Positions 1 through 23,852 of a stretch of 23,852 nt of DNA are shown here, piece after piece. Below the pieces are notes generated by a model. It had not been told where the DNA came from. It worked only from the letters and a program-made list of their open reading frames with translations, and ran no database searches. Numbering within the stretch: the stretch's first letter is position 1; every line of letters starts with the position of its first letter. Both the position numbers and the translations under genes were made by a program. Source of the DNA: a virus. Lineage: Duplodnaviria > Heunggongvirae > Uroviricota > Caudoviricetes. The stretch lies in the IMG/VR virus record IMGVR_UViG_2585427740_000001. One strand, given 5' to 3'.

Positions 1-1284
1 TTACTTCTTCGCCTCTGCAACCACTTTACTACCCACGCCGCGGTTATTGTATTCCCACATGCGGTTGTAGTTAGTGTCATTCAGATTGCGCTGTATTTCG
101 TCGTTATCATCTACGCTGCCGGTATTACCCGCAAACGGACGATTAGAGATCACCGCATCGGCCCACGGTTTAGCCGTGTTAAAACCTTCGTTGATGGCGC
201 TATCACGGATCACCACCTGACCGTTGGTATTGGCATCAACATCCAGCGAGCGGCCCAGTTGCGCCACACCATCACCGAAAGCATTGAAACGGCTGTTTAC
301 GGCGAGGAAACCGTAGTAAATGTTGGACAGCGTAGCCGGTGCAAACACATACGCTTCTTGCTGAGTACGTGAGTTCACCACGCGGAATTCGGTGTTATCG
401 AACACCACTGCGCCGCGACCAGAAACGATATCCACATCCCCTTCAATGTAGCTGTTGGTCACCAGCGTACGCGGCTGACGATTTGTTTCCAGACGGTTCT
501 GCACACCGCTGTTGGTGACAAAGAAGGTGTTCTGACGACCGAGAATGTTAACGTTGTTAATCTGTACCTGGTCACCATCAGTACGCAGTGCCACCGCCGG
601 ATGGTTACCTGCATCTACGCTATCGCCCAGCGTGTTTTCGATGGTCAGATTTTGCAGTTGCAGGCCATTGTTTTGTGACCAGAAGACCGCAGAGCAGAGA
701 ACACCGATACTGTCGCTGCGTTTGCTCTGGCAGCTATCGTACATATACCACGCTGGTTTACCTGGCATATATTTGCCGCGCGGGTTGACGTCGTGACGCC
801 AGTCGGCAGGGCTCATGCCACCATCAAGGGAAAGCCCAATCTTCACATCAATCGGTTTTTCACCTGTACCGTACAGAGTAATTCCACCCGGAGCGGCAGG
901 GACATATACCGTTCCCTGATACTCACCAGGCATCACGGCAATATACTGGCGCTTGTTGGTACGCTTGATAATTGCCGCATCTACCGCCGCCTGAATCGTG
1001 GTATGCGTTACACCTTGAGTGCCCGCCGGGCCGACAACAAAGTCAGGTTGCGCAGGCAGGGTAATCGGGGAAGGATTCCACGCTGCAGCACCTGGTGTCA
1101 GGGATGCAAAATAGTGTTGAGCATCGAAATTCTGCGCTTCTTTTGCCGACAGAATCGGGCGAGAAGAGGTACCAGGCGCGGTTTGATCAGAAGGACGTTG
1201 ATCGGGCGGGGTTGAGCTACAGGCGGTCAGCGTCACGCCAAAAGCCAATGCCAGCGCCAGACGGGAAACTGAAAATGTGTTCAC
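1..1284 (-). CDS. ybhC: YbhC-like outer-membrane lipoprotein (pectinesterase / acyl-CoA thioesterase family); chromosomal flank of the lambda attachment site
   Basis: 427-aa ORF complete in window (stop at 1-3). N-terminal signal peptide with lipobox LTAC. Sequence recalled as E. coli YbhC, which borders attB-lambda. Confidence 0.88.
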   Translation of the reverse strand: MNTFSVSRLALALAFGVTLTACSSTPPDQRPSDQTAPGTSSRPILSAKEAQNFDAQHYFASLTPGAAAWNPSPITLPAQPDFVVGPAGTQGVTHTTIQAAVDAAIIKRTNKRQYIAVMPGEYQGTVYVPAAPGGITLYGTGEKPIDVKIGLSLDGGMSPADWRHDVNPRGKYMPGKPAWYMYDSCQSKRSDSIGVLCSAVFWSQNNGLQLQNLTIENTLGDSVDAGNHPAVALRTDGDQVQINNVNILGRQNTFFVTNSGVQNRLETNRQPRTLVTNSYIEGDVDIVSGRGAVVFDNTEFRVVNSRTQQEAYVFAPATLSNIYYGFLAVNSRFNAFGDGVAQLGRSLDVDANTNGQVVIRDSAINEGFNTAKPWADAVISNRPFAGNTGSVDDNDEIQRNLNDTNYNRMWEYNNRGVGSKVVAEAKK

Positions 1285-1330
1285 AGGTTGCTCCGGGCTA
1301 TGAAATAGAAAAATGAATCCGTTGAAGCCT

Positions 1331-1418
1331 GCTTTTTTATACTAAGTTGGCATTATAAAAAAGCATTGCTTATCAATTTGTTGCAACGAACAGGTCACTA
1401 TCAGTCAAAATAAAATCA
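1331..1418. other. attL: lambda-type attL: 15-bp common core GCTTTTTTATACTAA (1331-1345) followed by the P' arm with arm-type Int sites, running up to the int stop codon
   Basis: Exact lambda att core read directly in the sequence. The downstream AT-rich arm (GTTGGCATTATAAAAAAGCATTGCTTATCAATTTGTTGCAACGAACAGGTCACTATCAGTCAAAATAAAATCATTATTTG) matches the recalled attP P' arm. The bacterial side is contiguous with the ybhC 3' flank. Confidence 0.9.
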
Positions 1419-2489
1419 TTATTTGATTTCAATTTTGTCCCACTCCCTGCCTCTGTCATCACGATACTGTGATGCCATGGTGTCCGACTTATGCCCGAGA
1501 AGATGTTGAGCAAATTTATCGCTTATCTGCTTCTCATAGAGTCTTGCAGACAAACTGCGCAACTCGTGAAAGGTTGGCGGATCCCCTTCGAAGGAGAGAC
1601 CTGATGCTTTTCGTGCGCGCATAAAATACCTTGATACTGTGCCGGATGAAAGCGGTTCACGACGAGTAGATGCAATTATGGTTTCTCCGCCAAGAATCTT
1701 TTTGCATTTATCAAGTGTTTCCTTCATTGATATCCCGAGAGCATCAACATGCAATGTTGTTGGGATGGCAATTTTTACGCCTGTTTTGCTTTGCTCGACA
1801 TAAAGATATCCATCTACGATATCAGACCACTTCATTTCGCATAAATCACCAACTCGCTGCCCGGTAACAACAGCCAGTTCCATTGCAAGTCTAAGCCAAC
1901 ATGGTGATGATTCTGCTGCTTGATAAATTTTCAGGTATTCGTCAGCCGTAAGTCTTGATCTCCTTACCTCTGATTTTGCAGCGCGAGTGGCTGCGACCGG
2001 GTTTGTTGTTATATGGCCTTCAGCCATAGCCTCTCGGAATGCATCGCTCAGTGTTGATCTGATTAACTTGGCTGATGCCGCCTTTCCCTCGTCTATGTAT
2101 CCATTGAGCATTGCCGCAATTTCTTTTGTGGTGATGTCTTCAAGTGGAGCATCAGGCAGACCCCTCCTTATTGCTTTAATTTTGCTCATGTAATTTATGA
2201 GTGTCTTCTGCTTGATTCCTCTGCTGGCCAGGATTTTTTCGTAGCGATCAAGCCATGAATGTAACGTAACGGAATTATCACTGTTGATTCTCGCTGTCAG
2301 AGGCTTGTGTTTGTGTCCTGAAAATAACTCAATGTTGGCCTGTATAGCTTCAGTGATTGCGATTCGCCTGTCTCGGCCTAATCCAAACTCTTTACCCGTC
2401 CTTGGGTCCCTGTAGCAGTAATATCCATTGTTTCTTATATAAAGGTTAGGGGGTAAATCCCGGCGCTCATGACTTCGCCTTCTTCCCAT
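1419..2489 (-). CDS. int: Phage lambda integrase (tyrosine recombinase)
   Basis: 356-aa ORF whose translation (MGRRRSHERRDLPPNLYIRNNGYY...) matches lambda Int as recalled. Sits adjacent to attL P' arm and overlaps xis. Confidence 0.97.
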   Translation of the reverse strand: MGRRRSHERRDLPPNLYIRNNGYYCYRDPRTGKEFGLGRDRRIAITEAIQANIELFSGHKHKPLTARINSDNSVTLHSWLDRYEKILASRGIKQKTLINYMSKIKAIRRGLPDAPLEDITTKEIAAMLNGYIDEGKAASAKLIRSTLSDAFREAMAEGHITTNPVAATRAAKSEVRRSRLTADEYLKIYQAAESSPCWLRLAMELAVVTGQRVGDLCEMKWSDIVDGYLYVEQSKTGVKIAIPTTLHVDALGISMKETLDKCKKILGGETIIASTRREPLSSGTVSRYFMRARKASGLSFEGDPPTFHELRSLSARLYEKQISDKFAQHLLGHKSDTMASQYRDDRGREWDKIEIK

Positions 2490-2685
2490 TTCTGATCCTC
2501 TTCAAAAGGCTACCTGTTACTGGTCGATTTAAGTCAACCTTTACCGCTGATTCGTGGAACAGATATTCTCTTCCATCCTTAACCGGAGGAGGGAATATCC
2601 TGCATTCGCGCACCCATCGACGAACTGTTTCAAGGCTTCTTGGGCGTCGCTGGCGAGCGTTCCACTCCTGAAGTGTCAAGTACAT
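2467..2685 (-). CDS. xis: Excisionase Xis
   Basis: 72-aa ORF (MYLTLQEWNARQRRPRSLETVRRWVRE...) matching lambda Xis as recalled. 23-nt overlap with int start, as in lambda. Confidence 0.95.
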   Translation of the reverse strand: MYLTLQEWNARQRRPRSLETVRRWVRECRIFPPPVKDGREYLFHESAVKVDLNRPVTGSLLKRIRNGKKAKS

Positions 2686-2724
2686 CGCAAAGTCTCCGCA
2701 ATTACACGCAAGAAAAAACCGCCA

Positions 2725-2892
2725 TCAGGCGGCTTGGTGTTCTTTCAGTTCTTCAATTCGAATATTGGTTATGTCTGCATGTGCTATCTGCGCCCATATC
2801 ATCCAGTGGTCATAGCAGTCATTGATGTTCTCTGCTTCGATAACTCTGTTGAATGGTTCTCCATTCCATTCACCTGTGACTCGGAAGTGCAT
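2725..2892 (-). CDS. Small hypothetical protein (55 aa) directly upstream of xis
   Basis: ATG at 2892 preceded by GGAG 8 nt upstream. Below the 60-aa ORF-track cutoff; found by hand translation (MHFRVTGEWNGEPFNRVIEAENINDCYDHWMIWAQIAHADITNIRIEELKEHQAA). Confidence 0.45.
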   Translation of the reverse strand: MHFRVTGEWNGEPFNRVIEAENINDCYDHWMIWAQIAHADITNIRIEELKEHQAA

Positions 2893-2974
2893 TTATCATC
2901 TCCATAAAACAAAACTCGCCGTAGCGAGTTCAGATATAATTTCCACCAAAGGCAGTAGTTGCTGATGCTAAGAA

Positions 2975-3403
2975 TTATTCAATATCTATTCCTGTAATAT
3001 CTTTTATCTTTTTCCTTGCAAAGCCTTTTGCTAGTGATTTTGAAACACTTATTAGTGTACTAATTCCCTCATCCTTAAAGTTTGTTTTTATAGTTTGCCA
3101 GACCTCCTTTTGACGCAAGTCAGCAATAAAATCATGCCCTCTTGCTGTCAACCTCAGTGGTACTTCGATCCAACTATATCCAACACCTTCCCCTAACTCG
3201 TTGGACATTATATGACCGAACCCAGGTTTTCCATCAACCCTGACTATTAATTCGTAGTCGCATAATAATCGCATATGGAAAATAAAATTTTGGTCATATC
3301 TATTAAAGCCATTATCCTCTAGTTCACTAAGCATCGTGTCAGGGCCATGAGTTTTTTCGAATGCGATAAGTAGATCTTTTAGATATTGCTGGTCTAATTT
3401 CAT
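2975..3403 (-). CDS. Hypothetical protein, 142 aa, AT-rich orphan gene in the xis-exo accessory region
   Basis: Clean ORF with GGAGG 7 nt upstream of ATG. Composition more AT-rich than the flanking int/xis. No family recognised. Confidence 0.7.
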   Translation of the reverse strand: MKLDQQYLKDLLIAFEKTHGPDTMLSELEDNGFNRYDQNFIFHMRLLCDYELIVRVDGKPGFGHIMSNELGEGVGYSWIEVPLRLTARGHDFIADLRQKEVWQTIKTNFKDEGISTLISVSKSLAKGFARKKIKDITGIDIE

Positions 3404-3431
3404 TGCCGCCTCCGTGACATGTCACAGAGAT

Positions 3432-3770
3432 TTATATCATTAATTTTGTTTCGTGCCAGCCTTTGGTCACCCAGCATTGTGAGTCACCATTACACGGGCA
3501 TGAATTAACAGGAACTCTCTCGCCGCACTTACCGCAACGTTTTCTGCTGATCGATTTTATACGCCAGCGCACACGTGCATCATCCTGGCGGCTCAGTAAC
3601 GCGATGTACTCACCAAACTCGTAAGGCGCATGCCTGAAGCGGCGCGTGGCTCAGTTACGATCCAGCATTTCAATTTCCTGAGCATCAAGTACAAGCTCCA
3701 GCTTACGCATACCGGATGATGCTTGCTTGGCTCTCTGATCGACTTTGCGCTCTGCTGATGATTTAGCCAT
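3432..3770 (-). pseudogene. Small ORF interrupted by an in-frame TGA: 39 codons (3651-3770), opal stop, then 71 further in-frame codons (Cys-rich, CxxC...CxC) ending at TAA 3432-3434
   Basis: Hand translation of the minus strand: MAKSSAERKVDQRAKQASSGMRKLELVLDAQEIEMLDRN*ATRRFRHAPYEFGEYIALLSRQDDARVRWRIKSISRKRCGKCGERVPVNSCPCNGDSQCWVTKGWHETKLMI. AGGA-type RBS before the ATG. Confidence 0.35.
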
Positions 3771-3965
3771 TCTGCTTTTCCTGCATTAGGAGAAAGACAA
3801 TCATGGCGGCGCGGATACTTCCGGTATCTTTTTACTCGATATTACCCTTCAATGGCACATACAAGAAGAGAGCCATCAACAGGAGTGAGTGAGGAATCGA
3901 CAACCAGCAACGCTTAATTATCTATAGTGTCGTATTTGCTTCATAAAATATGGCGAATAACACAA

Positions 3966-3999
3966 AGCCCGCAGCAGCTCATTGTGCGGGCTTTTCTTA
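3966..3999 (+). terminator. Stem-loop (AGCCCGCA / TGCGGGCT, 8-bp stem) followed by TTTCTTAT; candidate intrinsic terminator
   Basis: Inverted repeat 3966-3973 / 3984-3991 with T-rich tail, read directly. Lies between the 4064-4679 gene and the small ORFs at 3432-3770. Confidence 0.4.
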
Positions 4000-4063
4000 T
4001 ACATACTTCCTAGAGATAATTCTATGGAGGCATTAAATTAATACTGTCATTGGTAATATCATA

Positions 4064-4679
4064 TTATCTAAAAGTCTTTCCACTTTTAACGTCTAGGTAT
4101 ATTCTGTTCGACAACGTCATTCCTCCGCAATATGTGAAATAGATGTTTTTCCCCTTATTGCTTGATGCCATCCACCCTCCGATTTCCTTAAAGTCGCTTT
4201 CCGTGCAGACCCCTTCGTTTATTAACTTCCTAGCTGCCGAAGAAAACTCTTTTTTGTATATACGGTAGTCATCAGATCCTTTGATTAAAGTATCATCTCC
4301 GCTCGCATTTTCAGCAGGATCTGATGGCCTTTCACTGCTAAGATCACTAAGTTTAACCCATTCTGAAAACTTGCCATTGACGATTCCGTTTTTTCTTGTG
4401 CAGGATTTATTACCTTCTTTAATATATTCGCTTTCCCCTCCCACACATGAGGCTGAATATGGCTCAGTTATACGAACCCATTCACCTTTTTTTTTCTAGA
4501 AAATCTACGCCTTCCCTGAAAAATAGTTTCCCAGCCACTCCACATTTACTTGAAGGGCAGGTATGTCTTTCCGTTCGATCAACAACAACCCAAAGTCTTG
4601 ATTCATTTTTTGCCATTGCCGATGGTATTTGAGATGAGACAATTAACGTAAGCCCTAAAATTAGTATTGATTTTTTCAT
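4064..4679 (-). pseudogene. Secreted protein gene (about 205 aa if intact) split by a frameshift inside an A9 homopolymer tract
   Basis: Upstream ORF (4482-4679) starts with a signal peptide (MKKSILILGLTLIVSSQIPSAMA) and has a good RBS. It ends at TGA just after nine consecutive A (plus-strand T9 at 4487-4495). The downstream ORF (4064-4444) continues open in the other frame through the tract; removing one A fuses them. Confidence 0.65.
4487..4495. repeat. Homopolymer tract (T9 on plus strand, A9 in the coding strand) at the frameshift point of the 4064-4679 gene
   Basis: Counted directly in the sequence. Confidence 0.9.
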
Positions 4680-4977
4680 TGTAATTTCCTTTTACTTTTT
4701 ACAAAGCGTTTAATCATGGCTGATTATCTTTAAGCGTAGTAACAGCCTTGTGCGAAACATGTTACCAAATCGCCATTTCAGTGTATCCGCAGTTAGGCTG
4801 CCACTTCAAGGATTCCTAATTACATGGTACGTAAGCGTAAAATCCCGTTGGTTGTCGGGTAATAACTCTGATCAAATCTCCCTTGTCTTTTGCTCTTACG
4901 TATGCAGCTCTTGTGTATTCAACCCAGGCCTCCAGTTCAGCAATACGCTTACTTCCATCCGAGATAACACCTTCTAC

Positions 4978-5229
4978 TCACGCTGCTCGTTGAGTTTTGA
5001 TTTTTGCTGTCTCCAGCTCAACACGCAGTTTCCTCACCGTTAGCGCAATATCCTCGTTCTCCTGGTCGCGGCGTTTGATGTACTGCTGGTTTCTTTCCCG
5101 TTCATCCAGCAGTGTCAGCACAATCGATGGTGTTACCAGCTCATGGAAAAGGTCCGCGTCAAATCCCCAGTTGTCATGCATTGCCTGCTCTGCCGCTTCA
5201 CGCAGTGCCTGAGAGTGAATTACGCTCAC
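4978..5229 (-). CDS. Hypothetical coiled-coil protein (83 aa to the first stop); the frame continues for 53 more codons after an in-frame TGA (to TAG at 4816-4818)
   Basis: GTG start overlaps the stop of the upstream TraR-like gene (GTGA overlap). Downstream region 4816-4977 is open in the same frame but has no start codon of its own. Confidence 0.5.
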   Translation of the reverse strand: MSVIHSQALREAAEQAMHDNWGFDADLFHELVTPSIVLTLLDERERNQQYIKRRDQENEDIALTVRKLRVELETAKIKTQRAA

Positions 5230-5447
5230 TTCGAACCTCTCTGTTTACTGATAAGTTCCAGATCCTCCTGGCAACTTGCACAAGTCCGACAACCCTGAAC
5301 GGCCAGGCGTCTTCGTTCATCTATCGGATCGCCACACTCACAACAATGAGTGGCAGATATAGCCTGGTGGTTCAGGCGGCGCATTTTTATTGCTGTGTTG
5401 CGCTGTAATTCTTCAATTTCTGATGCTGAATCAATGATGTCTGCCAT
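5226..5447 (-). CDS. TraR/DksA-family C4 zinc-finger protein (phage-encoded RNA polymerase-binding regulator family)
   Basis: 73-aa ORF with CxxC...CxxC spacing (CCECGDPID...CRTCASC) typical of the TraR/DksA C4 zinc finger. Confidence 0.8.
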   Translation of the reverse strand: MADIIDSASEIEELQRNTAIKMRRLNHQAISATHCCECGDPIDERRRLAVQGCRTCASCQEDLELISKQRGSK

Positions 5448-5545
5448 CTTTCATTAATCCCTGAATTGTTGGTTAATACGCTTGAGGGTGAATGCGAATA
5501 ATAAAAAAGGAGCCTGTAGCTCCCTGATGATTTTGCTTTTCATGT

Positions 5546-5761
5546 TCACCGTTCCTTAAAAACGCCGTTTAACATGCCGATTGCTAGACTTAAATGAGTC
5601 GGTGTGAATCCCATCAGCGTTACCGTTTCGCGGTGCTTCTTCAGTACGCTACGGCAAATGTCATCGACGTTTTTATCCGGAAACTGCTGTCTGGCTTTTT
5701 TGATTTCAGAATTAGCCTGACGGGCAATGCTGCGAAGGGCGTTTTCCTGCTGAGGTGTCAC
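5546..5761 (-). CDS. Hypothetical small protein (71 aa from GTG 5761; alternatively 93 aa from ATG 5827)
   Basis: ORF-track ORF 5546-5827. The GTG at 5761 overlaps the TGA of the upstream 27-aa peptide ORF (GTGA), suggesting coupling. The N-terminal 22 residues of the longer form look like out-of-frame translation of the peptide gene. Confidence 0.5.
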   Translation of the reverse strand: MTPQQENALRSIARQANSEIKKARQQFPDKNVDDICRSVLKKHRETVTLMGFTPTHLSLAIGMLNGVFKER

Positions 5762-5841
5762 TGAACAAGCCCCATGTCGGCAAGCATAAGCACACAGAAT
5801 ATGAAGCCCGCTGCCAGAAAAATGCATTCAGTGGTTGTCAT
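5758..5841 (-). CDS. Candidate 27-aa hydrophobic (single transmembrane) peptide MTTTECIFLAAGFIFCVLMLADMGLVQ
   Basis: ATG overlaps the TGA stop of the upstream 63-aa ORF (ATGA). Hydrophobic core of about 17 residues. Found by hand translation; below ORF-track cutoff. Confidence 0.35.
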   Translation of the reverse strand: MTTTECIFLAAGFIFCVLMLADMGLVQ

Positions 5842-6029
5842 ACCTGGTCTCTCTCATCTGCTTCTGCTTTCGCCACCATCATTTCCAGTTTTTGTGAAAG
5901 GGATGTGGCTAACGTATGAAATTCTTCGTCTGTTTCTACTGGTATTGGCACAAACCTGATTCCAATTTGAGCAAGGCTATGTGCCATCTCGATACTCGTT
6001 CTTAACTCAACAGGAGATGCTTTGTGCAT
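5838..6029 (-). CDS. Hypothetical protein, 63 aa, immediately downstream of exo in the leftward operon
   Basis: ORF with GAGG 6-8 nt upstream of ATG; same strand and spacing as the early-left operon genes. Confidence 0.55.
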   Translation of the reverse strand: MHKASPVELRTSIEMAHSLAQIGIRFVPIPVETDEEFHTLATSLSQKLEMMVAKAEADERDQV

Positions 6030-6180
6030 ACAGCCCCTCGTTTATTATTTATCTCCTCAGCCAGCCGCTGTGCTTTCAGTGGATTTCGGATAACAGAAAG
6101 GCCGGGAAATACCCAGCCTCGCTTTGTAACGGAGTAGACGAAAGTGATTGCGCCTACCCGGATATTATCGTGAGGATGCG

Positions 6181-6861
6181 TCATCGCCATTGCTCCCCAA
6201 ATACAAAACCAATTTCAGCCAGTGCCTCGTCCATTTTTTCGATGAACACCGGCACCATCTCGTCAAAACTCGCCATGTACTTTTCATCCCGCTCAACCAC
6301 GACATAATGCAGTCCTTCACGCTTCATACGCGGGTCATAGTTGGCAAAGTACCAGGCATCTTTTCGTGTCACCCACATGCTGTACTGCACCTGGGCCATG
6401 TAAGCCGACTTTATGGCCTCGAAACCACCGAGCCGGAACTTCATGAAATCCCGGGAGGTAAACGGGCATTTCAGCTCAAGGCCATTGCCGTCACTGCATA
6501 AACCATCGGGAGAGCAGGCGGTGCGCATACTTTCGTCGCGATAGATGATCGGGGATTCAGTAACATTCACGCCGGAAGTGAATTCAAACAGGGTTCTGGC
6601 GTCGTTCTCGTACTGTTTTCCCCATGCCAGCGCCTTAGCATTAACTTCCGGAGCCACACCGGTGCAAACCTCAGCCAGCAGGGTGTGGAAGTAGGACATT
6701 TTCATGTCAGGCCACTTCTTTCCTGAGCGGGGCTTGGCTATCACGTTGTGAACTTCTGAAGCGGTGATGACGCCGAGCCGTAATTTGTGCCATGCATCAT
6801 CCCCCTGTTCGACAGCTCTCACGTCGATCCCGGTACGCTGCAGGATAATGTCCGGTGTCAT
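6181..6861 (-). CDS. exo: Lambda exonuclease (Red-alpha)
   Basis: 226-aa translation ([30 protein letters not shown]...) matches lambda Exo as recalled. Confidence 0.97.
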
Positions 6862-7306
6862 GCTGCCACCTTCTGCTCAGTGGCTTTCTGTTTCAGGAAT
6901 CCAAGAGCTTTCACTGCTTCGGCCTGTGTCAGTTCTGACGATGCGCGAATGTCGCGGCGAAATATCTGGGAACAGAGCGGCAATAAGTCGTCATCCCATG
7001 TTTTGTCCAGGGCAATCAGCAGAGTGTTAATCTCCTGCATGGTTTCATCGTTAACCGGAGTAATGTCGCGTTCCGGCTGACGTTCTGCGGTGTATGCGGT
7101 ATTTTCGACAATGCGCTCGGCTTCATCCTTGTCATAGATACCAGCAAATCCGAAGGCCAGACGGGCACACTGAATCATGGCTTTATGCCGTAACATCCGT
7201 TTGGGATGCGACTGCCACGGCCCCGTAATTTCTCTGCCTTCGCGGGTTTTGAATGGTTCGCGGCGGCATTCATCCATCCATTCGGTAACGCAGATCGGAT
7301 GATTAC
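6858..7306 (-). pseudogene. bet: bet (Red-beta), 5'-truncated: only the C-terminal ~145 codons remain
   Basis: Translation from ...NHPICVTEWMDECRREPFKTREGREITGPWQSHPKRMLRH... to the C-terminus matches lambda Bet as recalled. The N-terminal ~115 codons are absent and the frame runs into ren-derived sequence on the opposite strand. Confidence 0.88.
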
Positions 7307-7426
7307 CGGTTCGCTACCAGGGAAGAACGGGAAGGAAAGGTGAGCACGAATCTGATTTTCAAGGAGTGTCGCCAGAGTGCCGCGATGAAGCGGGTGTTGG
7401 CATTTTATCGCGGCAATTTTCAATAG
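7304..7426 (+). pseudogene. ren: ren 3' fragment (last ~40 codons: YRFATREEREGKVSTNLIFKECRQSAAMKRVLAFYRGNFQ*)
   Basis: Plus-strand frame matches the recalled C-terminus of lambda Ren (...YYRFATREEREGKMSTNLVFKECRQSAAMKRVLAVYGVKR). It begins abruptly at the bet breakpoint. Confidence 0.7.
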
Positions 7427-7463
7427 ACTATGTACATAAAAATATCATTTTTTTAATACATGT

Positions 7464-7655
7464 CTAATTATTGGACGAAATTGGTTTTTGCTTTGGTTTA
7501 GTTAGCCTAGCAATCAAGCCAGAGGCAATAATGATGATCCAAGCAATTTGATGCAATGCTACTCCAATATAAGAACCTTTATAGATAATAAAGGCATAGA
7601 TCGCTAGAAACGAAATAAATATCCATAACGAAAGTTGATAAATTTTGGCGCGCAT
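7464..7655 (-). CDS. Possible small two-helix membrane protein (63 aa) in AT-rich insert
   Basis: ORF with two hydrophobic stretches; no convincing RBS; AT-rich DNA can yield spurious ORFs. Confidence 0.3.
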   Translation of the reverse strand: MRAKIYQLSLWIFISFLAIYAFIIYKGSYIGVALHQIAWIIIIASGLIARLTKPKQKPISSNN

Positions 7656-7911
7656 ATTTAATCCAATCAATCAGAAAGACGAGTAATCATAGAGGTACTA
7701 TCACCCGGGTAACTATTGCTATTATGAACGGATAGGATAGAGGCTTCAATAACATATGCATCAAGTATGATGGAATATGTAGGTGAAAATGACTTGTGTC
7801 AAATTTGTGGAAATGAGTACCATGTTTCTCTGAAATTGATGTCGTTAATGGCTAGTGATAGTGAACTTTTTTACTTTATAATTCCTTTGGTTATAACAAT
7901 AAGGTAAATTT

Positions 7912-8472
7912 ATGAAGAAGATAATATTATTAGCCATGATTATTGGTTCTTTAACAGGTTGCGCTAGTGTGCCACCATTGAATTTTTCAACACCTAACGT
8001 GGGAGTTAGCCAGAAAAAAATAGATGCTGAAATTAAGTCATTAACGGTATCACTTGCTCGTCCAGATGAGCAGAAAGGGGATATCACTGCTGGTATGGAG
8101 GCTATAACTCCAATTTGGCGTGAATCTTTGCAGGAAGCACTCGACCGAATGACTATTTTTCGTGATAGTTCACCAAATACGGTTAGCTTAAATGTTAAAG
8201 TGTTGGCTCTTGACGTTCCTGCTTTTGGTGTTTCAATGACAACTAAAGCAATTGCAAGGTATGAAATAATCAACCGTGCGAATGGTGATATTATATATAC
8301 GCAGGATATTGAGTCTACCGGTACTGTTCCAGCCAGTTACGCATTCTACGGTATTGTTCGAGCACGCGAATCTGTTAATCGCGCGGTGCAAAACAACATA
8401 ACGCAGTTCTTGCAAGCATTAGAAAGTGTTGATCTTTCTCGTCCAATGTTTCCTGTTAGGGTAGCTAAATGA
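7912..8472 (+). CDS. Lipoprotein, 186 aa (signal peptide with lipobox LTGC); function unknown
   Basis: MKKIILLAMIIGSLTGCAS... lipobox; AAGG RBS about 9 nt upstream. Stop overlaps the start of the next gene (ATGA). Confidence 0.8.
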   Translation: MKKIILLAMIIGSLTGCASVPPLNFSTPNVGVSQKKIDAEIKSLTVSLARPDEQKGDITAGMEAITPIWRESLQEALDRMTIFRDSSPNTVSLNVKVLALDVPAFGVSMTTKAIARYEIINRANGDIIYTQDIESTGTVPASYAFYGIVRARESVNRAVQNNITQFLQALESVDLSRPMFPVRVAK

Positions 8473-8921
8473 AGCGATTATTCGTAATTGCTCCACTCTT
8501 AGTGTTGGTTGGATGCGCACAAAATATATCGCCAAATAGTTATTCTGTTGGCTCTGTGGGCATGGTTAATCGAACTATCGCTGGTACAGTTATTAGTGCT
8601 AGGGGGGTTGATATCAGTGGGACTTCCGCGTTAGGCGGGACTGCTGGGGCTGCCGTGGGGGCAACCGCTGGTTCTGCGCTTGGTGGGGGAGTTCGTTCTA
8701 ATATCGTTGGTGCCGTTGGTGGTGCAGTCATTGGTGGTATTGCCGGGGCAGCAATCGAATCTTCAGCAACAAAACAAACAGGCATGGAATATGTTGTCGA
8801 AACTGAGAATGGGAATTTAATGACCATTGTTCAAGGCAAAGATCCGTTATTTACTCAAGGAAGTAAGGTCCTTGTTTTATACGGAAACCCTTCTCGCATA
8901 ATAACAGACCCGCGTCACTAA
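8469..8921 (+). CDS. SlyB/Pcp-like outer-membrane lipoprotein with glycine-zipper segment, 150 aa
   Basis: Lipobox LVGCAQ. Long Gly/Ala-rich zipper (GGTAGAAVGATAGSALGGGVRSNIVGAVGGAVIGGIAGAAIE) and a C-terminal region resembling SlyB as recalled. Translationally coupled to the upstream lipoprotein. Confidence 0.8.
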   Translation: MKRLFVIAPLLVLVGCAQNISPNSYSVGSVGMVNRTIAGTVISARGVDISGTSALGGTAGAAVGATAGSALGGGVRSNIVGAVGGAVIGGIAGAAIESSATKQTGMEYVVETENGNLMTIVQGKDPLFTQGSKVLVLYGNPSRIITDPRH

Positions 8922-9111
8922 CATACCTTTTGATTTTGTAAAATCAATTCGTAATAATAAAGTCATCGGAGCTTGAACAACTCCGGTGACTTCTGCGCTA
9001 AACGGGGACGTTTATGCGCACATACAATCCAAACTCTCTTCTCCCTTCACAGATGCAGAAATGCACCTGCGATTTTTTGCATCCAGCGTCTGACCTCTGC
9101 GGAGGTGAAGC

Positions 9112-9567
9112 GTGAACCTACCACAAGATGGCATCAAACTGCATCGCGGTAACTTCACCGCTATCGGCCAGCAGATCCAGCCTTATCTGGAGGACGGAAA
9201 ATGCTTTCGCATGGTGCTTAAACCGTGGCGTGAGAAACGCAGTCTTTCCCAGAATGCACTCAGCCACATGTGGTACAGCGAAATCAGTGAATACCTCATC
9301 AGCAGGGGGAAATCGTTCGCTACCGCAGCATGGGTAAAAGATGCTCTCAAACACACATACCTCGGTTATGAAACCAAGGACCTGGTTGATGTCGTAACCG
9401 GCGAAATCACTACTATCCAGTCGTTACGCCATACCTCCGATCTTGATACCGGAGAGATGTATATCTTCCTGTGTAAGGTTGAAGCCTGGGCGGTGAATAT
9501 TGGCTGCCACCTGACTATTCCGCAGAGCTGCGAGTTCCAGCAGCTCCGCGACAAACAGGAGGCGTAA
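9112..9567 (+). CDS. ybcN: NinB/YbcN-family DNA-binding protein
   Basis: 151-aa ORF from GTG with GGAGGTGA RBS. Translation matches DLP12 YbcN as recalled; sits in the NinB position of the nin region. Confidence 0.85.
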
Positions 9568-9737
9568 TGGCTACACCGCTTATTCGTGTCATGAACGGAC
9601 ACATCTACAGAGTACCAAATCGTCGTAAGCGTAAACCGGAGCTGAAGCCTTCCGAAATACCAACACTGCTCGGATATACCGCCAGCCTGGTTGATAAAAA
9701 ATGGTTGCGACTGGCAGCAAGGAGGAGTCATGGCTGA
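9567..9737 (+). CDS. ninE: NinE-family protein (56 aa)
   Basis: Hand translation [59 protein letters not shown] overlaps the ybcN stop (TAATG). Confidence 0.7.
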   Translation: MATPLIRVMNGHIYRVPNRRKRKPELKPSEIPTLLGYTASLVDKKWLRLAARRSHG

Positions 9738-10020
9738 TTTGAGAAAAGCAGCGCGTGGTCGGGAATGCCAGGTAAGAATCCCTGGCGTATGTAATGGCAA
9801 CCCTGAAACGTCTGTACTGGCACATATCCGGCTGACTGGATTGTGCGGCACCGGTACGAAACCGCCAGACCTGATTGCCACCATTGCATGTTCTGCCTGC
9901 CACGACGAAATCGACCGCCGCACACATTTTGTCGATGCTGCATATGCAAAAGAATGCGCGCTGGAAGGTATGGCGAGAACACAGGTTATCTGGCTGAAAG
10001 AGGGGGTTATTAAGGCGTGA
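9730..10020 (+). CDS. ybcO: YbcO-family protein (DUF1364, putative nuclease), 96 aa
   Basis: ORF-track ORF 9691-10020; likely start [14 protein letters not shown]... at ATG 9730 with AGGAGG upstream. Cys/His-rich motif. Matches DLP12 YbcO as recalled. Confidence 0.8.
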
Positions 10021-10379
10021 ATACCTACAGCATCACATTACCCTGGCCTCCGAGCAATAATCGCTATTACCGCCATAATCGCGGGCGCACACACATCAGC
10101 GCAGAAGGGCAGGCATACCGCGATAACGTCACCCGAATCATTAAAAACGCAATGCTGGATATCGGCCTGGCTATGCCAGTGAAAATCCGTATTGAGTGCC
10201 ACATGCCGGATCGCCGTCGCCGTGACCTGGATAATCTGCAAAAAGCCGCTTTTGACGCACTCACCAAAGCAGGTTTCTGGCTGGATGATGCTCAGGTCGT
10301 TGATTACCGCGTTGTGAAGATGCCTGTTACCAAAGGTGGGAGGCTGGAACTGACCATCACCGAAATGGGGAATGAATGA
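10017..10379 (+). CDS. rusA: RusA Holliday-junction resolvase
   Basis: 120-aa translation ([26 protein letters not shown]...) matches RusA as recalled. Confidence 0.95.
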
Positions 10380-10516
10380 TGTTTGAGTTTAATATGGCAG
10401 AACTTCTTCGCCACCGCTGGATGCGCCTGCGCTTATATCGTTTCCCCAGTTCTGTTTTGACCGATTACCGAATACTGAGGAATTACGCCAAAACCCTGAC
10501 AGGAGCAGGAGTATGA
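10376..10516 (+). CDS. ylcG: YlcG-family small protein (46 aa)
   Basis: Hand translation [49 protein letters not shown] overlaps the rusA stop. Confidence 0.6.
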
Positions 10517-10601
10517 AGTCAGAGATAACAATCAACTAATACTGTTTTATTGATTTTTGCTTGTAATTGGCGTTCTGGTCTGATTTTTGTGGAGTAAGTT
10601 G

Positions 10602-10985
10602 ATGCGTGATATTCAGATGGTTCTTGAGCGTTGGGGAGCGTGGGCGGCTAATAATCATGAAGATGTGACCTGGTCGTCCATTGCCGCCGGTTTTAAGGGA
10701 TTAATTACTTCAAAAGTAAAATCTCGCCCGCAATGTTGTGACGATGACGCGATGATCATTTGCGGGTGCATGGCCCGTCTGAAAAAGAACAACAGCGATT
10801 TGCACGATTTATTAGTAGATTATTATGTAGTCGGTATGACATTCATGTCACTGGCAGGTAAGCATTGCTGCTCTGATGGTTATATCGGGAAAAGGTTACA
10901 GAAGGCTGAGGGTATAATTGAAGGGATGTTAATGGCATTAGATATCCGGTTAGAGATGGATATCGTTGTTAATAACTCTAATTAA
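10602..10985 (+). CDS. Q: Late-gene antiterminator Q (QuuD-like, phage 82/21 type)
   Basis: 127 aa from ATG 10602 with GGAG RBS ([24 protein letters not shown]...). Matches DLP12 QuuD as recalled. Confidence 0.9.
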
Positions 10986-11102
10986 TATGCCAATTGTTTA
11001 CTAAAAATTATTAAAAATGGGGCGTTGAGACGCCCCCAAAAATAAAGGGTAATATATAACAGAAGGTTTATATAGTTAGAAGCAAGGTTGTGCTCCTAAA
11101 GG

Positions 11103-11165
11103 AAGTGGCTTGAGGGAGCCACTTATATGTTGGGGAGGCAAAGCCTCCCGCAACATATCTTTTAG
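11103..11165 (+). terminator. Two tandem stem-loops; the second (11125-11158, ~15-bp stem) is followed by CTTTTAG; candidate tR' of the late operon
   Basis: Inverted repeats AAGTGGCT/AGCCACTT and ATATGTTGGGGAGGC/GCCTCCCGCAACATAT read directly. Lies about 140 nt downstream of Q and just past the 3' end of the convergent porin gene. Confidence 0.5.
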
Positions 11166-11173
11166 TAATCAAA

Positions 11174-12256
11174 TTAGAACTGGTAAACCATACCTACAGC
11201 AACGATATCATCGGTAGCAACGCCAGATGCTTTCGTGAAATCGCTCTTATCAATCAGGTTGATTTTGTAATCAACAAAAGTGGACATATTTTTGTTGAAG
11301 TAATAGGTTGCACCTACATCAATATATTCAACCAGGTCCTGATCACCCCACGCACCCAAGTCTTTTCCTTTAGATTGCAGGTAAGCAACGGACGGACGCA
11401 GACCGAAGTCGAACTGATATTGTGCAACTACTTCGAAGTTTTGTGCTTTGTTGGCAATATGGTTATTACCAAAAACAGTCATGTTCTGGGTTTCAGAATA
11501 GGTGGTAGCCAGATAGATGTTGTTCGCATCATATTTCAGACCAGCTGCCCATACTTCAGCATTTTGACCAGATGCATTCAGGCTGTTGTTACCGTAGATA
11601 ACCTGATTATTAGTGCGGTCAGATTTAGCATAGGTTGCACCTACACCGAATCCTTCATACTCATAAGTAGTGGAGAAACCGAAACCATCACCATTAGCTT
11701 CAGTTACGTCAGTGCGGTCATTTTTACCCTGATACTGAGCAGCAAAGTTCAGACCATCAACCAGACCAAAGAAGTCATTGTTACGATAAGTTGCAACACC
11801 TGTGGTGCGACCAGTCATGAATACATCTGTTTGGGTCCAGGTATCGCCACCGAATTCTGGCAGAACGTCGGTCCATGCACCAATATCGTATGCTACACCG
11901 TAGTTACGGCCATAATCGATGGAGCCGTAGTCACCGAATTTCAGGCCAGCGAAGGCAAGACGGGTTTTATCTTTGGAGGAACCTTGAGATTCAGCGCGGT
12001 TGCCTTTGAATTCATATTCCCACTGACCGAAACCAGTCAGTTGATCGTTGATTTGGGTTTCACCTTTGAAGCCAAGACGGGCATAAGTAGTATCACCATC
12101 ATCTGCATCATTAGAGGAGAAGTAGTGCTTAGCATTAACTTTCCCGTACAGATCCAGCTTGTTACTGTCTTTATTATAAATTTCAGCTGCCTGAGCAGAC
12201 ATCGCCATCAGTACTGATGCAGCTACAGCAGAAATTGCCACTGTTAATTTTTTCAT
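11174..12256 (-). CDS. nmpC: General porin of the OmpC/OmpF/NmpC(Lc) family
   Basis: 360 aa from [23 protein letters not shown] (signal peptide) to the C-terminal ...VGMVYQF. Resembles NmpC/Lc as recalled. The ORF-track ORF extends 20 codons further upstream, judged spurious. Confidence 0.92.
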
Positions 12257-12682
12257 CGTGAGCCCTTTTTTTGAACTATTATTAAAAAATGATGTCACTG
12301 CGCGATAAATATTCATCTAATCAATGTGATTATTTCAAGATGTAAGTTTTGGTTTCTCATTTGATTTGTGAAGTAGATCTCTATTTTTATCTGAACTTTT
12401 TCTATCGAATCCTATTCATGGCTCTTGGCTGAATAAAAATAAATCTATTAGCCAATTTATATTAATGGCTGTTATTTATAAGTGCTCTATAATTTGAAGA
12501 TTCAATTTAAACCAGCTAAAAATAACGCTGGAAATTATTTGTTGGTTATTTGTTGAGATTTGCTTATGTATTTGTAGTGGTGTTTTCAATACTCGGTAGC
12601 ATTCTCGCAAATATCATTTAGTGGTTTACGTACGTAAAAAATTGGTTATGCTGTTAAGAGTGGTTACTTCGTCACACAGCTT

Positions 12683-12716
12683 AAACCCGCCGTCGAGCGG
12701 GTTTTTCCATTTTTTG
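12683..12716 (+). terminator. Intrinsic terminator-like hairpin (AAACCCGC-CGTCGA-GCGGGTTT) followed by TTCCATTTTTT
   Basis: Perfect 8-bp GC-rich stem and T-tract read directly. Lies in the AT-rich region between the porin start and S. Confidence 0.5.
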
Positions 12717-12843
12717 AGTCTCGATATTAGCTGATAACCCAATACCTGAGTTATTCACTGACTCCGAGTCTGTTACGTTTCTGCTTTTTTGCGATACGTT
12801 GTATTCCCTCAATTTACACCCGCTTTGTCTGCGAGGTGGGGTT

Positions 12844-13059
12844 ATGAAATCCATGGATAAGTTAACAACGGGTGTCGCCTATGGCACCTCAGCAGGTAGT
12901 GCCGGTTACTGGTTTTTACAGCTGCTCGATAAAGTCACGCCCTCACAGTGGGCAGCAATAGGTGTGCTGGGTAGCCTGGTATTTGGCCTGCTGACGTACC
13001 TGACAAACCTTTATTTCAAGATTAAAGAAGATAAGCGCAAGGCTGCGAGAGGTGAATAA
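12844..13059 (+). CDS. S: Class II holin (phage 21 S-type pinholin) with dual-start motif MKSMDK
   Basis: Translation [71 protein letters not shown] resembles S21 as recalled. Two Met codons three codons apart; two TM segments. Confidence 0.9.
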
Positions 13060-13556
13060 TGCCTCCATCATTACGAAAAGCCGTTGCTGCTGCTATTGGT
13101 GGCGGAGCAATTGCTATAGCATCAGTGTTAATTACTGGCCCAAGTGGTAACGATGGTCTGGAAGGTGTCAGCTACGTACCATACAAAGATATCGTTGGCG
13201 TATGGACTGTATGTCACGGACACACCGGAAAAGACATCATGCTCGGTAAAACGTATACCAAAGCAGAATGCAAAGCACTCTTGAATAAAGACCTTGCCAC
13301 TGTCGCCAGACAAATTAACCCGTACATCAAAGTCGATATACCGGAAACAACGCGCGGCGCTCTTTACTCATTCGTTTACAACGTGGGTGCTGGCAATTTC
13401 AGAACATCGACGCTTCTTCGCAAAATAAACCAGGGCGATATCAAAGGCGCATGTGATCAGCTACGTCGCTGGACATATGCTGGCGGTAAGCAATGGAAAG
13501 GTCTCATGACTCGTCGTGAGATTGAGCGTGAAATCTGTTTGTGGGGTCAGCAATGA
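13059..13556 (+). CDS. R: SAR endolysin (T4-lysozyme-like muramidase with N-terminal signal-anchor-release domain)
   Basis: 165 aa with a Gly/Ala-rich weakly hydrophobic N-terminus ([20 protein letters not shown]) followed by a lysozyme-like core. Start overlaps the holin stop. Confidence 0.92.
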
Positions 13557-14014
13557 ACAGAGTAACCGCGATTATCTCCGCTCTGGTTATCTGCATCATC
13601 GTCTACCTGTCATGGGCTGTTAATCATTACCGTGATAACGCCATTACCTACAAAGCCCAGCGCGACAAAAATGCCAGAGAACTGAAGCTGGCGAACGCGG
13701 CAATTACTGACATGCAGATGCGTCAGCGTGATGTTGCTGCGCTCGATGCAAAATACACGAAGGAGTTAGCTGATGCGAAAGCTGAAAATGATGCTCTGCG
13801 TGATGATGTTGCCGCTGGTCGTCGTCGGTTGCACATCAAAGCAGTCTGTCAGTCAGTGCGTGAAGCCACCACCGCCTCCGGCGTGGATAATGCAGCCTCC
13901 CCCCGACTGGCAGACACCGCTGAACGGGATTATTTCACCCTCAGAGAGAGGCTGATCACTATGCAAAAACAACTGGAAGGAACCCAGAAGTATATTAATG
14001 AGCAGTGCAGATAG
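13553..14014 (+). CDS. Rz: Rz inner-membrane spanin subunit
   Basis: 153 aa, N-terminal TM then coiled coil. ATG overlaps the R stop (ATGA). Confidence 0.85.
13773..13955 (+). CDS. Rz1: Rz1 outer-membrane lipoprotein spanin subunit, embedded in the +1 frame of Rz
   Basis: 60 aa with lipobox VVGCTS and proline-rich segment (PPPPPAW...PPPDW). AGGAG RBS 8 nt upstream. Lies entirely inside Rz. Confidence 0.8.
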
Positions 14015-14045
14015 AGTTGCCCATATCGATGGGCAACTCATGCAA

Positions 14046-14339
14046 TTATTGTGAGCAATACACACGCGCTTCCAGCGGAGTATAAATGCCTAAAGTAATA
14101 AAACCGAGCAATCCATTTACGAATGTTTGCTGGGTTTCTGTTTTAACAACATTTTCTGCGCCGCCACAAATTTTGGCTGCATCGACAGTTTTCTTCTGCC
14201 CAATTCCAGAAACGAAGAAATGATGGGTGATGGTTTCCTTTGGTGCTACTGCTGCCGGTTTGTTTTGAACAGTAAACGTCTGTTGAGCACATCCTGTAAT
14301 AAGCAGGGCCAGCGCAGTAGCGAGTAGCATTTTTTTCAT
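14046..14339 (-). CDS. bor: Bor lipoprotein (serum-resistance-associated)
   Basis: 97-aa translation MKKMLLATALALLITGCAQQTFTVQNKPAAVAPKETITHHFFVSGIGQKK... matches lambda Bor as recalled. Confidence 0.92.
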   Translation of the reverse strand: MKKMLLATALALLITGCAQQTFTVQNKPAAVAPKETITHHFFVSGIGQKKTVDAAKICGGAENVVKTETQQTFVNGLLGFITLGIYTPLEARVYCSQ

Positions 14340-14629
14340 GGTGTTATTCCCGATGCTTTTTGAAGTTCGCAGAATCGTATGTGTAGAAAATTAAACAAAC
14401 CCTAAACAATGAGTTGAAATTTCATATTGTTAATATTTATTAATGTATGTCAGGTGCGATGAATCGTCATTGTATTCCCGGATTAACTATGTCCACAGCC
14501 CTGACGGGGAACTTCTCTGCGGGAGTGTCCGGGAATAATTAAAAACGATGCACACAGGGTTTAGCGCGTACACGTATTGCATTATGCCAACGCCCCGGTG
14601 CTGACACGGAAGAAACCGGACGTTATGAT

Positions 14630-15040
14630 TTAGCGTGGAAAGATTTGTGTAGTGTTCTGAATGCTCTCAGTAAATAGTAATGAATTATCAAAGGTATAGT
14701 AATATCTTTTATGTTCATGGATATTTGTAACCCATCGGAAAACTCCTGCTTTAGCAAGATTTTCCCTGTATTGCTGAAATGTGATTTCTCTTGATTTCAA
14801 CCTATCATAGGACGTTTCTATAAGATGCGTGTTTCTTGAGAATTTAACATTTACAACCTTTTTAAGTCCTTTTATTAACACGGTGTTATCGTTTTCTAAC
14901 ACGATGTGAATATTATCTGTGGCTAGATAGTAAATATAATGTGAGACGTTGTGACGTTTTAGTTCAGAATAAAACAATTCACAGTTTAAATCTTTTCGCA
15001 CTTGATCGAATATTTCTTTAAAAATGGCAACCTGAGCCAT
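14630..15040 (-). CDS. ybcV: YbcV-family protein (DUF1398)
   Basis: 136 aa from [24 protein letters not shown]... matching DLP12 YbcV as recalled. The ORF-track ORF extends to 15163; the upstream 41 codons are judged non-coding. Confidence 0.8.
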
Positions 15041-15325
15041 TGGTAAAACCTTCCATGTGATACGAGGGCGCGTAGTTTGCATTATCGTTTTTATCGTTTC
15101 AATCTGGTCTGACCTCTTTGTGTTTTGTTGATGATTTATGTCAAATATTAGGAATGTTTTCACTTAATAGTATTGGTTGCGTAACAAAGTGCGGTCCTGC
15201 TGGCATTCTGGAGGGAAATACAACCGACAGATGTATGTAAGGCCAACGTGCTCAAATCTTCATACAGAAAGATTTGAAGTAATATTTTAACCGCTAGATG
15301 AAGAGCAAGCGCATGGAGCGACAAA

Positions 15326-15532
15326 ATGAATAAAGAACAATCTGCTGATGATCCCTCCGTGGATCTGATTCGTGTAAAAAATATGCTTAATAGCACCATT
15401 TCTATGAGTTACCCTGATGTTGTAATTGCATGTATAGAACATAAGGTGTCTCTGGAAGCATTCAGAGCAATTGAGGCAGCGTTGGTGAAGCACGATAATA
15501 ATATGAAGGATTATTCCCTGGTGGTTGACTGA
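15326..15532 (+). CDS. ybcW: YbcW-family small protein (68 aa)
   Basis: Translation [40 protein letters not shown]... matches YbcW as recalled. Confidence 0.75.
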
Positions 15533-15696
15533 TCACCATAACTGCTAATCATTCAAACTATTTAGCCTGTGACAGAGCCAACACGCAGTCTGTCACTGTC
15601 AGGAAAGTGGTAAAACTGCAACTCAATTACTGCAATGCCCTCGTAATTAAGTGAATTTACAATATCGTCCTGTTCGGAGGGAAGAACGCGGGATGT

Positions 15697-15891
15697 TCAT
15701 TCTTCATCACTTTTAATTGATGTATATGCTCTCTTTTCTGACGTTAGTCTCCGACGGCAGGCTTCAATGACCCAGGCTGAGAAATTCCCGGACCCTTTTT
15801 GCTCAAGAGCGATGTTAATTTGTTCAATCATTTGGTTAGGAAAGCGGATGTTGCGGGTTGTTGTTCTGCGGGTTCTGTTCTTCGTTGACAT
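15697..15891 (-). CDS. ylcI: YlcI-family protein (DUF3950), 64 aa
   Basis: Translation MSTKNRTRRTTTRNIRFPNQMIEQINIALEQKGSGNFSAWVIEACRRRL... matches YlcI as recalled. Confidence 0.75.
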   Translation of the reverse strand: MSTKNRTRRTTTRNIRFPNQMIEQINIALEQKGSGNFSAWVIEACRRRLTSEKRAYTSIKSDEE

Positions 15892-16059
15892 GAGGTTGCC
15901 CCGTATTCAGTGTCGCTGATTTGTATTGTCTGAAGTTGTTTTTACGTTAAGTTGATGCAGATCAATTAATACGATACCTGCGTCATAATTGATTATTTGA
16001 CGTGGTTTGATGGCGTAGATGCACGTTGTGACATGTAGATGATAATTATTATCATTTTT

Positions 16060-16279
16060 CGGGTCCTTTCCGGCGATCCGACAGGTTACGGGGCGGCGAC
16101 CTCGCGGGTTTTCGCTATTTATGAAAATTTTCCGGTTTAAGGCGTTTCCGTTCTTCTTCGTCATAACTTAATGTTTTTATTTAAAATACCCTCTGAAAAG
16201 AAAGGAAGCGACAGGTGCTGAAAGCGAGCTTTTTGGCCTCTGTCGTTTCCTTTCTCTGTTTTTGTCCGTGGAATGAACA
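16060..16279. other. cos: cos site: cosN with 12-nt cohesive end GGGCGGCGACCT at 16091-16102, followed by cosB (terminase small-subunit binding region) up to the nu1 start
   Basis: Sequence ...CGACAGGTTACG GGGCGGCGACCT CGCGGGTTTTCGCTATTTATGAAAATTTTCCGGTTTAAGGCG... matches the recalled lambda genome ends joined at cos. Confidence 0.88.
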
Positions 16280-16795
16280 ATGGAAGTCAACAAAAAGCAG
16301 CTGGCTGACATTTTCGGTGCGAGTATCCGTACCATTCAGAACTGGCAGGAACAGGGAATGCCCGTTCTGCGAGGCGGTGGCAAGGGTAATGAGGTGCTTT
16401 ATGACTCTGCCGCCGTCATAAAATGGTATGCCGAAAGGGATGCTGAAATTGAGAACGAAAAGCTGCGCCGGGAGGTTGAAGAACTGCGGCAGGCCAGCGA
16501 GGCAGATCTCCAGCCAGGGACTATTGAGTACGAACGCCATCGACTTACGCGTGCGCAGGCCGACGCACAGGAACTGAAGAATGCCAGAGACTCCGCTGAA
16601 GTGGTGGAAACCGCATTCTGTACTTTCGTGTTGTCGCGGATCGCAGGTGAAATTGCCAGTATTCTCGACGGGATCCCCCTGTCGGTGCAGCGGCGTTTTC
16701 CGGAACTGGAAAACCGACATGTTGATTTCCTGAAACGGGATATCATCAAAGCCATGAACAAAGCAGCCGCGCTGGATGAACTGATACCGTTATGA
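16280..16795 (+). CDS. nu1: Terminase small subunit Nu1, C-terminally altered (171 aa; the last ~10 residues of lambda Nu1 are replaced by a single L and a stop)
   Basis: Translation MEVNKKQLADIFGASIRTIQNWQEQGMPVLRGGGKGNEVLYDSAAVIKWYAERD... matches lambda Nu1 through ...AALDELIP, then diverges at about 16789. Confidence 0.9.
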   Translation: MEVNKKQLADIFGASIRTIQNWQEQGMPVLRGGGKGNEVLYDSAAVIKWYAERDAEIENEKLRREVEELRQASEADLQPGTIEYERHRLTRAQADAQELKNARDSAEVVETAFCTFVLSRIAGEIASILDGIPLSVQRRFPELENRHVDFLKRDIIKAMNKAAALDELIPL

Positions 16796-16817
16796 GTTTA
16801 CGGATACGCTGGGGCTG

Positions 16818-17222
16818 GTGACGTCATTCAGCTATGCAGGAGACAAGAATCGCCAGCTGACCCATTACAGCGATACCCGCTGGCATGAAGATTCCGTTCG
16901 TAACCGCTGGTTCAGCGTAATGGCGGGGCCGTCTGTGCGCGTGAATGAATGGTTCAGCGCGTATGCGATGGCGGGTGTGGCTTACAGCCGTGTGTCGACT
17001 TTCTCCGGGGATTATCTCCGCGTAACTGACAACAAGGGGAAAACGCACGACGTGCTGACCGGAAGTGATGACGGTCGCCACAGCAACACGTCTCTGGCGT
17101 GGGGAGCTGGCGTGCAGTTTAACCCGACCGAATCCGTGGCCATTGATATTGCTTATGAAGGCTCCGGCAGTGGCGACTGGCGCACTGACGGTTTCATCGT
17201 GGGTGTCGGTTATAAGTTCTGA
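16818..17222 (+). pseudogene. lom: lom (Ail/Lom/PagC-family outer-membrane protein), 3' fragment lacking signal peptide and proper start
   Basis: C-terminal ...SVMAGP...AYAMAGVA...IAYEGSGSGDWRTDGFIVGVGYKF matches the lambda Lom C-terminus as recalled. Upstream sequence is nu1; no ATG or signal peptide. Confidence 0.85.
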
Positions 17223-17250
17223 TTAGCCAGGTAACACAGTGTTATGACAG

Positions 17251-17276
17251 CCCGCCGGTTCAGGCGGGCTTTTTTG
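17251..17276 (+). terminator. Rho-independent terminator (GCCCGCC-GGTTCAG-GCGGGC followed by TTTTTT)
   Basis: Perfect GC-rich hairpin plus T6, read directly. Immediately downstream of the lom fragment. Confidence 0.85.
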
Positions 17277-17286
17277 TGGGGTGAAT

Positions 17287-20250
17287 ATGGCAGTAAAGAT
17301 TTCAGGTGTACTGAAAGACGGCACAGGAAAACCGGTACAGAACTGCACAATCCAGCTGAAAGCAAAACGTAACAGCACCGCGGTGGTGGTGAACACGCTG
17401 GCCTCAGAAAATCCGGATGAAGCCGGGCGTTACAGCATGGACGTTGAGTACGGTCAGTACAGCGTTATTCTGTTGGTGGAAGGATTCCCGCCGTCACATG
17501 CCGGGACCATCACCGTGTATGAAGATTCCCGACCCGGTACGCTGAATGATTTTCTCGGTGCCATGACGGAGGATGATGCCCGTCCGGAGGCTCTGCGCCG
17601 TTTTGAACTGATGGTGGAAGAGGTGGCGCGTAACGCGTCCGCAGTGGCACAGAACACGGCAGCCGCGAAGAAGTCAGCCAGTGATGCCAGCACATCTGCC
17701 AGTGAGGCGGCAACTCATACAACCGATGCTGCAGGCTCAGCTCGTGCCGCCAGCACGTCAGCCGGACAGGCTGCATCATCTGCTCAGTCAGCATCTTCCA
17801 GCGCAGGAACGGCATCAACAAAGGCCAGTGAAGCATCGAAAAGTGCTGCTGCTGCAGAGTCCTCAAAAAGCGCGGCAGCTACCAGTGCCGCTGCGGCGAA
17901 AACGTCAGAAACGAATGCGGCAGCGTCACAACAATCAGCAGCCACTTCTGCATCCGCCGCGACCACGAAGGCGTCAGAAGCTGCCACCTCAGCCCGGGAT
18001 GCGGCGGCCTCAAAAGAGGCGGCAAAATCATCAGAAACGAGCGCAGCCTCGAGCGCCAGTAGTGCAGCCTCCTCGGCAACAGCGGCAGGAAATTCCGCGA
18101 AGGCGGCAAAAACGTCCGAGACGAACGCTAAGTCTTCTGAGACGGCAGCAGCACAGAGTGCCTCCGCAGCAGCAGACTCAAAAACAGCGGCTGCCTCATC
18201 TGCCAGCGCCGCGTCAACAAATGCCGGGCAGGCCTCAGCCAGTGCCACCGCTGCCGGAAAGTCGGCAGAAAGCGCCGCATCATCCGCTTCAACAGCCACA
18301 ACGAAGGCTGGCGAAGCCACTGAACAGGCCACGGCAGCAGCGAGGTCAGCTTCCGCAGCGAAGACATCCGAAACGAACGCGAAAGCGTCGGAAACCAGCG
18401 CAGAATCCTCAAAAACGGCTGCCGCATCGTCAGCCAGTTCGGCGGCGTCATCGGCATCATCGGCGTCTGCTTCAAAAGATGAGGCGACCAGACAGGCGTC
18501 AGCAGCGAAGGGCAGCGCCACGACGGCATCCACGAAGGCGACAGAGGCAGCTGGCAGTGCGACGGCGGCAGCTCAGAGCAAAAGTACGGCGGAATCCGCG
18601 GCAACGCGCGCCGAGACAGCAGCAAAACGGGCAGAGGATATTGCATCCGCCGTGGCGCTTGAGGATGCGAGCACGACGAAAAAGGGGATAGTACAGCTCA
18701 GCAGTGCGACTAACAGCACTTCCGAGTCACTGGCGGCAACGCCAAAAGCCGTTAAGGCCGCGTATGAGCTGGCTAACGGGAAATACACCGCACAGGATGC
18801 AACGACAGCACAGAAAGGGATAGTTCAGCTTAGCAACGCGACCAACAGCACATCTGAAATGCTGGCGGCAACGCCAAAGTCGGTAAAGGCAGCCTATGAC
18901 CTTGCTAACGGGAAATATACTGCTCAGGACGCTACGACAGCACAAAAAGGAATTGTCCAGCTCAGTAGTGCAACCAACAGCGCATCTGAAACGCTTGCCG
19001 CGACACCGAAAGCAGTGAAAGCAGCTAATGATAATGCGAATGGTCGGGTACCTTCTGCCCGTAAGGTGAATGGTAAGGCGCTTTCAGCGGATATAACACT
19101 GACGCCGAAAGATATTGGTACGCTTAACTCAACAACAATGTCATTCAGCGGTGGTGCTGGTTGGTTCAAATTAGCAACGGTAACCATGCCACAGGCGAGT
19201 TCTGTTGTTTCAATTACGTTGATTGGTGGCGCGGGATTTAACGTGGGGTCACCTCAACAGGCAGGTATATCTGAACTTGTTTTGCGTGCAGGTAATGGTA
19301 ATCCGAAGGGGATTACTGGTGCTTTATGGCAGCGCACATCGACAGGGTTTACAAATTTTGCCTGGGTCAATACATCTGGTGATACTTACGATATTTACGT
19401 TGCAATCGGAAATTATGCGACTGGTGTAAATATTCAATGGGATTATACCAGTAATGCCAGCGTGACGATTCATACGTCACCAGCATATTCTGCTAATAAG
19501 CCGGAAGGGTTAACGGACGGTACAGTTTATTCACTCTATACGCCATCAGAGCAGTTTTATCCGCCTGGCGCACCAATCCCGTGGCCATCAGATACCGTTC
19601 CGTCTGGCTATGCCCTGATGCAGGGGCAGACTTTTGACAAATCTGCATACCCGAAACTTGCAGCCGCTTATCCGTCAGCCGTGATCCCTGATATGCGTGG
19701 CTGGACGATTAAGGGCAACCCCGCCAGTGGTCGTGCCGTATTGTCTCAGGAACAGGACGGCATTAAATCGCACACCCACAGCGCCAGCGCATCCAGTACG
19801 GATTTGGGGACGAAAAACACATCGTCGTTTGATTACGGAACCAAATCCACGAATAACACCGGGGCGCATACCCATAGTATTAGCGGGACTGCAAATAGTG
19901 CCGGTGCGCACCAACACAAGAGTTCCGGTGCATTTGGTGGCACGAACACGAGCATTTTCCCTAATGGTTATACCGCGATTTCAAATCTAAGCGCGGGGAT
20001 TATGAGCACAACAAGCGGTAGTGGCCAGACTCGTAATGCAGGGAAGACATCATCAGATGGTGCTCATACCCACTCGCTGTCCGGCACTGCTGCAAGCGCA
20101 GGCGCACATGCACATACTGTCGGTATTGGTGCTCATACGCACTCCGTTGCGATTGGCTCACACGGACACACCATCACCGTTAACGCTGCTGGTAACGCGG
20201 AAAACACCGTCAAAAACATCGCATTTAACTATATTGTGAGGCTTGCATAA
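17287..20250 (+). CDS. stf: Side tail fibre protein Stf (about 987 aa from ATG 17287), with long Ala/Ser/Thr-rich low-complexity region, three ~43-aa tandem repeats and a His-rich C-terminal domain
   Basis: N-terminus [30 protein letters not shown]... and C-terminus ...[11 protein letters not shown] match lambda Stf as recalled. ORF-track ORF begins 2 codons upstream at GTG. Confidence 0.92.
18673..19050 (+). repeat. Three tandem ~129-132-nt repeats inside stf (unit encodes [19 protein letters not shown](S/M)[12 protein letters not shown](E/D)[11 protein letters not shown])
   Basis: Repeated peptide and nucleotide blocks starting near 18673, 18802 and 18934, read directly. Confidence 0.8.
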
Positions 20251-20831
20251 TGGCATTCAGAATGAGTGAACAACCACGGACCATAAAAATTTATAATCTG
20301 CTGGCCGGAACTAATGAATTTATTGGTGAAGGTGATGCATATATTCCGCCTCATACAGGTCTGCCAGCAAACAGTACCGATATTGCACCGCCAGATATTC
20401 CGGCTGGCTTCGTGGCTGTTTTCAACAGTGATGAGTCATCGTGGCATCTTGTTGAAGACCATCGGGGTAAAACAGTTTATGACGTGGCATCAGGGGACGC
20501 GTTATTTATTTCTGAACTCGGCTCATTACCGGAAAATGTTACCTGGTTATCCCCGGAAGGGGAGTTTCAGAAGTGGAACGGCACAGCCTGGGTGAAGGAT
20601 ACGGAAGCAGAAAAACTGTTCCGGATCCGGGAGGTGGAAGAAACAAAAAACAGCCTGATGCAGGTAGCCAGTGAGCATATAGCGCCGCTTCAGGATGCTG
20701 TGGATCTGGAGATCGCAACGGAGGAAGAAACCTTGTTGCTGGAAGCCTGGAAAAAGTATCGGGTATTGCTGAACCGTGTTGATACGTCAACTGCACAGGA
20801 TATTGAATGGCCAGTAGCACCTATAGGGTAA
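20250..20831 (+). CDS. tfa: Tail fibre assembly chaperone Tfa
   Basis: 193-aa translation [51 protein letters not shown]... matches lambda Tfa as recalled. ATG overlaps the stf stop. Confidence 0.95.
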
Positions 20832-21689
20832 ATTCGTAATGATTACCTAAATACGTTATTCTTTTGTTCAAAAAGTGATTTTGCTATAGATAGGGAGTAT
20901 GTTCTTGGATTAAGAATAAAAATCGCCATGAAAGAGCTTCATGGCGAGTACATAAACGTACAAAATGTGATGAAAGTAGAGTGGCGTAAGCCACTATATT
21001 AAGATGTGACAATAGCGAAGAAAAGTAAATAACATTTTATGGACGTTTAATTGTTAATTATAAAAACTAGAGTGCCCGATATTGTTTACCTTGCTTTAAA
21101 ATAATGTACTCAAACCAAATTTTTGAGCTAAAAGCTCAAATAATATAAATGCAATAATAATGTTTAATAAGACAATTAGCTTGCTTTGTATTTTCATTTC
21201 GGAATACTGTTAAGTAACTTTGATGACCCTAACAATAGATCGGAATTTTCTTAGAGTCAATGGTCACTGTTTTTGCTTGCAAAGCAAATGTTTTGGTGGT
21301 TATAAGTTGTCTTAATATAGTCACGCATGCAACTTGTTCCATGCGGAGATTAAAGATTGGAATATAACGCTAAGATGGAATTAAATTACATTTGCAATAA
21401 TCAATTTATTATTACTCAATAATTACCGATATTATTATTGTAAATTAATCATTAGAGTGCAAAAAGAAATGTAACGGCAAAATAAGAGGACGATAGCTGA
21501 GAAAAAAGCGTGCTTTCCCAATCTGGGGCAAATCACGTCTGAATGACACCTGAAAACAGGTGGTAGCCTCAAGAAGGCTTGGAATATTCTTCTTTAATGT
21601 TATGTAATTCATTGATTTTTCGTGTACGATTTAAAGACATTTATTCCAAGAAAAATTTTTAACTCTTTGATTTTTCGACTCTGTATCAT

Positions 21690-21751
21690 CGGTCTCGAAA
21701 ACCGGAGTAGGGGCAACTCTACCGGGGGTTCAAATCCCCCTCTCTCCGCCA
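21690..21751 (+). other. 3' fragment (~62 nt) of tRNA-Ser(CGA): anticodon stem-loop, variable arm, T-arm and acceptor 3' end with CCA; 5' half absent
   Basis: CGGTCTCGAAAACCGGAGTAGGGGCAACTCTACCGGGGGTTCAAATCCCCCTCTCTCCGCCA matches the recalled 3' portion of E. coli serU-type tRNA-Ser. The preceding sequence cannot form the acceptor/D arms. Confidence 0.75.
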
Positions 21752-22335
21752 CTTTATCAATGACTTATCTCCCGACTTCCCGCCTTGCTTTTCCTAAACA
21801 GAACAATCGTAGAATATTCTTGAAGGGTTAGATCGTCACTGTTTTCTGTTCGATACTGTGACATTCAGCACTTGATTCGCTATGGATCTGACAGGAAGGT
21901 TTTGAGCGAAAATTTGCAGTTATTCAGTCGTTTTCTTATCGGTCACCATTATTCTTTTAGACATTGATCCTACAAAGCTGCCGCAAAGTTGGTGGTGGGA
22001 ACTGAAGTTGCGTAGAGAAGGGGTCAATACCCGGAGGCAAACATGGGCTGGCAAAAGTGTAGCGGTATTAGGCGCAGCTATTTAGCCTAGTTATGTTTTA
22101 TGAAAACTTGATATCATATAAGTGTCTTACTTATTGGCTGTAAATAAGTTTTTCCTAAGGAATTGTTTCTTGAGTATCATTTGTAACTGTAACGGAATTT
22201 ATAATCCTTTGCTTTATTGTTACGGTATTTTTTATCACACCCTATTTTTTATGTGGTTTTTTATACTGAAGTTTGGCAAAGTGAACTTTATATGCATATA
22301 CTTCATCCTGGTTTCAGTTAAGTTGGGTGGATGAT

Positions 22336-23079
22336 ATGGCAACTACATGTTCAGTTATATTGATTTTGGAGTCCTTTGATGTTTATTTCGGAAAAGAGAG
22401 TGTGTTTCTGGAGAGAGGTTCATCTGTACTTGTCGACTCTAGCTCTAGAGATTTTTTCCTGACATATCCTGAAAGAGTGATAGTGGCGGATTTTGGCGCT
22501 GAGTTTATTAGTCGCTATTTGAAAGCTAATAACTTAAGGGATATTTCTGATTGTAGGGAATATCCATCTTATTTAAAAATAAACTTTGCTGACTTCAGTT
22601 TAATTAAAGGATTAATTAGTTGGGCTAATCACTGTGCTGAATACATAGAAATTTTTGATGAGTCTATTGCTTTTACATGTCTCTCTGCATTTTCTTCTGA
22701 AAAACAATTTGGAGTATTTCTGTTTGAATGTTTGAAAAGCACAGGGGCTAAAGTTAAAACGATTATTCATACGGATTTATCTGCACCATGGCGTCTTAAG
22801 GATATATCATCAAGATTATATCTCAGCGAAAGTTTACTAAAGAGGAAATTGAAAGAAGAGGGGGTATCATTCAGTAAGATCATACTTGATGAGAGGATGC
22901 AAATGGCTGAATATTTACTCAGCACTCGTTGTTATCCTATTAGTAAAGTAGCTAAGGTCTGTGGTTATGCCAGTGTCTCATACTTTACTTATGTATTTAG
23001 ACGTTATTTTGGTGTTTCTCCAAGTCAATACTCTCAGAGCAGTTCAGAAAGTAAAATTCTTACTCACCAGGGAATCTGA
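22336..23079 (+). CDS. AraC/XylS-family transcriptional regulator (AppY/EnvY-like), about 247 aa
   Basis: C-terminal AraC-type HTH signature (...WRLKDISSRLYLSESLLKRKLKEEGVSFSKIILDERMQMAEYLL...KVCGYASVSYFTYVFRRYFGVSPSQY). Low-GC gene; in-frame GTG 3 codons upstream is the ORF-track start. Confidence 0.85.
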   Translation: MATTCSVILILESFDVYFGKESVFLERGSSVLVDSSSRDFFLTYPERVIVADFGAEFISRYLKANNLRDISDCREYPSYLKINFADFSLIKGLISWANHCAEYIEIFDESIAFTCLSAFSSEKQFGVFLFECLKSTGAKVKTIIHTDLSAPWRLKDISSRLYLSESLLKRKLKEEGVSFSKIILDERMQMAEYLLSTRCYPISKVAKVCGYASVSYFTYVFRRYFGVSPSQYSQSSSESKILTHQGI

Positions 23080-23590
23080 TCATTGTTCTTGCCCCCTTAT
23101 TTCCAGACAGGGGGTGTATCTTAAGTTAACGTTACCCGCTGACGTCGATATTCTCGCGGAGAGCGATAACCCAACGCACTGTGCGGATGGTTTTCATTGT
23201 AATGTTCGATCGCCACTGCAAGATTATGCAATGCCGTTCTTACATTCGGTTTCGGCATGAACGCGATGTAGTCTTCCTTCATCGTTTTCACGAACCTTTC
23301 TGCCATTCCATTACTCTGAGGACTGCTGATTGCCGTTGTGCAGGGCTCCAGATTCAACTCTCTGGCGAACTGCCATGTTTCATGCGCTCTATACGCTGAA
23401 CCGTTATCTGTCAGCCACTGGATGGACTGTTCCGGTACTTTATCGCCAAAGCGTTTTTCTATCGCTCCTAACATGACATCCTGCACTGTCGCTTTATCGT
23501 AACCTCCCGTGCTTGCGGCCCAGTCTATGGCTTCACGATCGCAACAGTCCAGGGCGAACGTAACACGCAGTTTTGAATCGCCACGGGTTT
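23077..23590 (-). mobile_element. IS2-like (IS3 family) element fragment: terminal region plus 3' part of the transposase orfB
   Basis: Terminal sequence TTGCCCCCTTATTTCCAGACA resembles the recalled IS2 end. The orfB C-terminal translation matches IS2 InsD as recalled (...TVQDVMLGA...WLTDNGS.Y...[12 protein letters not shown]). Confidence 0.7.
23121..23585 (-). pseudogene. IS2-like transposase orfB, C-terminal ~155 codons only (5' part removed)
   Basis: ORF-track ORF 23121-23486 continues open upstream to a TAA at about 23586 (…[34 protein letters not shown]…). No orfA or N-terminal orfB upstream on this strand. Confidence 0.75.
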
Positions 23591-23630
23591 AACAGACACC
23601 TCAGAGTCATTTAAGATGGCTTAAAGAGAG

Positions 23631-23852
23631 GTGCCCATGAGCGGTAAGCGTTATCCCGAAGAGTTTAAAACTGAAGCAGTCAAACAGGTTGTTGATCGCG
23701 GTTATTCTGTTGCCAGCGTTGCAACACGTCTCGATATCACCACCCACAGCCTTTATGCCTGGATAAAGAAGTACGGTCCGGATTACTCCACTTTTTCATC
23801 AAGCCAATCCGCCCACCACTGCATCATTTCTCTGCGCTTATCGAGATACTGA
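23631..23852 (+). CDS. IS3-family transposase OrfA-like HTH protein (N-terminal part typical; C-terminus atypical, possibly disrupted)
   Basis: MSGKRYPEEFKTEAVKQVVDRGYSVASVATRLDITTHSLYAWIKKYGPD resembles IS3-family OrfA HTH domains. RBS AGAGAGGTGCCC-ATG. Opposite orientation to the IS2-like orfB fragment. Confidence 0.6.
   Translation: MPMSGKRYPEEFKTEAVKQVVDRGYSVASVATRLDITTHSLYAWIKKYGPDYSTFSSSQSAHHCIISLRLSRY

Follow-up and report, generated by a model that had tools for sequence, protein, structure and literature searches.

Can a lambdoid prophage that has kept its attachment sites, integrase and excisionase still leave the chromosome after many of its other phage functions have been deleted? 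The question arises from a 23,852-nucleotide stretch of DNA (hereafter, the window), near the left end of which the initial annotation saw an intact attL, int and xis on an otherwise crippled prophage and supposed that the element could still excise if attR was intact farther downstream.

Chromosomal location of the prophage

The window is a piece of Escherichia coli chromosome that matches strain PEC1009 over its full length, with six substitutions and one 1-bp indel; none of these seven positions falls within 1–2936. The gene order in PEC1009 is ybhJ, ybhC, prophage, ybhB and bioA, which is that of the classical lambda attachment site. The window begins inside ybhC and stops about 225 bp before the right prophage end, as measured on the closest genomes. 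The prophage is about 22.8 kb in length and is integrated at the classical lambda attB, in the ybhC/ybhB interval. Comparisons with the phage mEp332 were made through annotation, junction searches and a small alignment.

1–1284, minus strand: ybhC, the host gene left of the lambda attachment site (open reading frame 1–1284; annotated as ybhC in the near-identical PEC1009)

Compared with PEC1009 and other relatives, the window has one T more in a T run at position 4487, and a 204-aa gene (phrog_8310, unknown function) is split there into ORFs of 126 and 65 aa.

Attachment sites

1329–1425, no strand assigned: attL (exact core match; 1331–1514 equal to lambda 27724–27907; C', H' and P'1 fit the consensus)
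within attL: B core half-site CTGCTTT; 15-bp common core, 1331–1345; 7-bp overlap TTTATAC, 1336–1342
within attL: C' core site, 1341–1349; IHF site H', 1371–1383; arm-type sites P'1–P'3, about 1391–1422

The names of these sites, and the extents given for P'2 and P'3, follow lambda attP. The 15-bp lambda core, GCTTTTTTATACTAA, is found at 1331–1345 as an exact match, whereas 0.10 matches per window would be expected by chance even with up to two mismatches to the core. The 184 bases at 1331–1514 are the same, base for base, as lambda 27724–27907, so that the P' arm is unchanged, and there are only 27 differences from lambda over 1470 bases. Judged from these alignments, the resemblance of the att-int-xis region to lambda is evidently one of homology and not of chance. 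The parts of a lambda attL (B-O-P') are all present, namely the B half-site, the TTTATAC overlap, C', H' and P'1–P'3, with ybhC directly to the left. The exact core and the unchanged arm bear out the earlier view that the att core and P' arm are intact.

The initial annotation had asked for a second att site downstream of the window, and the nearest genomes have such a site about 225 bp beyond the end of the window, adjoining ybhB. In PEC1009, the core ACTTTTTTATACTAA (37076–37090 of the PEC1009 record, L001) is followed by CTTGAGCGAAACGGG and then ybhB. We infer the attR of the window element from these near-identical relatives. Strand exchange needs identity in the 7-bp overlap, and the overlap of attR, TTTATAC, is identical to that of attL. 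The attR core carries A for G at its first position, which changes the C core site to CAACTTT from the CAGCTTT of lambda. This variant is native to the attP type, as the mEp332 record ends with ...TTCAACT at the core. An exact 15-mer search, in which no second copy is found, would miss this site because of the A.

The P arm of attR is 85.8% identical to that of lambda and 98–99% identical to those of mEp332 and PhiR70_1. Its differences from lambda miss the binding consensus, and P1 is unchanged. H1 and H2 fit WATCAANNNNTTR, CAGTCACTAT is retained in P2, X1 matches exactly, X2 departs only at its first base, and C matches; the names P1, H1, P2, X1, X2 and H2 again follow lambda attP. A lambda attR (P-O-B'), in which excision requires P2, X1, X2, F and H2 besides an identical overlap, is represented in PEC1009 by the overlap, H1, P2, X1, X2, H2, C and the host B' flank. 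When the left half of attL is joined to the right half of attR, the resulting site occurs contiguously at 100% identity in other genomes.

22255–22269, plus strand: core-like sequence GGTTTTTTATACTGA with two mismatches (motif search; not a prophage boundary)

This core-like site was considered as attR and rejected, as the b region of mEp332 contains the same 24-mer and the true junction adjoins ybhB. The stretch 22255–22278, GGTTTTTTATACTGAAGTTTGGCA, resembles the core and the beginning of the P' arm, with an exact overlap, two mismatches in the 15-mer and, when two indels are permitted, similarity beyond it. The stretch precedes an AraC-family regulator gene by about 50 nt, is also present in mEp332, and could be a chance resemblance or an old att relic.

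Integrase and excisionase

1419–2489, minus strand: int, lambda-type tyrosine integrase, 356 aa (ORF, lambda alignment, Pfam, structure alignment)
2467–2685, minus strand: xis, excisionase, 72 aa, with a 23-nt overlap with int as in lambda (ORF, alignment, PF07825)

Int differs from lambda Int by five substitutions (I155M, H164P, A245T, I248V and E264K). It aligns over residues 1–356 with the lambda Int structures PDB 5j0n and 1z1g, and its Pfam domains are full length (PF09003, residues 1–69; SAM-like/central, 81–171; PF00589, 179–345). The protein is accordingly predicted to be a heterobivalent tyrosine integrase of the lambda type in which the arm-DNA-binding, core-binding and catalytic domains are all full length. 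The six catalytic residues, R212, K235, H308, R311, H333 and the nucleophile Y342, are kept as in lambda. The description of Int as full length with its catalytic C-terminus present was therefore correct, and the inactivating catalytic substitutions that were named as possible evidence against it were looked for on the alignment, where none of these residues is changed.

Xis differs from lambda Xis by G59S and is identical to mEp332 Xis. It gives a full-length match to PF07825 (residues 1–72, E = 3.9e-41), which places it in the Exc family, and it corresponds to RefSeq WP_001303849.1, the same protein as in E. coli B REL606. The 72-aa gene product is thus intact, as had been proposed. The phage mEp332 has been kept as an MG1655 lysogen, and its lysates form plaques (PMC3442831). 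As Int is one residue apart from, and Xis the same as, the proteins of this plaque-forming phage, this variant of the module would be expected to support both integration and excision.

Deletion junctions and surviving genes

6858–7304, minus strand: bet', Bet/RecT annealing protein reduced to its C-terminal half and bounded upstream by a junction (phrog_252 positions 132–263 of 263; annotated without the N-terminus)
7305–7426, plus strand: ren', the 3' end of ren (junction search, alignment with mEp332 bet and ren)
16091–16795, plus strand: lambda cos (cosN GGGCGGCGACCT, 16091–16102, with cosB) and nu1' (nohD, 171 aa) (motif, annotation, junction search)
20832–23852, plus strand: right-hand b region with an AraC-family regulator (22327–23079) and IS fragments, reaching attR about 225 bp beyond the window

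In the alignment with mEp332, the sequence switches from bet to ren at about 7302–7305, after GATGATT, with about 3 nt of microhomology. Judged against the lambdoid gene order of mEp332, the genes and sites missing between bet and ren are gam, kil, cIII, N, pL, cI, cro, cII, O and P. In a tblastn search of the window with approximate query sequences for lambda N, cI, cro and cII, no match was found (all E values above 0.09). The second junction, at about 16784, joins a slightly shortened nu1 to the 3' part of lom, and terminase A through J are lost. Neither the bet'/ren' nor the nu1'/lom' junction is spanned by any deposited phage record. The exo-xis region, the nin genes, Q, a porin gene, the lysis genes, bor, cos with most of nu1, the side tail fibre gene with tfa, and the b region survive.

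Compared with its complete relatives, the element is a defective (cryptic) prophage that has lost immunity, replication and virion structural genes. The two junctions agree with the earlier description of the prophage as crippled, with the qualification that cos, most of nu1, Q, the lysis genes, the side tail fibre gene and tfa remain. A lambda-type terminase could in principle still cut at the cos of the remnant, in which a lambda-like cosB stretch is present.

Several other features of the interior were observed. The porin gene (11174–12316, annotated ompC, nmpC-like) is flanked by Q and the lysis genes, an arrangement shared with mEp332 and DLP12, and bor lies at about 14046–14339; porin and bor are typical lysogenic-conversion cargo that has been retained. 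In the b region, mEp332 has the same gene order and the same distance of roughly 1000 bp between the end of the regulator gene and the core. We read 21690–21755 as the 3' two-thirds of a tRNA-Ser (serU-like) gene, ending with ...CTCTCTCCGCCA. The fragment is also found in the viable phage mEp332 (L007, 43831–43878) and may be a relic of the attachment site of another element. ARAGORN found no tRNA in the window, and Rfam gave only a sub-threshold antisense match to a plastid element at this spot. The only Rfam match at the gathering threshold was IS009 (20593–20791, 218 bits against a gathering threshold of 117), a full-length match to this small RNA family that lies within the 3' end of the tail fibre assembly gene.

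Routes to expression of xis

2698–2711, minus strand: pI CII-binding box, TTGCGTGTAATTGC, 12 nt upstream of the xis ATG (no difference from lambda within 2657–2771)
2716–2735, minus strand: terminator-like hairpin that has a T run and directly precedes pI and xis (8-pair stem, five GC pairs; same in lambda)
2912–2931, minus strand: second terminator-like hairpin, upstream of a 55-aa ORF at 2725–2892 (hairpin scan)

The sequence TTGCGTGTAATTGC at 2698–2711 is taken as the pI box, and the hairpin at 2716–2735 is presumably a lambda tL terminator. The more specific name tL3 was considered for this hairpin and dropped, as the published mentions of tL3 are given without coordinates. Two further intrinsic terminator-like hairpins lie on the xis strand, at 5525–5507 and 6120–6098.

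In lambda, the sole source of Xis is pL transcription carried past terminators by N, and pI requires CII and gives a transcript that provides Int without Xis (PMC2951348, PMC5300877). The bet'/ren' junction removes both pL and N, as the initial annotation had recognized, and the block that would make a lambdoid prophage inducible and excision-competent, pL with N antitermination under repressor control, has gone with it. In that annotation, expression of int and xis was then left to pI or to read-through. Only the box itself stands: the CII-binding sequence of pI is intact, but pI cannot drive excision because CII is deleted and the pI transcript yields Int, not Xis. Read-through into xis would meet two to four terminator-like hairpins, the farther pair only where transcription began beyond them, with the N antiterminator absent. 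The module is single-copy in PEC1009, and therefore this strain has no resident lambda-int helper. Xis is presumably made in essentially no amount, and the element would not excise by itself; some Xis could, however, come from leaky termination or from a weak leftward promoter that has escaped recognition.

The last possibility leads to the alternative closest to the earlier reading, that the element does excise on its own, rarely but genuinely, with Xis and Int supplied by read-through or by an unrecognised promoter in the exo-xis region. All the cis sites and both genes are intact, other cryptic prophages of E. coli, such as rac, are still excision-proficient (PMC4632033), and a few consensus-like leftward promoter matches lie upstream, those near the bet'/ren' junction being at 7466–7439, 7749–7721 and 7802–7774. 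Such matches are, however, not commoner than chance, as 12 were found on the xis strand against 13.5 expected in shuffled sequence. Any transcript that started upstream would have to cross two to four terminator-like hairpins before xis, and pL, N and cII are deleted; pI is a source of Int only (PMC2951348). The element has moreover been kept with identical ends in at least 23 genomes, and the prophage and its flanks diverge equally. We consider autonomous excision unlikely on these grounds. The earlier statement that the element could still excise holds for the structural substrate, which is intact, and probably not for autonomous mobility; it is best read as describing a competent substrate for Int and Xis given in trans.

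The M155 allele of Int

The one residue by which Int differs from mEp332 Int, its nearest counterpart of proven function, is I155M. The codon for residue 155 lies at about 2025 of the window, and positions 1955–1957 (around codon 178) are unaffected. No phage record is 100% identical to Int, the best reaching 99.7%, and none of the 271 phage records that match carries M155. Of 80 IMG/VR loci, 10 have M155, all on predicted prophage contigs, nine of 9.6–21 kb and one of 93 kb. In the data seen, the substitution is limited to the defective-prophage lineage.

This distribution raises the possibility that the prophage is grounded by a defect of the protein, recombination being impaired by the I155M change in the core-binding domain so that the element's own Int is useless; the allele's absence from phage records, and the fact that nine of the ten contigs carrying it are no longer than 21 kb, would fit such a defect. 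The replacement of Ile with Met is, however, conservative, and our reading of the SAM-like domain consensus is that the position is variable and hydrophobic. The catalytic residues, from which residue 155 lies apart, and the known specificity residues are unchanged, and the Int of a helper phage would bypass the defect in any case. A defect in Int seems to us very unlikely to be what holds the element in place.

Distribution and decay among E. coli genomes

The ybhC-attL-int-xis segment was found at ≥80% coverage in 1947 of 5426 genomes (at 100% identity in 27), and the attR segment in 1920 (at 100% identity in 23). The reconstructed empty attB was found at the same coverage in 3488 of the 5426. 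About 36% of complete E. coli genomes, E. coli B included, carry the module at attB.

The bet'/ren' junction is common to 19 genomes, and a ren'/exo junction occurs in a further six; the left arm shows three different deletions among the relatives. On the structural-gene side, a remaining part of terminase A is joined to a truncated tail-fibre gene in A14 and NCTC9087, 23CRST047 represents a third form, a nu1/tail-fibre fusion in which only part of nu1 is kept, and NCTC9040 has lost nu1 altogether and gained IS1 copies. As the window form and the A14 form are not derivable from each other, the immunity and replication genes were deleted first and the structural genes lost several times independently. 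The structural-gene block was lost in relatives (L088–L091) by at least four different deletions, in addition to IS1 insertions.

Four relatives were compared with PEC1009. Their 12-kb flanks differ by 0–0.43 mismatches per kb and their prophages by 0.15–0.50, and this equally small divergence indicates vertical inheritance; horizontal spread of the remnant was considered, and the comparison of flanks with prophage in these four relatives gave no sign of it. Across 27 genomes, int and xis show no substitutions in 1.6 kb against a background of about 0.2 per kb, numbers too few for a selection test. At about 0.2 substitutions per kb, only about 0.3 changes would be expected in int and xis, and their intactness therefore needs no selective explanation. 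With an SNP divergence of about 0.2 per kb, decay by deletion is, as far as the aligned genomes indicate, far faster than decay by point mutation.

A selective explanation would be that att-int-xis and cos are maintained because the remnant hitch-hikes on lambda-type helpers, being excised in trans and packaged via its own cos. The survival of attL, attR, int, xis, cos and most of nu1 agrees with this, as do the ends, which are untouched while the interior has several independent deletions, and the length of 22.8 kb, about half a lambda genome, which suggests that a dimer would fit a lambda head. Yet there are no replication genes to supply concatemers, the flanks and the prophage share the same tiny divergence as under vertical descent, NCTC9040 is without nu1 and 23CRST047 has only part of it, and the ends amount to about 6% of the element, so that a handful of deletions sparing them is unremarkable. 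That such selection has preserved the module is extremely improbable. Scarcely more credible is the view of the remnant as not inert but a helper-dependent hitch-hiker, packaged for example as a dimer of about 45 kb; if it were true, the hitch-hiking would spread cargo (the porin, Bor, the AraC-family regulator and the tail-fibre genes) between strains.

Model and comparison with known systems

The element is very probably a deletion derivative, at attB, of an mEp332-like lambdoid phage, with a recombination module that is intact and transcriptionally orphaned, so that it stays put when alone and is a competent passive substrate. With the pL/N route to Xis deleted and pI deprived of its activator CII, the element would remain integrated on its own. 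Int and Xis from a superinfecting or co-resident phage of the lambda-att family would recombine attL with attR across TTTATAC, and excision would restore a normal attB; the released circle could not replicate and would be lost. The sequences, the junctions, the attR of relatives and the genome counts are direct observations; we infer both the expression state of the module and its response to a helper phage, and excision by a lambda-type helper is plausible. Such excision would correspond to the classical curing of prophages by heteroimmune superinfection. That the module is intact is best explained by a prophage that is young on the point-mutation clock and is decaying by deletion and IS insertion, selection on it not being demonstrable.

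The lambda module (J02459, 27.5–29.1 kb) is alike in having 98.2% nucleotide identity over att-int-xis, an identical core and P' arm, the int/xis overlap, the pI CII box, the upstream hairpin and the ybhC/ybhB insertion site. Unlike lambda, the window element has five Int substitutions and one Xis substitution, the CAACTTT C site and a P arm of 85.8% identity, and it is without pL, N and cII. Closer relatives are mEp332 (PV340541) and PhiR70_1, with 99.5% identity over att-int-xis and P arms of 98–99% identity; the Xis of mEp332 is identical, and mEp332 shares the b region, the AraC-family regulator, an IS fragment, the tRNA-Ser fragment and the core-like 24-mer. In contrast, mEp332 is a complete phage of 46.2 kb that has gam through P as well as the head and tail genes, whereas the window element lacks both of these blocks and has M155 in Int.

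E. coli B (REL606, BL21) carries a 12.1-kb defective lambda-B prophage at attB (PMC4395058). The REL606 prophage resembles the window element in its attL, full-length int, identical Xis and attR, with 99.2% identity to window 1–2936 and two residue differences in Int. It differs in an unrelated interior, a P arm of the lambda type and another chromosomal haplotype (seven mismatches per kb in the right flank). DLP12, Rac and Qin of E. coli K-12 are likewise lambdoid remnants decayed by deletion, and the nin, Q, lysis and nohD genes of the window carry DLP12 gene names in annotation. These three have other integrases and attachment sites, and their excision has been measured experimentally. Cryptic prophages with working excision modules, rac among them, are documented (PMC4632033), and grounded prophages are a documented idea as well (PMC6379469); the remnant is another instance of an already known situation.

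Implications

The finding matters little beyond correct annotation. An intact int, xis and att set on a remnant does not by itself amount to mobility, as the limiting factor in lambda is the regulatory route to Xis. With a lambda-int prophage at attB in about 36% of complete E. coli genomes, the situation is a common one. In strains of this lineage attB is occupied, and lambda-based integration tools would be expected to target attL or attR or to form tandem insertions. Infection by a phage of the lambda family could cure such strains of the remnant or otherwise cause its loss.

Follow-up and report, generated by a model that had tools for sequence, protein, structure and literature searches.

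Gene content of the interval between exo and xis

The window is a 23,852-nucleotide stretch of DNA (IMG/VR record IMGVR_UViG_2585427740_000001), and the interval considered here is the 3.3 kb between exo and xis (Table 1). All ORFs listed in a first-pass annotation of this interval were located where it had placed them, and all are on the minus (leftward, pL) strand. That annotation had proposed profile searches as a check, and these matched every ORF of the interval to a Pfam or PHROG family. The interval very likely represents the exo-xis region of a lambda-family prophage, which is inserted at att-lambda beside ybhC; this region corresponds to the far end of the pL (leftward early) operon. 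Window positions 1331..2940 and 4931..7310 are 97–98% identical to lambda, and int, xis, orf55, exo, orf60a, orf63, and orf73 are 95–100% identical to their lambda counterparts. Lambda homology stops at window position 7310 on the exo side. The bet'/ren' joint, together with the absence of gam through P, was taken from the RefSeq annotation of the near-identical locus in E. coli EC416. A deletion with one end within bet and the other within ren appears to have taken out the replication genes as well as pL, N, and cI; none of these last three remains in the prophage, and the transcription from pL under N antitermination expected of an exo-xis region is likewise missing.

Table 1. Features in and around the exo–xis interval (window coordinates)
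Feature	Position	Strand	Description
xis	2467..2685	-	
orf55 homolog (lambdap35)	2725..2892	-	54/55 residues as in lambda NP_597778; phrog_676, E 1.7e-39
Terminator-like hairpin	2912..2931	-	Directly downstream of the DUF2513 gene, within the lambda-homologous stretch ending at 2940
Non-lambda replacement module, 1990 bp	2941..4930	-	Replaces lambda 29334..30093 (ea8.5 and C-terminal part of ea22); 41% GC
DUF2513 protein, 142 aa	2975..3403	-	Intact; GGAGG Shine-Dalgarno; 36% GC
phrog_536 "transcriptional regulator" pseudogene, 112 aa	3432..3770	-	Full-length match, E 7.8e-48; C-terminal Cys-rich motif
HumD/UmuD'-type S24 peptidase remnant	3808..3913	-	Internal fragment; no start codon; TAA at 3844
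Exported SH3b-like protein gene, 204 aa	4064..4679	-	Signal peptide, putative SH3b-like domain, unassigned alpha/beta C-terminal domain; frameshifted
ea22 remnant	4816..5229	-	PF13935, E 9.3e-20; 83-aa ORF 4978..5229 (GTG start) is the lambda Ea22 N terminus; GTGA overlap with orf73 at 5229
orf73, TraR-like regulator	5226..5447	-	Intact; 72/73 residues as in lambda, sole difference A49V
31-aa ORF	5454..5549	-	Identical to lambda's 31-aa ORF at the matching place; GTGA overlap with 71-aa orf61 at 5549
orf61, 71-aa form	5546..5761	-	phrog_303, E 1.8e-42; GTG start here, ATG in lambda and Chlobot
27-aa hydrophobic ORF (MTTTECIFLAAGFIFCVLMLADMGLVQ)	5758..5841	-	ATGA overlap with orf63 stop at 5841; TGA overlaps 71-aa start (GTGA, 5761)
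orf63 (DUF1382)	5838..6029	-	Intact; 60/63 residues as in lambda; PF07131, E 3e-31; PDB 8dsb, E 5e-33
orf60a (DUF1317)	6002..6184	-	Intact; 60/60 residues as in lambda; PF07026, E 2e-40; ATG overlaps exo stop (ATGA, 6184)
exo	6181..6861	-	
Deletion joint bet'/ren'	6858..7426		bet lacking its N terminus (-) abuts ren fragment (+) near 7304

The right half carries the conserved block of lambda

The interval had been described as holding a set of ORFs that differs from lambda's and is not assignable to known lambda genes. The difference stands for the left half, but window 4931..6180, 38% of the interval, is 97% identical to lambda 30094..31347 and encodes orf60a, orf63, orf61, orf73, and the ea22 N terminus. 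The right half is lambda's own version of the conserved block published for exo-xis regions: orf60a, orf63, orf61, and orf73 are present in that order, and the whole block reads orf60a, orf63, 27-aa ORF, orf61, 31-aa ORF, orf73, and the start of ea22. Comparison of the same interval in relatives, also proposed as a check, found the block from orf60a to orf73 conserved in lambda, the Stx phages, and Escherichia phage Chlobot. The likeness to lambda extends to the exo-to-xis position, the strand, the att site, and the flanking int, xis, and exo; protein identity is 95–100% for orf55, orf60a, orf63, and orf73 and for the opening ~80 codons of ea22, and the stop/start overlaps match. Unlike lambda, the prophage has 1990 bp of non-lambda DNA in place of ea8.5 and the C-terminal two thirds of ea22, carries a full-length orf61 where the lambda copy is frameshifted, and has lost pL and N by deletion. 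The Stx phages Phi24B and 933W have the conserved block in common with the prophage, with orf61 full length and 100% identical over the 71-aa part. Their variable genes include long Ea22 forms with DUF550 and DUF551 and a second DUF1382 copy, among others, whereas the variable set of the prophage consists of DUF2513, phrog_536, the humD scrap, and the SH3b protein.

The ATGA and GTGA start-stop overlaps reported by the first-pass annotation are real. Five [AG]TGA junctions were observed between minus-strand ORFs of at least 25 aa, compared with a mean of 0.64 and a maximum of 4 in 500 shuffles, and such overlapping codons would let ribosomes pass from gene to gene along the block. The further claim that the coupled ORFs are genuine, co-expressed genes is supported for the right half, as ribosome profiling in lambda is reported to confirm orf60a, orf63, orf61, orf73, ea22, and a 31-aa peptide (PMC8614690, review); it fits the ancestral phage better than the prophage locus, which has lost pL, N, and the immunity region and in which four genes bear inactivating lesions. 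In lambda and Stx phages, the products of the block act early after infection or induction, biasing the lysis-lysogeny decision.

The predicted TraR/DksA-like zinc finger ORF was confirmed as orf73 (PF01258, E 7.7e-9, 35.8 bits versus a gathering threshold of 24.9); its TIGR02419 score, 55.7 bits, is slightly below the cut-off of 59.7. The motifs read from the sequence are D3-x-x-D6-x-A8 and CxxC...CxxC (C35/C38/C56/C59), and the C4 zinc finger and N-terminal acidic DxxDxA are common to F-plasmid TraR and E. coli DksA, from which the 73-aa ORF differs in being a phage-encoded paralog within an early operon. In lambda, Orf73 has been shown to occupy the secondary channel of RNA polymerase, to alter initiation, and to reprogram transcription as TraR does (PMC9239242). 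Given the 72/73 identity, the prophage copy would likewise bind the RNA polymerase secondary channel, mimicking ppGpp/DksA.

The 31-aa ORF upstream of orf73 is probably "orf2313" of the lambda ribosome-profiling study. It is overlapped by a predicted promoter, p1 (-35 at 5530..5525, -10 at 5506..5498), and by t2 (hairpin 5524..5509), a predicted terminator; both predictions are published (PMC4195576), and their sequences are present verbatim at 5530..5498.

Following orf73, ea22 is represented by the 83-aa N-terminal ORF alone; the RefSeq annotation marks the gene as incomplete, with a frameshift. Insertion of an A near 5003, combined with the loss of 4 nt near 4975, brings an in-frame TGA to 4980..4978, past which the frame runs into a non-lambda C terminus. 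The same double indel occurs in Chlobot, presumably a viable phage, so the short ea22 may be a tolerated or functional form rather than a product of decay.

A Chlobot-like module replaces ea8.5 and the end of ea22

The left half corresponds to the known variable segment of the region and is very likely a recombinational mosaic derived from a Chlobot-like phage. Among phage records, the whole module was found only in Chlobot (PP925838; 97.9%), which is 97.7% identical over the whole 3.3-kb interval and matches the prophage in the gene order of the int-exo interval and in the ea22 truncation. Chlobot, in contrast, is complete as a phage: bet, gam, kil, ral, and sieB lie upstream, and both the 112-aa regulator and the 204-aa gene are intact. 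The module is also near-identical in EC416 (one extra A in the window), which is 99.96% identical over 9 kb; coverage of the interval reaches 80% or more in 117 complete genomes.

The left-half ORFs, thought to be unassignable, all fall into existing Pfam or PHROG families. The 142-aa "AT-rich orphan" is AT-rich, but it is not an orphan: it belongs to DUF2513 (PF10711, 42.9 bits versus a gathering threshold of 29.6) and phrog_585, has more than 100 homologs, and is predicted to adopt a winged-helix (MarR/PadR-like) DNA-binding fold. Two ORFs had been read as opal-interrupted. This is correct for the phrog_536 regulator, in which TGT (Cys40), the codon present in Chlobot and TL-2011b, is changed to TGA at 3653..3651; the gene is intact in Chlobot, TL-2011b, and plasmid pECO-cbb3 and is ~90% identical to the TL-2011b and phiV10 phage gene. 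The interruption in the UmuD-like frame is instead ochre, a TAA at 3844. The remaining in-frame TGAs are at the ea22 end and at a site upstream of the 93-aa orf61 start.

The UmuD-like frame corresponds to positions 47–98 of 129 in NF051876 (53.7 bits versus a cut-off of 120) and has 86.8% DNA identity to the umuD-like gene of phage D6. A full-length UmuD/HumD S24 peptidase with the catalytic Ser-Lys dyad was rejected on the basis of the Peptidase_S24 score (14.5 bits versus 23.3), the partial profile, the missing start, and the in-frame TAA. The "UmuD-like" ORF annotated in Chlobot is chimeric, and its database name is misleading.

The frameshifted secreted protein was borne out as the SH3b gene, which has A9 at 4495..4487, compared with A8 and an intact 204-aa ORF in EC416 and Chlobot. 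The exact A9 version is missing from 131 of the 132 complete E. coli genomes carrying the segment; the frameshift is thus essentially private to the genome of this prophage and, being a single-base change within a homopolymeric run, might reflect an error in sequencing.

Decay of the region and possible functions

Four lesions mark the interval: the regulator nonsense codon, the SH3b +1 frameshift, the ea22 double indel, and the stop in the humD scrap. With pL, N, and cI deleted, the genes are left without their native promoter and would be decaying. Transcription from pL would be the ancestral state, as Chlobot suggests; in the prophage we infer a silent region, where any remaining expression from orf73 onwards would need the predicted internal promoter p1 or read-through. 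We therefore consider it very likely that the interval is the exo-xis region of a defective lambda-family prophage, made up of the conserved lambda block and a Chlobot-like mosaic and now decaying.

The lesions and the loss of pL, N, and cI could be taken further, to mean that the whole interval is dead-prophage debris with no ORF still under selection. We think this unlikely: seven consecutive short genes (orf60a to orf73), as well as DUF2513, orf55, xis, int, and exo, are intact and 95–100% identical to lambda, the block is conserved at 97.7% in Chlobot, and three of the four lesions are common to otherwise intact relatives, which indicates that decay is partial. The intact state of the block and DUF2513 could reflect recent decay or continued use from p1 or another promoter.

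The assignment of the interval as a non-essential accessory part of a lambdoid genome was supported. No evidence was obtained for the exclusion role also suggested for it or for a defence role, and a PADLOC search for defence components among DUF2513, the regulator, SH3b, Orf61, and Orf55 gave no match. A related idea is that the left module (DUF2513, regulator, and SH3b) is a "moron" cassette, expressed in the lysogen from its own signals and of benefit to the host, for example through envelope superinfection exclusion by a peptidoglycan-binding SH3b protein under winged-helix control. Such a cassette would account for the low GC content of the module (36–39%) relative to its neighbours, the good Shine-Dalgarno sequence of each gene, the terminator-like hairpin 3' of DUF2513, the signal peptide and predicted cell-wall-binding fold of the SH3b protein, and the occurrence of DUF2513 and SH3b homologs beside integrases in unrelated Serratia and Pseudomonas elements. 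Nevertheless, we regard it as distinctly improbable, as the module runs in the same direction as the pL operon, the published p1 prediction was the only minus-strand promoter-like site found inside 2600..7400, and PADLOC was negative; in addition, the SH3b frameshift and regulator nonsense codon indicate that no selected function has been kept up in the window.

Exo-xis regions of lambdoid genomes already have a name and are under active study, and the decaying copy in this defective prophage is of little discovery value. The present analysis corrects a false impression of novelty: lambda accounts for half of the interval, and the "orphan" is a DUF2513 member with a predicted winged-helix fold. 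Its comparative evidence bears on published orf61 genetics and structural modelling.

A 27-aa peptide and a shorter Orf61

Between orf63 and orf73, the literature uses an alternative orf61 ATG at 5827, which gives a 93-aa form and has an in-frame TGA immediately upstream; PGAP calls the 71-aa form. In lambda, orf61 is frameshifted (A8 versus A7 near 5702). The first-pass annotation had modelled a 63-aa ORF followed by a 27-aa hydrophobic peptide and an ORF of about 71 aa, and substitution patterns and mosaic joints favour this order, orf63, 27-aa peptide, and 71-aa Orf61, over the published 93-aa Orf61. The 27-aa frame is open in 88 of 88 lambdoid loci, and the peptide, which databases already list as a hypothetical protein, has one and the same sequence in 78 of them despite 11 DNA haplotypes. 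Changes in this frame were 9 synonymous and 5 nonsynonymous, against an expectation of 22% synonymous (P 9e-4), compared with 2 synonymous and 6 nonsynonymous in the overlapping orf61-extension frame; the bias shows apparent purifying selection on the ORF that overlaps the accepted Orf61 N terminus. Furthermore, in eight loci a Dam-like upstream gene joins precisely at the 27-aa ATG, with a GGGAGG Shine-Dalgarno. Orf61 homologs in Klebsiella, Yersinia, and Vibrio phages begin at residue 1 of the 71-aa form, as does PhiR5_1, and the published AlphaFold and RoseTTAFold models of 93-aa Orf61 differ only over residues 1–23 (PMC8614690).

These observations hint that a 27-aa membrane peptide inside textbook orf61 is real, and Orf61 proper probably starts 22 codons downstream of the accepted start. 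On balance, we lean towards the view that orf61 of the literature (61 aa in lambda, 93 aa in Stx phages) is two translationally coupled genes, one for a 27-aa hydrophobic peptide, probably membrane inserted, and one for a 71-aa three-helix protein. The opposing view, in which the 27-aa and 31-aa ORFs are chance frames and 93-aa Orf61 is the genuine product encoded between orf63 and orf73, is plausible but somewhat doubtful. The 93-aa form is used in many annotations and in the literature (PMC8614690), and in Escherichia sp. E1V33, where the 27-aa frame has lost its start codon, the stop of a 251-aa upstream gene overlaps the 93-aa start in an ATGA and a GGAGG Shine-Dalgarno is present. The 31-aa ORF also has no clear synonymous excess (5 synonymous, 7 nonsynonymous, P 0.065). 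Chance frames are difficult to reconcile with the synonymous bias and near-invariance of the 27-aa peptide, with the Dam-like gene joints, with the start position of the distant homologs, or with a disagreement between structural models that is confined to the extension. If there are two coupled genes, orf61-deletion phenotypes may belong partly to the 27-aa peptide, most strongly in lambda, because the 71-aa frame is broken there by the frameshift.

The NCBI name of 71-aa Orf61, ZapA, is misleading and was rejected: the PF05164 match (E 0.014, 16.2 bits) is below the gathering threshold of 23.8 and covers 34 residues only, and an NCBIfam search of the 71-aa protein gave no match. Genes for 71-aa Orf61 and a TraR-like protein are also paired in a Klebsiella phage, a hint that the two may work together.

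A defective lambda-type prophage

The interval at 2893-6180, between xis and exo, is one more copy of the exo-xis region already known, here within a decaying, defective prophage. The first-pass annotation had described it as an accessory region of small, translationally coupled ORFs not assignable to known lambda genes, at a site for non-essential host-takeover or exclusion functions; that observation was confirmed in part, and its interpretation is supported in part. The only lead of worth is the question of whether the 27-aa peptide is real and orf61 should be re-annotated.

A lambda-type prophage begins at att-lambda, after ybhC, and Int, Xis, Orf55 and Exo of the window are 98–99% identical to their lambda counterparts. 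The locus of E. coli EC416 differs from the window over 9 kb by three substitutions and one indel. According to its RefSeq annotation, a bet gene without its N terminus abuts an opposite-strand ren fragment near 7304 (joint region 6858..7426), followed by two lipoprotein-like genes and a DLP12-like nin/Q/lysis/tail-fibre remnant. The deletion runs from gam through P and covers approximately 8 kb of lambda-type DNA; the locus lacks gam, kil, cIII, N, pL, rexAB, cI, cro, cII, O, and P. The prophage is defective and has lost the promoter and antiterminator that normally drive the exo-xis genes. Four lesions were counted among the genes of the interval, and we infer that in this remnant the region is mostly silent and undergoing decay. 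Any expression of orf73 and the genes downstream would need the predicted internal promoter p1 or read-through; promoter-like matches upstream of the truncated bet (7802..7774, 7749..7721, and 7466..7439) were no commoner than expected by chance.

An AT-rich island (32–41% GC) lies at the deletion joint (7350..8921). It holds two lipoprotein-like plus-strand ORFs coupled by ATGA, one of 186 aa (7912..8472; lipobox LTGC) and a glycine-rich one of 150 aa (8469..8921; lipobox LVGC). The minus strand has an unannotated 68-aa membrane-like ORF at 7464..7670. Between orf55 and xis, a strong terminator-like hairpin (2716..2735, minus strand; 8 bp stem and T-run) has a complementary partner on the plus strand and falls within a lambda-identical stretch.

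Features of the window and start-stop junctions of the interval
Feature	Position	Strand	Remarks
ybhC	1..1284	minus	host gene; first gene in the window
int	1419..2489	minus	
xis	2467..2685	minus	
55-aa ORF (Orf55)	2725..2892	minus	
142-aa ORF	2975..3403	minus	DUF2513
phrog_536 gene	3432..3770	minus	'transcriptional regulator'; full-length match, E 8e-48
humD/umuD'-type gene scrap	3808..3913	minus	profile positions 47-98 of 129, far under cut-off
204-aa protein gene	4064..4679	minus	phrog_8310
83-aa ORF		minus	Ea22 N-terminus; PF13935, E 9e-20
orf73 (TraR-like 73-aa ORF)		minus	72/73 residues identical to lambda orf73
71-aa form of orf61	5546..5761	minus	
27-aa ORF	5758..5841	minus	
orf63 (63-aa ORF)		minus	DUF1382; 60/63 residues identical to lambda
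orf60a (62/60-aa ORF)		minus	DUF1317; 60/60 residues identical to lambda
exo	6181..6861	minus	beyond the studied interval
orf73/ea22 junction	5229	minus	GTGA
71-aa/31-aa junction	5549	minus	GTGA
27-aa/71-aa junction	5761	minus	GTGA
orf63/27-aa junction	5841	minus	ATGA
exo/orf60a junction	6184	minus	ATGA

The right half is the lambda exo-xis block

All of the ORFs listed in the first-pass annotation are present on the minus strand, and the start-stop overlaps are as it gave them, with further ones besides. Among junctions joining ORFs of at least 25 aa, five were counted on the minus strand and one on the plus strand, compared with a mean of 0.64 and a maximum of 4 in 500 shuffles. One of the five, at 3403, joins the DUF2513 ORF to a 25-aa alternative-frame ORF and is probably due to chance.

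Window positions 4931..7310 are 97% identical to lambda from 30094 onward, and the lambda identities found ORF by ORF in the right half (4931..6184) therefore refute the proposed lack of lambda assignments for 38% of the interval, which is known in the literature as the exo-xis region. Lambda ribosome profiling confirmed expression there and found extra peptides of 7 and 31 aa (PMC8614690). According to the literature, early translation of the block in the intact phage depends on the pL transcript, and its products influence both host transcription and the choice between lysis and lysogeny. The NMR structure of orf63 is PDB: 8dsb (E 5e-33). The lambda RefSeq record has no orf73 annotation, although the gene has been studied: lambda Orf73 binds RNA polymerase with TraR-like reprogramming of host transcription, and it causes slower host growth and a roughly fourfold higher phage yield (PMC9239242). 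The D3-x-x-D6-x-A8 motif and four zinc cysteines are kept in the window's Orf73. The predicted promoter p1 (-35 TCATCA, -10 TTTTATTAT) and terminator t2 (PMC4195576) are found verbatim at 5530..5498, within a 31-aa ORF that is itself identical to lambda's and, judged by length and position, is probably the 'orf2313' of lambda ribosome profiling.

Two reading frames of the block depart from lambda. Two indels set ea22 apart from the lambda gene, an additional A near 5003 and a deletion of 4 nt near 4975; the shifted stretch of ~30 nt holds a TGA (4980..4978), after which the original frame returns and continues into a non-lambda C terminus. The lesion is shared with Escherichia phage Chlobot (PP925838). 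For orf61, lambda is the aberrant copy (NC_001416, near 30860): an A8 run, where the window has A7 (5695..5702), leaves the gene frameshifted and truncated, as noted in PMC8614690. The long frame is kept in the window, Chlobot, and Stx phages. Many 71-aa Orf61 copies carry the NCBI name 'cell division protein ZapA' (WP_000188870.1 and relatives); the Pfam ZapA match (E 0.014, 16.2 bits) falls short of the gathering threshold and does not support that name. A PDB sequence search with Orf61 gave nothing meaningful, the ankyrin matches being spurious.

The left half is a replacement module

Lambda homology ends at 2940 and at 4931; therefore, 1990 bp stand in for lambda ea8.5 and distal ea22. The whole module was found only in Chlobot among 50,697 phage records (97.9% identity), and the full interval, at 80% or more, is held by 117 of 5,426 complete E. 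coli genomes. Every module ORF was assigned to a PHROG family, and good Shine-Dalgarno sequences precede all genes that are or once were intact. The left-half genes are real genes of the ancestral phage, and nothing indicates a coordinated system; the variable gene set is previously undescribed but unremarkable. PADLOC matched none of five proteins (DUF2513, regulator, SH3b, Orf61, and Orf55), leaving a known defence system unsupported, and an Rfam E-value scan of 1200..8000 matched no RNA family.

The 142-aa ORF is AT-rich as described (36% GC) but is no orphan: it matches DUF2513 at 42.9 bits, above the gathering threshold of 29.6, and has more than 100 homologs across Enterobacterales, typically in prophage early-left operons near int. 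A literature search for DUF2513 returned an unrelated mention only.

Where the first-pass annotation saw two opal-interrupted ORFs, one holds: the phrog_536 regulator gene has a TGA at 3653..3651, whereas the UmuD-like frame is broken by TAA. The remaining in-frame TGAs lie at the end of ea22 and just before the 93-aa orf61 start. Chlobot and TL-2011b have TGT (Cys40) at the regulator position, and the gene is intact in Chlobot, TL-2011b and phiV10-type phages, and plasmid pECO-cbb3. A PDB sequence search with the regulator gave nothing meaningful. The humD/umuD'-type scrap is 87% identical to a phage D6 gene. At 4041..4519 of Chlobot, the annotation divides the intact 112-aa phrog_536 gene into a 46-aa 'transcriptional regulator' and a 105-aa 'UmuD-like protein'. 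We rejected this 105-aa ORF as a real gene, since it joins the scrap to an alternative frame of the intact regulator gene: its HumD resemblance is confined to the first ~35–50 codons, and the remainder is that alternative frame. On pECO-cbb3 (NZ_CP026206.1, 191 kb), an orf55-to-orf60a block with intact regulator (782..4223) adjoins an IS5 transposase and a truncated rrrD.

The secreted protein does carry the frameshift noted before, with nine A (4495..4487) versus eight in EC416 and Chlobot, which encode the intact 204 aa. Phase variation at this tract was considered and rejected: an 85-nt probe matched 132 complete E. coli genomes, 131 of them inexactly relative to the window's A9 version, so the frameshift is private to the window genome or a homopolymer sequencing error. 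Homologs with 60–69% identity and strikingly constant length occur in Pseudomonas and Aeromonas, one beside an integrase. SH3b aside, a BFVD fold search with the 204-aa model gave no significant match. Of 138 E. coli matches to the gene, 11 are on plasmids.

The 27-aa ORF and the start of orf61

The proposed chain of 63-aa, 27-aa, and ~71-aa ORFs conflicts with the literature's 93-aa Orf61 (start at 5827), whose first 22 codons overlie the 27-aa ORF in another frame. Most comparisons favour the chain; one arrangement, in Escherichia sp. E1V33, is against it. Our comparison covered 88 lambdoid loci: 80 came from IMG/VR, and the others were lambda, imm21, 434, Chlobot, EC416, 1H12, PhiR63_2, and Phi24B. 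The 27-aa frame is uninterrupted in every one of them, and despite 11 DNA haplotypes, 78 encode one and the same peptide. In its frame, 9 of 14 variant site/allele events are synonymous (expected fraction 0.22; binomial P 9e-4), compared with 2 of 8 in the overlapping orf61-extension frame (P 0.59); these events are phylogenetically non-independent and total divergence is small. The IMG/VR loci were picked by identity to the 71-aa protein, so a synonymous excess in the 71-aa gene itself is biased.

Gene arrangements also bear on the start site. In eight loci, a Dam-like methyltransferase gene replaces orf63 and ends in a TGA that overlaps the ATG of the 27-aa ORF. A GGGAGG Shine-Dalgarno sequence lies 6 nt before that ATG, and the mosaic joint is thus placed exactly at the 27-aa ORF start. 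In phages of Klebsiella, Yersinia, and Vibrio, distant homologs of Orf61 begin at the equivalent of residue 1 of the 71-aa form. The 71-aa gene is present in PhiR5_1, which lacks both the extension and the 27-aa ORF. PGAP already annotates the 71-aa form, and published Orf61 models differ only at residues 1–23 of the 93-aa form (PMC8614690). Speaking for the 93-aa start, the ATGA of a 251-aa gene in E1V33 falls exactly on it and is accompanied by a GGAGG Shine-Dalgarno sequence, while the start codon of the 27-aa frame is gone. On balance, we lean modestly towards the 27-aa peptide being a genuine product. It is already in databases as a 'hypothetical protein', and our literature search found no paper discussing it.

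In Klebsiella phage ST13-OXA48phi12.5 (701..1139), a cytosine methyltransferase gene has its stop coupled to a 72-aa Orf61-like gene, and immediately after the latter, beside int, comes a TraR/DksA gene; the Orf61-TraR pair is therefore conserved outside E. coli phages.

Most of what the genome contig scan for Orf61 relatives returned was lambda-control contamination; the one informative locus it added was that of E1V33. Contigs with lambda-type exo-xis sequence (L106–L119) were found in assemblies labelled Shewanella, Bradyrhizobium, Paenibacillus, Kitasatospora, and others, several of the contigs being ~48.4–48.5 kb long. Their sequence includes the orf61 region, with the 27-aa ORF in the same haplotype as in lambda, and they are almost certainly lambda control-DNA contamination.

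Follow-up and report, generated by a model that had tools for sequence, protein, structure and literature searches.

A DUF2513-family gene in the ea8.5 slot of a defective lambda-type prophage, and its place in a widespread uncharacterised family

Results

Organisation of the locus

The window, by which we mean the entire stretch of 23,852 nucleotides that was analysed (IMG/VR virus record IMGVR_UViG_2585427740_000001), carries a lambda-type prophage inserted beside ybhC (att-lambda). The features at issue are these:

1..1284, minus strand: ybhC, adjoining the lambda-type prophage
1419..2489, minus strand: int of the lambda-type prophage
2467..2685, minus strand: xis of the lambda-type prophage
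2725..2892, minus strand: orf55 (PHROG 676), a homologue of lambda lambdap35, between xis and the DUF2513 gene
2912..2931, minus strand: terminator-like hairpin between the DUF2513 gene and orf55, located by a pattern scan and by alignment with the lambda ea8.5-orf55 spacer
2975..3403, minus strand: DUF2513-family gene with an ATG start and a predicted winged-helix product of 142 aa, identical to WP_000762730.1
3409..3413, minus strand: Shine-Dalgarno sequence GGAGG of the DUF2513 gene, read directly from the sequence, with a 5-nt spacer to the ATG
3414..3425, no strand assigned: perfect 12-bp palindrome GTGACATGTCAC in the 28-nt spacer, with an imperfect extension to 3410-3429
3432..3770, minus strand: zinc-ribbon pseudogene, 112 aa (PHROG 536, "transcriptional regulator"), compared with an intact Cronobacter copy

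The GGAG core of the Shine-Dalgarno sequence is retained in most of the related DUF2513 loci. Given the base composition of the gene, 142 consecutive sense codons would arise by chance with P ~6e-6, and 0 of 20000 shuffles remained open. In comparisons with relatives that are 49-76% identical, pS was 0.78-1.0 (saturated) and pN was 0.14-0.35. Since pS is saturated while pN is low, and since the open frame is so improbable, we regard the ORF as a real protein-coding gene, with homologues that are, by these comparisons, under purifying selection. The intact frame as such was dropped as a sign of selection in a decaying prophage; int, xis, orf55, and exo are intact too.

The DUF2513 gene has a GC content of 0.361 and a GC3 of 0.308; the corresponding GC values are 0.451 for int, 0.489 for xis, 0.446 for orf55, and 0.496 for the upstream zinc-ribbon pseudogene. 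An earlier note, made from the letters of the window, had described a well-formed gene with a clean ORF and a strong ribosome-binding site that is more AT-rich than int and xis, and both descriptions hold. AT-richness relative to the flanking DNA is a family-wide trait of DUF2513 genes across hosts: they lie 6-17 GC points under their flanks, in hosts that range from ~42% to 57% GC. The adjacent zinc-ribbon gene, where present, has a GC content higher than the flanks. The persistent AT-richness of the DUF2513 genes could be due to repeated transfer or to selection, e.g., for H-NS silencing.

Comparison with lambda placed the DUF2513 gene and its zinc-ribbon neighbour in the slot that lambda fills with ea8.5, in the exo-xis region; the DUF2513 gene is on the same strand as int, xis, and exo. 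Homology to lambda picks up again at ~2940, and the hairpin at 2912..2931 therefore belongs to the conserved lambda backbone. As the DUF2513 gene's own terminator it was ruled out. A crude scan of the minus strand from 2400 to 5000 found no sigma-70-like promoter, and a scan of 2300-5300 against Rfam gave no match. The gene had been described earlier as lying next to xis, at the place where lambdoid phages carry morons. The region is the correct one, but orf55 intervenes. The slot is indeed a variable one in the exo-xis region, and the gene differs in composition from its neighbours as a moron does (0.361 compared with 0.45-0.50); however, a moron in the strict sense has its own promoter and its own terminator, whereas the crude scan found no promoter-like site here and the hairpin is borrowed from the lambda backbone.

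The prophage is defective. Its bet gene is N-terminally truncated and joined to a ren fragment near 7303 (region ~6858-7425), and nothing remains of the gam-kil-cIII-N-cI-cro-cII-O-P segment, pL included. The rest of the prophage is DLP12-like, with ybcN, ninE, rusA, quuD, an ompC-like porin, essD/rrrD/rzpD, bor, nohD, and tail fibre genes. Positions 7300-23852 of the window are 100% identical to E. coli PEC1009; E. coli ATCC 8739 has a shorter prophage remnant that is cut by IS1. Terminator-like hairpins are located upstream of the DUF2513 gene on the same strand. Because pL has been lost and these hairpins lie upstream, expression of the DUF2513 copy in the window is uncertain.

Further upstream, an AT-rich lipoprotein-like gene (PHROG 8310; 4064-4679, minus strand) is split into two ORFs in the window, while its product in ATCC 8739 and PEC1009 has 204 aa. 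The split is due to one extra base in a T tract at 4487-4495, which has nine T here and eight in ATCC 8739. It could reflect slippage or phase variation, decay, or a sequencing error.

Family membership and distribution

The earlier note considered the protein an orphan that could be placed in no family. The profile searches contradict this. The 142-aa protein matched Pfam DUF2513 (PF10711) with 42.9 bits and an E value of 6.8e-11 over profile positions 1-100 of 100, which is above the curated gathering cut-off of 29.6 bits for this profile. It also matched PHROG 585, whose annotation is "function unknown", with an E value of 2.3e-34 (residues 1-135 against profile positions 1-127 of 128), and it is 100% identical to RefSeq WP_000762730.1, a "DUF2513 domain-containing protein" of E. 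coli ATCC 8739 and PEC1009. These matches show that the gene has already been catalogued, as an accessory gene belonging to a widespread uncharacterised family. No match was obtained in NCBIfam, and none to any model in PADLOC-DB v2, even at E<=1. Sequence searches of the PDB, using the single protein and a profile, returned no solved relative of DUF2513. In the searchable literature on DUF2513, YjcQ, PF10711/PHROG 585, WP_000762730.1, and the PDC-S names, we found no functional study or experiment.

Of 5426 complete E. coli genomes, 183 encode the 142-aa protein. A protein 94% identical to it is encoded by Chlobot, an isolated lambdoid phage whose DNA matches positions 2400-4800 of the window at 97.8%. 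A word-indexed search found 113 relatives across the Enterobacterales, and an exhaustive profile search at E<=1e-3 yielded at least 1515 cluster representatives (clusters at 50% identity, public data). In a scan with one genome per species, DUF2513 was found in many phyla. Among sequenced phage isolates, the domain occurs in only three of 50,697 records: Chlobot, a Klebsiella prophage-derived phage, and one Yersinia phage.

Genomic contexts of DUF2513 genes

A DUF2513 gene adjoins orf55, xis, and int in about 40 E. coli prophage loci, so the context survey that the earlier note proposed does find the gene recurring beside xis in other prophages. In prophages of Cronobacter, Serratia, and Yersinia, it occupies other variable slots. 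It is found immediately before the gene for the small terminase subunit in Cronobacter; in Serratia, it is located near int, with an Ea22-like gene on one side and an exonuclease gene on the other, and in other Serratia prophages, it sits between a gene for a 305-aa protein and DUF1367. In the prophage contigs L057-L059, a full-length AbiU homologue (PADLOC E value of 4e-199) lies ~212 nt upstream of the DUF2513 gene.

No recurrent neighbour of DUF2513 was found in 62 loci from different species in many phyla. Besides phage genes and plain housekeeping genes, the neighbours included type I restriction-modification, FRG, DUF4145, and protease genes; some chromosomal relatives adjoin type I restriction-modification genes or an FRG-domain gene. 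The product of the 305-aa gene directly upstream of DUF2513 in Serratia has a TIR/NDT-like fold, and the two genes were considered as a "split" DUF2513 and TIR pair. This candidate was weakened, as the 305-aa neighbour is normally found without DUF2513. Taken together, the contexts support DUF2513 as a dispensable, optional cargo gene of temperate Enterobacterales phages, which occupies several variable slots and has no fixed partner.

One subfamily, about 50% identical to the 142-aa protein, possesses its own conserved element of ~45 nt, located 35-60 nt before the ATG. This element is an inverted repeat, CAGGCA-N9-TGCCTG, that overlaps the extended -10-like sequence TGTGATAAT, and it stays with the DUF2513 gene even though the genes upstream vary (loci L084, L087, L089-L093, L099, L101, L102, L104, and L105; e.g., L104:4940-4965). 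The arrangement fits a candidate promoter with its own operator and would give these relatives autonomous, possibly autoregulated expression. The DUF2513 copy in the window has no comparable inverted repeat or promoter element.

The zinc-ribbon gene and the palindrome upstream of DUF2513

The zinc-ribbon pseudogene ends 28 nt upstream of the DUF2513 gene. Its frame is interrupted by an in-frame TGA at 3651-3653, and the match to PHROG 536 falls on its C-terminal remnant. In ~42 loci of the E. coli type, the zinc-ribbon gene is intact in 17 and broken by the same stop in ~22. The pair of zinc-ribbon and DUF2513 genes, separated by a spacer of 25-28 nt, recurs in prophages of E. coli, Cronobacter, Yersinia, and others, and several further DUF2513 loci have only a 3' remnant of the zinc-ribbon gene left. 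The PHROG 536 gene is found in 154 phage records, nearly all of them without DUF2513 (e.g., epsilon15, phiV10, ZF40, and phiKO2), compared with just three records for DUF2513. Its usual site is directly upstream of the terminase genes, in phiV10-type and Klebsiella-type phages, or in the nin-like region, as in ZF40. An obligate two-gene module of DUF2513 and PHROG 536 was ruled out, because the zinc-ribbon gene is a pseudogene in the window, is missing from many DUF2513 loci, and is widespread in phages that lack DUF2513.

The spacer palindrome GTGACATGTCAC has been conserved among diverged prophages, and it also occurs 3' of the zinc-ribbon gene in ZF40 (L156:1773) and in the Klebsiella phage ST11-OXA245phi3.2 (L157:1836), neither of which has DUF2513; the gene that follows the palindrome in these phages is NinB or UmuD-like. 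As an operator of the DUF2513 gene, the palindrome was ruled out, since it trails the zinc-ribbon gene in phages free of DUF2513. The palindrome goes with the 3' end of the zinc-ribbon gene. Its occurrence before a NinB or UmuD-like gene points to a module junction behind which the cargo varies; alternatively, it may be a binding site.

These contexts suggest a possible history. [quoted passage not shown] The description of the locus as a single-gene insert thus holds in part: DUF2513 is cargo of foreign composition, but in this lineage it appears to have come as a block with the zinc-ribbon gene that is now a pseudogene.

Predicted structure and conserved residues

An AlphaFold2 model of the 142-aa protein, calculated from a 40-sequence alignment, had a mean pLDDT of 93.4 and a pTM of 0.84. 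The model contains helices at residues 5-16, 25-30, and 38-49; a four-stranded wing (53-55, 64-69, 73-78, and 83-85); and C-terminal helices at 87-97, 99-108, and 114-137. The predicted fold is that of a MarR/PadR-like winged helix-turn-helix, in which the beta-wing is enlarged and three helices form a basic tail. A Foldseek search of the model against the PDB returned nothing significant, and the MarR, PadR, and HxlR profiles of Pfam and NCBIfam did not match the protein even at E<=1.

The family motifs are F-x-F-H, in the presumed recognition helix, and P-L-R-L-T-x-x-G-H-D-F (residues 82-92), in a strand-helix segment; the corresponding residues in the 142-aa protein are F40, F42, H43, R84, L85, T86, G89, H90, and F92. 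In a comparison of 77 diverse DUF2513 members, at least 90% had H43, R84, T86, and G89 conserved. The calculated pI is 5.8 for the whole protein, 5.0 (acidic) for the winged-helix core, and 9.5 (basic) for the C-terminal helices; most DUF2513 relatives have a pI between 4.6 and 6.5.

Fusions of DUF2513 to effector-like domains

Among the best 150 family representatives, ~7 are longer proteins in which DUF2513 is N-terminal and an effector-like domain has been added. In P0140, DUF2513 is followed by a CAP12/Pycsar-type TIR domain, and the protein matches the PADLOC model PDC-S35; the sequence covers profile positions 2-134, i.e., nearly the whole of the 142-aa protein, before the TIR domain starts. 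P0241 has DUF2513 followed by a TIR_2 domain, with matches to the PDC-S66 and ThsB models, and P0209 has DUF2513 followed by a DUF4062-like domain, with a match to PDC-S60. In P0126, P0215, and P0206, DUF2513 is followed by a coiled coil plus a hydrophobic tail that is AbiTi-like, with a match to the AbiTi model. P0242 also has an AbiTi-like tail, but no model matched it. Fusions of the P0140 type form a small clade of ~8 clusters within a very large TIR family with many alternative N-terminal domains. The PADLOC matches of the multi-domain relatives come only through the effector domains, and the known DUF2513-effector fusions are from environmental metagenomes and not from Enterobacterales.

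The fusions suggest that DUF2513 can act as the input module of abortive-infection proteins built from a variable sensor and a constant effector, and they hint at a role for DUF2513 in phage-host conflict. The earlier note had suspected defence or anti-defence cargo. The circumstantial evidence agrees with this suspicion, in the form of the TIR, DUF4062-like, and AbiTi-like fusions and the AbiU or TIR/NDT-like neighbours; the 142-aa protein itself, however, lacks a PADLOC match and a constant partner.

Discussion

Our preferred reading, which we hold tentatively and at somewhat less than even confidence, is that the 142-aa protein is an accessory, stand-alone winged-helix protein that binds a nucleic acid or another ligand, and that its role in phage development or in phage-host conflict is that of a small regulator or sensor. 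In an intact phage such as Chlobot, DUF2513 would be transcribed with the leftward early (pL) operon; we place it there because the gene is on the strand of int, xis, and exo and has no promoter-like site of its own. Because no neighbour recurs in the 62 loci, the protein would act alone, probably as a dimer. It would bind nucleic acid or another conserved ligand through a near-invariant surface formed by F42 and H43 together with R84, T86, G89, and H90, and by means of this binding, it would function as a small regulator or sensor, rather than having a structural or housekeeping role. Distant relatives would use this module N-terminally, as an input domain linked to TIR or AbiTi-like killing domains.

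The inverted repeat with its -10-like sequence in the subfamily is a hint of DNA binding or autoregulation in those relatives. The acidic core of the 142-aa protein, with its pI of 5.0, calls for caution, as it differs from a typical DNA-binding surface. A classical operator-specific repressor is disfavoured because the core is acidic and the putative recognition-helix residues are near-invariant throughout the family; a common ligand still fits both observations. We also count against the preferred reading that the window has no operator-like repeat of the DUF2513 gene and that the prophage is without pL, N, and cI and has terminator-like hairpins upstream of the gene. Defence, anti-defence, and plain regulation are all possible roles, and the sequence evidence separates none of them.

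A stand-alone role in defence or superinfection exclusion, in which the prophage protein senses a component of the incoming phage and blocks infection, appears unlikely to us. Either the basic amphipathic C-terminal helices would let the protein act alone, or it would recruit a host effector; it would be a minimal version of the DUF2513-TIR or AbiTi-like proteins. The fusions matching PDC-S35, PDC-S66, PDC-S60, and AbiTi speak for this role, as do the AbiU gene 212 nt upstream in three contigs, the TIR/NDT-like gene in the Serratia prophages, the AT-rich cargo character of the gene in variable prophage slots, the chromosomal relatives beside type I restriction-modification or FRG-domain genes, and the promoter-like element of the related subfamily, which is what expression in a lysogen needs. 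Set against these are the small minority that the fusions represent, the ordinary neighbours of many distant relatives, and the protein in the window itself, which has no effector domain, no PADLOC match, and no promoter-like site; the usual absence of DUF2513 beside the TIR/NDT-like gene makes their adjacency look like a shared hotspot. Rather less probable, in our estimate, is a modulator of the lysis-lysogeny decision or of host physiology that works through protein-protein contacts like Ea8.5, Orf60a, Orf61, Orf63, and Ea22, with no part in inter-phage conflict and no nucleic-acid binding. Ea8.5 is replaced at exactly the same slot, the acidic surface suits protein binding, and the exo-xis region is read within the pL operon, with its genes reported to affect lysogenisation and induction (PMC7093339). 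A lambda-specific developmental role is nevertheless unlikely given that non-lambdoid prophages use quite different slots (e.g., ahead of the terminase genes or within the nin-like region), and the relatives in many phyla and the lack of sequence similarity to Ea8.5 also count against a modulator.

Anti-defence by a decoy or sponge would turn the fusions around: the phage would make a free copy of the sensor domain of host immune proteins, which would titrate the trigger or signal or engage host DUF2513 effectors in dead-end complexes. We consider this improbable. A place in the early leftward operon suits expression at the onset of lytic growth, and the lambda anti-RecBCD gene gam belongs to the same operon. 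The protein is small and acidic, it shares its domain with TIR-bearing candidate defence proteins, and the near-invariance of H43, R84, T86, and H90 is as expected for a common ligand and not for many different DNA sites. However, DUF2513 is rare among the sequenced phage isolates and absent from the virulent phages among those 50,697 records, stand-alone copies are also found in chromosomal settings remote from phages, and the fusions come from environmental metagenomes and not from the Enterobacterales. The most specific form of this idea, that stand-alone DUF2513 is made early from pL and neutralises TIR-type or AbiTi-type abortive-infection proteins, either by binding up their trigger or signal or by interfering with their assembly, is in our judgement marginally less probable still.

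Returning to the preferred reading of a small stand-alone binder, the DUF2513 gene is an ordinary, already catalogued sequence and no new kind of element. What makes it of wider interest is that it appears to be mobile, AT-rich, single-gene cargo of temperate phages, whose domain recurs as the putative input module of TIR and AbiTi-like effectors. If a role in defence, anti-defence, or regulation were shown, thousands of "hypothetical" prophage genes would be annotated, and a sensor module would be added to the abortive-infection repertoire. A decoy or sponge, if true, would be a new anti-defence family spread through temperate phages.

Comparison with known systems

The 142-aa protein is an ordinary member of DUF2513 and PHROG 585: it passes the Pfam cut-off, aligns with PHROG 585 from end to end, and contains the family motifs. 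YjcQ (PF09639) is a related family, and several DUF2513 relatives also score on it.

Lambda Ea8.5 is a zinc-binding protein. The DUF2513 gene shares with ea8.5 the strand and the slot, which extends from the ea22-like region to the orf55-xis-int backbone; the proteins themselves are unrelated in sequence (BLASTP E = 13) and differ in fold class. In intact phages, the same pL-driven early transcription is presumed for DUF2513, Ea8.5, and the exo-xis accessory genes (PMC7093339).

With the MarR, PadR, and HxlR factors, the 142-aa protein has the predicted winged helix-turn-helix fold in common. It differs from them in the absence of a profile match, in its acidic core, in a wing enlarged to four strands, and in having no associated operator in the window. 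The effector of retron Ec86 (St85 family) has an N-terminal winged helix joined to a nucleoside-deoxyribosyltransferase-like domain; the likeness to the 142-aa protein is at the level of the fold only, and the window contains no retron components. The sensor-TIR candidates (PDC-S35, PDC-S66, and PDC-S60; CAP12/Pycsar-type TIR proteins) and AbiTi have effector domains, whereas the 142-aa protein has none and does not match their models; what the DUF2513-bearing members of these groups share with it is the N-terminal winged-helix module.

Follow-up and report, generated by a model that had tools for sequence, protein, structure and literature searches.

An in-frame opal codon at a conserved cysteine position of a lambdoid prophage gene: very probably a nonsense mutation in a regulator-like gene of a decaying element

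Introduction

Does a single in-frame TGA within a small cysteine-rich reading frame of a prophage mark a recoded codon, or a gene that has been lost? The frame in question lies at 3432-3770 of a 23,852-nt stretch of tailed-phage DNA (IMG/VR record IMGVR_UViG_2585427740_000001), which is referred to here as the window. The original prediction, which was made from the letters of the sequence, offered two explanations, a nonsense mutation or stop-codon readthrough. The first is borne out by the Cys codon that orthologues have at this position, and the second finds no support. We consider it highly probable that 3432-3770 is a nonsense-mutated pseudogene of a phage regulator-like gene in a decaying prophage. 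The pseudogene status is in fact already on public record, as RefSeq/PGAP labels the locus a hypothetical protein and pseudogene with an "internal stop" in E. coli PEC1009, two assemblies of ATCC 8739 and further strains.

In the scenario that we favor, a single T->A change in one lambdoid prophage lineage would have changed the conserved Cys40 codon from TGT to TGA. Protein synthesis would then end after 39 residues, within helix A of the protein, leaving helix B and the Cys module unmade, and the lesion would have subsequently drifted and recombined among related prophages with neither half kept by selection. What carries this scenario is the homology of the frame, its ancestral codon, the single origin and the distribution of the lesion, an excess of non-synonymous change and a missing SECIS-like signal. 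In itself the case is of little consequence, being another accessory gene inactivated in a lambdoid prophage that is defective; it also illustrates that neither selenocysteine nor readthrough need lie behind an in-frame TGA where a conserved Cys is expected.

The interrupted reading frame

Minus-strand translation of 3420-3800 gives the TGA-split, Cys-rich ORF at the coordinates and in the form in which it had first been described (Table 1). An ATG at 3770-3768 opens a run of 39 sense codons (MAKSSAERKVDQRAKQASSGMRKLELVLDAQEIEMLDRN), the opal codon occupies 3653-3651, and 72 further sense codons lead to a closing TAA at 3434-3432. The start, the 39 codons, the TGA and the ribosome-binding site of the original prediction all stand, and only its count of 71 downstream codons gives way to 72. 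The Cys cluster (CGKC...CPC...C; residues 79, 82, 91, 93, and 99) is located 3' of the TGA. In random sequence a 72-codon stretch would stay open with a chance of about (61/64)^72 = 3%, and by itself such a stretch is not compelling proof of a gene frame. It is homology that marks the whole 112-codon frame as a real gene frame, of which codons 1-39 are the only part translatable without readthrough.

Table 1. Features of the interrupted frame and of a second pseudogene nearby (positions in the window)
Feature	Position	Strand	Basis
Whole 112-codon frame, very probable pseudogene of a PHROG 536 / epsilon15 gp49-like small regulator	3432..3770	-	Translation, homology, RefSeq
AGGA, Shine-Dalgarno-like	3779..3782	-	8 nt 5' of the ATG at 3770; read from sequence
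Codons 1-39: basic N-terminal helix, predicted strand region, most of helix A	3654..3770	-	Translation and model helices
Codon 40, TGA (TGT/TGC = Cys in intact homologues)	3651..3653	-	Codon comparison
Synonymous CGT->CGC, codon 43, gene position 129	3642..3642	-	Private to TGA alleles; variable-site table
Untranslated remainder, codons 41-112: C-terminal end of helix A, then helix B (52-74), the Cys-rich module and the final helix	3435..3650	-	Translation and model
Cys cluster C79-x2-C82 ... C91-x-C93 ... C99, presumed metal-binding module	3474..3536	-	Conservation in alignments
ea22-like pseudogene	4929..5229	-	Alignment to lambda ea22; RefSeq "frameshifted; incomplete"

Intact homologues and the ancestral codon

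Once codon 40 is read as Cys again, the protein matches the profile of PHROG 536, a "transcriptional regulator" family, over nearly its full length (hmmscan E=6.7e-49, residues 1-111 against profile positions 2-114/115). Among 5.8 billion proteins searched there were 299 homologues at E<=1e-3, nearly all of them 112 aa long, from Escherichia, Salmonella, Citrobacter, Klebsiella, Enterobacter, and others, and a profile search of 1.84 billion cluster representatives matched 181 clusters. Hundreds of enterobacterial phages and prophages carry the gene as one 112-aa ORF, and in full-length distant relatives with 23-50% identity both halves always lie within one protein. Two independent genes in the orthologues, the arrangement that had been named in advance as speaking against one interrupted frame, are thus not what was found.

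Uninterrupted 339-nt ORFs are present in E. coli EC20-4B-2 (WP_001129736), where the prophage position is the same, in phage Chlobot with 97.4% DNA identity, and in phages TL-2011b (gp20), phiV10 (p55), epsilon15 (gp49), and many others. The PHROG 536 members epsilon15 gp49 (NP_848257), phiV10 p55 (YP_512310), TL-2011b gp20 and WP_001129736 have the same 112-codon frame as the window copy and share 85-94% amino-acid identity with it outside codon 40; the invariant residues, including C79, C82, and C91, are common to both. The nearest intact allele also shares its prophage position, between an ea22 remnant or hypothetical gene on one side and the DUF2513 gene, xis, and int on the other, whereas in epsilon15-like and TL-2011b-like phages the gene sits at the end of the early operon beside terminase/cos and the window copy is near int.

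Codon 40 is TGT or TGC (Cys) in every intact homologue compared, and therefore the TGA of the window is a TGT->TGA nonsense mutation; this settles whether the opal codon is a sense codon elsewhere, a comparison that the original prediction had proposed. Cys40 is invariant across the alignment of 104 cluster representatives, and distant relatives have A, M, R, V, I, T, or E in its place. C79, C82, and C91 are invariant and C99 is at least 90% conserved, distant relatives included, and all four are present in the downstream frame of the window. Members of PHROG 536 are single uninterrupted ORFs and the window copy has a TGA at codon 40; on this comparison it appears to be a pseudogene of the family and no functional member.

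One public annotation needs a comment here. In Chlobot (PP925838; our locus L002) the submitted annotation of the region 2421-2899 has a 105-aa "UmuD-like protein" that overlaps in a different frame, plus a 46-aa "transcriptional regulator", and the full 112-codon ORF at 2561-2899 is uninterrupted. The split is a gene-calling artefact, and some phage annotations, that of Chlobot for example, wrongly divide the intact ORF.

Predicted structure and function of the intact protein

Close homologues alone gave an AF2 model of low quality (pLDDT 64), and a Foldseek search of the PDB with it was meaningless. A more diverse alignment raised the pLDDT to 86.5 for an intact homologue of 94% identity (P0001), with helices at residues 5-19, 30-42, and 52-74, a Cys-rich segment at 79-99 and a last helix at 100-108. 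The intact protein is accordingly predicted to consist of a basic N-terminal helix, a ribbon-helix-helix-like core (about 20-74) and a Cys-rich C-terminal module, and this three-part architecture would fit a small transcriptional regulator in the early regions of several temperate phage types. The matched structures are ribbon-helix-helix proteins of the CopG/Arc/MetJ kind, e.g., the TacA antitoxin (7ak7_C), AmrZ (3qoq), ParD/PrpA (7ycv), and Arc (1arq), to which the PHROG 536 protein adds the basic N-terminal helix and the Cys-rich module. We infer from the model that the intact protein may bind DNA as a small dimer of the ribbon-helix-helix type, to which a zinc module is appended, and the label "transcriptional regulator" of PHROG 536 would thereby gain some support at the level of the fold.

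Searches of Pfam, NCBIfam, and PDB sequences with the restored protein, its halves and the alignment profiles gave no significant family, the only matches being YbfE at E=0.04 and noise such as Fer4_20; the protein of the window likewise has no match in Pfam. Among curated ribbon-helix-helix sequence models none scored above threshold, and RHH_5, RHH_1, and RepB-RCR_reg appeared below threshold in 1-2 of 58 relatives. A literature search on epsilon15 gp49 returned nothing on this protein.

In the model, codon 40 falls inside helix A, the first helix of the ribbon-helix-helix-like core. Since the stop lies inside this helix, with helix B and the Cys module both missing, the 39-aa product could not form the predicted fold, and the peptide is presumably inactive.

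A defective lambdoid prophage

The window is nearly identical to E. coli PEC1009 (6 mismatches and 1 gap over 23.85 kb). Its first 7.3 kb also matches E. coli ATCC 8739, with divergence after 7310, and the IS1 of ATCC 8739 is absent from the window. It starts in ybhC at the lambda attachment site and continues into a lambdoid prophage in which the int, xis, and exo side of the early-left region is retained. The N-terminus of bet/RecT is missing and bet is fused to a ren fragment at 7303 (window 6857-7425), a junction which implies loss of the gam-kil-cIII-N-immunity-O-P region together with the native leftward early promoter of the exo-to-int block. Similarly, nohD (terminase small subunit-like) abuts a lom fragment (window 16279-17221), which implies deletion of the head cluster and most tail genes, the tail-fibre genes being still there. 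Several further prophage genes are annotated as pseudogenes, and from its gene content the prophage is plainly defective. A promoter and terminator scan gave nothing relevant to the gene above shuffle expectation.

This setting resembles the cryptic lambdoid prophages of E. coli, with decay of the DLP12/Rac type, in having a point nonsense mutation in an accessory early-region gene, in being without immunity, replication, head, and tail genes, and in having other genes frameshifted or truncated. It is slightly unusual by comparison that one lesion is found in three haplogroups and has moved on a 1.2-kb module to a second prophage type.

Origin and distribution of the opal allele

One T->A substitution in the third base of Cys codon 40 (window base 3651) accounts for the lesion, and a third-position T->A in a Cys codon is among the commonest routes to an opal codon. 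When IMG/VR was scanned with a 29-nt pattern around codon 40, TGA was found in 19 contigs and TGY in 118 stretches. The 141 gene copies extracted comprise 109 intact copies, which carry TGT, 24 with TGA at codon 40, one of them also frameshifted (L030), and 8 that are otherwise disrupted. These last include an independent Cys79 TGC->TGA, frameshifts and a replaced C-terminus, and as judged from such sequences the gene family would evidently be dispensable and often inactivated in prophages. By IMG/VR locus, the Cys79 change is in L048 and the frameshifts are in L061 and L067/L089; L078/L088/L097/L149 are among the loci with other inactivations, the kinds of which include a C-terminus replaced after Gly104.

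The TGA alleles form three haplogroups, with differences at no more than 9 of the 339 positions. Every TGA allele has a synonymous CGT->CGC change 9 nt 3' of the TGA that no intact allele shares, and because this private change at gene position 129 is perfectly linked to the lesion, the alleles point to one mutation as their source, with divergence and recombination thereafter. Independent origins, suggested by an allele on three backgrounds, were considered and rejected on account of the same linkage. One TGT allele (L095) has the C-terminal variants of one TGA haplogroup, direct evidence of recombination between TGA and TGT alleles.

A 30-nt probe covering both private sites, the TGA and gene position 129, was positive in 63 of 5426 complete E. 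coli genomes, about 1041 of which have the gene. The same probe found none in 50,697 phage records, only about a dozen of which hold close homologues, and alone this zero is weak evidence. TGA copies are mostly in the att-lambda prophage. One TGA haplogroup is in a different prophage, where only a 1.2-kb module is held in common (window 2709-3913); this module has 97-98% identity to the prophage type beside torI or an HTH gene, and contains a 55-aa ORF, the DUF2513 gene, the pseudogene and an umuD-like remnant. The TGA thus being common to three haplogroups, two prophage contexts and 63 genomes, the mutation is older than any individual strain. The original prediction had called it a recent nonsense mutation; the mutation is upheld, and "recent" is apt only in the sense that there has been little further decay.

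The history of the allele can also be held against the pseudogene reading, since the allele has persisted, has moved between two prophage contexts and is present in an apparently near-complete 43-kb lambdoid element. Such persistence and spread imply that the gene was lost at no obvious cost.

Some side observations concern the neighborhood of the gene. The module 2709-3913 is an example of lambdoid mosaicism. Just upstream of the TGA gene, on the minus strand, lies a 22-codon UmuD/S24 peptidase-like fragment (3845-3910; "DNA repair protein", pseudogene), and longer remnants of this UmuD/S24-like gene occur in related prophages. The 43,337-bp circular "plasmid" of E. coli SZQ1 (NZ_CP174001.1; L151) carries the TGA allele within a gene set that runs from terminase through tail fibre, int/xis, exo/bet/gam, O/P-like genes, Q, and lysis; it has no obvious repressor region, and a host diguanylate cyclase fragment adjoins int. 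The record has the appearance of a lambdoid phage genome, nearly complete, that was assembled in circular form.

Selection on the opal allele

Segregating sites were counted without a tree, with 54 intact haplotypes of the main subfamily as comparison (Table 2). The overall ratio of non-synonymous to synonymous sites is 13:3 in TGA alleles vs. 33:43 in intact ones (Fisher p=0.012), which is to be read as a comparison of segregating sites in small numbers and with recombination evident. As a crude test, this is the pattern that relaxed constraint on the whole gene would predict, and it does not appear to be the one predicted for a readthrough protein or for a functional N-terminal peptide. Conserved residues have been altered in the TGA clade as well (G80R, G80D, C99Y).

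Table 2. Segregating sites in TGA alleles and intact haplotypes (counts without a tree; small numbers)
Alleles and region	Non-synonymous	Synonymous
TGA alleles, codons 2-39	5	0
TGA alleles, codons 41-112	8	3
54 intact haplotypes, codons 2-39	14	18
54 intact haplotypes, codons 41-112	19	25

The frame 3' of the TGA is open in 23 of the 24 sampled TGA copies. Divergence among TGA alleles is at most 2.7%, or about nine substitutions, each with a chance of roughly 4-5% of creating a new stop. At such divergence an open downstream frame is expected under neutrality, and thus it does not discriminate between the hypotheses.

Alternative readings of the opal codon

Readthrough, selenocysteine, a two-gene split, and sequencing error share among them only a small part of the probability. 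In programmed or functional readthrough, a near-cognate tRNA would decode the UGA and yield a minor 112-aa product next to the 39-aa one, as in the coat and A1 proteins of Q-beta. UGA is the leakiest stop in E. coli, that is, the one most often read through (PMC5289835), the frame behind it is open, and the allele has reached 63 genomes and two prophage contexts. We nevertheless regard this reading as very improbable. The stop is not conserved in the family, being restricted to one clade nested among TGT alleles and found in 0 of 50,697 phage records. The leaky contexts cited for E. coli are UGA-C and UGA-A (PMC5289835), whereas the +4 base here is G. No structure stands out either, as z is -0.23 for the folding of the 76 nt around the UGA and the 48 nt from the UGA have an MFE of -13.4 kcal/mol vs. 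a shuffle mean of -13.35. Downstream polymorphism is mostly non-synonymous (8:3 vs. 19:25 in intact alleles; small numbers), tRNA-Trp would place Trp where close homologues have an invariant Cys, and the native promoter region is deleted in the window prophage. The Q-beta A1 readthrough protein and the selenocysteine UGA of fdhF do share with this locus an in-frame UGA with an open frame behind it, at a position that in the case of fdhF is Cys in homologues. The resemblance is superficial; unlike them, this locus has no conserved stop and no SECIS-like hairpin, its context is UGA-G, and constraint downstream of the UGA is relaxed.

Full-length protein is probably made in trace amounts, most of it with Trp at position 40, and some residual function of the TGA allele is formally conceivable. 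One might go further and suppose that the opal allele is maintained rather than merely tolerated, either as UGA leakage gives a very low dose of the full-length protein or as the 39-aa peptide acts alone. We give this idea very little credence; if true, it could explain the finding of one lesion in three haplogroups, two prophage types and about 1% of E. coli genomes.

Equally doubtful in our estimate is the division of the frame into two working genes, one for the 39-aa N-terminal peptide and another for a C-terminal Cys-rich peptide that would start at an internal GTG (codon 67, window 3572). An AGGA does lie 8 nt 5' of this GTG, which opens a 46-aa ORF at 3432-3572, but the two elements together correspond to codons Q62-V67 of the intact gene and are shared by all intact alleles, and nothing new has been formed. 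Gene callers do give 39-aa and 46-aa products (P0214, P0158), PHROG 34005 is a 40-aa family that matches residues 1-40, and the 46-aa piece is annotated separately in Chlobot; in that phage, however, the 112-codon ORF is intact and the split is of the gene caller's making. Such a division would also lose residues 41-66, and with them helix B of the predicted ribbon-helix-helix core. The non-synonymous excess is seen in both halves of the TGA alleles (5:0 in the N-terminal and 8:3 in the C-terminal part), and no full-length family member is naturally organized as two genes.

Selenocysteine at the TGA, replacing the conserved Cys40, is more remote still and hardly deserves any weight. The opal codon stands exactly at the Cys position of homologues, which is the usual relationship between Sec and Cys, but this position is equally expected for a Cys-to-opal nonsense mutation, Cys codons being one step from TGA, and another Cys->TGA has arisen in the same family at codon 79. 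Insertion of selenocysteine in E. coli requires a hairpin that binds SelB and lies a set number of nucleotides from the UGA. A hairpin of the SelB type is not evident after this UGA; shuffled versions of the 48 nt that follow it are just as stable, the three TGA haplogroups give different predicted structures, and the stability predicted for the TGT allele is no lower. Rfam gave neither a SECIS element nor any other RNA family for 3300-3900, even at E<=10, and a permissive Rfam scan gave just two chance snoRNA-like matches on the opposite strand. In addition, distant relatives replace Cys40, which shows that the family does not use it as a catalytic or redox residue. A sequencing or assembly error in a gene really intact in the source strain, to which a likely homopolymer-length discrepancy elsewhere in the window (T9 vs. 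T8 at 4486-4494) might lend some color, is next to impossible, as the TGA is a substitution and no homopolymer indel and is found identically in 63 independent complete genomes, including three separate ATCC 8739 assemblies.

Other interrupted frames in the window

The homopolymer just mentioned, T9 in the window and T8 in PEC1009, lies in a gene at 4064-4679 on the minus strand. It splits the gene of a 204-aa hypothetical protein (WP_000748284.1), intact in PEC1009 and ATCC 8739, into ORFs of 126 and 65 aa. The extra T is either a real frameshift or an error in sequencing the homopolymer.

A second ORF at 4816-5229, also on the minus strand, had been said to show the same pattern as 3432-3770, making chance a less likely explanation. 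It has indeed one in-frame TGA, at 4978-4980, followed by 53 open codons. The likeness lends no support to a shared recoding, as indels have produced it. Compared with lambda ea22, there is a +1 insertion in an A-run near 5005 and, about 30 nt later, a -4 deletion near 4975; the roughly 8 codons between them, with the TGA among them, are out of frame. The net change of -3 restores the frame, so that the result looks like a single in-frame stop, and the ea22 homology ends near 4931. The ea22 lesion is independent of the nonsense mutation at codon 40 and mechanistically different from it, and both TGA-containing ORFs simply reflect decay in a defective prophage.

Follow-up and report, generated by a model that had tools for sequence, protein, structure and literature searches.

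The locus considered here raises a simple question: when the gene for a secreted protein is broken exactly at a run of nine A residues, is the copy dead, is it one state of an expression switch, is the break a site of programmed recoding, or is the extra base an error of sequencing? The window, i.e. the whole 23,852-nt stretch of DNA that was analysed, derives from the Escherichia coli chromosome: it starts in ybhC and enters a lambdoid, DLP12-like prophage at the lambda attachment site, and the gene lies within the prophage on the minus strand (see table). The initial annotation had offered two readings, a pseudogene or a phase switch; the former stands, in the sense that the copy carries a frameshift in a gene which, almost everywhere else, forms one in-frame ORF with eight A residues (A8), whereas the latter is not supported. 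The best explanation, which we consider very probable, is a recent, non-programmed, loss-of-function +1 insertion at a homopolymer hot spot, giving an allele that is perhaps slightly leaky.

Features of the frameshifted gene and its surroundings, in window coordinates
Feature	Position	Strand	Basis or remark
Whole gene, encoding a 204-aa secreted SH3b-domain protein when intact	4064..4679	-	PHROG 8310, WP_000748284.1
ORF1, 65 codons plus TGA, ending ...LEKKR	4482..4679	-	Sequence; stop 4484..4482
Signal peptide, codons 1-23 of ORF1	4611..4679	-	Sequence
A9 homopolymer (T9 on the plus strand)	4487..4495	-	Sequence; reference state A8
Downstream frame (+1 with respect to ORF1), open between the first A and TAA 4064	4064..4495	-	
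Shine-Dalgarno-like AAGGA, 7 nt 5' of ATG 4679	4687..4691	-	Read from sequence
GC-rich hairpin, AGCCCGCA ... TGCGGGCT	3966..3992	.	Sequence; T-rich flanks on both strands

The gene comprises 616 nt in the window as against 615 nt when intact, and is thus frameshifted. On the sense strand it starts with ATG at 4679 and an N-terminus that reads MKKSILILGLTLIVSSQIPSAMA as far as the signal peptide boundary and KNES... beyond it; past the signal peptide, ORF1 encodes the first ~41 residues of the mature SH3b domain. The break itself reads ...CTA GAA AAA AAA AGG TGA, the run being made up of the last two bases of the Glu62 codon, the codons of Lys63 and Lys64, and the first base of AGG. It is the longest homopolymer in the window, the next longest, of which there are several, being 7 nt. 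The initial annotation had placed the end of a signal peptide-bearing ORF just after the nine A residues, and this is correct: the TGA lies 5 nt past the last A. It had also described a downstream ORF of 126 codons that is open through the tract in a different frame. Indeed, TAG directly precedes the run in the +1 frame, which is then open throughout, and the ORF listing gives 126 aa for it from its first start codon, GTG 4444. The remainder of the SH3b domain and the conserved C-terminal domain are specified by this frame, which has neither a signal peptide of its own nor an evident ribosome-binding site in the sequence; it matches the intact allele exactly, with no additional mutation. In silico, the two frames are joined into a 204-aa protein by the removal of one A or the addition of two, whereas the addition of one fails, such that A8 and A11 are in frame and A7, A9 and A10 are out of frame. 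The secreted protein of ~205 aa that a contraction to A8 had been predicted to restore can accordingly be named, as the A8 version translates to a protein identical to WP_000748284.1 (204 aa). Some 70 nt 3' of the stop codon of the gene, between it and a UmuD-like remnant, lies the hairpin listed in the table, which has a stem of 8 bp; a scan of the sequence flags a shorter version of this stem, on the plus strand only. It is a candidate bidirectional terminator, which could possibly also serve the minus-strand gene.

The intact protein is annotated as a 'hypothetical protein' and occurs on at least 1000 contigs. It matches PHROG 8310, a family without known function, from end to end, and no match was returned by either NCBIfam or PADLOC. 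The domain layout is a signal peptide, an N-terminal SH3b fold and an uncharacterized C-terminal domain with conserved Cys residues. The protein scores below the cut-off for Pfam PF08239 (SH3_3), and is counted as an SH3b protein on a definition that accepts either the SH3b β-barrel fold or a PF08239 match. The structure was predicted with P0017, which differs from P0016 by one signal-peptide residue, as the first row, and in the predicted model residues 1-24 have low pLDDT, as expected of a signal peptide. No match to the C-terminal ~85 residues was found in the PDB or BFVD libraries searched and, in comparison with bacterial SH3b (SH3_3, PF08239) proteins, there is no catalytic domain (NlpC/P60, amidase or lysozyme) attached here.

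A database search yielded 82 relatives, many of them exactly 204 aa long; those from Pseudomonas and Aeromonas share 60-69% identity, and the series extends down to 35%. Each of the aligned homologues (28-38 sequences, to 35% identity) is a single ORF. The invariant residues, which lie on either side of the run, comprise W67, R69, G102, W107, P118, S135, F145, C158, C184 and G185, whereas E62 and Y74 are invariant in the 28-sequence alignment and nearly invariant in the 38-sequence alignment. Six Cys positions are conserved or nearly so among the homologues, a pattern that would fit an exported, disulfide-bonded protein. Comparison with an 89%-identical homologue gives a dN/dS of 0.085 for the gene as a whole, of 0.046 for codons 25-64, the mature part 5' of the run, and of 0.072 for the part 3' of it; judged from these sequence comparisons, the gene is under strong purifying selection, as one ORF. 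Since codons 62-64, which carry the run, lie halfway through the SH3b domain, all that the 65-aa product comprises is the signal peptide and half a domain.

The family is widespread, its carriers being lambdoid phages and, in Pseudomonas and Aeromonas, integrase-associated islands. The 69%-identical Pseudomonas homologue lies directly 3' of the gene for a 499-aa tyrosine integrase (L006 3402-5615; L007 92-2305), and in L006 it also adjoins pyocin S and immunity genes; its position beside the integrase suggests that the family moves on integrative elements besides lambdoid phages. Given that its proteins are exported, combine an SH3b domain with an unmatched C-terminal domain and evolve under strong purifying selection, the family may deserve study in itself, and is maybe the more interesting object.

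The length of the run in other genomes was examined at the level of both DNA and protein. The region is present in 132 of 5,426 complete RefSeq E. coli genomes, 128 of which span it fully, and it was searched with queries of 141 nt (A9) and 139 nt (A7) around the run; a 61-nt query centred on the run gave no match in ecoli_genomes, probably due to low-complexity masking and the 28-nt word size. None of the RefSeq E. coli genomes matches either the A9 or the A7 query exactly. The best matches show one gap relative to the A9 query and one gap relative to the A7 query, the split between identity bands (52/80) is equal for both queries, and with the 141-nt query each of the 58 full-length rows sampled covers 140 nt: taken together, these results place A8 in 128 of 128 genomes. 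A pattern scan of IMG/VR that allowed any run length found 32 A8, one A9 and one A7 among 34 contigs, where the sole A9 contig is the window's own sequence, and a pattern scan of the JGI/ENA metagenomes found A8 in 22 of 22 contigs; this amounts to A8 in 54 of 56 contigs for the two sources combined. The run is A8 in Escherichia phage Chlobot, and also in the 89%-identical homologue (L005), which has a different genetic context. A comparison of tract length across related genomes had been proposed in the initial annotation; its outcome, A8 nearly everywhere, speaks against a switch.

Frameshifted alleles are rare, but they recur. In the protein collection, the A9 product (...LEKKR) is seen on three allelic backgrounds (3 + 5 + 2 contigs, about ten in all), the exact 65-aa product of ORF1 corresponding to WP_148789270.1 on 3 contigs; the -1 product (...LEKKVNGFV) is seen on three backgrounds (15 + 10 + 2 contigs), its 69 aa being compatible with A7 or with the deletion of an adjacent G, which the protein cannot tell apart; and the A10 product is seen on two (1 + 1 contigs, both of ~5 Mb). 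For the A9/A7 products P0006 and P0003, the alleles are known from protein sequence alone. The frameshift products listed thus account for ~40 contigs, as against the 1000 or more that carry the intact protein, and off alleles make up no more than a few per cent, with none among the 128 complete genomes. The DNA of ten contigs with the 126-aa fragment reveals A7 at five loci, A10 at one, an IS1 insertion at one, A8 with loss of an adjacent G at two, and the A9 of the window; the gene is otherwise identical in all ten. In the G-loss alleles (L012 and L015, ~1450-1465), the A8 run is intact and one of the two following G's has been lost (AAAAAAAAGTGAATGG), giving the same 69-aa product as A7; the flanks of these two loci differ. 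IS1 occupies at least three positions in the 615-nt gene, namely a few codons 5' of the A run, codon ~43, and in or 5' of the signal-peptide region; the insertions come from other E. coli lineages, namely that of ATCC 8739 (H24-H28), 1332KP and PSS-16 (H30), and one is seen at L002 (3627-4324). The run is therefore a genuine hot spot for indels, which has seen about ten independent events, as expected of the slipped-strand mispairing site that had been proposed (A7, A9 and A10 alleles on several backgrounds), and its ON length is nearly fixed.

Whether the tract is itself a selected feature can be judged from codon usage. The gene uses AAA 16 times versus AAG 5 times, and GAA 15 times versus GAG twice, and with such a bias one would expect GAA AAA AAA for roughly every second Glu-Lys-Lys. 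Among the homologues, positions 63 and 64 are variable (T, R, Q, E, I, N); at this site the Pseudomonas gene reads GAG ACA AAG GGC, and it has no run of 6 or more anywhere in the gene. The evidence argues that the run is not a designed feature, GAA-AAA-AAA being what codon usage would predict.

The age of the A9 allele bears directly on whether it is real. Over its 23,852 nt, the window is separated from PEC1009, the nearest complete genome, by 6 SNPs and by this indel alone and, on comparison with intact alleles, there is no second lesion within the gene; consequently, the A9 event is either very recent or an error. Contig JORU01000038.1 of GCA_000713345.1 is 100% identical to the window throughout the 14.7 kb that are available, as is IMG/VR UViG_2585427733_000001 for 4.9 kb. 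If the true run were A8 and the additional A were a homopolymer miscall in a 2014 draft assembly, this would account for the sole indel being situated in the longest homopolymer of the window and for the lack of A9 in any complete RefSeq genome, and it would be in keeping with the contig sizes of both A10 alleles, which are typical of long-read assemblies. However, the exact 65-aa A9 product is found on three contigs (581,377 bp, 739,491 bp and one of 20-50 kb), and A9 products occur on two further allelic backgrounds, read-based assemblies from Logan and ENA being among the sources; moreover, no second homopolymer indel is seen in the 23.8 kb, despite the several 7-nt runs there. We regard such an error as unlikely, although it should be given some weight. 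Far less weight attaches to a true contingency locus, in which the poly(A) run would be kept so that slipped-strand mispairing toggles the secreted protein ON (A8, A11) and OFF (A7, A9, A10). The A run is internal to the ORF and sets its reading frame (codons 62-65), run lengths of 7, 8, 9 and 10 are all found in nature on several backgrounds, which is what a weak phase-variable locus would leave, the product is exported, like many phase-variable proteins, and the A8 run persists in a homologue at dS ~0.7. Nevertheless, more than 95% of alleles are ON, and ON and OFF lengths are not frequent among close isolates, given the uniformity of the 128 complete genomes and of all but two of the 56 environmental or viral contigs. 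Nor is the repeat kept beyond coding need or conserved among homologues: codon bias alone accounts for it, and it is absent from the distant ones. The same gene has also been hit by IS1 insertions and the G deletion, which are irreversible, and hence indicate plain loss rather than switching. In addition, when mismatch repair is proficient, the mutation rate of A/T runs of 8-9 in E. coli is far below that of classical contingency tracts. The stochastic, phase-variable expression envisaged in the initial annotation is thus very improbable on all of these counts.

Programmed recoding would require the two-ORF form to be functional, with slippage or a +1 shift fixing the ratio of short to full-length product. 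It is hardly credible, because this form is not conserved (the homologues and nearly all E. coli alleles are single ORFs, the split being a rare allele), and because the 65-aa product breaks off midway through the SH3b domain, even though the 9A run at the junction has the canonical slippage length in many bacteria (PMC1088944), and AAA-AGG-TGA presents a slippery Lys codon, then a rare Arg codon, then a stop.

We therefore return to the recent, non-programmed loss of function as the preferred reading. In the normal state, one 204-aa exported protein would be made from the A8 gene. Replication slippage would have added one A within GAA-AAA-AAA-GG, converting A8 to A9 in the sequenced lineage, whereupon translation would stop at codon 66, inside the SH3b domain, leaving the remaining 140 codons with neither a signal peptide nor a start signal. 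The indel rates of E. coli climb exponentially with run length (PMC8510543), which explains the recurrence of A7, A9 and A10. Reversion to A8 at the DNA level would be possible, at ordinary hot-spot rates only.

From the arrangement of codons at the break, the A9 allele may be, and probably is, slightly leaky. A Lys-tRNA on the last AAA could make a +1 shift onto AAA while the rare AGG awaits its tRNA, after which the reading would be GGT GAA TGG and the product would have the exact wild-type sequence; this route rests on sequence logic and on general knowledge of hungry-codon frameshifting. A -1 ribosomal shift on A-AAA-AAA was considered and rejected, in that it leads into the wrong frame (...KKKVNGFV and then a stop), the same as that of the A10 product. 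Alternatively, slippage by RNA polymerase could give an mRNA lacking one A, and thereby the exact wild-type ...LEKKGEW.... In many bacteria, slippage turns significant at a length of nine A/T, and rescue through the mRNA may occur in disrupted genes that contain 9A runs; such genes have been termed 'pseudo pseudogenes' (PMC1088944). A reporter study, on the other hand, describes E. coli RNA polymerase as slipping poorly on poly(A), runs of up to A8 having given no slippage of the deletion type (PMC6260861), and this counts against a leak by transcriptional slippage. As regards the ribosomal route, non-programmed frameshift suppression of 1-10% has been reported (PMC10861913). One could go further and suppose that the A9 allele is not dead at all, and that RNA slippage (A9 to A8 or A11) or the +1 shift at AAA-AGG-TGA would supply a little of the exact wild-type secreted protein and, combined with the A7/A8/A9/A10 variation at the DNA level, would constitute a crude expression dial for a prophage-encoded SH3b protein whose C-terminal domain would be a fold without known relatives; we consider this improbable.

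It is instructive to compare the locus with known systems. In common with contingency genes of Neisseria, Haemophilus, Campylobacter and Helicobacter, it has a mononucleotide run in the 5' part of the gene, an exported product and length variants that toggle the frame; unlike those genes, its ON length is nearly fixed, and its run is short (8), consists of A, is explained by codon usage and is not conserved in the family. To our knowledge, mismatch-repair-proficient E. coli, the host here, does not usually use homopolymer phase variation. In the programmed transcriptional slippage genes mxiE and tssM, the split organization is the form characteristic of the species, whereas here the split is a rare allele of an otherwise intact gene. 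What these Shigella/Citrobacter cases (mxiE, T9; tssM, poly-A) share with it are overlapping enterobacterial ORFs and an A/T run of 9-11 nt (PMC1088944, PMC4256274). The locus resembles the 'pseudo pseudogenes' (Baranov et al. 2005, PMC1088944) in that a one-base insertion in an A run breaks an ORF whose orthologues are fused, single ORFs, in that a run of at least nine A/T, here 9 A's in the sense strand, is situated at the break, and in that the exact wild-type protein would be regained from an mRNA that has lost one A or gained two. It differs in that the rescue would be by -1 or +2, whereas that of the E. coli example figured in PMC1088944 is by an inserted A, and in that E. coli RNA polymerase did poorly on poly(A) in reporter assays, with deletions especially so (PMC6260861).

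In itself, the event is a textbook homopolymer indel that inactivates a dispensable prophage gene; its kind is already known, and it carries little biological weight. Its value is for annotation: WP_148789270.1 ought to be joined with the 126-aa fragment in one entry, marked as a frameshifted copy of WP_000748284.1.

The gene is accessory and cargo-like, and lies in the int-proximal 'b/ea' region of a defective DLP12-like prophage of E. coli. It is preceded in the prophage by int, xis and small ORFs, and followed by an ea22-like remnant, a DksA/TraR-like gene, exo and a truncated recT/ren fragment; after ren come ybcN, ninE, rusA, quuD, an ompC-like porin gene, lysis genes, bor, nohD, tail fibre genes and an AraC-family gene. 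The prophage is clearly defective. At ~7304 (window 6858-7430), a recT gene that lacks its N-terminus meets a fragment of ren on the opposite strand, implying that a deletion took out what lay between. In lambda, the corresponding interval would hold the immunity region and replication genes. Presumably, the early-left promoter went with the same deletion, and the genes of the left operon, among them the one studied here, have probably lost their phage promoter; a promoter scan found no minus-strand promoter 5' of the gene.

With a GC content of ~37-41%, against ~50% in its neighbours, the gene forms a low-GC island. The flanking genes are annotated as pseudogenes in related genomes. The flanks at 3432-3910 and 4930-5181 are decayed in all of the related genomes examined: they hold a 66-nt remnant of a UmuD-like 'DNA repair protein', an ORF with an internal stop, and a frameshifted, truncated ea22-like gene. 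The free phage Chlobot has the intact gene at the same position, between the DksA-like gene and xis/int, and at the corresponding flank positions its UmuD-like gene and a transcriptional-regulator gene are annotated as normal. Elsewhere in the prophage, the ompC/nmpC-like porin gene (window 11174-12256) is located between the Q antiterminator gene and the lysis cassette, and together with bor and a truncated Ail/Lom-family gene it represents cargo typical of the DLP12 type.

Follow-up and report, generated by a model that had tools for sequence, protein, structure and literature searches.

An interrupted ea22 allele in a defective lambdoid prophage: probable truncation by a pair of indels that leaves an opal codon in frame

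Introduction

The closest described relative of the locus reported here is ea22 of phage lambda (NP_040612.1, 182 aa; PF13935, IPR025153), which occupies the same position, downstream of an orf73/DksA-like gene. The ea22 gene is reported to be pro-lysogenic in lambda and in Stx phages. Its product consists of an N-terminal segment, a coiled coil, and a variable, mosaic C-terminal domain (CTD) that begins, in lambda, at about residue 102 (PMC10834534; PMC7093339), and an NMR structure exists for the lambda CTD (PMC10834534). In Stx phages and further lambdoid phages, Ea22 occurs as mosaic variants (V1-V3, PMC10834534), which, with intact E. coli alleles such as WP_050586153.1 (185 aa), share the stalk module and exchange their C-terminal regions at one joint. 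These variants are intact ORFs, mostly 155-272 aa in length, with folded CTDs.

Here we analyse an ea22-like locus in a 23,852-nucleotide stretch of DNA, the window, taken as a whole from IMG/VR virus record IMGVR_UViG_2585427740_000001. Lambda Ea22 and the window have the N-terminal segment and the helical stalk in common. Unlike lambda ea22, the window carries a +1/-4 indel pair that scrambles nine codons and places a TGA at codon 84; the lambda CTD is missing, and a 36-codon stub downstream of the stop stands in its place. Whereas the Stx and lambdoid variants are uninterrupted, the allele of the window is broken and its tail is a gene fragment.

Programmed read-through of UGA, of which the A1 extension of the Q-beta coat protein is an example, provides a second point of comparison. 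Like A1-type genes, the locus has a UGA in frame with a downstream open stretch that lacks a start codon. Unlike them, its stop arises incidentally, from a patch read in the wrong frame, its extension shows no conservation under selection, no stimulatory context was detected around it, and a natural variant breaks the frame relation. The explanation that we prefer, with a probability of about 0.8, is that the accessory phage gene ea22 is represented here by a truncated, mosaic allele, within a defective lambdoid prophage that occupies the attachment site of lambda in E. coli.

Results

The interrupted reading frame

Both the ORF list and a direct reading of the minus strand confirm the 83-codon ORF of the original prediction, which starts with GTG at 5229-5227 and closes with TGA at 4980-4978. 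Reading on in that frame likewise confirms 53 further open codons, which end at a TAG at 4818-4816. The accompanying statement that this tail lacks any ATG, GTG or TTG is incorrect if taken literally, as an in-frame TTG (Leu) is found at 4875-4873, codon 119, with 19 codons remaining before the stop; what still stands is that the tail has no plausible start codon of its own. Stop-to-stop intervals of at least 53 codons make up 7.2% of those in the window and 5.4% of those in shuffled sequences; taken alone, the length of the open run is unremarkable, and it is homology that makes the tail non-random. Once the frame is restored, the first 17 codons of the tail extend the Ea22 alignment, and 26 more match a different phage gene family in frame. 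Peptides encoded in the tail reading (codons 85-137) include IAELEAWVEYTR and AELEAWVEYTR. Table 1 lists the features of the locus.

Table 1. Coordinates of the ea22 locus and associated features in the window; for the last row, coordinates are those of the comparison loci named
Feature	Position	Strand	Remarks
Upstream orf73-like TraR/DksA zinc-finger gene, 73 aa	5226-5447	minus	phrog_54 DksA-like, E 2e-25; PGAP "TraR/DksA family transcriptional regulator"
Shine-Dalgarno-like GAGAGG	5236-5241	minus	6 nt upstream of GTG 5229-5227; read from the sequence, putative function
Truncated ea22 ORF	4978-5229	minus	83 codons + TGA; N-terminal segment plus the greater part of the coiled-coil stalk
A5 homopolymer run	5001-5005	minus	A4 in intact alleles; +1 insertion, frame shift
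Nine codons I K T Q R A A * V	4975-5001	minus	shifted out of the frame that gives S K L N E Q R E Y Y in intact ea22; contain opal 4978-4980
Joint of 4-nt deletion (TTAC)	4974/4975	minus	GAGTA-TTAC-GAAGG without TTAC; in ancestral frame gives GAG TAG
Rest of Ea22 coiled-coil module, EGVISDGSKRIAELE	4930-4974	minus	17 codons, 86-102; in frame, after the stop; ends at CTD-swap joint
79-nt patch, WVEYTRAAYVRAKDKGDLIRVITRQP	4848-4926	minus	87-90% nt identity, in frame, to internal part of phage-plasmid gene
Final 10 codons TGFYAYVPCN + TAG 4816-4818	4816-4847	minus	follow last base of Pro codon; no homologue detected
Rare A4+deletion ea22 allele	L133 1501-1755; L134 1501-1755		GCA_012117635.1, GCA_012717485.1

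Assignment to the Ead/Ea22-like family

Family profiles place the locus among Ead/Ea22-like genes. Pfam model PF13935 (Ead_Ea22) matches residues 3-100 of the concatenated reading with 86.6 bits against a cut-off of 27, and PHROG family phrog_250 matches the ORF with an E-value of 8.6e-36; residues 2-20 of the tail match positions 172-190 of the same PHROG. By tblastn, a single alignment to lambda Ea22 covers residues 1-101 at 84% identity and runs across the position of the stop, and at the DNA level nucleotides 1-306 are 93-94% identical to lambda ea22. The location agrees with this assignment, in the exo-xis region and downstream of the orf73/TraR-DksA-like gene, and so does the architecture, an N-terminal segment followed by a helical stalk in an AlphaFold (AF2) model of the 83-aa product. 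The model has a mean pLDDT of 80.7, with values above 90 across approximately residues 40-80, and predicts helices at 4-21 and 25-31 and a long helix at 34-82; the earlier description of the head as a coiled coil is consistent with these helices and fits the published account of Ea22 (PMC10834534).

What the locus lacks is the uninterrupted ORF, complete with CTD, of an intact family member. The frame is stopped at codon 84, and a 36-codon stub follows the RIAELE motif; because of that stop and the missing CTD, we regard the locus as a remnant or truncated Ead/Ea22 allele rather than an intact one. Public annotation takes the same position. Where other E. coli genomes match the stretch at 99.9% identity, PGAP gives the identical locus the label [quoted passage not shown]. 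Public annotations of E. coli thus already carry the truncated ea22 as a pseudogene.

A pair of indels accounts for the opal codon

The TGA had been ascribed to a nonsense mutation, but alignments show a pair of indels, +1 A and -4 TTAC, and no substitution at this site. In the A run at 5001-5005 the window reads GCAAAAATC and lambda reads GCAAAATC. The nucleotides TTAC are lost 29 nt past the run, so that GAGTA directly abuts GAAGG in the window where lambda has GAGTATTACGAAGG. From one indel to the other the window has the same nucleotides as lambda, read in a different frame, and the rest of the aligned ea22 DNA is near-identical to lambda. At the protein level, ETAKSKLNEQREYYEGVISDGSKRIA of intact alleles corresponds to ETAKIKTQRAA*VEGVISDGSKRIA in the window (asterisk, stop); aligned piece by piece, ETAK SKLNEQREYY EGVISDGSKRIA of the intact alleles is replaced by ETAK IKTQRAA*V EGVISDGSKRIA.

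The TGA at 4978-4980 is therefore present because nine lambda-type codons are read one base out of register, and the tail is back in the frame of the head directly after the stop because the two changes, +1 and -4, add up to a net -3. In the lambda-type frame the deletion itself creates a closing GAG TAG, which means that the gene could not be rescued by one shift at the run of A. Programmed frameshifting there was considered and rejected on the ground that both frames close at once.

Comparison of orthologues at the TGA position had been proposed as a check. Intact orthologues pass through this position with sense codons, and against 88 intact comparators the locus shows indels and a premature stop within alignable coding sequence, as a frameshifted pseudogene does. 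In preferring a decayed gene to recoding, the original prediction was right in substance, given these sense codons and the PGAP pseudogene label. It had also named the finding that would speak against it, orthologues that end at the same place and are followed by a non-conserved segment. The outcome is mixed: that pattern is absent from orthologues with other CTDs, while every copy that bears the tail does end here.

The tail begins at the joint for C-terminal domain exchange

Following ...SDGSKRIA(E/K)LE, the 88 intact IMG/VR alleles carry at least eight unrelated C-terminal sequences, and ea22 homologues in IMG/VR (loci L011-L130) display one sharp recombination joint for domain swapping. 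Megablast and blastn matches of our query to intact alleles end at nt 305-306, and the foreign tail of the window starts exactly at this exchange joint, after SDGSKRIAELE. Ea22 proteins thus swap C-terminal domains at one fixed joint, with at least eight partners in addition to this fragmentary one.

The source of the patch is a hypothetical gene, 208-221 aa in length, of approximately 110-kb E. coli phage-plasmids (phrog_21749; Cyrano gp97; pSTEC409_1 WP_000108704.1). Members of the family (Cyrano CAH1234541.1, pSTEC409_1 WP_000108704.1) have 26 codons in common with the window, in frame, in the pattern WVE[YC]TRAAYVRAKDKG[DE]L[IT]RV[IV]T..., but the window holds an internal fragment only, corresponding to profile positions 137-165 of 208, and the rest of the gene is absent. 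Nucleotide searches found no match past query nt 388. The tail thus sits in the slot of a CTD but amounts to no more than a fragment; it is open because it is built from former coding sequence.

An ORF antisense to this region (4750-5043, plus strand, 97 aa) has no PHROG match and was treated as spurious. In the Chlobot phage genome, an antisense "hypothetical protein" is annotated over the corresponding part of the ea22 tail (PP925838.1 15877-16161; L004 3187-3471, minus), probably an artefact of gene calling.

Distribution and age of the allele

Scanning IMG/VR with a gapped pattern yielded 120 loci. The A4 run together with TTAC is found in 88 of these, in intact ORFs mostly of 155-272 aa, and the A5 run together with the deletion is found in the other 32, with the stop at codon 84; none of the 120 has just one of the two changes. 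The same tail occurs on all A5+deletion loci that reach far enough, and none of the 120 loci has an intact allele with this tail. Head plus tail are present in 118-128 of 5,426 complete E. coli genomes. When a synthetic repaired DNA sequence was used as query against the same 5,426 genomes, no repaired allele was found; its best 60 full-length matches are each 306 nt long, not 309 nt, with identity no higher than 98.4%.

Among 5.8 billion protein clusters there was no intact Ea22 with the tail, in a search that evidently missed the phage-plasmid family because of its word index and has limited sensitivity to distant relatives. The 53-aa tail query returned only six artefactual fusion ORFs, in which the tail is joined, for example, to a DksA-like N-terminus or to IS-end ORFs. 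A tblastn search of phages with the tail only found Chlobot and the phage-plasmid family, and nothing more. The exact 83-aa product is found in 940 contigs, under the name "ead/Ea22-like family protein". Chlobot itself, a phage isolated from puddle water with a complete genome of 46.5 kb, has the identical interrupted allele.

A rare allele combines the A4 run with the TTAC deletion and the same tail (Table 1). Its product, P0016, is 84 aa in length, ends SKLNEQRE-TAG, and falls in the same protein cluster as the 83-aa product. The allele may be either an evolutionary intermediate or the outcome of a secondary A5-to-A4 slip in the homopolymer. Because this variant has the tail out of frame, the in-frame relation of head and tail is not conserved even within the lineage. 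Among 35 aligned copies we found 10 haplotypes and nine variable sites in 414 nt, six in the head and three in the tail, a variation too low for selection to be detected.

The ea22 lesion occurs whether the neighboring 112-aa gene is intact or not. Since it is shared with Chlobot and with loci whose neighbor genes are intact, the lesion must be older than the decay of this prophage. The proposal that it accumulated during that decay is thus contradicted: Chlobot carries the allele, as do 32 of 120 IMG/VR loci and about 128 of 5,426 complete E. coli genomes, and its exact 83-aa product is found in 940 contigs. The lesion is an old, common allele circulating in viable lambdoid phages, a marker of lineage and not a sign of decay.

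Prophage context and the companion gene

The prophage lies at lambda attB, between ybhC and ybhB/bioA, with genes ordered as in lambda: ybhC, int (1419-2489), xis (2467-2685), ..., ea22, the orf73-like gene (5226-5447), orf63/orf60a-like genes, and exo (6181-6861). It is defective, with a truncated RecT, no immunity or replication genes, and a Nu1 gene followed almost directly by tail-fiber genes.

The interruption in ea22 had been grouped with one at 3432-3770 (minus strand) as two instances of the same phenomenon. For the companion gene a point nonsense mutation does hold up: this 112-aa gene, annotated as a transcriptional regulator, is otherwise intact, and its TGA in the window stands at a codon that is TGT in Chlobot and phiV10 and TGC (Cys) in an epsilon15-like phage. 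It does not hold for ea22, where the cause is indels. Among the 26 scorable loci with the ea22 double indel, the companion has TGA in 10 and TGT in 16. As the TGA of the companion marks a sub-lineage whereas the ea22 indels are more widely shared, the two cases differ in kind and in age, that of ea22 being the older.

The gene downstream of ea22 (4064-4679, minus strand) encodes a 204-aa protein with a signal-peptide-like N-terminus (WP_000748284.1) and is intact in NZ_CP069542 and Chlobot. In the window it is frameshifted after approximately codon 64, resulting in separate ORFs at 4482-4679 and 4064-4444.

Expression of the head and tests for recoding

The stop codon of the orf73-like gene, TGA at 5228-5226, overlaps the GTG start of ea22 in the sequence GTGA. 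Because the GTG start, the GAGAGG element and the GTGA overlap have all been kept, an 83-aa product is plausible. The locus would make only this helical fragment, N-terminal segment and stalk without any CTD, whose translation is probably coupled to that of the orf73-like gene by way of the GTGA overlap and GAGAGG; the 53-codon tail would go untranslated, save for background leakiness of UGA.

Searches for signals of recoding returned nothing at the feature. Rfam at gathering thresholds, applied to the whole window, gave no match near it, the only match being an unrelated one to IS009 at 20593-20791, and relaxing the E-value to 10 over positions 4700-5300 added only matches at chance level, none of them relevant. 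The predicted fold of 111 nt around the stop has an energy of -21.1 kcal/mol, compared to -23.0 +/- 2.9 kcal/mol for shuffles (z +0.66), indicating no extra stability. A scan of positions 4400-5600 for promoters and terminators gave nothing within the feature and counts at the level of shuffles. Neither a SECIS element nor a read-through structure was therefore recognized in the RNA. Nor are stop and extension conserved as a unit across diverged relatives, which have sense codons at the position of the stop and other CTDs.

Discussion

Possible history of the allele

The most economical history would begin with an intact fusion of an Ea22 stalk to the short tail. Deletion of TTAC would then have produced an immediate TAG, with the 84-aa product that is still found in a few isolates as the result, and a slip in the A run would finally have moved the stop by 1 nt to a TGA and restored the frame by coincidence. 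The lesion would be old and carried by viable phages and cryptic prophages alike, and it may be tolerated because ea22 is dispensable. There is a counterpoint: two indels only 29 nt apart whose net length is a multiple of three are the pattern to be expected if the downstream frame had mattered. We put the restoration of frame down to coincidence, for which the chance is roughly one in three. The invariant TGA, the commonness of the allele and its presence in a viable phage are compatible with some retained function of a short or a read-through product.

Alternative explanations

The truncated-remnant reading overlaps on all structural points with an alternative, possible although we think it unlikely, in which the 83-aa stalk-only Ea22 is a functional short variant under selection, for example an oligomerizing helix that does without a CTD, and only the tail is junk; the locus would then be a gene made shorter and no pseudogene. 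Persistence of the allele in a phage isolate, in about 128 complete E. coli genomes and in more than 940 contigs speaks for such a variant, as do the intact start codon, Shine-Dalgarno sequence and upstream coupling, a product that is confidently predicted as a long helix, and the fact that the A5 and A4 forms end no more than 1 nt apart, at 83 and 84 aa. Moreover, 32 of 35 copies differ by SNPs only, with no added stop, and the other three differ at the 5' end; but the copies diverge by no more than 1.5%, and the lack of further lesions therefore carries no statistical weight. The last seven residues of the product are out-of-frame sequence, all sampled intact family members carry a CTD after RIAELE, and PGAP classes the gene as a pseudogene. 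CTD and stalk are also treated as a functional unit, although what is reported is only that the "CTD alone is insufficient" (PMC10834534). A different cause of truncation, a single-base nonsense mutation gained as this prophage decayed, in the manner of 3432-3770, has very little left to recommend it. The prophage is clearly defective (truncated RecT, no immunity/replication region, Nu1 nearly abutting the tail-fiber genes), its neighboring 112-aa gene has a TGT-to-TGA change, and gene 4064-4679 is frameshifted in the window, all of which would suit ongoing decay; that account is nevertheless refuted for ea22 by the finding of two indels that are shared with Chlobot and with loci whose neighbors are intact. 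An error of sequencing or assembly would suit the position of one of the changes in a run of A, but its probability is negligible: the 4-nt deletion is outside any homopolymer, and the same allele is seen in more than 100 independent complete genomes, in 32 IMG/VR contigs, and in a phage isolate, which refutes it.

We consider programmed read-through or recoding of the opal codon to be highly improbable. Under this explanation some ribosomes decode UGA 4978-4980, for example with tRNA-Trp, and produce a 137-aa protein in which the tail serves as a minimal CTD. We give equally scant credence to its extended form, an abundant 83-aa stalk accompanied by a minor 137-aa read-through isoform whose mini-tail replaces the CTD, with a net change of -3 that is no coincidence; were it true, an accessory gene of the lysis-lysogeny decision would be designed to yield two isoforms. 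The net -3 of the indel pair does keep head and tail in one frame, the tail is joined in frame at the canonical domain joint and has as its core a real coding fragment in its native frame, and the TGA is invariant across all A5 copies of an allele that occurs in a viable phage. The stop arises, however, in lambda-type DNA read out of frame and not at a conserved recoding site. The natural A4+deletion variant ends at TAG with its tail out of frame, no version with a sense codon is seen in 5.8 billion protein clusters, Rfam yields no recoding or SECIS element and the local fold has a z of +0.66, and an open run of 53 codons is nothing exceptional, arising by chance in 5-7% of intervals. We accordingly favor truncation of a mosaic ea22 allele by the indel pair. 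The in-frame opal codon of ea22 is a frameshift scar and does not belong among the candidates for recoding; beyond correct annotation, its importance is slight.

Other features of the window

Approximately 444 nt at 6839-7282 are present in the window and absent from the otherwise 99.9% identical prophage of NZ_CP069542, so the end-points of deletions in the recombination/immunity region vary between strains. The ORF located there, 6858-7277 (minus strand), encodes no more of a RecT/Bet-type annealing protein than its C-terminal part. At 5507-5525 (minus strand), just upstream of the orf73-like gene, a terminator-like hairpin is followed by a T run, the sole such site in 4400-5600 and a count at the level of shuffles. 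The only gathering-level Rfam match of the window, to RF02111 "IS009" (20593-20791, plus strand, 218 bits), falls inside the 3' part of a tail-fiber-assembly gene at 20250-20831. A full-length porin gene of the OmpC/NmpC type (11174-12316, minus strand; 380 aa; Porin_1, E 4e-153) sits between the Q antiterminator and the lysis genes of this cryptic prophage, as in DLP12.

Follow-up and report, generated by a model that had tools for sequence, protein, structure and literature searches.

A candidate 27-codon hydrophobic-peptide gene inside annotated orf61 of the phage lambda exo-xis region

Among temperate phages lambda is the reference, and the genes of its exo-xis region, the subject of work in the Wegrzyn and Donaldson laboratories, are being studied one at a time because the region alters the balance between lysis and lysogeny in Shiga-toxin phages. 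The described gene closest to the open reading frame (ORF) considered here is lambda orf61, which is represented in Shiga-toxin (Stx) phages by forms such as vb_24B_7c of Phi24B (PHROG 26061 and 303). The two share the same DNA and the same early-left transcript, but the ORF uses another frame and specifies another product, and the annotated gene would accordingly split into a 27-aa peptide and a 71-aa helical core.

Three groups of small bacterial and phage proteins provide further comparisons. KdpF, AcrZ, MgtS, MgrB and PmrR are enterobacterial inner-membrane proteins, small and with a single helix, which act as modulators of larger proteins in the membrane. The predicted peptide resembles them in being shorter than 50 aa, in containing one apolar segment of helix length and in having been missed by gene callers, but it has no sequence relationship to them, lacks basic flanks and is phage-encoded within an operon. 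The type I toxins include TisB (29 aa), DinQ (27 aa) and ShoB (26 aa), as well as Ibs and Hok. The peptide is similar to these in size and hydrophobic character, but differs in that no antisense RNA was found, in having neither its own promoter or leader nor basic residues, and in being coupled to its neighbours. Lambda Kil, a 47-aa FtsZ inhibitor encoded in the same pL operon, is likewise a small early-left product and affects the host. The two differ in that Kil is not known to be a membrane helix, in that the peptide has no Kil-family match in Pfam, and in that the interval from cIII to gam, in which kil is found, is missing from the window (the whole stretch of viral DNA analysed, 23,852 nt; IMG/VR record IMGVR_UViG_2585427740_000001).

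The exo-xis locus and its overlapping frames

Positions 5400-6200 of the window are 98.4% identical to positions 30566-31367 of phage lambda, and 95-99% identical to 180 phage records, mostly from lambda relatives and Shiga-toxin phages. By sequence identity, this part of the window is the lambda exo-xis region. The prophage occupies the attachment site of lambda, next to ybhC (1-1284); its int gene lies at 1419-2489, and its bet gene is reduced to the C-terminal 139 residues (6858-7277; RecT positions 145-195), the N-terminus having been lost. No immunity or replication genes are present in the window beyond the bet remnant. The prophage is decayed and its immunity/pL region is gone, so that the normal early-left promoter is absent from this copy; the peptide gene is probably not expressed in the normal way, and is probably silent, in the window. 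The sequence-only reading, made from the letters of the window and an ORF list, had recognised neither the exo-xis region, nor the flanking orf63 and orf61, nor the decay of the prophage with loss of the early promoter region. The segment from orf63 to orf61 that contains the ORF is found in approximately 3,270 of 5,426 complete E. coli genomes. The features of the locus, all on the minus strand, are as follows.

6181-6861, minus strand: exo
6002-6190, minus strand: orf60a
5838-6029, minus strand: orf63 (63 aa, DUF1382), the upstream gene of the coupled chain (Pfam PF07131, E = 3e-31; lambda annotation)
5849-5855, minus strand: GAGAGAG, a weak Shine-Dalgarno-like element 7 nt 5' of the peptide ATG (anti-SD duplex -5.6 kcal/mol)
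5758-5841, minus strand: 27-codon ORF with ATG start, a candidate small membrane peptide gene encoding MTTTECIFLAAGFIFCVLMLADMGLVQ (ORF listing)
5838-5841, minus strand: ATGA, overlap of the peptide ATG with the orf63 stop, also the mosaic junction (sequence reading, Dam-methylase loci)
5758-5761, minus strand: GTGA, overlap of the peptide stop with the start of the 71-aa Orf61 core (sequence reading)
5546-5761, minus strand: true Orf61 core gene, 71 aa, RefSeq WP_000188870.1 (RefSeq, distant homologues, pN/pS 0.37)
5546-5827, minus strand: annotated 93-aa orf61 with ATG at 5827 (ORF listing)
5762-5827, minus strand: N-terminal extension of the 93-aa orf61, out of frame over the peptide ORF, probably not a real coding segment
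5696-5701, minus strand: A6 run inside orf61, A7 in lambda (alignment with lambda)
5454-5549, minus strand: 31-codon ORF that continues the chain, its GTG sharing GTGA with the orf61 stop (ORF listing)
5507-5525, minus strand: terminator-like hairpin followed by a T-run, inside the 31-codon ORF (hairpin scan)
5226-5447, minus strand: orf73/TraR

An Ea22 fragment is listed after orf73/TraR among the minus-strand genes. The hairpin at 5507-5525 corresponds to t2, a terminator predicted to lie between orf61 and orf73 (PMC4195576). The 31-codon ORF is probably the 31-aa 'orf2313' of lambda ribosome profiling, according to PMC8614690.

The sequence-only reading had placed a 27-aa ORF at 5758-5841 with an ATGA overlap at its start and a GTGA overlap at its end, and both the ORF listing and the minus-strand sequence bear this out. 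The minus strand reads ...CAG GTA TGA at the end of orf63, where the peptide ATG occupies 5841-5839, and ...GTT CAG TGA at the 3' end of the peptide ORF, where the TGA at 5760-5758 overlaps a GTG at 5761-5759. This GTG is in frame with the 93-aa ORF and opens the 71-aa product. The start codon overlapping the peptide stop is ATG in approximately 270 loci and GTG in approximately 40, lambda and most of its relatives having ATGA at this position. The resulting chain of overlaps runs from orf63 through ATGA to the peptide ORF, through (A/G)TGA to the 71-aa orf61, and through a further (A/G)TGA to the 31-aa ORF.

Among the starts compared, the predicted anti-SD duplex is -5.6 kcal/mol for the peptide ATG, -4.7 kcal/mol for the 71-aa start and -3.8 kcal/mol for the ATG of the 93-aa ORF, which is the poorest of them. 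A plausible initiation signal is present, the peptide ATG overlapping the upstream stop in three different upstream contexts and being preceded by GGGAGG or GGAGG in the contexts other than that of the window. A run of 26 random internal codons of window composition remains open 24% of the time, and the ORF together with both four-base overlaps is estimated to arise by chance in roughly 1-2% of cases, which is unlikely but not impossible. The case for a peptide gene therefore rests on comparison with related sequences.

Upstream contexts vary among these relatives. In approximately 22 haplotypes a Dam-type methylase gene replaces orf63, and the peptide ATG (5841) is the exact point from which they are homologous to the window; the TGA of the methylase gene overlaps this ATG as ATGA, with GGGAGG located 6 nt upstream. 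Given this homology edge, the peptide ORF and orf61 move together as a single mosaic module, the left edge of which is the peptide start. An orf61 with a different N-terminus (MTIEHNN...) is found in other E. coli prophages and in phage SfI, where it directly follows an unrelated gene and no peptide is present. Klebsiella-type and Enterobacter phages have no intervening ORF, the start of their 71-aa-type Orf61 being directly overlapped by the stop of an upstream methylase. The peptide is dispensable for orf61, as direct coupling of orf61 to the upstream gene is seen in all Klebsiella-type relatives and in some E. coli prophages.

Selection on the peptide frame and its Yersinia counterparts

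A total of 336 related segments were gathered from annotated records, IMG/VR and metagenomes, of which 300 contain the 84 bases without gaps. These 300 loci comprise 32 DNA haplotypes; the encoded peptide is identical in 259 of them, the consensus DNA is found in only 26, and 233 differ by silent changes only. The peptide frame has taken 27 distinct changes, 14 silent and 13 replacement, giving a pN/pS of 0.27 (binomial P = 7e-4), the lowest among the six frames, in a test that rests on these 27 changes and on shallow divergence, the whole family being 94-99% identical and from E. coli-type phages. With transitions weighted two- to four-fold, P in this frame is 0.0017-0.0036, and it is at most 0.004 for biases of 1-4. 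Third codon positions of the peptide frame receive 15 of the 27 changes, all replacements are rare (at most 10 loci each), and the six common variants are all silent in this frame (P approximately 1-3e-4), while all six change an amino acid in the 93-aa frame. Over the same overlap the 93-aa frame shows 6 silent and 21 replacement changes (pN/pS 0.91, P = 0.49), and the third sense frame also has a pN/pS of 0.91. The antisense frame that shares third codon positions with the peptide frame gives 0.38 (P = 0.014), a weaker signal of the kind expected from a shadow frame.

The same method applied to control genes gave a pN/pS of 0.37 for the 71-aa orf61 (P = 1e-4) and 0.62 for orf63 (P = 0.095). 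Judged by these substitution patterns, constraint on the peptide frame is no weaker than that on the accepted neighbouring genes orf61 and orf63. The sequence-only reading had set the peptide frame against the 93-aa frame (5546-5827) and asked which of them is under purifying selection; the outcome favours the peptide (0.27 against 0.91), and the conservation of the peptide frame among related prophages that it had named as a further check is found. Its proposal of a gene for a small hydrophobic peptide, linked through start-stop overlaps to the genes on either side, is thus supported, the peptide having a GRAVY of 1.62. For the roles that it had suggested, a toxin, a Kil-like division inhibitor or an exclusion factor, neither the family searches nor the look for an antisense-RNA toxin arrangement gave a positive sign.

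The lambda peptide is identical to that of the window, and the three base differences between them (ACT/ACG, GGG/GGA and CAG/CAA) are silent in the peptide frame, while a residue, a stop codon or the start codon is altered when they are read in the orf61 frame. The ORF is intact in approximately 300 loci that carry the segment. Disruptions were seen in only two, L007 from Escherichia sp., in which a 14-nt deletion fuses the peptide ATG to the orf61 frame, and L248, which also has a deletion; in four loci the ORF ends one codon early. A tblastn search of phages with the peptide returned only E. coli-type phages, at identities of at least 92.6%, and no deep homologues in that collection. A 100-aa variant (P0024) was rejected as an IS66 insertion junction. 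A scan of genome contigs returned mostly lambda DNA contaminating unrelated assemblies, which is unusable for estimating divergence. The 27-codon ORF is considered a candidate genuine small gene of lambda-family phages, with a probability of roughly 0.7.

Small ORFs are also present at the equivalent position in Yersinia-type loci. Yersinia phage vB_YenM_210.17 has a 31-codon ORF (MKRKISDGAWFWIYLIGYTVAATLYIVSNAG) between a methyltransferase gene and the orf61 homologue, the ATG of which overlaps the methyltransferase stop (ATGA) and which ends 4 nt before the orf61 start. Of 36 Yersinia-type loci, 21 contain at this position either the same type of peptide, Y1 (MKRKISDGAWFWIYLIGYTVAATLYIVSNAG), or an unrelated one, Y2 (MDALSFVMAYLDWILLIVGGGVAFWLLWVKEW). 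Both are 29-33 aa in length with one apolar helix, and pairwise pN/pS values are 0.44 and 0.29. They share with the E. coli peptide its position immediately 5' of an orf61-family gene, a similar length and a single helix, and in the Yersinia locus L115 the ATG likewise overlaps the upstream methyltransferase stop. They differ in having basic and Trp residues at the helix ends, and in a stop located 4 nt before the orf61 start with no overlap. No sequence similarity of Y1 or Y2 to the E. coli peptide is detectable, one further variant having been compared and the rest judged by inspection. At least three unrelated small single-helix ORFs thus occupy the slot immediately 5' of orf61-family genes, and this recurring slot may reflect either a functional pairing or a junction tolerant of small inserted genes.

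The ORF might instead be translated only to carry ribosomes from orf63 (or the Dam methylase gene) to the orf61 start, the peptide itself being functionless and degraded. Such a role is consistent with the overlaps at both ends of the ORF, with the weak SD before the orf61 start and with the GTG that serves as this start in the window, and Klebsiella-type and Enterobacter relatives achieve coupling without an intervening ORF. A relay of this kind needs an open frame and not fixed residues, yet the peptide is identical in 259 of 300 loci and its frame has a pN/pS of 0.27. It is further opposed by the unrelated Yersinia peptides, which at the same place are also hydrophobic, similar in length and constrained, and by lambda, in which Orf61 is frameshifted while the peptide is intact and unchanged. 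A relay with no functional peptide is therefore regarded as unlikely, although it is the best surviving of the alternatives.

The start of orf61

The annotated orf61 of lambda (30839-31024, 61 aa; NP_040613.1) uses the same frame as the 93-aa ORF of the window. It reaches further upstream, as lambda has GGA where the window has TGA, and downstream the lambda protein is frameshifted and shortened by one extra A (A7, compared with A6 at 5696-5701 in the window). The lambda peptide ORF (30928-31008) lies wholly within the annotated gene in another frame. GenBank phage records call the 282-nt (93-aa) ORF, while the RefSeq gene call in the closest E. coli genomes is 216 nt (71 aa), starting at the overlapping GTG or ATG and leaving a 76-nt "intergenic" gap exactly at the peptide ORF.

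For distant Orf61 homologues, which are 29-47% identical and come from phages of Klebsiella, Yersinia, Vibrio, Erwinia and Enterobacter, the alignment to the 71-aa form begins at its residue 1 in every case, and this form matches positions 23-93 of PHROG 303. The peptide is not part of the conserved Orf61 protein represented by PHROG 303, as it is read in another frame and the distant homologues are without the N-terminal 22 residues. In the AlphaFold model of the 93-aa form, the mean pLDDT is 44 for residues 1-10, 57 for residues 11-20 and 84-93 for residues 31-80, confidence being high only from approximately residue 23. Only residues 24-93 of Orf61 could be modelled consistently in a previous study (PMC8614690). 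Homologue alignment, the RefSeq call, SD strength and pLDDT taken together indicate that the real Orf61 start is the codon overlapping the peptide stop. On this view the annotated orf61, of 61 aa in lambda and 93 aa in its Stx-phage form, would be artefactual, an out-of-frame reading of the peptide gene joined to the real Orf61.

The opposite arrangement, in which the annotated 93-aa Orf61 starting at ATG 5827 is real and the 27-codon ORF is a chance frame without a useful product, draws on the calling of the 282-nt ORF in all GenBank phage records inspected, on a frame that is open at every locus examined, and on the deletion in L007, which brings an upstream ATG into the orf61 frame. Over the overlap, however, the 93-aa frame has a pN/pS of 0.91 and every common variant changes an amino acid in it, its start has the weakest SD among those compared, and its first residues are modelled at low pLDDT. 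A TGA stands directly before ATG 5827 in many loci, the window and the consensus included, while lambda reads through from further upstream, which means that the N-terminus of the 93-aa form is not conserved. The distant homologues and RefSeq begin at the 71-aa position, and the mosaic junction falls at the peptide ATG and not at ATG 5827. This arrangement is accordingly judged quite improbable, less likely than the relay. As the 93-aa frame contains no stop in any sampled locus, a minor longer isoform of Orf61 could nevertheless be made. A programmed -1 frameshift from the peptide ORF into orf61 was also considered and rejected, as the two frames are -1 related but no in-phase X_XXY_YYZ site is seen by inspection, and a T5 run is out of phase.

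Properties and possible role of the peptide

The Kyte-Doolittle maxima of the peptide are 2.33 for a 19-residue window (residues 7-25) and 2.42 for 21 residues, compared with the usual threshold of 1.6. The apolar stretch comprises residues 6-26, which is long enough for a bilayer (about 18-21 residues), and D22 is located within it. The only charged side chains are those of E5 and D22, as the peptide contains no K, R or H, and basic residues flanking the helix, as in the positive-inside rule, are absent. An apolar stretch with no basic residues beside it is unusual for a stably oriented membrane helix and makes the peptide an atypical membrane anchor.

Searches with the peptide gave no Pfam family at E <= 1, Lambda_Kil included, no NCBIfam family (one chance match, E = 0.034) and no PHROG (one chance match, E = 0.68), and no Rfam family was found in the region. 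The peptide is absent from the annotation of all lambda, Stx-phage and RefSeq E. coli records inspected. The ORF falls below the usual length cut-offs of standard gene callers and is therefore skipped by them, and reference annotations miss it because it lies inside the start of the annotated "orf61". The exact peptide appears as "hypothetical protein" in some E. coli GenBank submissions (e.g. ETI79567.1; UniRef A0A0A2SGE8) and is encoded on 981 contigs, while no paper mentioning it was found in a literature search that included a full-text search for its sequence. It has thus been predicted before only as an anonymous hypothetical protein and is otherwise uncharacterised, although of a familiar kind, the small hydrophobic peptides of phages and bacteria.

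Its size and hydrophobicity recall the membrane-depolarising toxins of type I toxin-antitoxin systems, such as TisB, DinQ and ShoB, which are held by an antisense RNA. The ORF is, however, one of the internal cistrons in a tightly packed operon and has neither its own promoter nor a long leader, promoter-like sites on both strands being at chance level (1 found against 1.4 expected). The surrounding RNA shows no folding advantage over shuffled sequence (z = +1.04) and has no Rfam family, and the peptide is without the basic residues typical of those toxins, which together make a type I system very improbable. An attenuation-type regulatory leader peptide was rejected on the same minimum free energy, which is no better than that of shuffles (z = +1.04), and an RNA-element reading was rejected for having neither an Rfam match nor a stable or conserved structure. 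That the 84 bases are a non-coding spacer or RNA element with an incidental open frame has the shortness of the ORF in its favour, and is scarcely credible against the concentration of changes at third positions of the peptide frame (15 of 27), the lack of structure or Rfam match, and an operon packed throughout with overlapping genes.

Under the preferred reading of the ORF as a small gene, the best guess is that its product is an early-expressed, translationally coupled inner-membrane peptide. On the early-left (pL) transcript, ribosomes finishing orf63 (or the Dam methylase gene) would restart at the overlapping peptide ATG, and those finishing the peptide at (A/G)TGA would load the weakly signalled start of the 71-aa Orf61. 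The peptide might then insert into the inner membrane, bind or disturb a host membrane component early in infection, and add to the pro-lytic effects credited to "orf61". We infer these steps with falling confidence, from coupled translation through Orf61 loading and membrane insertion to the host target and the pro-lytic share.

Several published observations may be viewed in this light. htpX and degP are typical reporters of envelope or inner-membrane protein stress. In infection with a Phi24B exo-xis deletion their levels were 2.4 and 3.0 log2 lower, respectively, than with the wild type, and this drop is circumstantially compatible with a membrane peptide. In the orf61 deletions the annotated ORF was replaced in its entirety, which means that most of the peptide gene went with it. 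When expressed as annotated, Orf61 formed insoluble aggregates, an outcome that may be anticipated of a construct with a non-native, Cys-rich extension at its N-terminus. Ribosome footprints, not separated by frame, are reported over annotated orf61, and a review that cites the lambda ribosome profiling lists extra ORFs of only 7 aa and 31 aa in the region (PMC8614690).

A bolder and rather doubtful extension is that the peptide, and not Orf61, is the effector of at least the lambda "orf61" phenotypes, and that it belongs to a class of small phage membrane peptides recruited repeatedly and independently beside Orf61-family genes (the E. coli peptide, Y1 and Y2). If true, such recurrent recruitment would imply that a peptide of the membrane is functionally paired with a small helical protein of the cytoplasm in the lysis-lysogeny decision.

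The interest of the peptide comes mainly from its position, inside a misdrawn lambda and Stx-phage gene that has been the object of mutational and structural studies. If "orf61" is two genes, the orf61 deletions and frameshifts also destroyed an unrecognised peptide gene, and the structural and interaction assays used an Orf61 with a probably non-native N-terminus. With its frameshifted Orf61 core, lambda may have the peptide as the sole intact product of this segment.

The orf61 frame and the ORF downstream of it

Within orf61, the window (5696-5701, minus strand) and nearly all of its natural relatives contain a run of six adenines, while lambda (locus L001, position ~1800) contains seven instead, so that the true Orf61 of lambda is frameshifted after 22 residues and the frameshift product comprises 29 aa versus 71 for the intact form. 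Outside lambda itself the 71-aa form predominates (174 IMG/VR loci and 93 metagenome loci). The frame is followed by a further small ORF:

5454-5549, minus strand: 31-codon ORF, MNMKSKIIRELQAPFLLFAFTLKRINQQFRD, whose GTG start overlaps the orf61 stop

This overlap reads GTGA in the window and ATGA in lambda, and a terminator-like hairpin (5507-5525) lies within the reading frame of the 31-codon ORF, which is probably the 31-aa 'orf2313' reported on the basis of ribosome profiling in lambda (PMC8614690).

Lambda-matching sequence is also found in assemblies labelled Shewanella, Bradyrhizobium, Paenibacillus, Kitasatospora and Oceanobacillus, among others (L008-L021 and other genome-contig loci). 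These matches are 100% identical at the protein level, including lambda's own orf61 frameshift, and the contigs carrying them are often ~48 kb or of low coverage; the most likely source is contamination of sequencing libraries with lambda DNA.

Small ORFs and variants at the orf61 start

Among the Yersinia-type prophages (L359-L394; 36 loci), ORFs of 29-33 aa that encode a single helix adjoin the 5' side of the Orf61 homologues in 21 loci, at ~600-700 in each; they fall into two mutually unrelated families, Y1 and Y2, with pN/pS values of 0.44 and 0.29, respectively. Neither family has a PHROG match, and the single annotated record of a Yersinia phage that was examined lists no gene for either. 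In locus L376 (~595-705) a 36-aa single-helix ORF overlaps the start of the orf61 homologue, which has GTA in place of the usual GTG. Two Escherichia loci are altered in the peptide ORF, the 27-codon candidate membrane-peptide gene between orf63 and orf61: in Escherichia sp. E1V33 (L007, ~1380-1445) a 14-nt deletion inside it joins its ATG to the orf61 frame, and in one E. coli assembly (L468, 1-600) the region is interrupted by an IS66-family transposase, an insertion which accounts for the 100-aa 'Orf61' variant P0024.

State of the prophage and other features

Two further features lie upstream of this region:

6858-7277, minus strand: bet remnant, C-terminal 139 residues only
7464-7670, minus strand: 68-aa ORF, MIGLNMRAKIYQLSLWIFISFLAIYAFIIYKGSYIGVALHQIAWIIIIASGLIARLTKPKQKPISSNN, with two long apolar stretches

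The lambda-like left arm abuts DLP12-like nin/Q/lysis genes (6858-7277, minus strand/7277-7912), and the stretch running from gam to the replication genes (N, cI, cro, O, P) is absent; with bet truncated as well, the prophage is therefore defective. Elsewhere, Rfam IS009 is matched full-length at 20593-20791 on the plus strand (218 bits, E = 1e-53), contained in a 193-aa ORF (20250-20831) located after the tail-fibre gene.

The 68-aa ORF has no Pfam match, and the related RefSeq genome carries no CDS across the stretch presumed to correspond to it. This ORF may be a further unannotated small membrane protein.

Follow-up and report, generated by a model that had tools for sequence, protein, structure and literature searches.

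The window analysed here, a stretch of 23,852 nucleotides (23.85 kb), holds a cryptic lambdoid prophage of about 22.8 kb at the lambda attachment site of Escherichia coli, in which the 3' part of bet on the minus strand meets the 3' end of ren on the plus strand at positions 7302-7306. This joint is very probably an inert deletion scar. Mechanistically it is an ordinary prophage deletion scar, reflecting a well-known kind of decay, and it records with single-base precision the disarming of one E. coli prophage lineage. The junction in itself is of little weight; its wider interest lies in the early loss of immunity, the rapid independent erosion of the element, the parallel deletions in related prophages and a TA signature at the breakpoints.

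The prophage and its bet-ren joint

The window matched the genome of E. coli PEC1009 (NZ_CP160468.1, 3103020-3126870, minus strand) at ~100%, and about 20 further complete genomes cover it at 88-100%. In PEC1009 the locus occupies the lambda attachment site, with ybhC on one side and ybhB/bioA on the other. Lambda homology sets in exactly at the attL core (lambda 27724), with window positions 1331-2940 corresponding to lambda 27724-29333, and the int-xis DNA is 97.9% identical to that of lambda. An attR-like core with one mismatch was found ~225 bp outside the window end in PEC1009, before ybhB, and together with the attL core at 1331 it gives a prophage length of about 22.8 kb. The principal features of the window are:

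1331 to 1345, plus strand: attL core GCTTTTTTATACTAA, an exact match (0 expected by chance) that occurs once in the window
1419 to 2489, minus strand: int, intact, 356 aa (ORF; annotated by PGAP as tyrosine-type recombinase/integrase, WP_000533650.1)
2467 to 2685, minus strand: xis, intact, 72 aa (ORF; annotated by PGAP as excisionase, WP_001303849.1)
6181 to 6861, minus strand: exo (lambda exonuclease), intact, 226 aa (ORF; Pfam YqaJ, E=5e-30; also annotated by PGAP)
6858 to 7306, minus strand: 3' part of bet, codons 114-261 and stop (PGAP "recombinase RecT, incomplete, missing N-terminus")
7302 to 7306: deletion junction with the kept copy of ATTAC, matched in lambda by 32469-32473 (bet side) and 40449-40453 (ren side)
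7302 to 7426, plus strand: 3' part of ren, codons 58-97 and stop, in frame from 7304 (PGAP "protein ren, incomplete, missing N-terminus")
16784 to 16789: a second large deletion junction, from nu1/nohD (lambda ~700) to the 3' part of lom, with microhomology ATACCG

PGAP annotation of the identical PEC1009 locus lists int, xis, several b-region genes and exo in the left part, two hypothetical lipoprotein genes after the ren fragment, and then ybcN, ninE, ybcO, rusA, ylcG, quuD, a porin, essD, rrrD, rzpD, bor, ybcV, ybcW, ylcI and nohD, followed at the right end by a truncated lom, a tail fibre gene, tfa and an AraC-family regulator. Repressor and replication genes are absent from that annotation. 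The nu1-lom deletion has removed all head and tail genes, A to J, from the window, and cos (lambda position 1) is kept at ~16091. The element thus shows the features of a cryptic lambdoid prophage that we tested, namely att-core boundaries and the loss of repressor, replication and virion genes. It is a relative of DLP12 with a DLP12-like right arm. It is not DLP12 itself, which lies at argU and encodes IntD; the window element has the att-lambda site between ybhC and ybhB and a lambda-type Int. An Rfam scan of the whole window returned a single match, to IS009 at 20593-20791, far from the bet-ren junction.

Breakpoints were placed by BLAST and by base-by-base three-way alignments with PhiR30_1, strain 38, WCHEC035148, ATCC 8739 and lambda. 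A preliminary description of the window had stopped the minus-strand bet homology at about 7306 and put the breakpoint within a shared ATTAC. The alignments agree on both points: bet homology extends to 7306, ren homology on the plus strand begins at 7302, and the two overlap by the 5 bp ATTAC at 7302-7306. The lambda alignment of both breakpoints that it proposed yielded the two copies listed above. When positions 6700-7700 were compared by BLAST with the viable phage PhiR30_1 (PV340558.1), 6700-7304 matched exo-bet and 7302-7700 matched ren and downstream DNA at 100%. The left parental site reads ...GGATGATTAC up to the breakpoint, followed by GGTCC (strain 38, WCHEC035148, ATCC 8739 and lambda), the right parental site reads ...GGTGTATTAC followed by CGGTTCG, and the window reads GGATGATTACCGGTTCG across the junction. 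Every base of the joint is accounted for by the two parents, and there are no inserted bases. Lambda, WCHEC035148 and ATCC 8739 each carry ATTAC at the two parental sites, followed at the bet site by GGTCC; in PhiR30_1 the shared motif is ATT. Beyond the repeat itself the similarity continues imperfectly, as ATTAC[C]GGT. Microhomology of at least 5 bp occurred in 0.56% of random pairs of bet and P-ren breakpoints in simulation.

No IS element, att core or long repeat was found at the joint by the joint alignment, the att-core search or the Rfam scan of the window. On each side of the joint the sequence runs collinearly with PhiR30_1, NCTC9113, WCHEC035148 and lambda, without a change of orientation, and the deleted interval spans 6374 bp in PhiR30_1, 6643 bp in WCHEC035148 and 7980 bp in lambda.

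The two gene remnants were identified at the protein level. The bet fragment is identical at 147 of 148 positions to residues 114-261 of the 261-aa Bet, and matches Pfam RecT (E=8e-11) and PHROG 252, Bet-like, over profile positions 123-263 of 263. Residues 1-113 are absent, and the bet frame is closed by a stop 3 codons beyond the joint. The longest product that could be made runs from M123 to A261, 139 aa, encoded by an ATG-initiated ORF at 6858-7277 that overlaps the exo start by 4 bases. The bet remnant is a pseudogene fragment that has lost its N-terminal annealing domain and start codon, and is not functional. On the other side, the 40-aa plus-strand frame at 7304-7423, which had been read from the sequence as the end of Ren, is indeed that: 40 of 40 residues are identical to residues 58-97 of the 97-aa Ren of PhiR30_1, and the fragment matches PHROG 142, "Ren-like exclusion protein" (E=1.8e-15). 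A Pfam search with this 40-aa piece gave no match. The ren ORF is incomplete, with residues 1-57 missing; its DNA is 93% identical to lambda 40449-40548, and the whole interval 7302-9434 is 100% identical to phage PhiR30_1. Both pseudogenes, bet and ren, are already annotated by RefSeq.

The lost segment and the genomes that share the joint

DNA of the deleted interval, taken from three relatives, had no match elsewhere in the window, and neither had Gam, Kil, repressor, Cro, CII/YdaT, O, P or the cargo proteins adjacent to the repressor. The preliminary description had concluded that repressor, pL/pR and replication functions are gone while int, xis and attL are kept, and this holds, with the att core and both ORFs intact. 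The undeleted configuration that it suggested looking for was found in PhiR30_1, NCTC9113, WCHEC035148 and ATCC 8739. PhiR30_1, a viable phage, and the NCTC9113 prophage are undeleted, are integrated at argU with a different integrase, and have a right arm identical to that of the window over 7302-9434. The WCHEC035148 prophage lies at att-lambda with an intact early region, in the order int-xis-...-exo-bet-gam-kil-DUF3037-HipA-like kinase-S24 repressor-cro-YdaT-O-P-ren, and has the same lipoprotein genes downstream of ren as the window. The att-lambda remnant of ATCC 8739 carries the left arm of the window, at 99.94% over window positions 1-4736 with identical Int, Xis and DUF2513 proteins, and continues through an intact bet-gam-kil-cIII until an IS1-associated truncation. 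Z1323HEC0423, considered as a further bet truncation, proved to hold a prophage that is intact apart from an inserted IS100.

Loss of gam, kil and cIII from the window lineage is supported by this comparison, because ATCC 8739, with the same left arm, keeps them, and to this extent the original list of lost genes stands. Its N and rex were guesses based on lambda: the closest undeleted relatives have no rex beside the repressor, where they carry either DUF3037 and a HipA-family kinase or DUF6932 and a hypothetical protein. We found no undeleted genome with the exact alleles of the window on both arms, and the direct parent is a reconstruction from mosaic relatives, the left arm being 99.3-99.9% identical to ATCC 8739 and the right arm 100% identical to PhiR30_1.

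The simplest account is that illegitimate (homology-poor) recombination took place between two directly repeated ATTAC motifs, in bet and in ren, separated by 6.4-8 kb, with one copy retained and the intervening DNA lost. This would have removed the 5' part of bet, gam, kil and whatever else the pL operon carried, the repressor, pL and pR and the operators of both, cro, cII, O and the replication origin, P, and the 5' part of ren. Both early promoters, the killing functions and the replication genes would have disappeared along with the repressor, whose loss would therefore not have been lethal; the element would have been permanently locked, or "grounded". From the known circuitry, int, xis and attL, although intact as sequence, would be stranded, with pL gone and the cII needed for pI also gone; exo would be an intact ORF that has lost its promoter pL; Q and the lysis cassette would lack their feed from pR; and the scar region is predicted to be transcriptionally silent. 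The deletion fell early in the decay of the lineage, before the head and tail genes had been lost, with smaller deletions following later and independently.

Of 5426 complete E. coli genomes, 24 contain a 42-mer spanning the bet-ren junction, in one copy each and always on the chromosome, which makes it a clean clonal marker. An exact 32-mer scan of GTDB species representatives gave 0 hits, an uninformative result with one genome per species. On the left flank, 7 of the 24 carriers have exo and the bet remnant, as in the window; exo has been lost in 11, via two different deletions; and the remaining type, C (6 carriers), has lost the bet remnant while keeping window positions 7283-7306 and the joint, and therefore derives from the window type. 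The type C deletion removes 6836-7282 and ends 20 bp from the bet-ren junction.

Late-region deletions differ among the carriers. The window joins nu1 at 16789 to lom; FORC_081 and RM10410 share a junction from terminase A at 1050 bp to stf at window position 19046; VG48B2 joins A at 243 bp to tfa; and JNQH497 joins nu1 at 16640 to stf at 17531, deleting across the nu1-lom junction. The VG48B2 interval contains that of FORC_081, and the JNQH497 interval contains that of the window, so these two deletions may be derived from the FORC_081 and window types, respectively. The window and FORC_081 intervals overlap without nesting, and are thus independent events that came after the common bet-ren deletion. 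This shows that the early-region deletion preceded the late-region ones, and that the ancestor with the bet-ren joint still had nu1-A...lom-stf. In the window lineage, then, loss of the immunity and replication block preceded loss of the virion genes, which happened at least twice independently; in the sister lineage the order was the opposite. Over window positions 7283-13900 (6.6 kb), five carriers have 12 variable sites, all private, or 1-3 private SNPs per genome, and the SNP phylogeny did not resolve whether the lineages whose deletions end at 6831-6836 are monophyletic. The same five carriers have at least 9 distinct deletions. Deletions far outnumber point changes among carriers, a vivid deletional bias.

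These genomes also bear on other ways in which the joint could have formed. A single-step origin is likely, although one step and several nested steps are indistinguishable from sequence, and a net result of at least two nested deletions, for example a bet-P type followed by a larger one, is a less probable route to which we give low weight. Strain 38, also at att-lambda, has such a bet-P junction (561 bp of bet and 231 bp of P, ren intact, 6135 bp deleted at microhomology ACCA), which falls wholly within the interval deleted from the window, and secondary deletions beside existing junctions do occur in the lineage, as type C and the JNQH497 deletion across nu1-lom demonstrate. Strain 38 nevertheless belongs to another allele lineage: its flanks are 100% identical to WCHEC035148 at the junction and ~2.4% diverged from the window on both arms, and its junction was found in 1 genome only. 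No intermediate with window-type alleles was seen, and one junction with one microhomology is the simplest reading.

It is improbable that the joint arose by illegitimate recombination between two genomes, a resident att-lambda prophage supplying int to bet and a superinfecting or co-resident DLP12-like phage supplying ren to the tail. The closest relatives of the arms do differ, the left being the ATCC 8739 remnant and the right the PhiR30_1/NCTC9113 type found at argU. WCHEC035148, however, has both arm types and an intact early region in one att-lambda prophage, and on either side of the joint the genes run in exactly the order and direction of a single collinear lambdoid genome. Mosaicism of this sort normally comes from homologous exchange among lambdoid phages, and recombination between prophages at argU and att-lambda would delete ~240 kb of chromosome.

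Slightly less credible still is the proposal that the junction was kept because it is useful, for example through capture of the bet'-exo-xis-int operon by the promoter of the adjacent AT-rich moron or through production of the C-terminal domain of Bet (139 aa). On the minus strand, a promoter-like TTGACA-17-CATATT at 7802-7774 might drive transcription through the scar, with no terminator-like site on that strand between it and the bet remnant, and the ATG-initiated ORF at 6858-7277 exists. Promoter-like sites near the joint are at background level, with 4 found versus 3.0 expected in shuffled sequence, a terminator scan was likewise at background, and there is an in-frame stop just upstream of the 139-aa ORF. 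The bet remnant has been deleted in 6 of 24 carriers and exo in 11 of 24; both are dispensable, which argues against a selected new function. A sequencing or assembly artefact has a negligible probability, with the identical junction present in 24 independently sequenced complete genomes from varied hosts, countries and decades, including NCTC strains. We therefore retain the reading of the joint as an inert deletion scar, probably formed in a single step.

TA-centred junctions and reused breakpoints

We compiled 15 fully resolved deletion junctions from the att-lambda prophage family, the sister lineage and K-12 DLP12, which carry the following microhomologies:

bet-ren, window (B): ATTAC
bet remnant removed, RM10410 (C): CGGTA
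FORC_081, left arm: TA
JNQH497, left arm: GGT
RM10410, left arm: TGCC
VG48B2, left arm: TA
VG48B2, late region: TA
FORC_081/RM10410, late region: TAC
JNQH497, nu1-stf: GA
JNQH497, stf-internal: TA
bet-P, strain 38 (A): ACCA
nu1-lom, window: ATACCG
K-12, exoD-peaD: TA
K-12, xisD-exoD: TA
K-12, aaaD-tfaD: TAT

TA lies inside the microhomology at 11 of the 15 junctions, versus 7.3% of simulated deletions with at least 2 bp of microhomology (binomial P ~1e-9, or ~1e-7 allowing for 16 dinucleotides, in what is a small sample of 15 junctions). The K-12 aaaD-tfaD junction and the left side of the WCHEC035148 late junction were examined after the pattern had been noticed, and both fit. Three breakpoints have been used more than once:

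6831 to 6836: CGGTA^C, exo codon 9-10, used by three deletions in bet-ren carriers as 1 left and 2 right endpoints
19048 to 19051: GTAC (GGGTA^CC) in stf, intact in the window, the right endpoint of the FORC_081 late deletion and the JNQH497 stf-internal deletion
~16786 to 16789: GATA^CC in nu1, used in the window lineage and by an independent deletion starting there in the WCHEC035148 lineage

At the first of these, the FORC_081-type deletion removes 5572-6833 and the JNQH497-type deletion removes 5132-6831; the chance of a triple endpoint coincidence within 6 bp is 5e-5 to 3e-3. No direct or inverted repeats were found around 6760-6910, and a hairpin or quasi-palindrome at the reused exo breakpoint is thus unsupported.

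The flank C-S-K-T^A / TA-M-S-G is present at 11 of 20 sites versus 12.7% of all TA sites (P=8e-6, with the motif chosen post hoc), and C at -4 of T^A is present at 13 of 20 against a background of 0.43 (P=0.04). E. coli topoisomerase I cleaves T^A with C at -4 (PMC9352719), and the gyrase consensus, as given in the supplement of PMC6379681, has the centre GGTAT-NNNN-ATACC, with TA beside both scissile bonds. A comparison by hand with that consensus string, as the supplement gives it, put the left half-site at 18/70, equal to chance, and the right at 24/63, mildly raised. Topoisomerase I and gyrase might be regarded as candidate sources of the breaks, and we report the TA pattern itself as unexplained. 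It is conceivable, and we offer this tentatively, that the bet-ren joint is one case of enzyme-initiated prophage erosion, in which topoisomerase breaks at T^A were joined at the terminal TA, rather than of generic microhomology slippage. The short-repeat anatomy behind the original reading of a microhomology-mediated deletion is confirmed, and it is the wording that may be too generic for a junction carrying the TA-centred motif of its family.

Several other sources of the TA pattern were considered and set aside. IS1 pseudo-ends (GGTAAT/ATTACC) would place the breakpoints 1 nt off, and no IS is left behind; the IS5 target YTAR fits 3 of 16 four-mers; and the cleavage rules of RuvC and RusA fit poorly. 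Secondary sites of lambda Int do not account for DLP12, which has a different integrase and the same pattern, and no endpoint lies at att. A GTAC-specific restriction enzyme fits two sites only. If the TA signature and the reused breakpoints hold in a large survey, they would suggest that the breaks behind prophage erosion have a defined source.

Parallel deletions and known systems

The closest parallel at the same attachment site is the strain 38 prophage described above, a derivative of a WCHEC035148-type element, which resembles the window element in its att site, gene order, lipoprotein genes after ren, and a short-microhomology deletion from bet into the replication block. It differs in being an independent event in a lineage ~2.4% diverged, and one that lost its late region before the early region.

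A second parallel is provided by DLP12 of K-12, whose exoD'-'peaD junction, with ~6.7 kb deleted from exo into P, was found in 305 genomes. As in the window, leftward red genes stand head-to-head with the 3' end of the replication/ren block and the integrase is kept; DLP12 has lost bet, gam, kil, the repressor, cro, cII, O and most of P. Its right arm is the gene set of the window, ybcN-ninE-ybcO-rusA-ylcG-quuD-porin-essD-rrrD-rzpD-bor-ybcV-ybcW-ylcI-nohD-tfa-AraC regulator, its late region has also been deleted after nohD, and its junction microhomology likewise contains TA. The breakpoints, however, are in exo and P rather than in bet and ren, the element lies at argU with IntD rather than at att-lambda with a lambda-type Int, renD has its full length but is interrupted by IS3, only 2 bp of microhomology are shared, and the junction occurs in 305 genomes versus 24.

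The interval from the red genes to P/ren has thus been lost independently at least three times, in the window lineage, in strain 38 and in DLP12. From what is known of lambdoid regulation, a deletion that removes the repressor would be viable only if pL, pR, kil and O/P also go. Such a requirement would confine the endpoints to the flanking genes, and parallel losses would be as expected.

Spontaneous deletions between short direct repeats and the formation of lambda bio transducing phages are established instances of short-homology-dependent illegitimate recombination in E. coli. The bet-ren joint has the same anatomy, with direct short repeats, one copy kept, and no IS or att at the joint. 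The classical description of this process is not known to include a base-composition rule, whereas here 11 of 15 junctions bear TA and three breakpoints have been reused.

Pools of defective lambdoid prophages have been described (PMC2669165), and the concept of grounded or domesticated prophages puts the emphasis on elements that have lost att/int and retained immunity (PMC6379469). The window element resembles a grounded prophage in having become non-inducible by mutation and then been retained and eroded, but arrives at that state from the other side, keeping att, int and xis and having lost immunity.

Late-region deletion and recurrent breakpoints

The prophage in the window carries a second large deletion, in the late region (window 16091-17222), where nu1/nohD (lambda position ~700) is joined via ATACCG to the 3' part of lom, and through which the head and tail genes A-J were all lost. 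The cos site (lambda position 1) was kept at window ~16091, and lambda 1-700 matches window 16091-16789 at 99.3% identity.

Some deletion endpoints were used more than once. Among the sister genomes, which are the other carriers of the bet-ren junction, CGGTA^C at codons 9-10 of exo (window 6831-6836) is an endpoint of three different deletions, and GGGTA^CC in the tail-fibre gene (window 19048-19051) is an endpoint of two. Late-region deletions that arose independently in the window lineage and in WCHEC035148, a relative at att-lambda without the bet-ren deletion, both have their left endpoint at the nu1 site GATA^CC (window 16784-16789).

Across the prophage family of the window and the K-12 cryptic prophage DLP12, a TA lies inside the microhomology at 11 of 15 resolved deletion junctions, vs. 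7% expected; the loci giving these junctions were the window and the compared loci L001, L002, L003, L010, L011, L012 and L016. The context CSKTA/TAMSG is frequent around the TA in this set. Two E. coli enzymes are candidate sources of breaks at the TA junctions: topoisomerase I, which cleaves T^A where a C stands at -4, and gyrase, whose consensus has GGTAT-N4-ATACC at its centre.

Alternative decay and insertions in relatives

In ATCC 8739 (L009 9463-18353) the same prophage has decayed by a different route. Its left arm is identical to that of the window, with intact bet-gam-kil-cIII; an IS1 comes next, and from there rightwards to the attR side all DNA is missing. This strain also has a second IS1 insertion, at window position ~4736-4746. 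Z1323HEC0423 (L008 10659-13403) has an IS100 within bet, 34 bp away from the position of the window breakpoint, in an att-lambda prophage that is otherwise intact.

Accessory cassette and other elements of the window

Directly following the ren remnant is an AT-rich (32-41% GC) accessory cassette, or "moron" (window 7427-8921), which is 100% identical to the viable phage PhiR30_1. The first cassette gene is named "acyltransferase" in PhiR30_1, an unsupported label. The cassette features are as follows.

7464-7670, minus strand: hydrophobic ORF of 68 aa, absent from the PGAP annotation
7802-7774: promoter-like site TTGACA-17-CATATT, which goes with the 68-aa ORF
7912-8472: lipoprotein-like gene, PHROG 12521, overlapping the next
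8469-8921: lipoprotein-like gene, PHROG 13877, with weak glycine-zipper matches, overlapping the preceding gene

The sole Rfam match in the window is IS009 (RF02111; 218 bits, full length) at 20593-20791 on the plus strand, inside tfa (20250-20831) close to its 3' end and upstream of an AraC-family regulator. At least two substitutions and an indel of one base separate the window from PEC1009, its best database match (window 13082 and 13692). Downstream of quuD lies an OmpC/NmpC-type porin gene (window 11174-12256, minus strand), which is intact, whereas its counterpart in DLP12, nmpC, is interrupted by IS5.

Cargo beside the repressor

A two-gene cargo adjacent to the repressor varies among undeleted relatives (compared loci L007 9433-11818 and L006 9678-11854), encoding DUF3037 and a HipA-family kinase in WCHEC035148, and a hypothetical protein and DUF6932 in PhiR30_1 and the NCTC9113 prophage. 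It is possible that these gene pairs are defence or toxin modules. In lambda, by contrast, this position is occupied by rex.

Follow-up and report, generated by a model that had tools for sequence, protein, structure and literature searches.

A mobile pair of coupled lipoprotein genes, one encoding a SlyB homologue, in the ren-nin slot of a cryptic lambdoid prophage

The 23,852-nucleotide stretch of DNA analyzed here (the window) represents a cryptic, lambda-like Escherichia coli prophage that carries between ren and the nin region a cassette of two translationally coupled lipoprotein genes, P1 and P2, that are inherited together in diverse bacteria. Sequence comparisons identify P2 as a full-length, divergent homologue of SlyB, and the predicted structure of P1 places it in the LptE/PqiC(DUF330)/PelC/CsgG-type class of alpha/beta lipoproteins. 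We propose that the cassette is a mobile SlyB-like outer-membrane module with a dedicated partner, carried in the ren-nin slot as a lysogenic-conversion moron, and assign this reading a probability of roughly 0.55. Its features are collected in Table 1.

Table 1. Features of the ren-nin slot and its flanks (positions are those of the window)
Feature	Position	Strand	Basis and remarks
ren 3' remnant	7302..7426	+	Last ~41 codons; blastn against intact prophage L001 and K-12 DLP12; annotation of L001 and L116
AT-rich leader, 32% GC	7427..7911	.	Seen with the E. coli cassette only; composition
Orphan small ORF	about 7464-7670	-	ORF list; 62 aa from ATG 7652, 68 aa from TTG 7670
P1, 186-aa predicted outer-membrane lipoprotein	7912..8472	+	ORF list; lipobox LTGC, Cys17
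ATGA start/stop overlap of P1 and P2	8469..8472	+	Sequence
P2, 150-aa predicted outer-membrane lipoprotein	8469..8921	+	ORF list; lipobox LVGC, Cys16
Prophage backbone 5' of ybcN, not cargo	8928..9111	+	blastn, 97% identity to K-12 DLP12
ybcN (NinB family), right-hand backbone gene	9112..9567	+	ORF list; annotation of L001 and K-12

The prophage lies at the lambda attachment site, adjoining ybhC, and encodes a lambda-type integrase; bor is present on the same element. Its immunity and replication regions are gone from the window, where a bet::ren deletion fusion at ~7302-7306 joins a truncated bet on the opposite strand to the ren remnant, the backbone element that bounds the cargo slot on the left. 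By blastn, the alignment with K-12 DLP12 breaks off at 7399 and picks up again at 8928, and in DLP12 the same slot is filled by emrE-ybcM instead. An earlier note had described about 1.7 kb of AT-rich insert between ren and ybcN; its end points and the dip in GC content (0.33 at 7400-7999 versus 0.50-0.54 in the flanks) are correct, but the foreign part is shorter, about 1.5 kb (about 7400-8927). Composition changes along the segment, with a GC content of 0.32 in the leader, 0.405 in P1, and 0.472 in P2, against about 0.52 in the flanks. The cassette thus has the hallmarks of a moron, namely extra DNA between backbone genes, absence from K-12 DLP12, and deviant composition. That it is lambdoid prophage cargo placed between ren and nin is borne out alike by the DLP12 alignment, the intact prophage L001, and the isolated phage PhiR30_1, which is inducible and plaque forming; in the latter two, this same cassette comes after a ren gene that is intact. 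The DNA downstream of P2 that is shared with K-12 includes a 33-codon ylcH-like ORF (9014-9115; L001 and K-12 annotation) and two hairpins (8930-8947 and 8961-8991; RNA fold of -25.3 kcal/mol, z of -4.1) that may terminate the operon transcript. No direct or inverted repeats that would point to transposition or site-specific insertion were found to flank the cassette, and Rfam gave no match in 7200-9300. The sole repeat candidate is a 13-nt match in two copies, which is probably due to chance.

Both genes were found as originally described, with regard to their coordinates and coupling, and each product begins with a lipoprotein signal peptide and a lipobox. The P1 signal peptide ends in ...SLTG/C17-A-S and that of P2 in MKRLFVIAPLLVLVG-C16-AQN (...VLVG/C16-A-Q), with C16 invariant in 24 homologues. 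By the established +2 rule for lipoprotein sorting, both products are predicted to reside in the outer membrane, since neither has Asp at +2. Comparison of P1 and P2 with their homologues gives pN of 0.10-0.24 and pS of 0.70-0.87 (the latter saturated), indicative of strong purifying selection; as each also has hundreds of homologues, they are real genes rather than chance ORFs.

The relationship of P2 to SlyB, which had been surmised along with its long glycine zipper, extends over the entire protein. A profile built from the P2 alignment (A2) matched the solved SlyB structure (PDB 7ojf) with an E value of 4.1e-15 (positions 2-150 versus 3-155), and a BLASTP comparison with E. coli SlyB (b1641; PDB 7ojf/7ojg) gave 33% identity (E value of 7e-13) in an end-to-end alignment. 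The order of parts is likewise that of SlyB: a lipobox followed by a strand region at the N terminus, a pair of GxxxG helices with a GGGxRS turn between them, and beta strands at the C terminus. The two GxxxG ladders of P2 (G56-60-64-68-72 and G81-85-89-93), joined by the GGGxRS turn, are invariant in A2, and a low-confidence AF2 model (pLDDT of 63) predicts helices at 55-71 and 75-101 with beta strands at both termini. P2 itself scores below the cutoffs of the Pfam glycine-zipper models PF05433 and PF13488 (21.1 versus 24.2 bits and 16.9 versus 25), and many of its homologues carry one or the other domain. Relationship to YfgH, an E. coli relative of SlyB, is also recovered (hhalign probability of 97%). 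In PHROG, the P2 family corresponds to phrog_13877.

Several features set P2 apart from these chromosomal proteins. It possesses invariant motifs of its own, ISPNxYSVGSVG at the N terminus and LVLYGxPSRxIxDPR at the C terminus. Whereas slyB is a core gene that stands alone adjoining slyA, P2 is mobile and phage borne, and it almost always overlaps a preceding P1 gene; yfgH is instead followed by the gene for an unrelated DUF5384 protein, YfgI. The chromosomal yfgH-yfgI arrangement prompted a comparison of P1 with YfgI, and a link between them was rejected (hhalign probability of 1%). Canonical SlyB needs no partner, and its gene is under PhoPQ control, a typical feature though not one that strictly defines the family; the candidate cassette promoter, in contrast, lacks a PhoP box, as no match with fewer than two mismatches was found in 7427-7911 and total matches were at chance level.

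P1 is the less tractable of the two, and the earlier view that it has no assignable family holds at the sequence level. Searches of Pfam, NCBIfam, and PDB sequences returned only signal-peptide-level noise, and in Pfam ten remote relatives yielded no family beyond a subthreshold lipoprotein-signal match. The P1 family nevertheless comprises 927 representatives at 50% identity, and its members share a strongly conserved N-terminal tether (PPLNFSVPNVGVS) together with an ARPDExKG loop. The predicted P1 model adopts the LptE/PqiC/PelC/CsgG-type fold, the structural matches being at 8-15% sequence identity; a search of BFVD gave no meaningful relative. Proteins of this group are without exception outer-membrane lipoproteins that face the periplasm, several of them ring forming. 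P1 differs from them in that it matches none of their profiles, lacks their partner genes (LptD, PqiAB, PelB, and CsgEF) in its neighborhood, and has the tether and loop to itself. Two labels given to P1 in databases find no support: no family or structure search backs a UDP-N-acetylglucosamine acyltransferase, and the recent RefSeq name "YajG family" is unsupported, since Pfam and NCBIfam contain no model that P1 matches (no PF03923 match at E values of ≤1; 11.4 bits against a cutoff of 242 for NF008637). E. coli YajG, like P1 an enterobacterial lipoprotein of ~190 aa, itself matches PF03923 (Lipoprotein_16) at 3.4e-52, and hhalign relates the two weakly, over 51 N-terminal columns covering the signal peptide and first ~35 mature residues (probability of 76%).

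The conservation of the pair as a unit, without which the original proposal would have failed, is extensive. Of 62 species-representative loci, 57 have P2 directly 3' of P1, and among diverged viral loci this arrangement is seen in 13 of 16. Their start and stop codons overlap in 54 of the 69 scorable pairs from other taxa (a 4-nt RTGA overlap in 47 and a 1-nt overlap in 7), and the P1 and P2 distance matrices covary (r of 0.89; Mantel p of 0.001). P1 is also found alone, in 5 of the 62 loci, 3 viral loci, and one marine phage contig, so P2 is not strictly required by P1. Long matches considered as possible P1-P2 fusions (P0248, P0250, P0303, P0326, and P0243) lack any SlyB-like part. No third neighboring gene is conserved across the 62 loci (none of the MCE, ABC, or LptD-like types). 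A literature search returned no description of the pair.

The same two genes are found in chromosomes, in islands, and in at least three kinds of prophage. Contexts without phage genes include ordinary chromosomal sites in Stenotrophomonas, Xanthomonas, and a metagenomic chromosome, and most copies across bacteria lie outside phages. A fixed chromosomal site in Stenotrophomonas (with ispH, lspA, and a TonB receptor as neighbors) was considered and set aside, as it was seen in one source locus only. In unrelated prophages, the pair occupies three different positions: the ren-nin slot in E. coli and Salmonella, the interval between the tape-measure gene and a gpM-like tail gene in a Pantoea-type prophage, and a site adjoining a cI-like repressor in high-GC prophages. 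We accordingly view the cassette as probably an ancient, horizontally mobile, self-contained unit of ~1.5 kb.

The role of SlyB-type glycine-zipper lipoproteins as stress-induced organizers of the outer membrane is a recent finding; SlyB assembles into disc-like oligomers around lipid nanodomains and outer-membrane proteins, and YfgH has been proposed to act likewise (bioRxiv 10.64898/2025.12.22.696046; bioRxiv 10.64898/2026.06.08.730324). By analogy, we suggest that P1 and P2 would be lipidated and then sorted to the outer membrane, where the glycine-zipper helical hairpin of P2 would insert into the membrane and P2 would oligomerize into SlyB-like rings that corral lipid and outer-membrane proteins, thereby stabilizing the membrane under envelope stress. 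The start/stop overlap might ensure that P1 is made in fixed proportion, and P1 could serve as the dedicated partner, docking through its LptE/PqiC/PelC-type fold either onto the P2 assembly, at its periplasmic face, or onto a client of that assembly; contact between the two is inferred from the linkage of their genes. The phage might benefit, in the manner of bor, from a more robust envelope of the lysogen.

Prophage lipoproteins raise the alternative of superinfection exclusion or receptor masking, in which P1 and P2, acting at the outer membrane of the lysogen or of the infected cell, would keep competing phages from adsorbing or delivering their DNA, or would spare progeny from being lost on receptor-bearing debris. 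Repeated acquisition of the pair, at varied genome positions, by temperate phages that are unrelated to one another, the predicted outer-membrane location of both products, and the occurrence of a remote P1 homologue next to a terminase small-subunit-like gene in the marine contig are all consistent with such a role. Cor and Llp act on FhuA, and TraT acts in conjugation. Like the cassette, bor, lom, Cor (phi80/N15), and Llp (T5) are small, compositionally deviant cargo between conserved phage genes with outer-membrane products. They differ in being single genes rather than two coupled ones, and none shows sequence or clear structural similarity to P1 or P2. In the case of TraT, neither protein matches its Pfam model, the match to its structure (PDB 9e2v) is weaker than that to LptE/PelC-type proteins, and the TraT structure papers mention neither SlyB nor glycine zippers. 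Further, PADLOC matched no model, both PHROG families are annotated as "unknown function," and the pair is found in only 1 of 50,697 deposited phage genomes (PhiR30_1). The many copies in plain chromosomal contexts and the retention of 55-70% identity in P1 and P2 across the Alpha-, Beta-, and Gammaproteobacteria, classes whose phages use different receptors, are unlike what is seen in receptor-specific exclusion proteins, and a general envelope function therefore fits better. We hence regard exclusion as an unlikely explanation, albeit one worth keeping in sight; of the earlier proposal of an uncharacterized exclusion or outer-membrane module, it is the envelope half that has gained support and the exclusion half that has gained none.

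A bolder variant, which we think distinctly doubtful, would unite the two notions: P1 and P2 might constitute a hitherto unrecognized two-component SlyB nanodomain machine, with a P2 glycine-zipper ring and P1 as its periplasmic cap or adaptor, deployed by temperate phages of Proteobacteria to corral particular outer-membrane proteins, receptors or porins for example, and thus bring about superinfection exclusion or protection of progeny. If true, phages would encode a class of outer-membrane remodeling system that is both new and widespread.

A different concern is whether the cassette does anything in E. coli. It could be functional in its original hosts and here be a hitchhiking, silenced, and slowly decaying passenger without phenotype. 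The prophage has lost the regions noted above, and E. coli contains a single allele, present in 280 of 5,426 complete genomes (~5%), with 279 of the 280 copies matching the operon at ≥99.8% identity over 80% or more of its length; one allele of such uniformity in so few genomes points to recent spread. P1 has been inactivated twice independently, by Q34* in one strain and an IS5 insertion in another. The AT-rich leader is unique to E. coli, with no DNA homology found to the loci of other taxa. It contains a candidate sigma-70 promoter (GTGATA-16-TATAAT; 7855-7882), 30 nt 5' of the P1 start, which is only a candidate, as a promoter scan returned 6 sites against an expected 4.7±2.2, i.e., at the level of chance. 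H-NS commonly silences AT-rich foreign DNA in E. coli, and, together with the chance-level promoter count, this makes expression of the cassette in the lysogen, from a promoter of its own, only putative. Against a silent passenger stand the preservation of most of the operon in nearly all E. coli copies, the retention of the cassette in deletion derivatives stripped of most phage functions, and its presence in an inducible, plaque-forming phage, and we consider this explanation decidedly improbable.

Least probable of all, to our minds, is an accessory role in lipid or lipopolysaccharide trafficking, with P1 as the outer-membrane end of a transport route and P2 as its membrane anchor: the nearest structural neighbors of P1 are PqiC/DUF330, which works with MCE transporters, and LptE, which works with LptD, and outer-membrane lipid asymmetry is tied to SlyB-family biology, but the structural matches are at the low identities given above, neither P1 nor its remote relatives match any PqiC/LptE-type family in Pfam, no transporter gene accompanies the pair in the 62 loci, and a two-gene phage cassette could not provide the rest of the machine.

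Returning to the SlyB-like module that we favor, the cassette defines a distinct and widespread SlyB subfamily tied to P1, a partner lipoprotein without a Pfam model, and this subfamily bears on the roles of SlyB paralogues. Because the pair moves among chromosomes, islands, and prophages, it offers a compact, clonable test case for asking whether a partner can confer specificity on SlyB-like rings and what a phage gains from remodeling the outer membrane of its host. With the cassette present in about one in twenty complete E. coli genomes, the acyltransferase and YajG labels of P1 need correction.

Finally, the small membrane ORF that had been suspected on the other strand of the leader does exist as a putative coding sequence with two hydrophobic stretches, but it is an orphan, its homologues being limited to E. 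coli copies that are nearly identical to it. Loci of the pair in other taxa and genera lack it, which places it outside the conserved module. PGAP did not call it in L001, whereas it is called in phage PhiR30_1.

The best-supported reading of the two lipoprotein genes lying between the ren remnant and ybcN, here called P1 (186 aa) and P2 (150 aa), is that they form a mobile outer-membrane module. P2 is a SlyB-family lipoprotein, which bears out the SlyB likeness proposed for it in the earlier note. It begins with a signal peptide carrying the lipobox LVG-C16. When a profile of 24 homologues was compared with SlyB of known structure (PDB 7ojf), the match covered residues 2-150 (E 4e-15); a pairwise BLASTP alignment with K-12 SlyB, likewise full-length, has 33% identity (E 7e-13). 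Little or no variation is seen in the GxxxG ladders (G56-60-64-68-72 and G81-85-89-93) or in the GGGxRS turn; P2 itself scores slightly below the thresholds of the Pfam glycine-zipper models, which many of its homologues carry. Its AF2 monomer shows a strand, a helical hairpin and further strands in the expected order at low confidence (pLDDT 63), which plausibly fits a protein that is normally oligomeric in the membrane. P2 is also related to the E. coli lipoprotein YfgH (hhalign probability 97%), which has been proposed to act similarly to SlyB, whose disc-like oligomers surround lipid nanodomains and outer-membrane proteins (bioRxiv 10.64898/2025.12.22.696046; bioRxiv 10.64898/2026.06.08.730324).

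P1 likewise has a lipoprotein signal peptide (lipobox LTG-C17). Its searches against Pfam and NCBIfam returned only noise at the level of the signal peptide, and ten remote family members matched no Pfam domain over this region. By these searches P1 falls in no described sequence family, as had been suspected from the sequence. Its own family is sizeable, comprising 512 clusters when grouped at 90% identity and, at 50% identity, 927 representatives (E<=1e-3). The AF2 model of P1, of good quality (pLDDT 83, pTM 0.77), presents a beta-alpha-beta-beta-beta-alpha domain placing P1 with the LptE/PqiC/PelC/CsgG-type lipoproteins, several of which make rings beneath the outer membrane. The 20 residues following the lipidated Cys (PPLNFSVPNVGVSxKKIDAELKS) match the folded core in conservation, which suggests a binding segment. 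In both P1 and P2 the +2 residue is Ala, which under the established sorting rule predicts outer-membrane localization, and both are thus predicted to reside there.

Two database names for P1 are not supported. The "UDP-N-acetylglucosamine acyltransferase" of older records is unsupported by any family or structure search here. Recent RefSeq records use "YajG family lipoprotein"; P1 has no match to PF03923, which YajG itself matches at 3e-52, and reaches only 11 bits where the YajG NCBIfam model requires 242; the two proteins align only across the signal peptide plus some 35 residues beyond it. Nor is there any relation to YfgI, encoded after yfgH in K-12.

The earlier note had called for a check of whether the pair is conserved elsewhere as a unit, and this proved to be the case. 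Taking one genome per species, we found 62 loci with a P1 relative in Gamma-, Beta- and Alphaproteobacteria and a few other phyla, 57 of which have a P2 relative directly downstream on the same strand. The two genes share a 4-nt RTGA overlap in 47 of 69 scorable pairs and a 1-nt overlap in a further 7, with no pair more than 26 nt apart. Their pairwise distances are correlated (r 0.89, Mantel p 0.001), and non-synonymous divergence of the pair is 0.10-0.24, with synonymous sites saturated (0.70-0.87). Clustering of all neighboring ORFs found no conserved gene besides these two. P1 occurs without P2 in Photorhabdus, Budvicia, Brachymonas, Massilia, three viral contigs and one marine contig. On the last, from the TARA metagenome (L118, 887-1794), the gene for a remote P1 homologue (P0378), which matches the family profile at E 1.8e-21, shares 4 nt with the gene downstream; the product of the latter, judged by eye from its translation, looks like a phage terminase small subunit with a helix-turn-helix, and a SlyB-like partner is absent. 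A P1-P2 locus on a contig of an actinobacterial assembly, labelled Nocardiopsis yanglingensis, agrees in coordinates and match identities with some Stenotrophomonas maltophilia loci, and this contig is probably a contaminant.

The settings of the pair are diverse. A Salmonella lambdoid prophage carries it (72%/65% identity) in the replication-nin slot, which corresponds to the ren-ybcN gap, flanked by four toxin-antitoxin modules (ParE/PaaA2, MazE/PemK, YoeB/YefM and HigB); in a Pantoea-type prophage it lies between the tape-measure gene and a gpM-like tail gene, in high-GC prophages beside a cI-like repressor, and in islands next to integrases or toxin-antitoxin genes. It also occurs at ordinary chromosomal sites in K. 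oxytoca, Xanthomonas, Stenotrophomonas and a metagenomic chromosome. That phages have acquired the pair repeatedly would accord with superinfection exclusion, the other half of the earlier proposal. A general envelope role nevertheless fits better with the chromosomal copies and the strong conservation across classes, and we regard exclusion as the less likely reading. A lipid-transport role is unlikely, as the partner genes are absent. In E. coli, a single allele of the cassette (at least 99.8% identity) occurs in 280 of the 5,426 complete genomes, each time on the chromosome. That it hitch-hikes there silently seems to us unlikely. The ren-ybcN gap is likewise the site of the cassette in an intact prophage integrated at argU and in PhiR30_1, an isolated phage that is the sole carrier among 50,697 phage records; no carrier was found on plasmids. 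Independent inactivations of P1 are seen in two E. coli strains, C8011T (Q34*) in one and an IS5 insertion splitting the gene in the other (NZ_CP087564 and NZ_CP098858), with P2 intact in both.

The homology, fold, linkage and mobility of the pair are shown by these results. We propose that P2 would be the SlyB-like ring-former and P1, with its LptE/PqiC/PelC-type fold, a dedicated partner in contact with it, carried here as a moron whose expression might benefit the envelope of the lysogen. Each protein belongs to an existing PHROG family annotated as of unknown function, PADLOC has no model for either, and literature searches found no paper describing the pair. What would be new here is a SlyB-type system with an obligate, previously undescribed partner that phages have captured repeatedly.

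Features of the prophage discussed in the text
Feature	Position (nt)	Strand	Remarks
Deletion junction	~7302-7306		truncated bet (minus strand) fused to last 125 nt of ren
ren end / ybcN start	7426 / 9112		P1 and P2 in between
Putative antisense ORF	7464-7670	opposite to P1-P2	hydrophobic
Candidate sigma-70 site	7855-7882		GTGATA-16-TATAAT; 30 nt upstream of P1
P1	7912-8472		ATGA overlap with P2
P2	8469-8921
Backbone segment	8928-9111		not foreign; two hairpins (fold z-score -4.1)
ylcH-like 33-codon ORF	9014-9115	+	4-nt overlap with ybcN start; RefSeq hypothetical protein; K-12 counterpart ylcH
Porin gene	11174-12316	-	intact; Porin_1, E 4e-153; downstream of Q antiterminator gene
bor	14046-14339	-
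PhoP-box-like direct repeat TGTTTAGGGTTTGTTTA	14392-14408	-	perfect; 53-69 nt upstream of bor start

The two overlapping ORFs lie between ren and ybcN as originally described, and foreign DNA is indeed present, but it amounts to about 1.5 kb rather than 1.7 kb: in blastn, homology to the K-12 DLP12 region stops at 7399 and resumes at 8928, 7 bases past the P2 stop, and the 33-codon ORF beyond belongs to the conserved backbone, not to the cargo. In K-12 the same slot (4213-8282 of the DLP12 region) holds emrE-ylcJ-ybcK-ybcL-ybcM, so the gap is a variable cargo slot. A repeat search found no flanking repeats pointing to transposon or att-type insertion, and no Rfam match was found in the cassette region. 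GC is 0.33 in 7400-8000 versus 0.50-0.54 on both flanks (leader 0.32, P1 0.405, P2 0.472). In other taxa the 485-nt leader has no counterpart at the DNA level, and only the two coding regions are shared between taxa. With the phage early promoters lost in the deletion, expression of the pair would have to begin, if at all, within this leader; the promoter scan overall is at chance level (6 sites versus 4.7+/-2.2 expected). The small membrane ORF suggested on the other strand does exist, but it is an orphan confined to the leader as found in E. coli, and its coding status is unproven; AT-rich DNA easily gives rise to such ORFs, and we treat it as outside the module.

The window is a cryptic lambdoid prophage. 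At its left end (1-2489), ybhC adjoins a lambda-type integrase with an Arm-DNA-binding domain, followed by exo and the truncated bet on the minus strand; relative to an intact E. coli prophage with the same cassette, gam through P, comprising the immunity and replication regions, are deleted. The bet::ren junction recurs in strain CM2010-0578/1. To the right follow ybcN, ninE, ybcO, rusA, ylcG, the Q antiterminator, porin and lysis genes, bor, ybcV, Nu1 and tail-fiber genes. A near-identical right arm is present in argU-integrated prophages with intD; thus, the same cargo-bearing arm has been combined with different integration modules. The K-12 counterpart of the porin gene is nmpC, split by IS5, and the coincidence of a porin and a SlyB-like lipoprotein on one prophage appears worth testing. 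A PhoP-box search found no such box at the P1-P2 cassette; the sole zero-mismatch match in the window is the repeat before bor. Since borD is a PhoP-regulated gene, the bor lipoprotein of this prophage may be wired into PhoPQ.

Follow-up and report, generated by a model that had tools for sequence, protein, structure and literature searches.

A leftward NmpC/Lc-type porin cassette between Q and a homologue of the late promoter pR' in a DLP12/PA-2-type lambdoid prophage

The window, i.e., the whole 23,852-nucleotide stretch of DNA that was analyzed, contains a prophage that adjoins ybhC and in which the immunity and replication region is missing via a recT'-'ren fusion. An intact porin gene is encountered on the minus strand between the antiterminator gene Q and the first late genes, S and R (12844-13556). 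The features of this region, with the evidence on which each was placed, are as follows.

10602-10985, plus strand: Q antiterminator gene (quuD); PF06530 match, E=3.5e-53
11003-11173, minus strand: 3' untranslated tail of the porin gene, region of the roughly 167-nt IpeX RNA; near-identity to the K-12 DLP12 nmpC-quuD spacer
11019-11036, minus strand: porin/IpeX terminator hairpin; terminator scan, GGGGCGTCTCAACGCCCC followed by ATTTTTAATA
11125-11163: hairpin with arms at 11125-11139 and 11143-11158 and one bulge; CTTTT at 11159-11163 on the plus strand
11174-12256, minus strand: intact porin gene of the nmpC/lc type; open reading frame list, 360 amino acids including the signal peptide
12257-12616, minus strand: AT-rich promoter/regulatory region of the porin gene; GC content 28-32%
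12272-12299, plus strand (towards S): sigmaE-like motif TGAACTA-N16-TCACT; motif scan
12364-12384: CRP site annotated in the PA-2 record; mapped onto the window unchanged
12625-12660, plus strand: pR' homologue; aligns with pR' of Sp5/933W
12625-12630, plus strand: -35 element of pR', TTTACG
12626-12637, plus strand: 12-bp dyad TTACGTACGTAA overlapping the -35 element of pR'
12647-12652, plus strand: -10 element of pR', TATGCT
12659, plus strand: A predicted as late transcription start; homology to the mapped Sp5 start
12661-12715, plus strand: initial transcribed region and intrinsic terminator, candidate tR'; terminator scan
12844-13059, plus strand: S (holin; essD); PF04971 match, essD label in K-12 and RefSeq genomes
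13059-13556, plus strand: R (lysozyme; rrrD); PF00959 match, rrrD label in K-12 and RefSeq genomes

The preliminary description of this DNA had recognized an NmpC/Lc-type porin moron on the minus strand between Q and S, and this identification was confirmed by the open reading frame, by a match to Pfam Porin_1 (PF00267, E=3.1e-153) in which residues 29-360 cover positions 1-337 of the 337 of the profile, and by 90% protein identity to Lc of phage PA-2. The differences from Lc concentrate at residues 181-235 and 262-266, and surface-loop residues are among those that differ. The signal peptide is identical to that annotated for Lc in GenBank J02580, and the protein ends in VYQF, thereby carrying the aromatic last residue for outer-membrane assembly. 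In RefSeq the same gene is labelled 'ompC: porin OmpC'. The order Q, porin on the opposite strand, S and R is the same in PA-2 (lc, J02580) and in DLP12 (qsr') of K-12 (nmpC), and the position of the porin gene between Q and S is shared by 434B as well; in PA-2 and DLP12 the downstream spacer, the CRP site, and the pR' module match those in the window exactly or almost exactly. The nmpC gene of K-12 DLP12 is interrupted by IS5, whereas the porin gene is intact here, and the present prophage lies next to ybhC, unlike DLP12, which occupies its own site. The cassette, a porin gene of the NmpC/Lc type that ends in an IpeX RNA tail, has long been known from DLP12/PA-2-type lambdoid prophages of E. 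coli, and is as such not new.

Many E. coli genomes contain 100% identical copies of the 2.6-kb porin module, and among 5426 genomes of this species at least 2394 carry the module at a coverage of at least 80%. It is also contained in 36 phage records, PA-2 and 434B among them, and all 74 IMG/VR loci that have an identical Q and sufficient flanking sequence contain the porin gene, the pR' module, and S, always in that order. As expected of a moron, the gene has a terminator of its own, as detected by the terminator scan, and a promoter of its own (PMC11677980), and it is present in some and absent from others of a set of related phages. Homology to phage Sp5 ends at about position 10963 and returns at about 12617, which marks the borders of the cassette; other related phages have different cargo or none between Q and pR'. 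On the left side, the DNA homology of Q to Sp5 and 1H12 stops just after GAGATGGAT (RLEMD), and the last 7 codons of Q, from about 10963 onwards, belong to the cargo segment. A faint likeness, GTTTAC..TAAAAATT, was seen at both borders (10996-11009 and 12624-12641); its left copy is accounted for by the U-run of the IpeX terminator.

Upstream of the porin gene, the GC content is 28-32% between about 12200 and 12600. The preliminary description had treated 12257-12800 as a single AT-rich region belonging to the porin gene; the AT-richness was borne out, but the unity was not, since from about 12617 onwards the segment consists of a conserved late-promoter/terminator module and the leader of S. 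In K-12, PnmpC has been located within positions -199 to -1 relative to the start codon, its transcription start has been determined by 5' RACE, and its regulation by CRP, OmpR, and IHF has been reported (PMC11677980).

From the porin stop codon to Q, the spacer shows approximately 98% identity to its K-12 counterpart. Its IpeX region is predicted to fold into five stem-loops, the last of which is the intrinsic terminator, with the U-run encoded at 11003-11018, and this minus-strand terminator (11036 to 11019), serving the porin/IpeX transcript, was the sole listing of a consensus terminator scan of the spacer. Folding of the minus strand gave a minimum free energy of -64.6 kcal/mol and a z-score of -8.8 relative to shuffled sequences, versus a z-score of -5.9 for the plus strand. 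IpeX is described in PMC12197685 as a 167-nt RNA from DLP12 that is made within the porin transcript, a length that fits the distance up to the terminator U-run here; the ends of IpeX were placed at the boundaries 11003-11173 on this basis and should be read as predicted. Regulation of OmpC by IpeX is mentioned in PMC12197685 and PMC3333887, and for the near-identical K-12 and PA-2 sequences the tail is reported to lower OmpC/OmpF synthesis. An Rfam search returned no IpeX model, but only an unrelated IS009 match and a sub-threshold Trp_leader match. The spacer hairpins show weak covariation; similarity among the sequences exceeds 93%, and most changes are single and rare; the few G.U-type changes favor the minus strand.

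The hairpin at 11125-11158 is the first stem-loop of IpeX in the 3' untranslated region of the porin transcript, and it may in addition act as a stop for plus-strand transcripts that leave Q. Its stem comprises 15 pairs and one bulge, the bulged base being variable or deleted in natural variants, and the C followed by TTTT on the plus strand agrees with the terminator-like hairpin and T-tract noted earlier at 11125-11165. K-12-type variants have CTTTTT in place of CTTTT, the minus-strand side lacks a U-run, and four variants have a G.U pair on the minus strand that corresponds to C.A on the plus strand. The earlier suggestion that this hairpin is positioned like tR' does not hold, since a promoter that would precede it is lacking: the promoter scan detected no sigma-70-like site on the plus strand from Q to the hairpin. 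The hairpin belongs instead to a transcript of the other strand.

A homologue of the late promoter was found on the other side of the porin gene. The -10 element, start, initial transcribed region, and terminator of this module are nearly invariant among the window, K-12, PA-2, Sp5, mEp460_4F5, SfII, PhiR55_1, and 1720a-02, and the initial transcribed region and terminator of Stx1_EH1992 are similar to those of the window. Positions 12624-12706 match the Q-proximal pR' region in about 280 Stx phages, and in the 933W record the homologous piece carries the labels 'promoter, homologous to pR'' and 'terminator, homologous to tR''. The pR' start of Sp5, as mapped by dRNA-seq, is the A homologous to A12659; its placement was obtained by fitting the 258-nt RNA length and the GU/AUU cleavage site at +173 to the Sp5 sequence. 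The pR'-like sequence, part of the AAGAGTGGTTAC module, is present in a single copy in the window, and short-word BLAST with four different pR' modules gave no second pR'-like copy near Q. The distance from the Q stop codon to the pR' homologue is 1.64 kb, with the porin cassette in between, so that the promoter does not directly follow Q.

The candidate tR' has its stem at 12683-12704 and a T-run extending to 12715, and lies 140 nt upstream of S. In 933W and Sp5, the pR'-tR' unit is the source of the StxS RNA, and its -35 and -10 elements, start region, initial transcribed sequence, and first hairpin all have homologous counterparts here. In 933W this unit begins within the last part of Q, and a second terminator, tRNAs, and stx come after it, whereas in the window it lies 1.6 kb from Q, is devoid of the second terminator, and is directly followed by S. 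Transcription in Sp5 lysogens evidently continues past the homologous first hairpin, as the 258-nt RNA stops at the second terminator; given the absence of the latter from the window, the hairpin at 12683 may be a leaky tR'. Within the initial transcribed region, TGGTTACTTC at +3 to +12 has the TG and TA of a -10-like element but misses the final T of the hexamer (TACTTC; the Sp5 counterpart is TACATT), and no convincing -10-like sigma-dependent pause element was identified in this region. In published work on K-12, the DLP12 lysis cassette has been placed under a Q-type antiterminator (PMC7918800), and genomic SELEX with RNA polymerase-sigmaS gave a peak in the insH(nmpC)/essD spacer (PMC5493296).

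The match of Q to PF06530 covers positions 1-118 of the 118 of the profile, and Q is 77% identical to Q of Sp5; its similarity to the Q21 chains in PDB entries 6P18 and 6JNX is distant (E=7.6e-7, residues 8-87), although Q21 shares the PF06530 domain, named 'Q21/Q933W family'. By these sequence comparisons, Q is a member of the Q21/Q933W family and not of the Q82 family. An assignment of QuuD as a phage-82-type Q was rejected, as Q of phage 82 is a protein of 229 amino acids that belongs to PF06323 and is unrelated to QuuD, and the phage 82 pR' features that had been fitted beside Q (an AAA start, an extended -10-like element, GCC at +15 to +17, and a pause at +25) were dropped with it. Q21 has a binding element in which TGAGCA occurs twice, at -21 and at -13; this direct repeat is missing from the pR' homologue, which has the 12-bp dyad over its -35 element instead. 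The difference does not speak against placing the protein in the family. Phage 1H12 encodes a Q that is 84% identical, yet it has a different promoter-like region beside Q and no copy of the present pR' module, and the pR' module is therefore not strictly predicted by the type of Q.

Taken together, a leftward porin cassette situated between Q and its late unit, the latter beginning with pR' at 12625-12660, is the reading that we consider likely. It builds directly on the identification of the genes, on homologies and positions, and on structure predictions. The whole cassette (about 10963-12616) would have been inserted between Q and the late unit on which Q acts, and the porin gene would be driven leftward by its own CRP-responsive sigma-70 promoter within 12257-12616. 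The porin transcript is predicted to pass the stop codon, to continue into a structured IpeX tail of approximately 170 nt, and to stop at 11019-11036, just before Q; with a tail that lowers OmpC/OmpF, the prophage would exchange the major porin of the host for its own. The late unit would start at A12659 and, without Q, stop at the 12683-12704 hairpin, whereas with Q late transcription would continue into S, R, and Rz. Promoter activity, termination, and dependence on Q, like the ends of IpeX, are predictions in this reading, with late start and stop carried over from Sp5 by homology. As Q acts in trans, the separation of 1.6 kb between Q and pR' is immaterial, and with the cassette located between the two, late transcription need not cross the porin gene. 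Antisense entry into the porin gene would be possible only by read-through from Q, which the 11125-11158 hairpin followed by CUUUU may limit.

The transcription model of the preliminary description was a different one: pR' would directly follow Q, 11125-11165 would be tR', and Q-modified polymerase would proceed antisense through the porin gene to S, the porin occupying an stx-like slot in the late operon. Textbook Q cassettes indeed have pR' right after Q (10.1101/651190), the 11125 hairpin with its long GC-rich stem and CTTTT(T) on the plus strand resembles a terminator, and a weak TTGAGA-N19-TAATAT can be read manually at 11026-11056. The latter, however, has a 19-bp spacer and is located inside the IpeX terminator stem, the scan offers no promoter-like site before the hairpin, and none of the pR' modules that accompany Q proteins of this family resembles the interval. 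Moreover, sequence variants keep G.U pairs in the hairpin on the minus strand only, and in an experiment in which a terminator was added within the K-12 nmpC/quuD spacer, the downstream antisense unit was not measurably affected (PMC11677980), which is weak evidence. With the homologue of a mapped pR' at 12625-12660, downstream of the porin gene, a position that is assigned by homology and that the preliminary description itself had named as grounds for rejecting its model, a late promoter next to Q is very improbable, and the proposal that late transcripts cross the porin gene antisense is, on the positions of these elements, probably wrong. The hairpin could still be a one-way insulator that terminates plus-strand transcripts leaving Q, be they from the early-right operon or from any promoter of Q, that would thereby shield the porin/IpeX unit from antisense transcription, and that is read through on the minus strand, a role that would add to the preferred reading and is compatible with it. 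The need of convergent genes for some stop signal and the bulged 15-pair stem with CUUUU or CUUUUU confined to the plus strand speak for this; the shortness of the U-run speaks against it, as do the wobble-type variants, which favor selection on the minus-strand RNA, and the 3-30 nt without such a hairpin that separate Q from leftward cargo in SfII and Stx1_EH1992. In addition, N-modified polymerase of lambda passes terminators during lytic growth, and would ignore this one. An insulating function appears doubtful.

A further alternative concerns the defective state of the prophage, in which, with the immunity and replication region gone through the recT'-'ren fusion, the lysis genes might be transcribed mainly from the sigmaE-like promoter at 12272-12299, some 540 nt upstream of S, instead of by Q at pR', the 12625-12715 module being a relic that merely attenuates the sigmaE transcript. 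PMC7918800 reports regulation of the DLP12 lysis cassette by RpoE and uses a fragment named '-121 to +650', the forward primer of which matches exactly at 12184, whereas the reverse primer matches only approximately, near 12946-12969; by this primer mapping, the published regulatory fragment is located entirely between the 5' end of nmpC and essD, a location that also accords with the preferred placement of the late promoter. The +1 of that fragment would accordingly fall near 12305, with the sigmaE-like motif as its probable source, although this position is deduced from the forward primer, the reverse primer being approximate. The same source lists a Q-type antiterminator too as a regulator of the cassette, and functional phages keep the pR' module base for base; the combination of sigmaE-driven lysis genes and a relic pR' module is judged unlikely.

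The preferred reading, with the porin cassette between Q and its late unit, also separates the porin from the Shiga toxin genes, to which the preliminary description had assigned the same position. Both are accessory genes that lambdoid phages carry in the interval from Q to the lysis genes, but stx has the orientation of the late genes, follows pR'-tR' in 933W/Sp5 and in Stx2-II, and is expressed by Q antitermination, whereas the porin gene is located on the other strand, precedes the homologous pR', and can be expressed in the lysogen from a promoter of its own. Stx1_EH1992 contains both slots in one genome, in the order Q, three minus-strand open reading frames, pR' module, and stx1AB. The same architecture, with other leftward genes separating Q from pR', is found in mEp460_4F5, PhiR55_1, SfII, and Stx1_EH1992, and with other cargo in 70 of the 80 loci of a second Q subgroup. 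The cargo in SfII is a candidate defence pair identified by PADLOC (PDC-M53), and several sets of unknown open reading frames occupy this gap in other phages. Between Q subgroups, the dyad over the -35 element differs by compensating bases (TTACGTACGTAA, TTACGATCGTAA, AACGCGTACGCAA, and GCGGTCCGC), and it may represent an unrecognized binding element of these Q proteins. It is tentatively suggested, at a confidence well below that placed in the porin cassette itself, that in phages of the Q21/Q933W type the gap between Q and pR' is a general sheltered slot for leftward cargo, with the -35 dyad as the Q-binding element. If so, this slot would differ from the one that stx occupies beyond pR', and the lysogen could express its cargo free of any collision with late transcription that depends on Q.

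The cassette represents a textbook case of lysogenic conversion, in which OmpC of the host is replaced by a prophage porin, and almost half of the complete E. coli genomes carry it. The architecture described here corrects its position in the transcription program: the porin gene is a unit expressed in the lysogen between Q and the late promoter, and not a passenger of the late operon in the manner of Shiga toxin genes. For annotation and transcription modeling, this implies that a pR' abutting Q is not to be assumed in this phage family. Finally, the recurrence of leftward cargo between Q and pR', with candidate defence genes among it, could guide the finding of accessory genes in prophages.

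The lambdoid E. coli prophage that makes up the window adjoins ybhC and matches its closest complete genome at 99.9% identity in three collinear blocks. At 6858-7426, within a block sharing 99.98% identity with strain A14, recT and ren are both truncated and directly abut, and the N-cI-cro-O-P region is absent; the recT'-'ren fusion implies that the immunity and replication region is missing and that the prophage is defective. Extra or alternative DNA relative to strain A14 was found at 5572-6833 and 16790-19045, and comparison with the same strain places a full-length Rfam IS009 match (20593-20791, plus strand; 218 bits, E=1e-53) within a tail fibre assembly gene and not in intergenic DNA. 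The features around Q, including the homologue of the late promoter pR' and its terminator (together the module), are as follows:

10017-10379, rusA
10376-10516, ylcG
10602-10985, plus strand, Q (quuD)
11174-12256, minus strand, porin gene
12625-12630, plus strand, -35 element (TTTACG) of the pR' homologue, 16-nt spacer to the -10 element
12647-12652, plus strand, -10 element (TATGCT) of the pR' homologue, 6-nt gap to the start at A12659
12683-12704, plus strand, candidate tR' hairpin from the terminator scan, T-run to 12715
12844-13059, plus strand, S (essD)
13059-13556, plus strand, R (rrrD), followed by Rz
14046-14339, minus strand, bor (serum-resistance lipoprotein), just after Rz

The bor gene, on the strand opposite Rz, adds a second classical moron to this late region.

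The preliminary description of an NmpC/Lc-type porin gene on the opposite strand between Q and the lysis genes was borne out: the ORF is intact (360 aa), its product gives a full-length match to Pfam Porin_1 (E=3e-153), and this protein shares 90% identity with the Lc protein of phage PA-2, with differences clustering at residues 181-235 and 262-266. The 2.6-kb Q-to-R region has 100% identical copies in many E. coli chromosomes, occurs at 80% coverage or more in at least 2394 of 5426 complete genomes, and was found in 36 phage records, PA-2 and 434B among them; DLP12 of K-12 has the same arrangement, but with IS5 within nmpC. The layout shared with PA-2, 434B, and DLP12, together with the wide spread in E. 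coli, identifies a classical nmpC/lc lysogenic-conversion gene, and both this gene and its RNA tail have long been known. In K-12, 5' RACE maps the porin promoter PnmpC to the 199 bp before the start codon; CRP activates this promoter, and OmpR and IHF repress it (PMC11677980). The window has an identical copy (12364-12384) of the CRP site given in the PA-2 annotation. The second 'CRP binding site' of the 1986 PA-2 record corresponds to 12659-12679, the conserved initial transcribed region of the pR' homologue, and is a doubtful annotation because of its poor CRP match, with three mismatches in the half-sites.

Between Q and the porin stop codon, the 188-bp spacer is almost identical to its K-12 counterpart and folds into far more structure than shuffles do (minus strand, z=-8.8; plus strand, z=-5.9). 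Five stem-loops were predicted in this spacer on the porin strand, the last of which is an intrinsic terminator according to both scan and fold (GGGGCGTCTCAACGCCCC followed by AUUUUUAAUAAUUUUU, 11036..11003, minus strand). IpeX, a 167-nt DLP12 RNA made within the porin transcript, controls OmpC (reviewed in PMC12197685), and the porin tail is described in the literature as lowering OmpC/OmpF; since 167 nt counted from the porin stop codon end in the U-run of this terminator, we infer that IpeX maps here. The hairpin at 11125-11165 does exist, with arms at 11125-11139 and 11143-11158, one bulge, and a following CTTTT, and it is the first stem-loop of the porin 3' tail. Its bulged base is altered or deleted in natural variants, a few of which retain pairing solely as G.U, on the minus strand only; with sequences this similar, the spacer hairpins show weak covariation overall. 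The plus-strand face of the hairpin resembles a terminator and may stop plus-strand transcripts leaving Q. Its proposed tR'-like position was not sustained, as a promoter scan of the plus strand from Q to this hairpin found nothing.

Approximately 280 Stx phages match window 12624-12706 in their Q-proximal region, and the 933W record labels the matching piece 'promoter, homologous to pR'' and 'terminator, homologous to tR''. For Sp5, a Sakai prophage, the distance from the pR' start to the 3' end of StxS is 258 nt by dRNA-seq (PMC7547250). When this distance and the GU/AUU cleavage site reported at +173 are fitted to the sequence, the Sp5 start is the fourth base of AAGAG, and its homologous base in the window is A12659. 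The stretch from the -10 element through the hairpin end is almost invariant among the window, K-12, PA-2, Sp5, mEp460_4F5, SfII, PhiR55_1, and 1720a-02, even though their Q proteins are only 45-100% identical. No second copy or relative of the module was found elsewhere in the window, and all 74 identical-Q IMG/VR loci with enough flank are ordered porin, module, S. Independent hints agreeing with placement of pR' before S are the DLP12 lysis-cassette regulatory fragment of Pasqua et al., which begins within the 5' end of nmpC and extends into essD, the reported dependence of this cassette on a Q-type antiterminator (PMC7918800), and a sigmaS-holoenzyme SELEX peak in the nmpC/essD spacer (PMC5493296).

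QuuD belongs to PF06530, named the 'Q21/Q933W family' by Yin et al., and is 77% identical to Q of Sp5/933W; its classification as a phage-82-type Q was rejected, since the 82 Q (229 aa) belongs to PF06323. Within window 10954-10985, DNA homology of the Q gene to those of Sp5 and phage 1H12 ends at one point, ~10962, directly after GAGATGGAT (RLEMD codons), and this common break implies that each of these Q proteins has its own short C-terminal tail, encoded by downstream DNA. Homology to Sp5 resumes at ~12617, so that the porin cassette is a 1.65-kb insert between Q and pR', made up of a promoter region for the porin, its coding sequence, IpeX tail, and terminator, and the last seven codons of the window Q. 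The stx genes of Stx phages lie on the late strand downstream of pR'-tR', whereas the porin gene is on the minus strand upstream of the pR' homologue, and thus does not occupy the stx position that had been assigned to it; in Stx1_EH1992 the two slots occur together, Q being followed by three minus-strand ORFs, the pR' module, and then stx1AB. Moreover, Q-dependent late transcripts, which had been expected to cross the porin gene antisense, need not do so, because the pR' homologue lies past it at ~12659. The preliminary description was largely correct in its observation, and homology to an experimentally mapped promoter contradicts its transcription layout.

A 12-bp dyad overlaps the -35 element of the pR' homologue (window 12626-12637; Sp5, L006 713-724; homologous positions in mEp460_4F5, SfII, 1720a-02, and Stx1_EH1992, i.e., L008, L090, L092, and L093), reading TTACGTACGTAA in the window, TTACGATCGTAA in Sp5, AACGCGTACGCAA in mEp460/SfII/EH1992, and GCGGTCCGC in 1720a-02. 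As its symmetry is maintained through compensating changes and its variants follow the Q subgroups, the dyad may be a protein binding site, possibly for Q. Q21-type TGAGCA repeats were not found at the pR' homologue, and no clear -10-like pause element is visible in its initial transcribed region. A sigmaE-like motif (TGAACTA-N16-TCACT; 12272-12299, plus strand) inside the porin 5' leader region is oriented towards S, agrees with the '+1' that follows from the lysis-cassette fragment ('-121 to +650') published for DLP12, and may also feed the lysis genes. In Sp5 lysogens (compared over L006 769-1003), transcription evidently passes the homologous hairpin and reaches a second terminator located 258 nt from the start, whereas no second terminator before S is present in window 12683-12843; low constitutive lysis-gene expression from pR' is therefore conceivable.

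The most likely working is that of a lysogen porin unit and a separate Q-dependent late unit. In the lysogen, leftward porin transcription from PnmpC would run on through the IpeX tail, which would lower OmpC/OmpF as in the literature, and stop at the terminator before Q. The late unit would begin at ~12659, its transcript ending without Q at the hairpin ~45-55 nt downstream and carrying on with Q into S-R-Rz.

Other minus-strand ORFs lie between a PF06530 Q and the same module in mEp460_4F5, PhiR55_1, SfII, and Stx1_EH1992 (gap regions L008 463-2000, L091 1906-2500, L090 826-2500, and L093 1004-3200, respectively), and two ORFs in the SfII gap match the PADLOC candidate defence pair PDC-M53A/B. 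In a second Q subgroup, surveyed in 80 IMG/VR loci (L095-L174) with intervening ORFs counted from 80 aa up, the module lies 0.6-2.5 kb past Q in 70 of the 80, and nearly all the gap ORFs, which form at least ten different sets, are on the minus strand. Phage 1H12 departs from this pattern: its Q is 84% identical to the window Q, yet a different promoter-like region lies beside it (L004 3880-4010; TTGCTG-17-TAATGT, then TGTTAGAAT), followed by a terminator similar to the second one of 933W and, downstream, the minus-strand lipocalin gene blc; unlike the window, 1H12 has no copy of the AAGAGTGGTTAC module. The one modestly new angle offered by these data is that the gap between Q and pR' may be a slot used repeatedly by leftward cargo.
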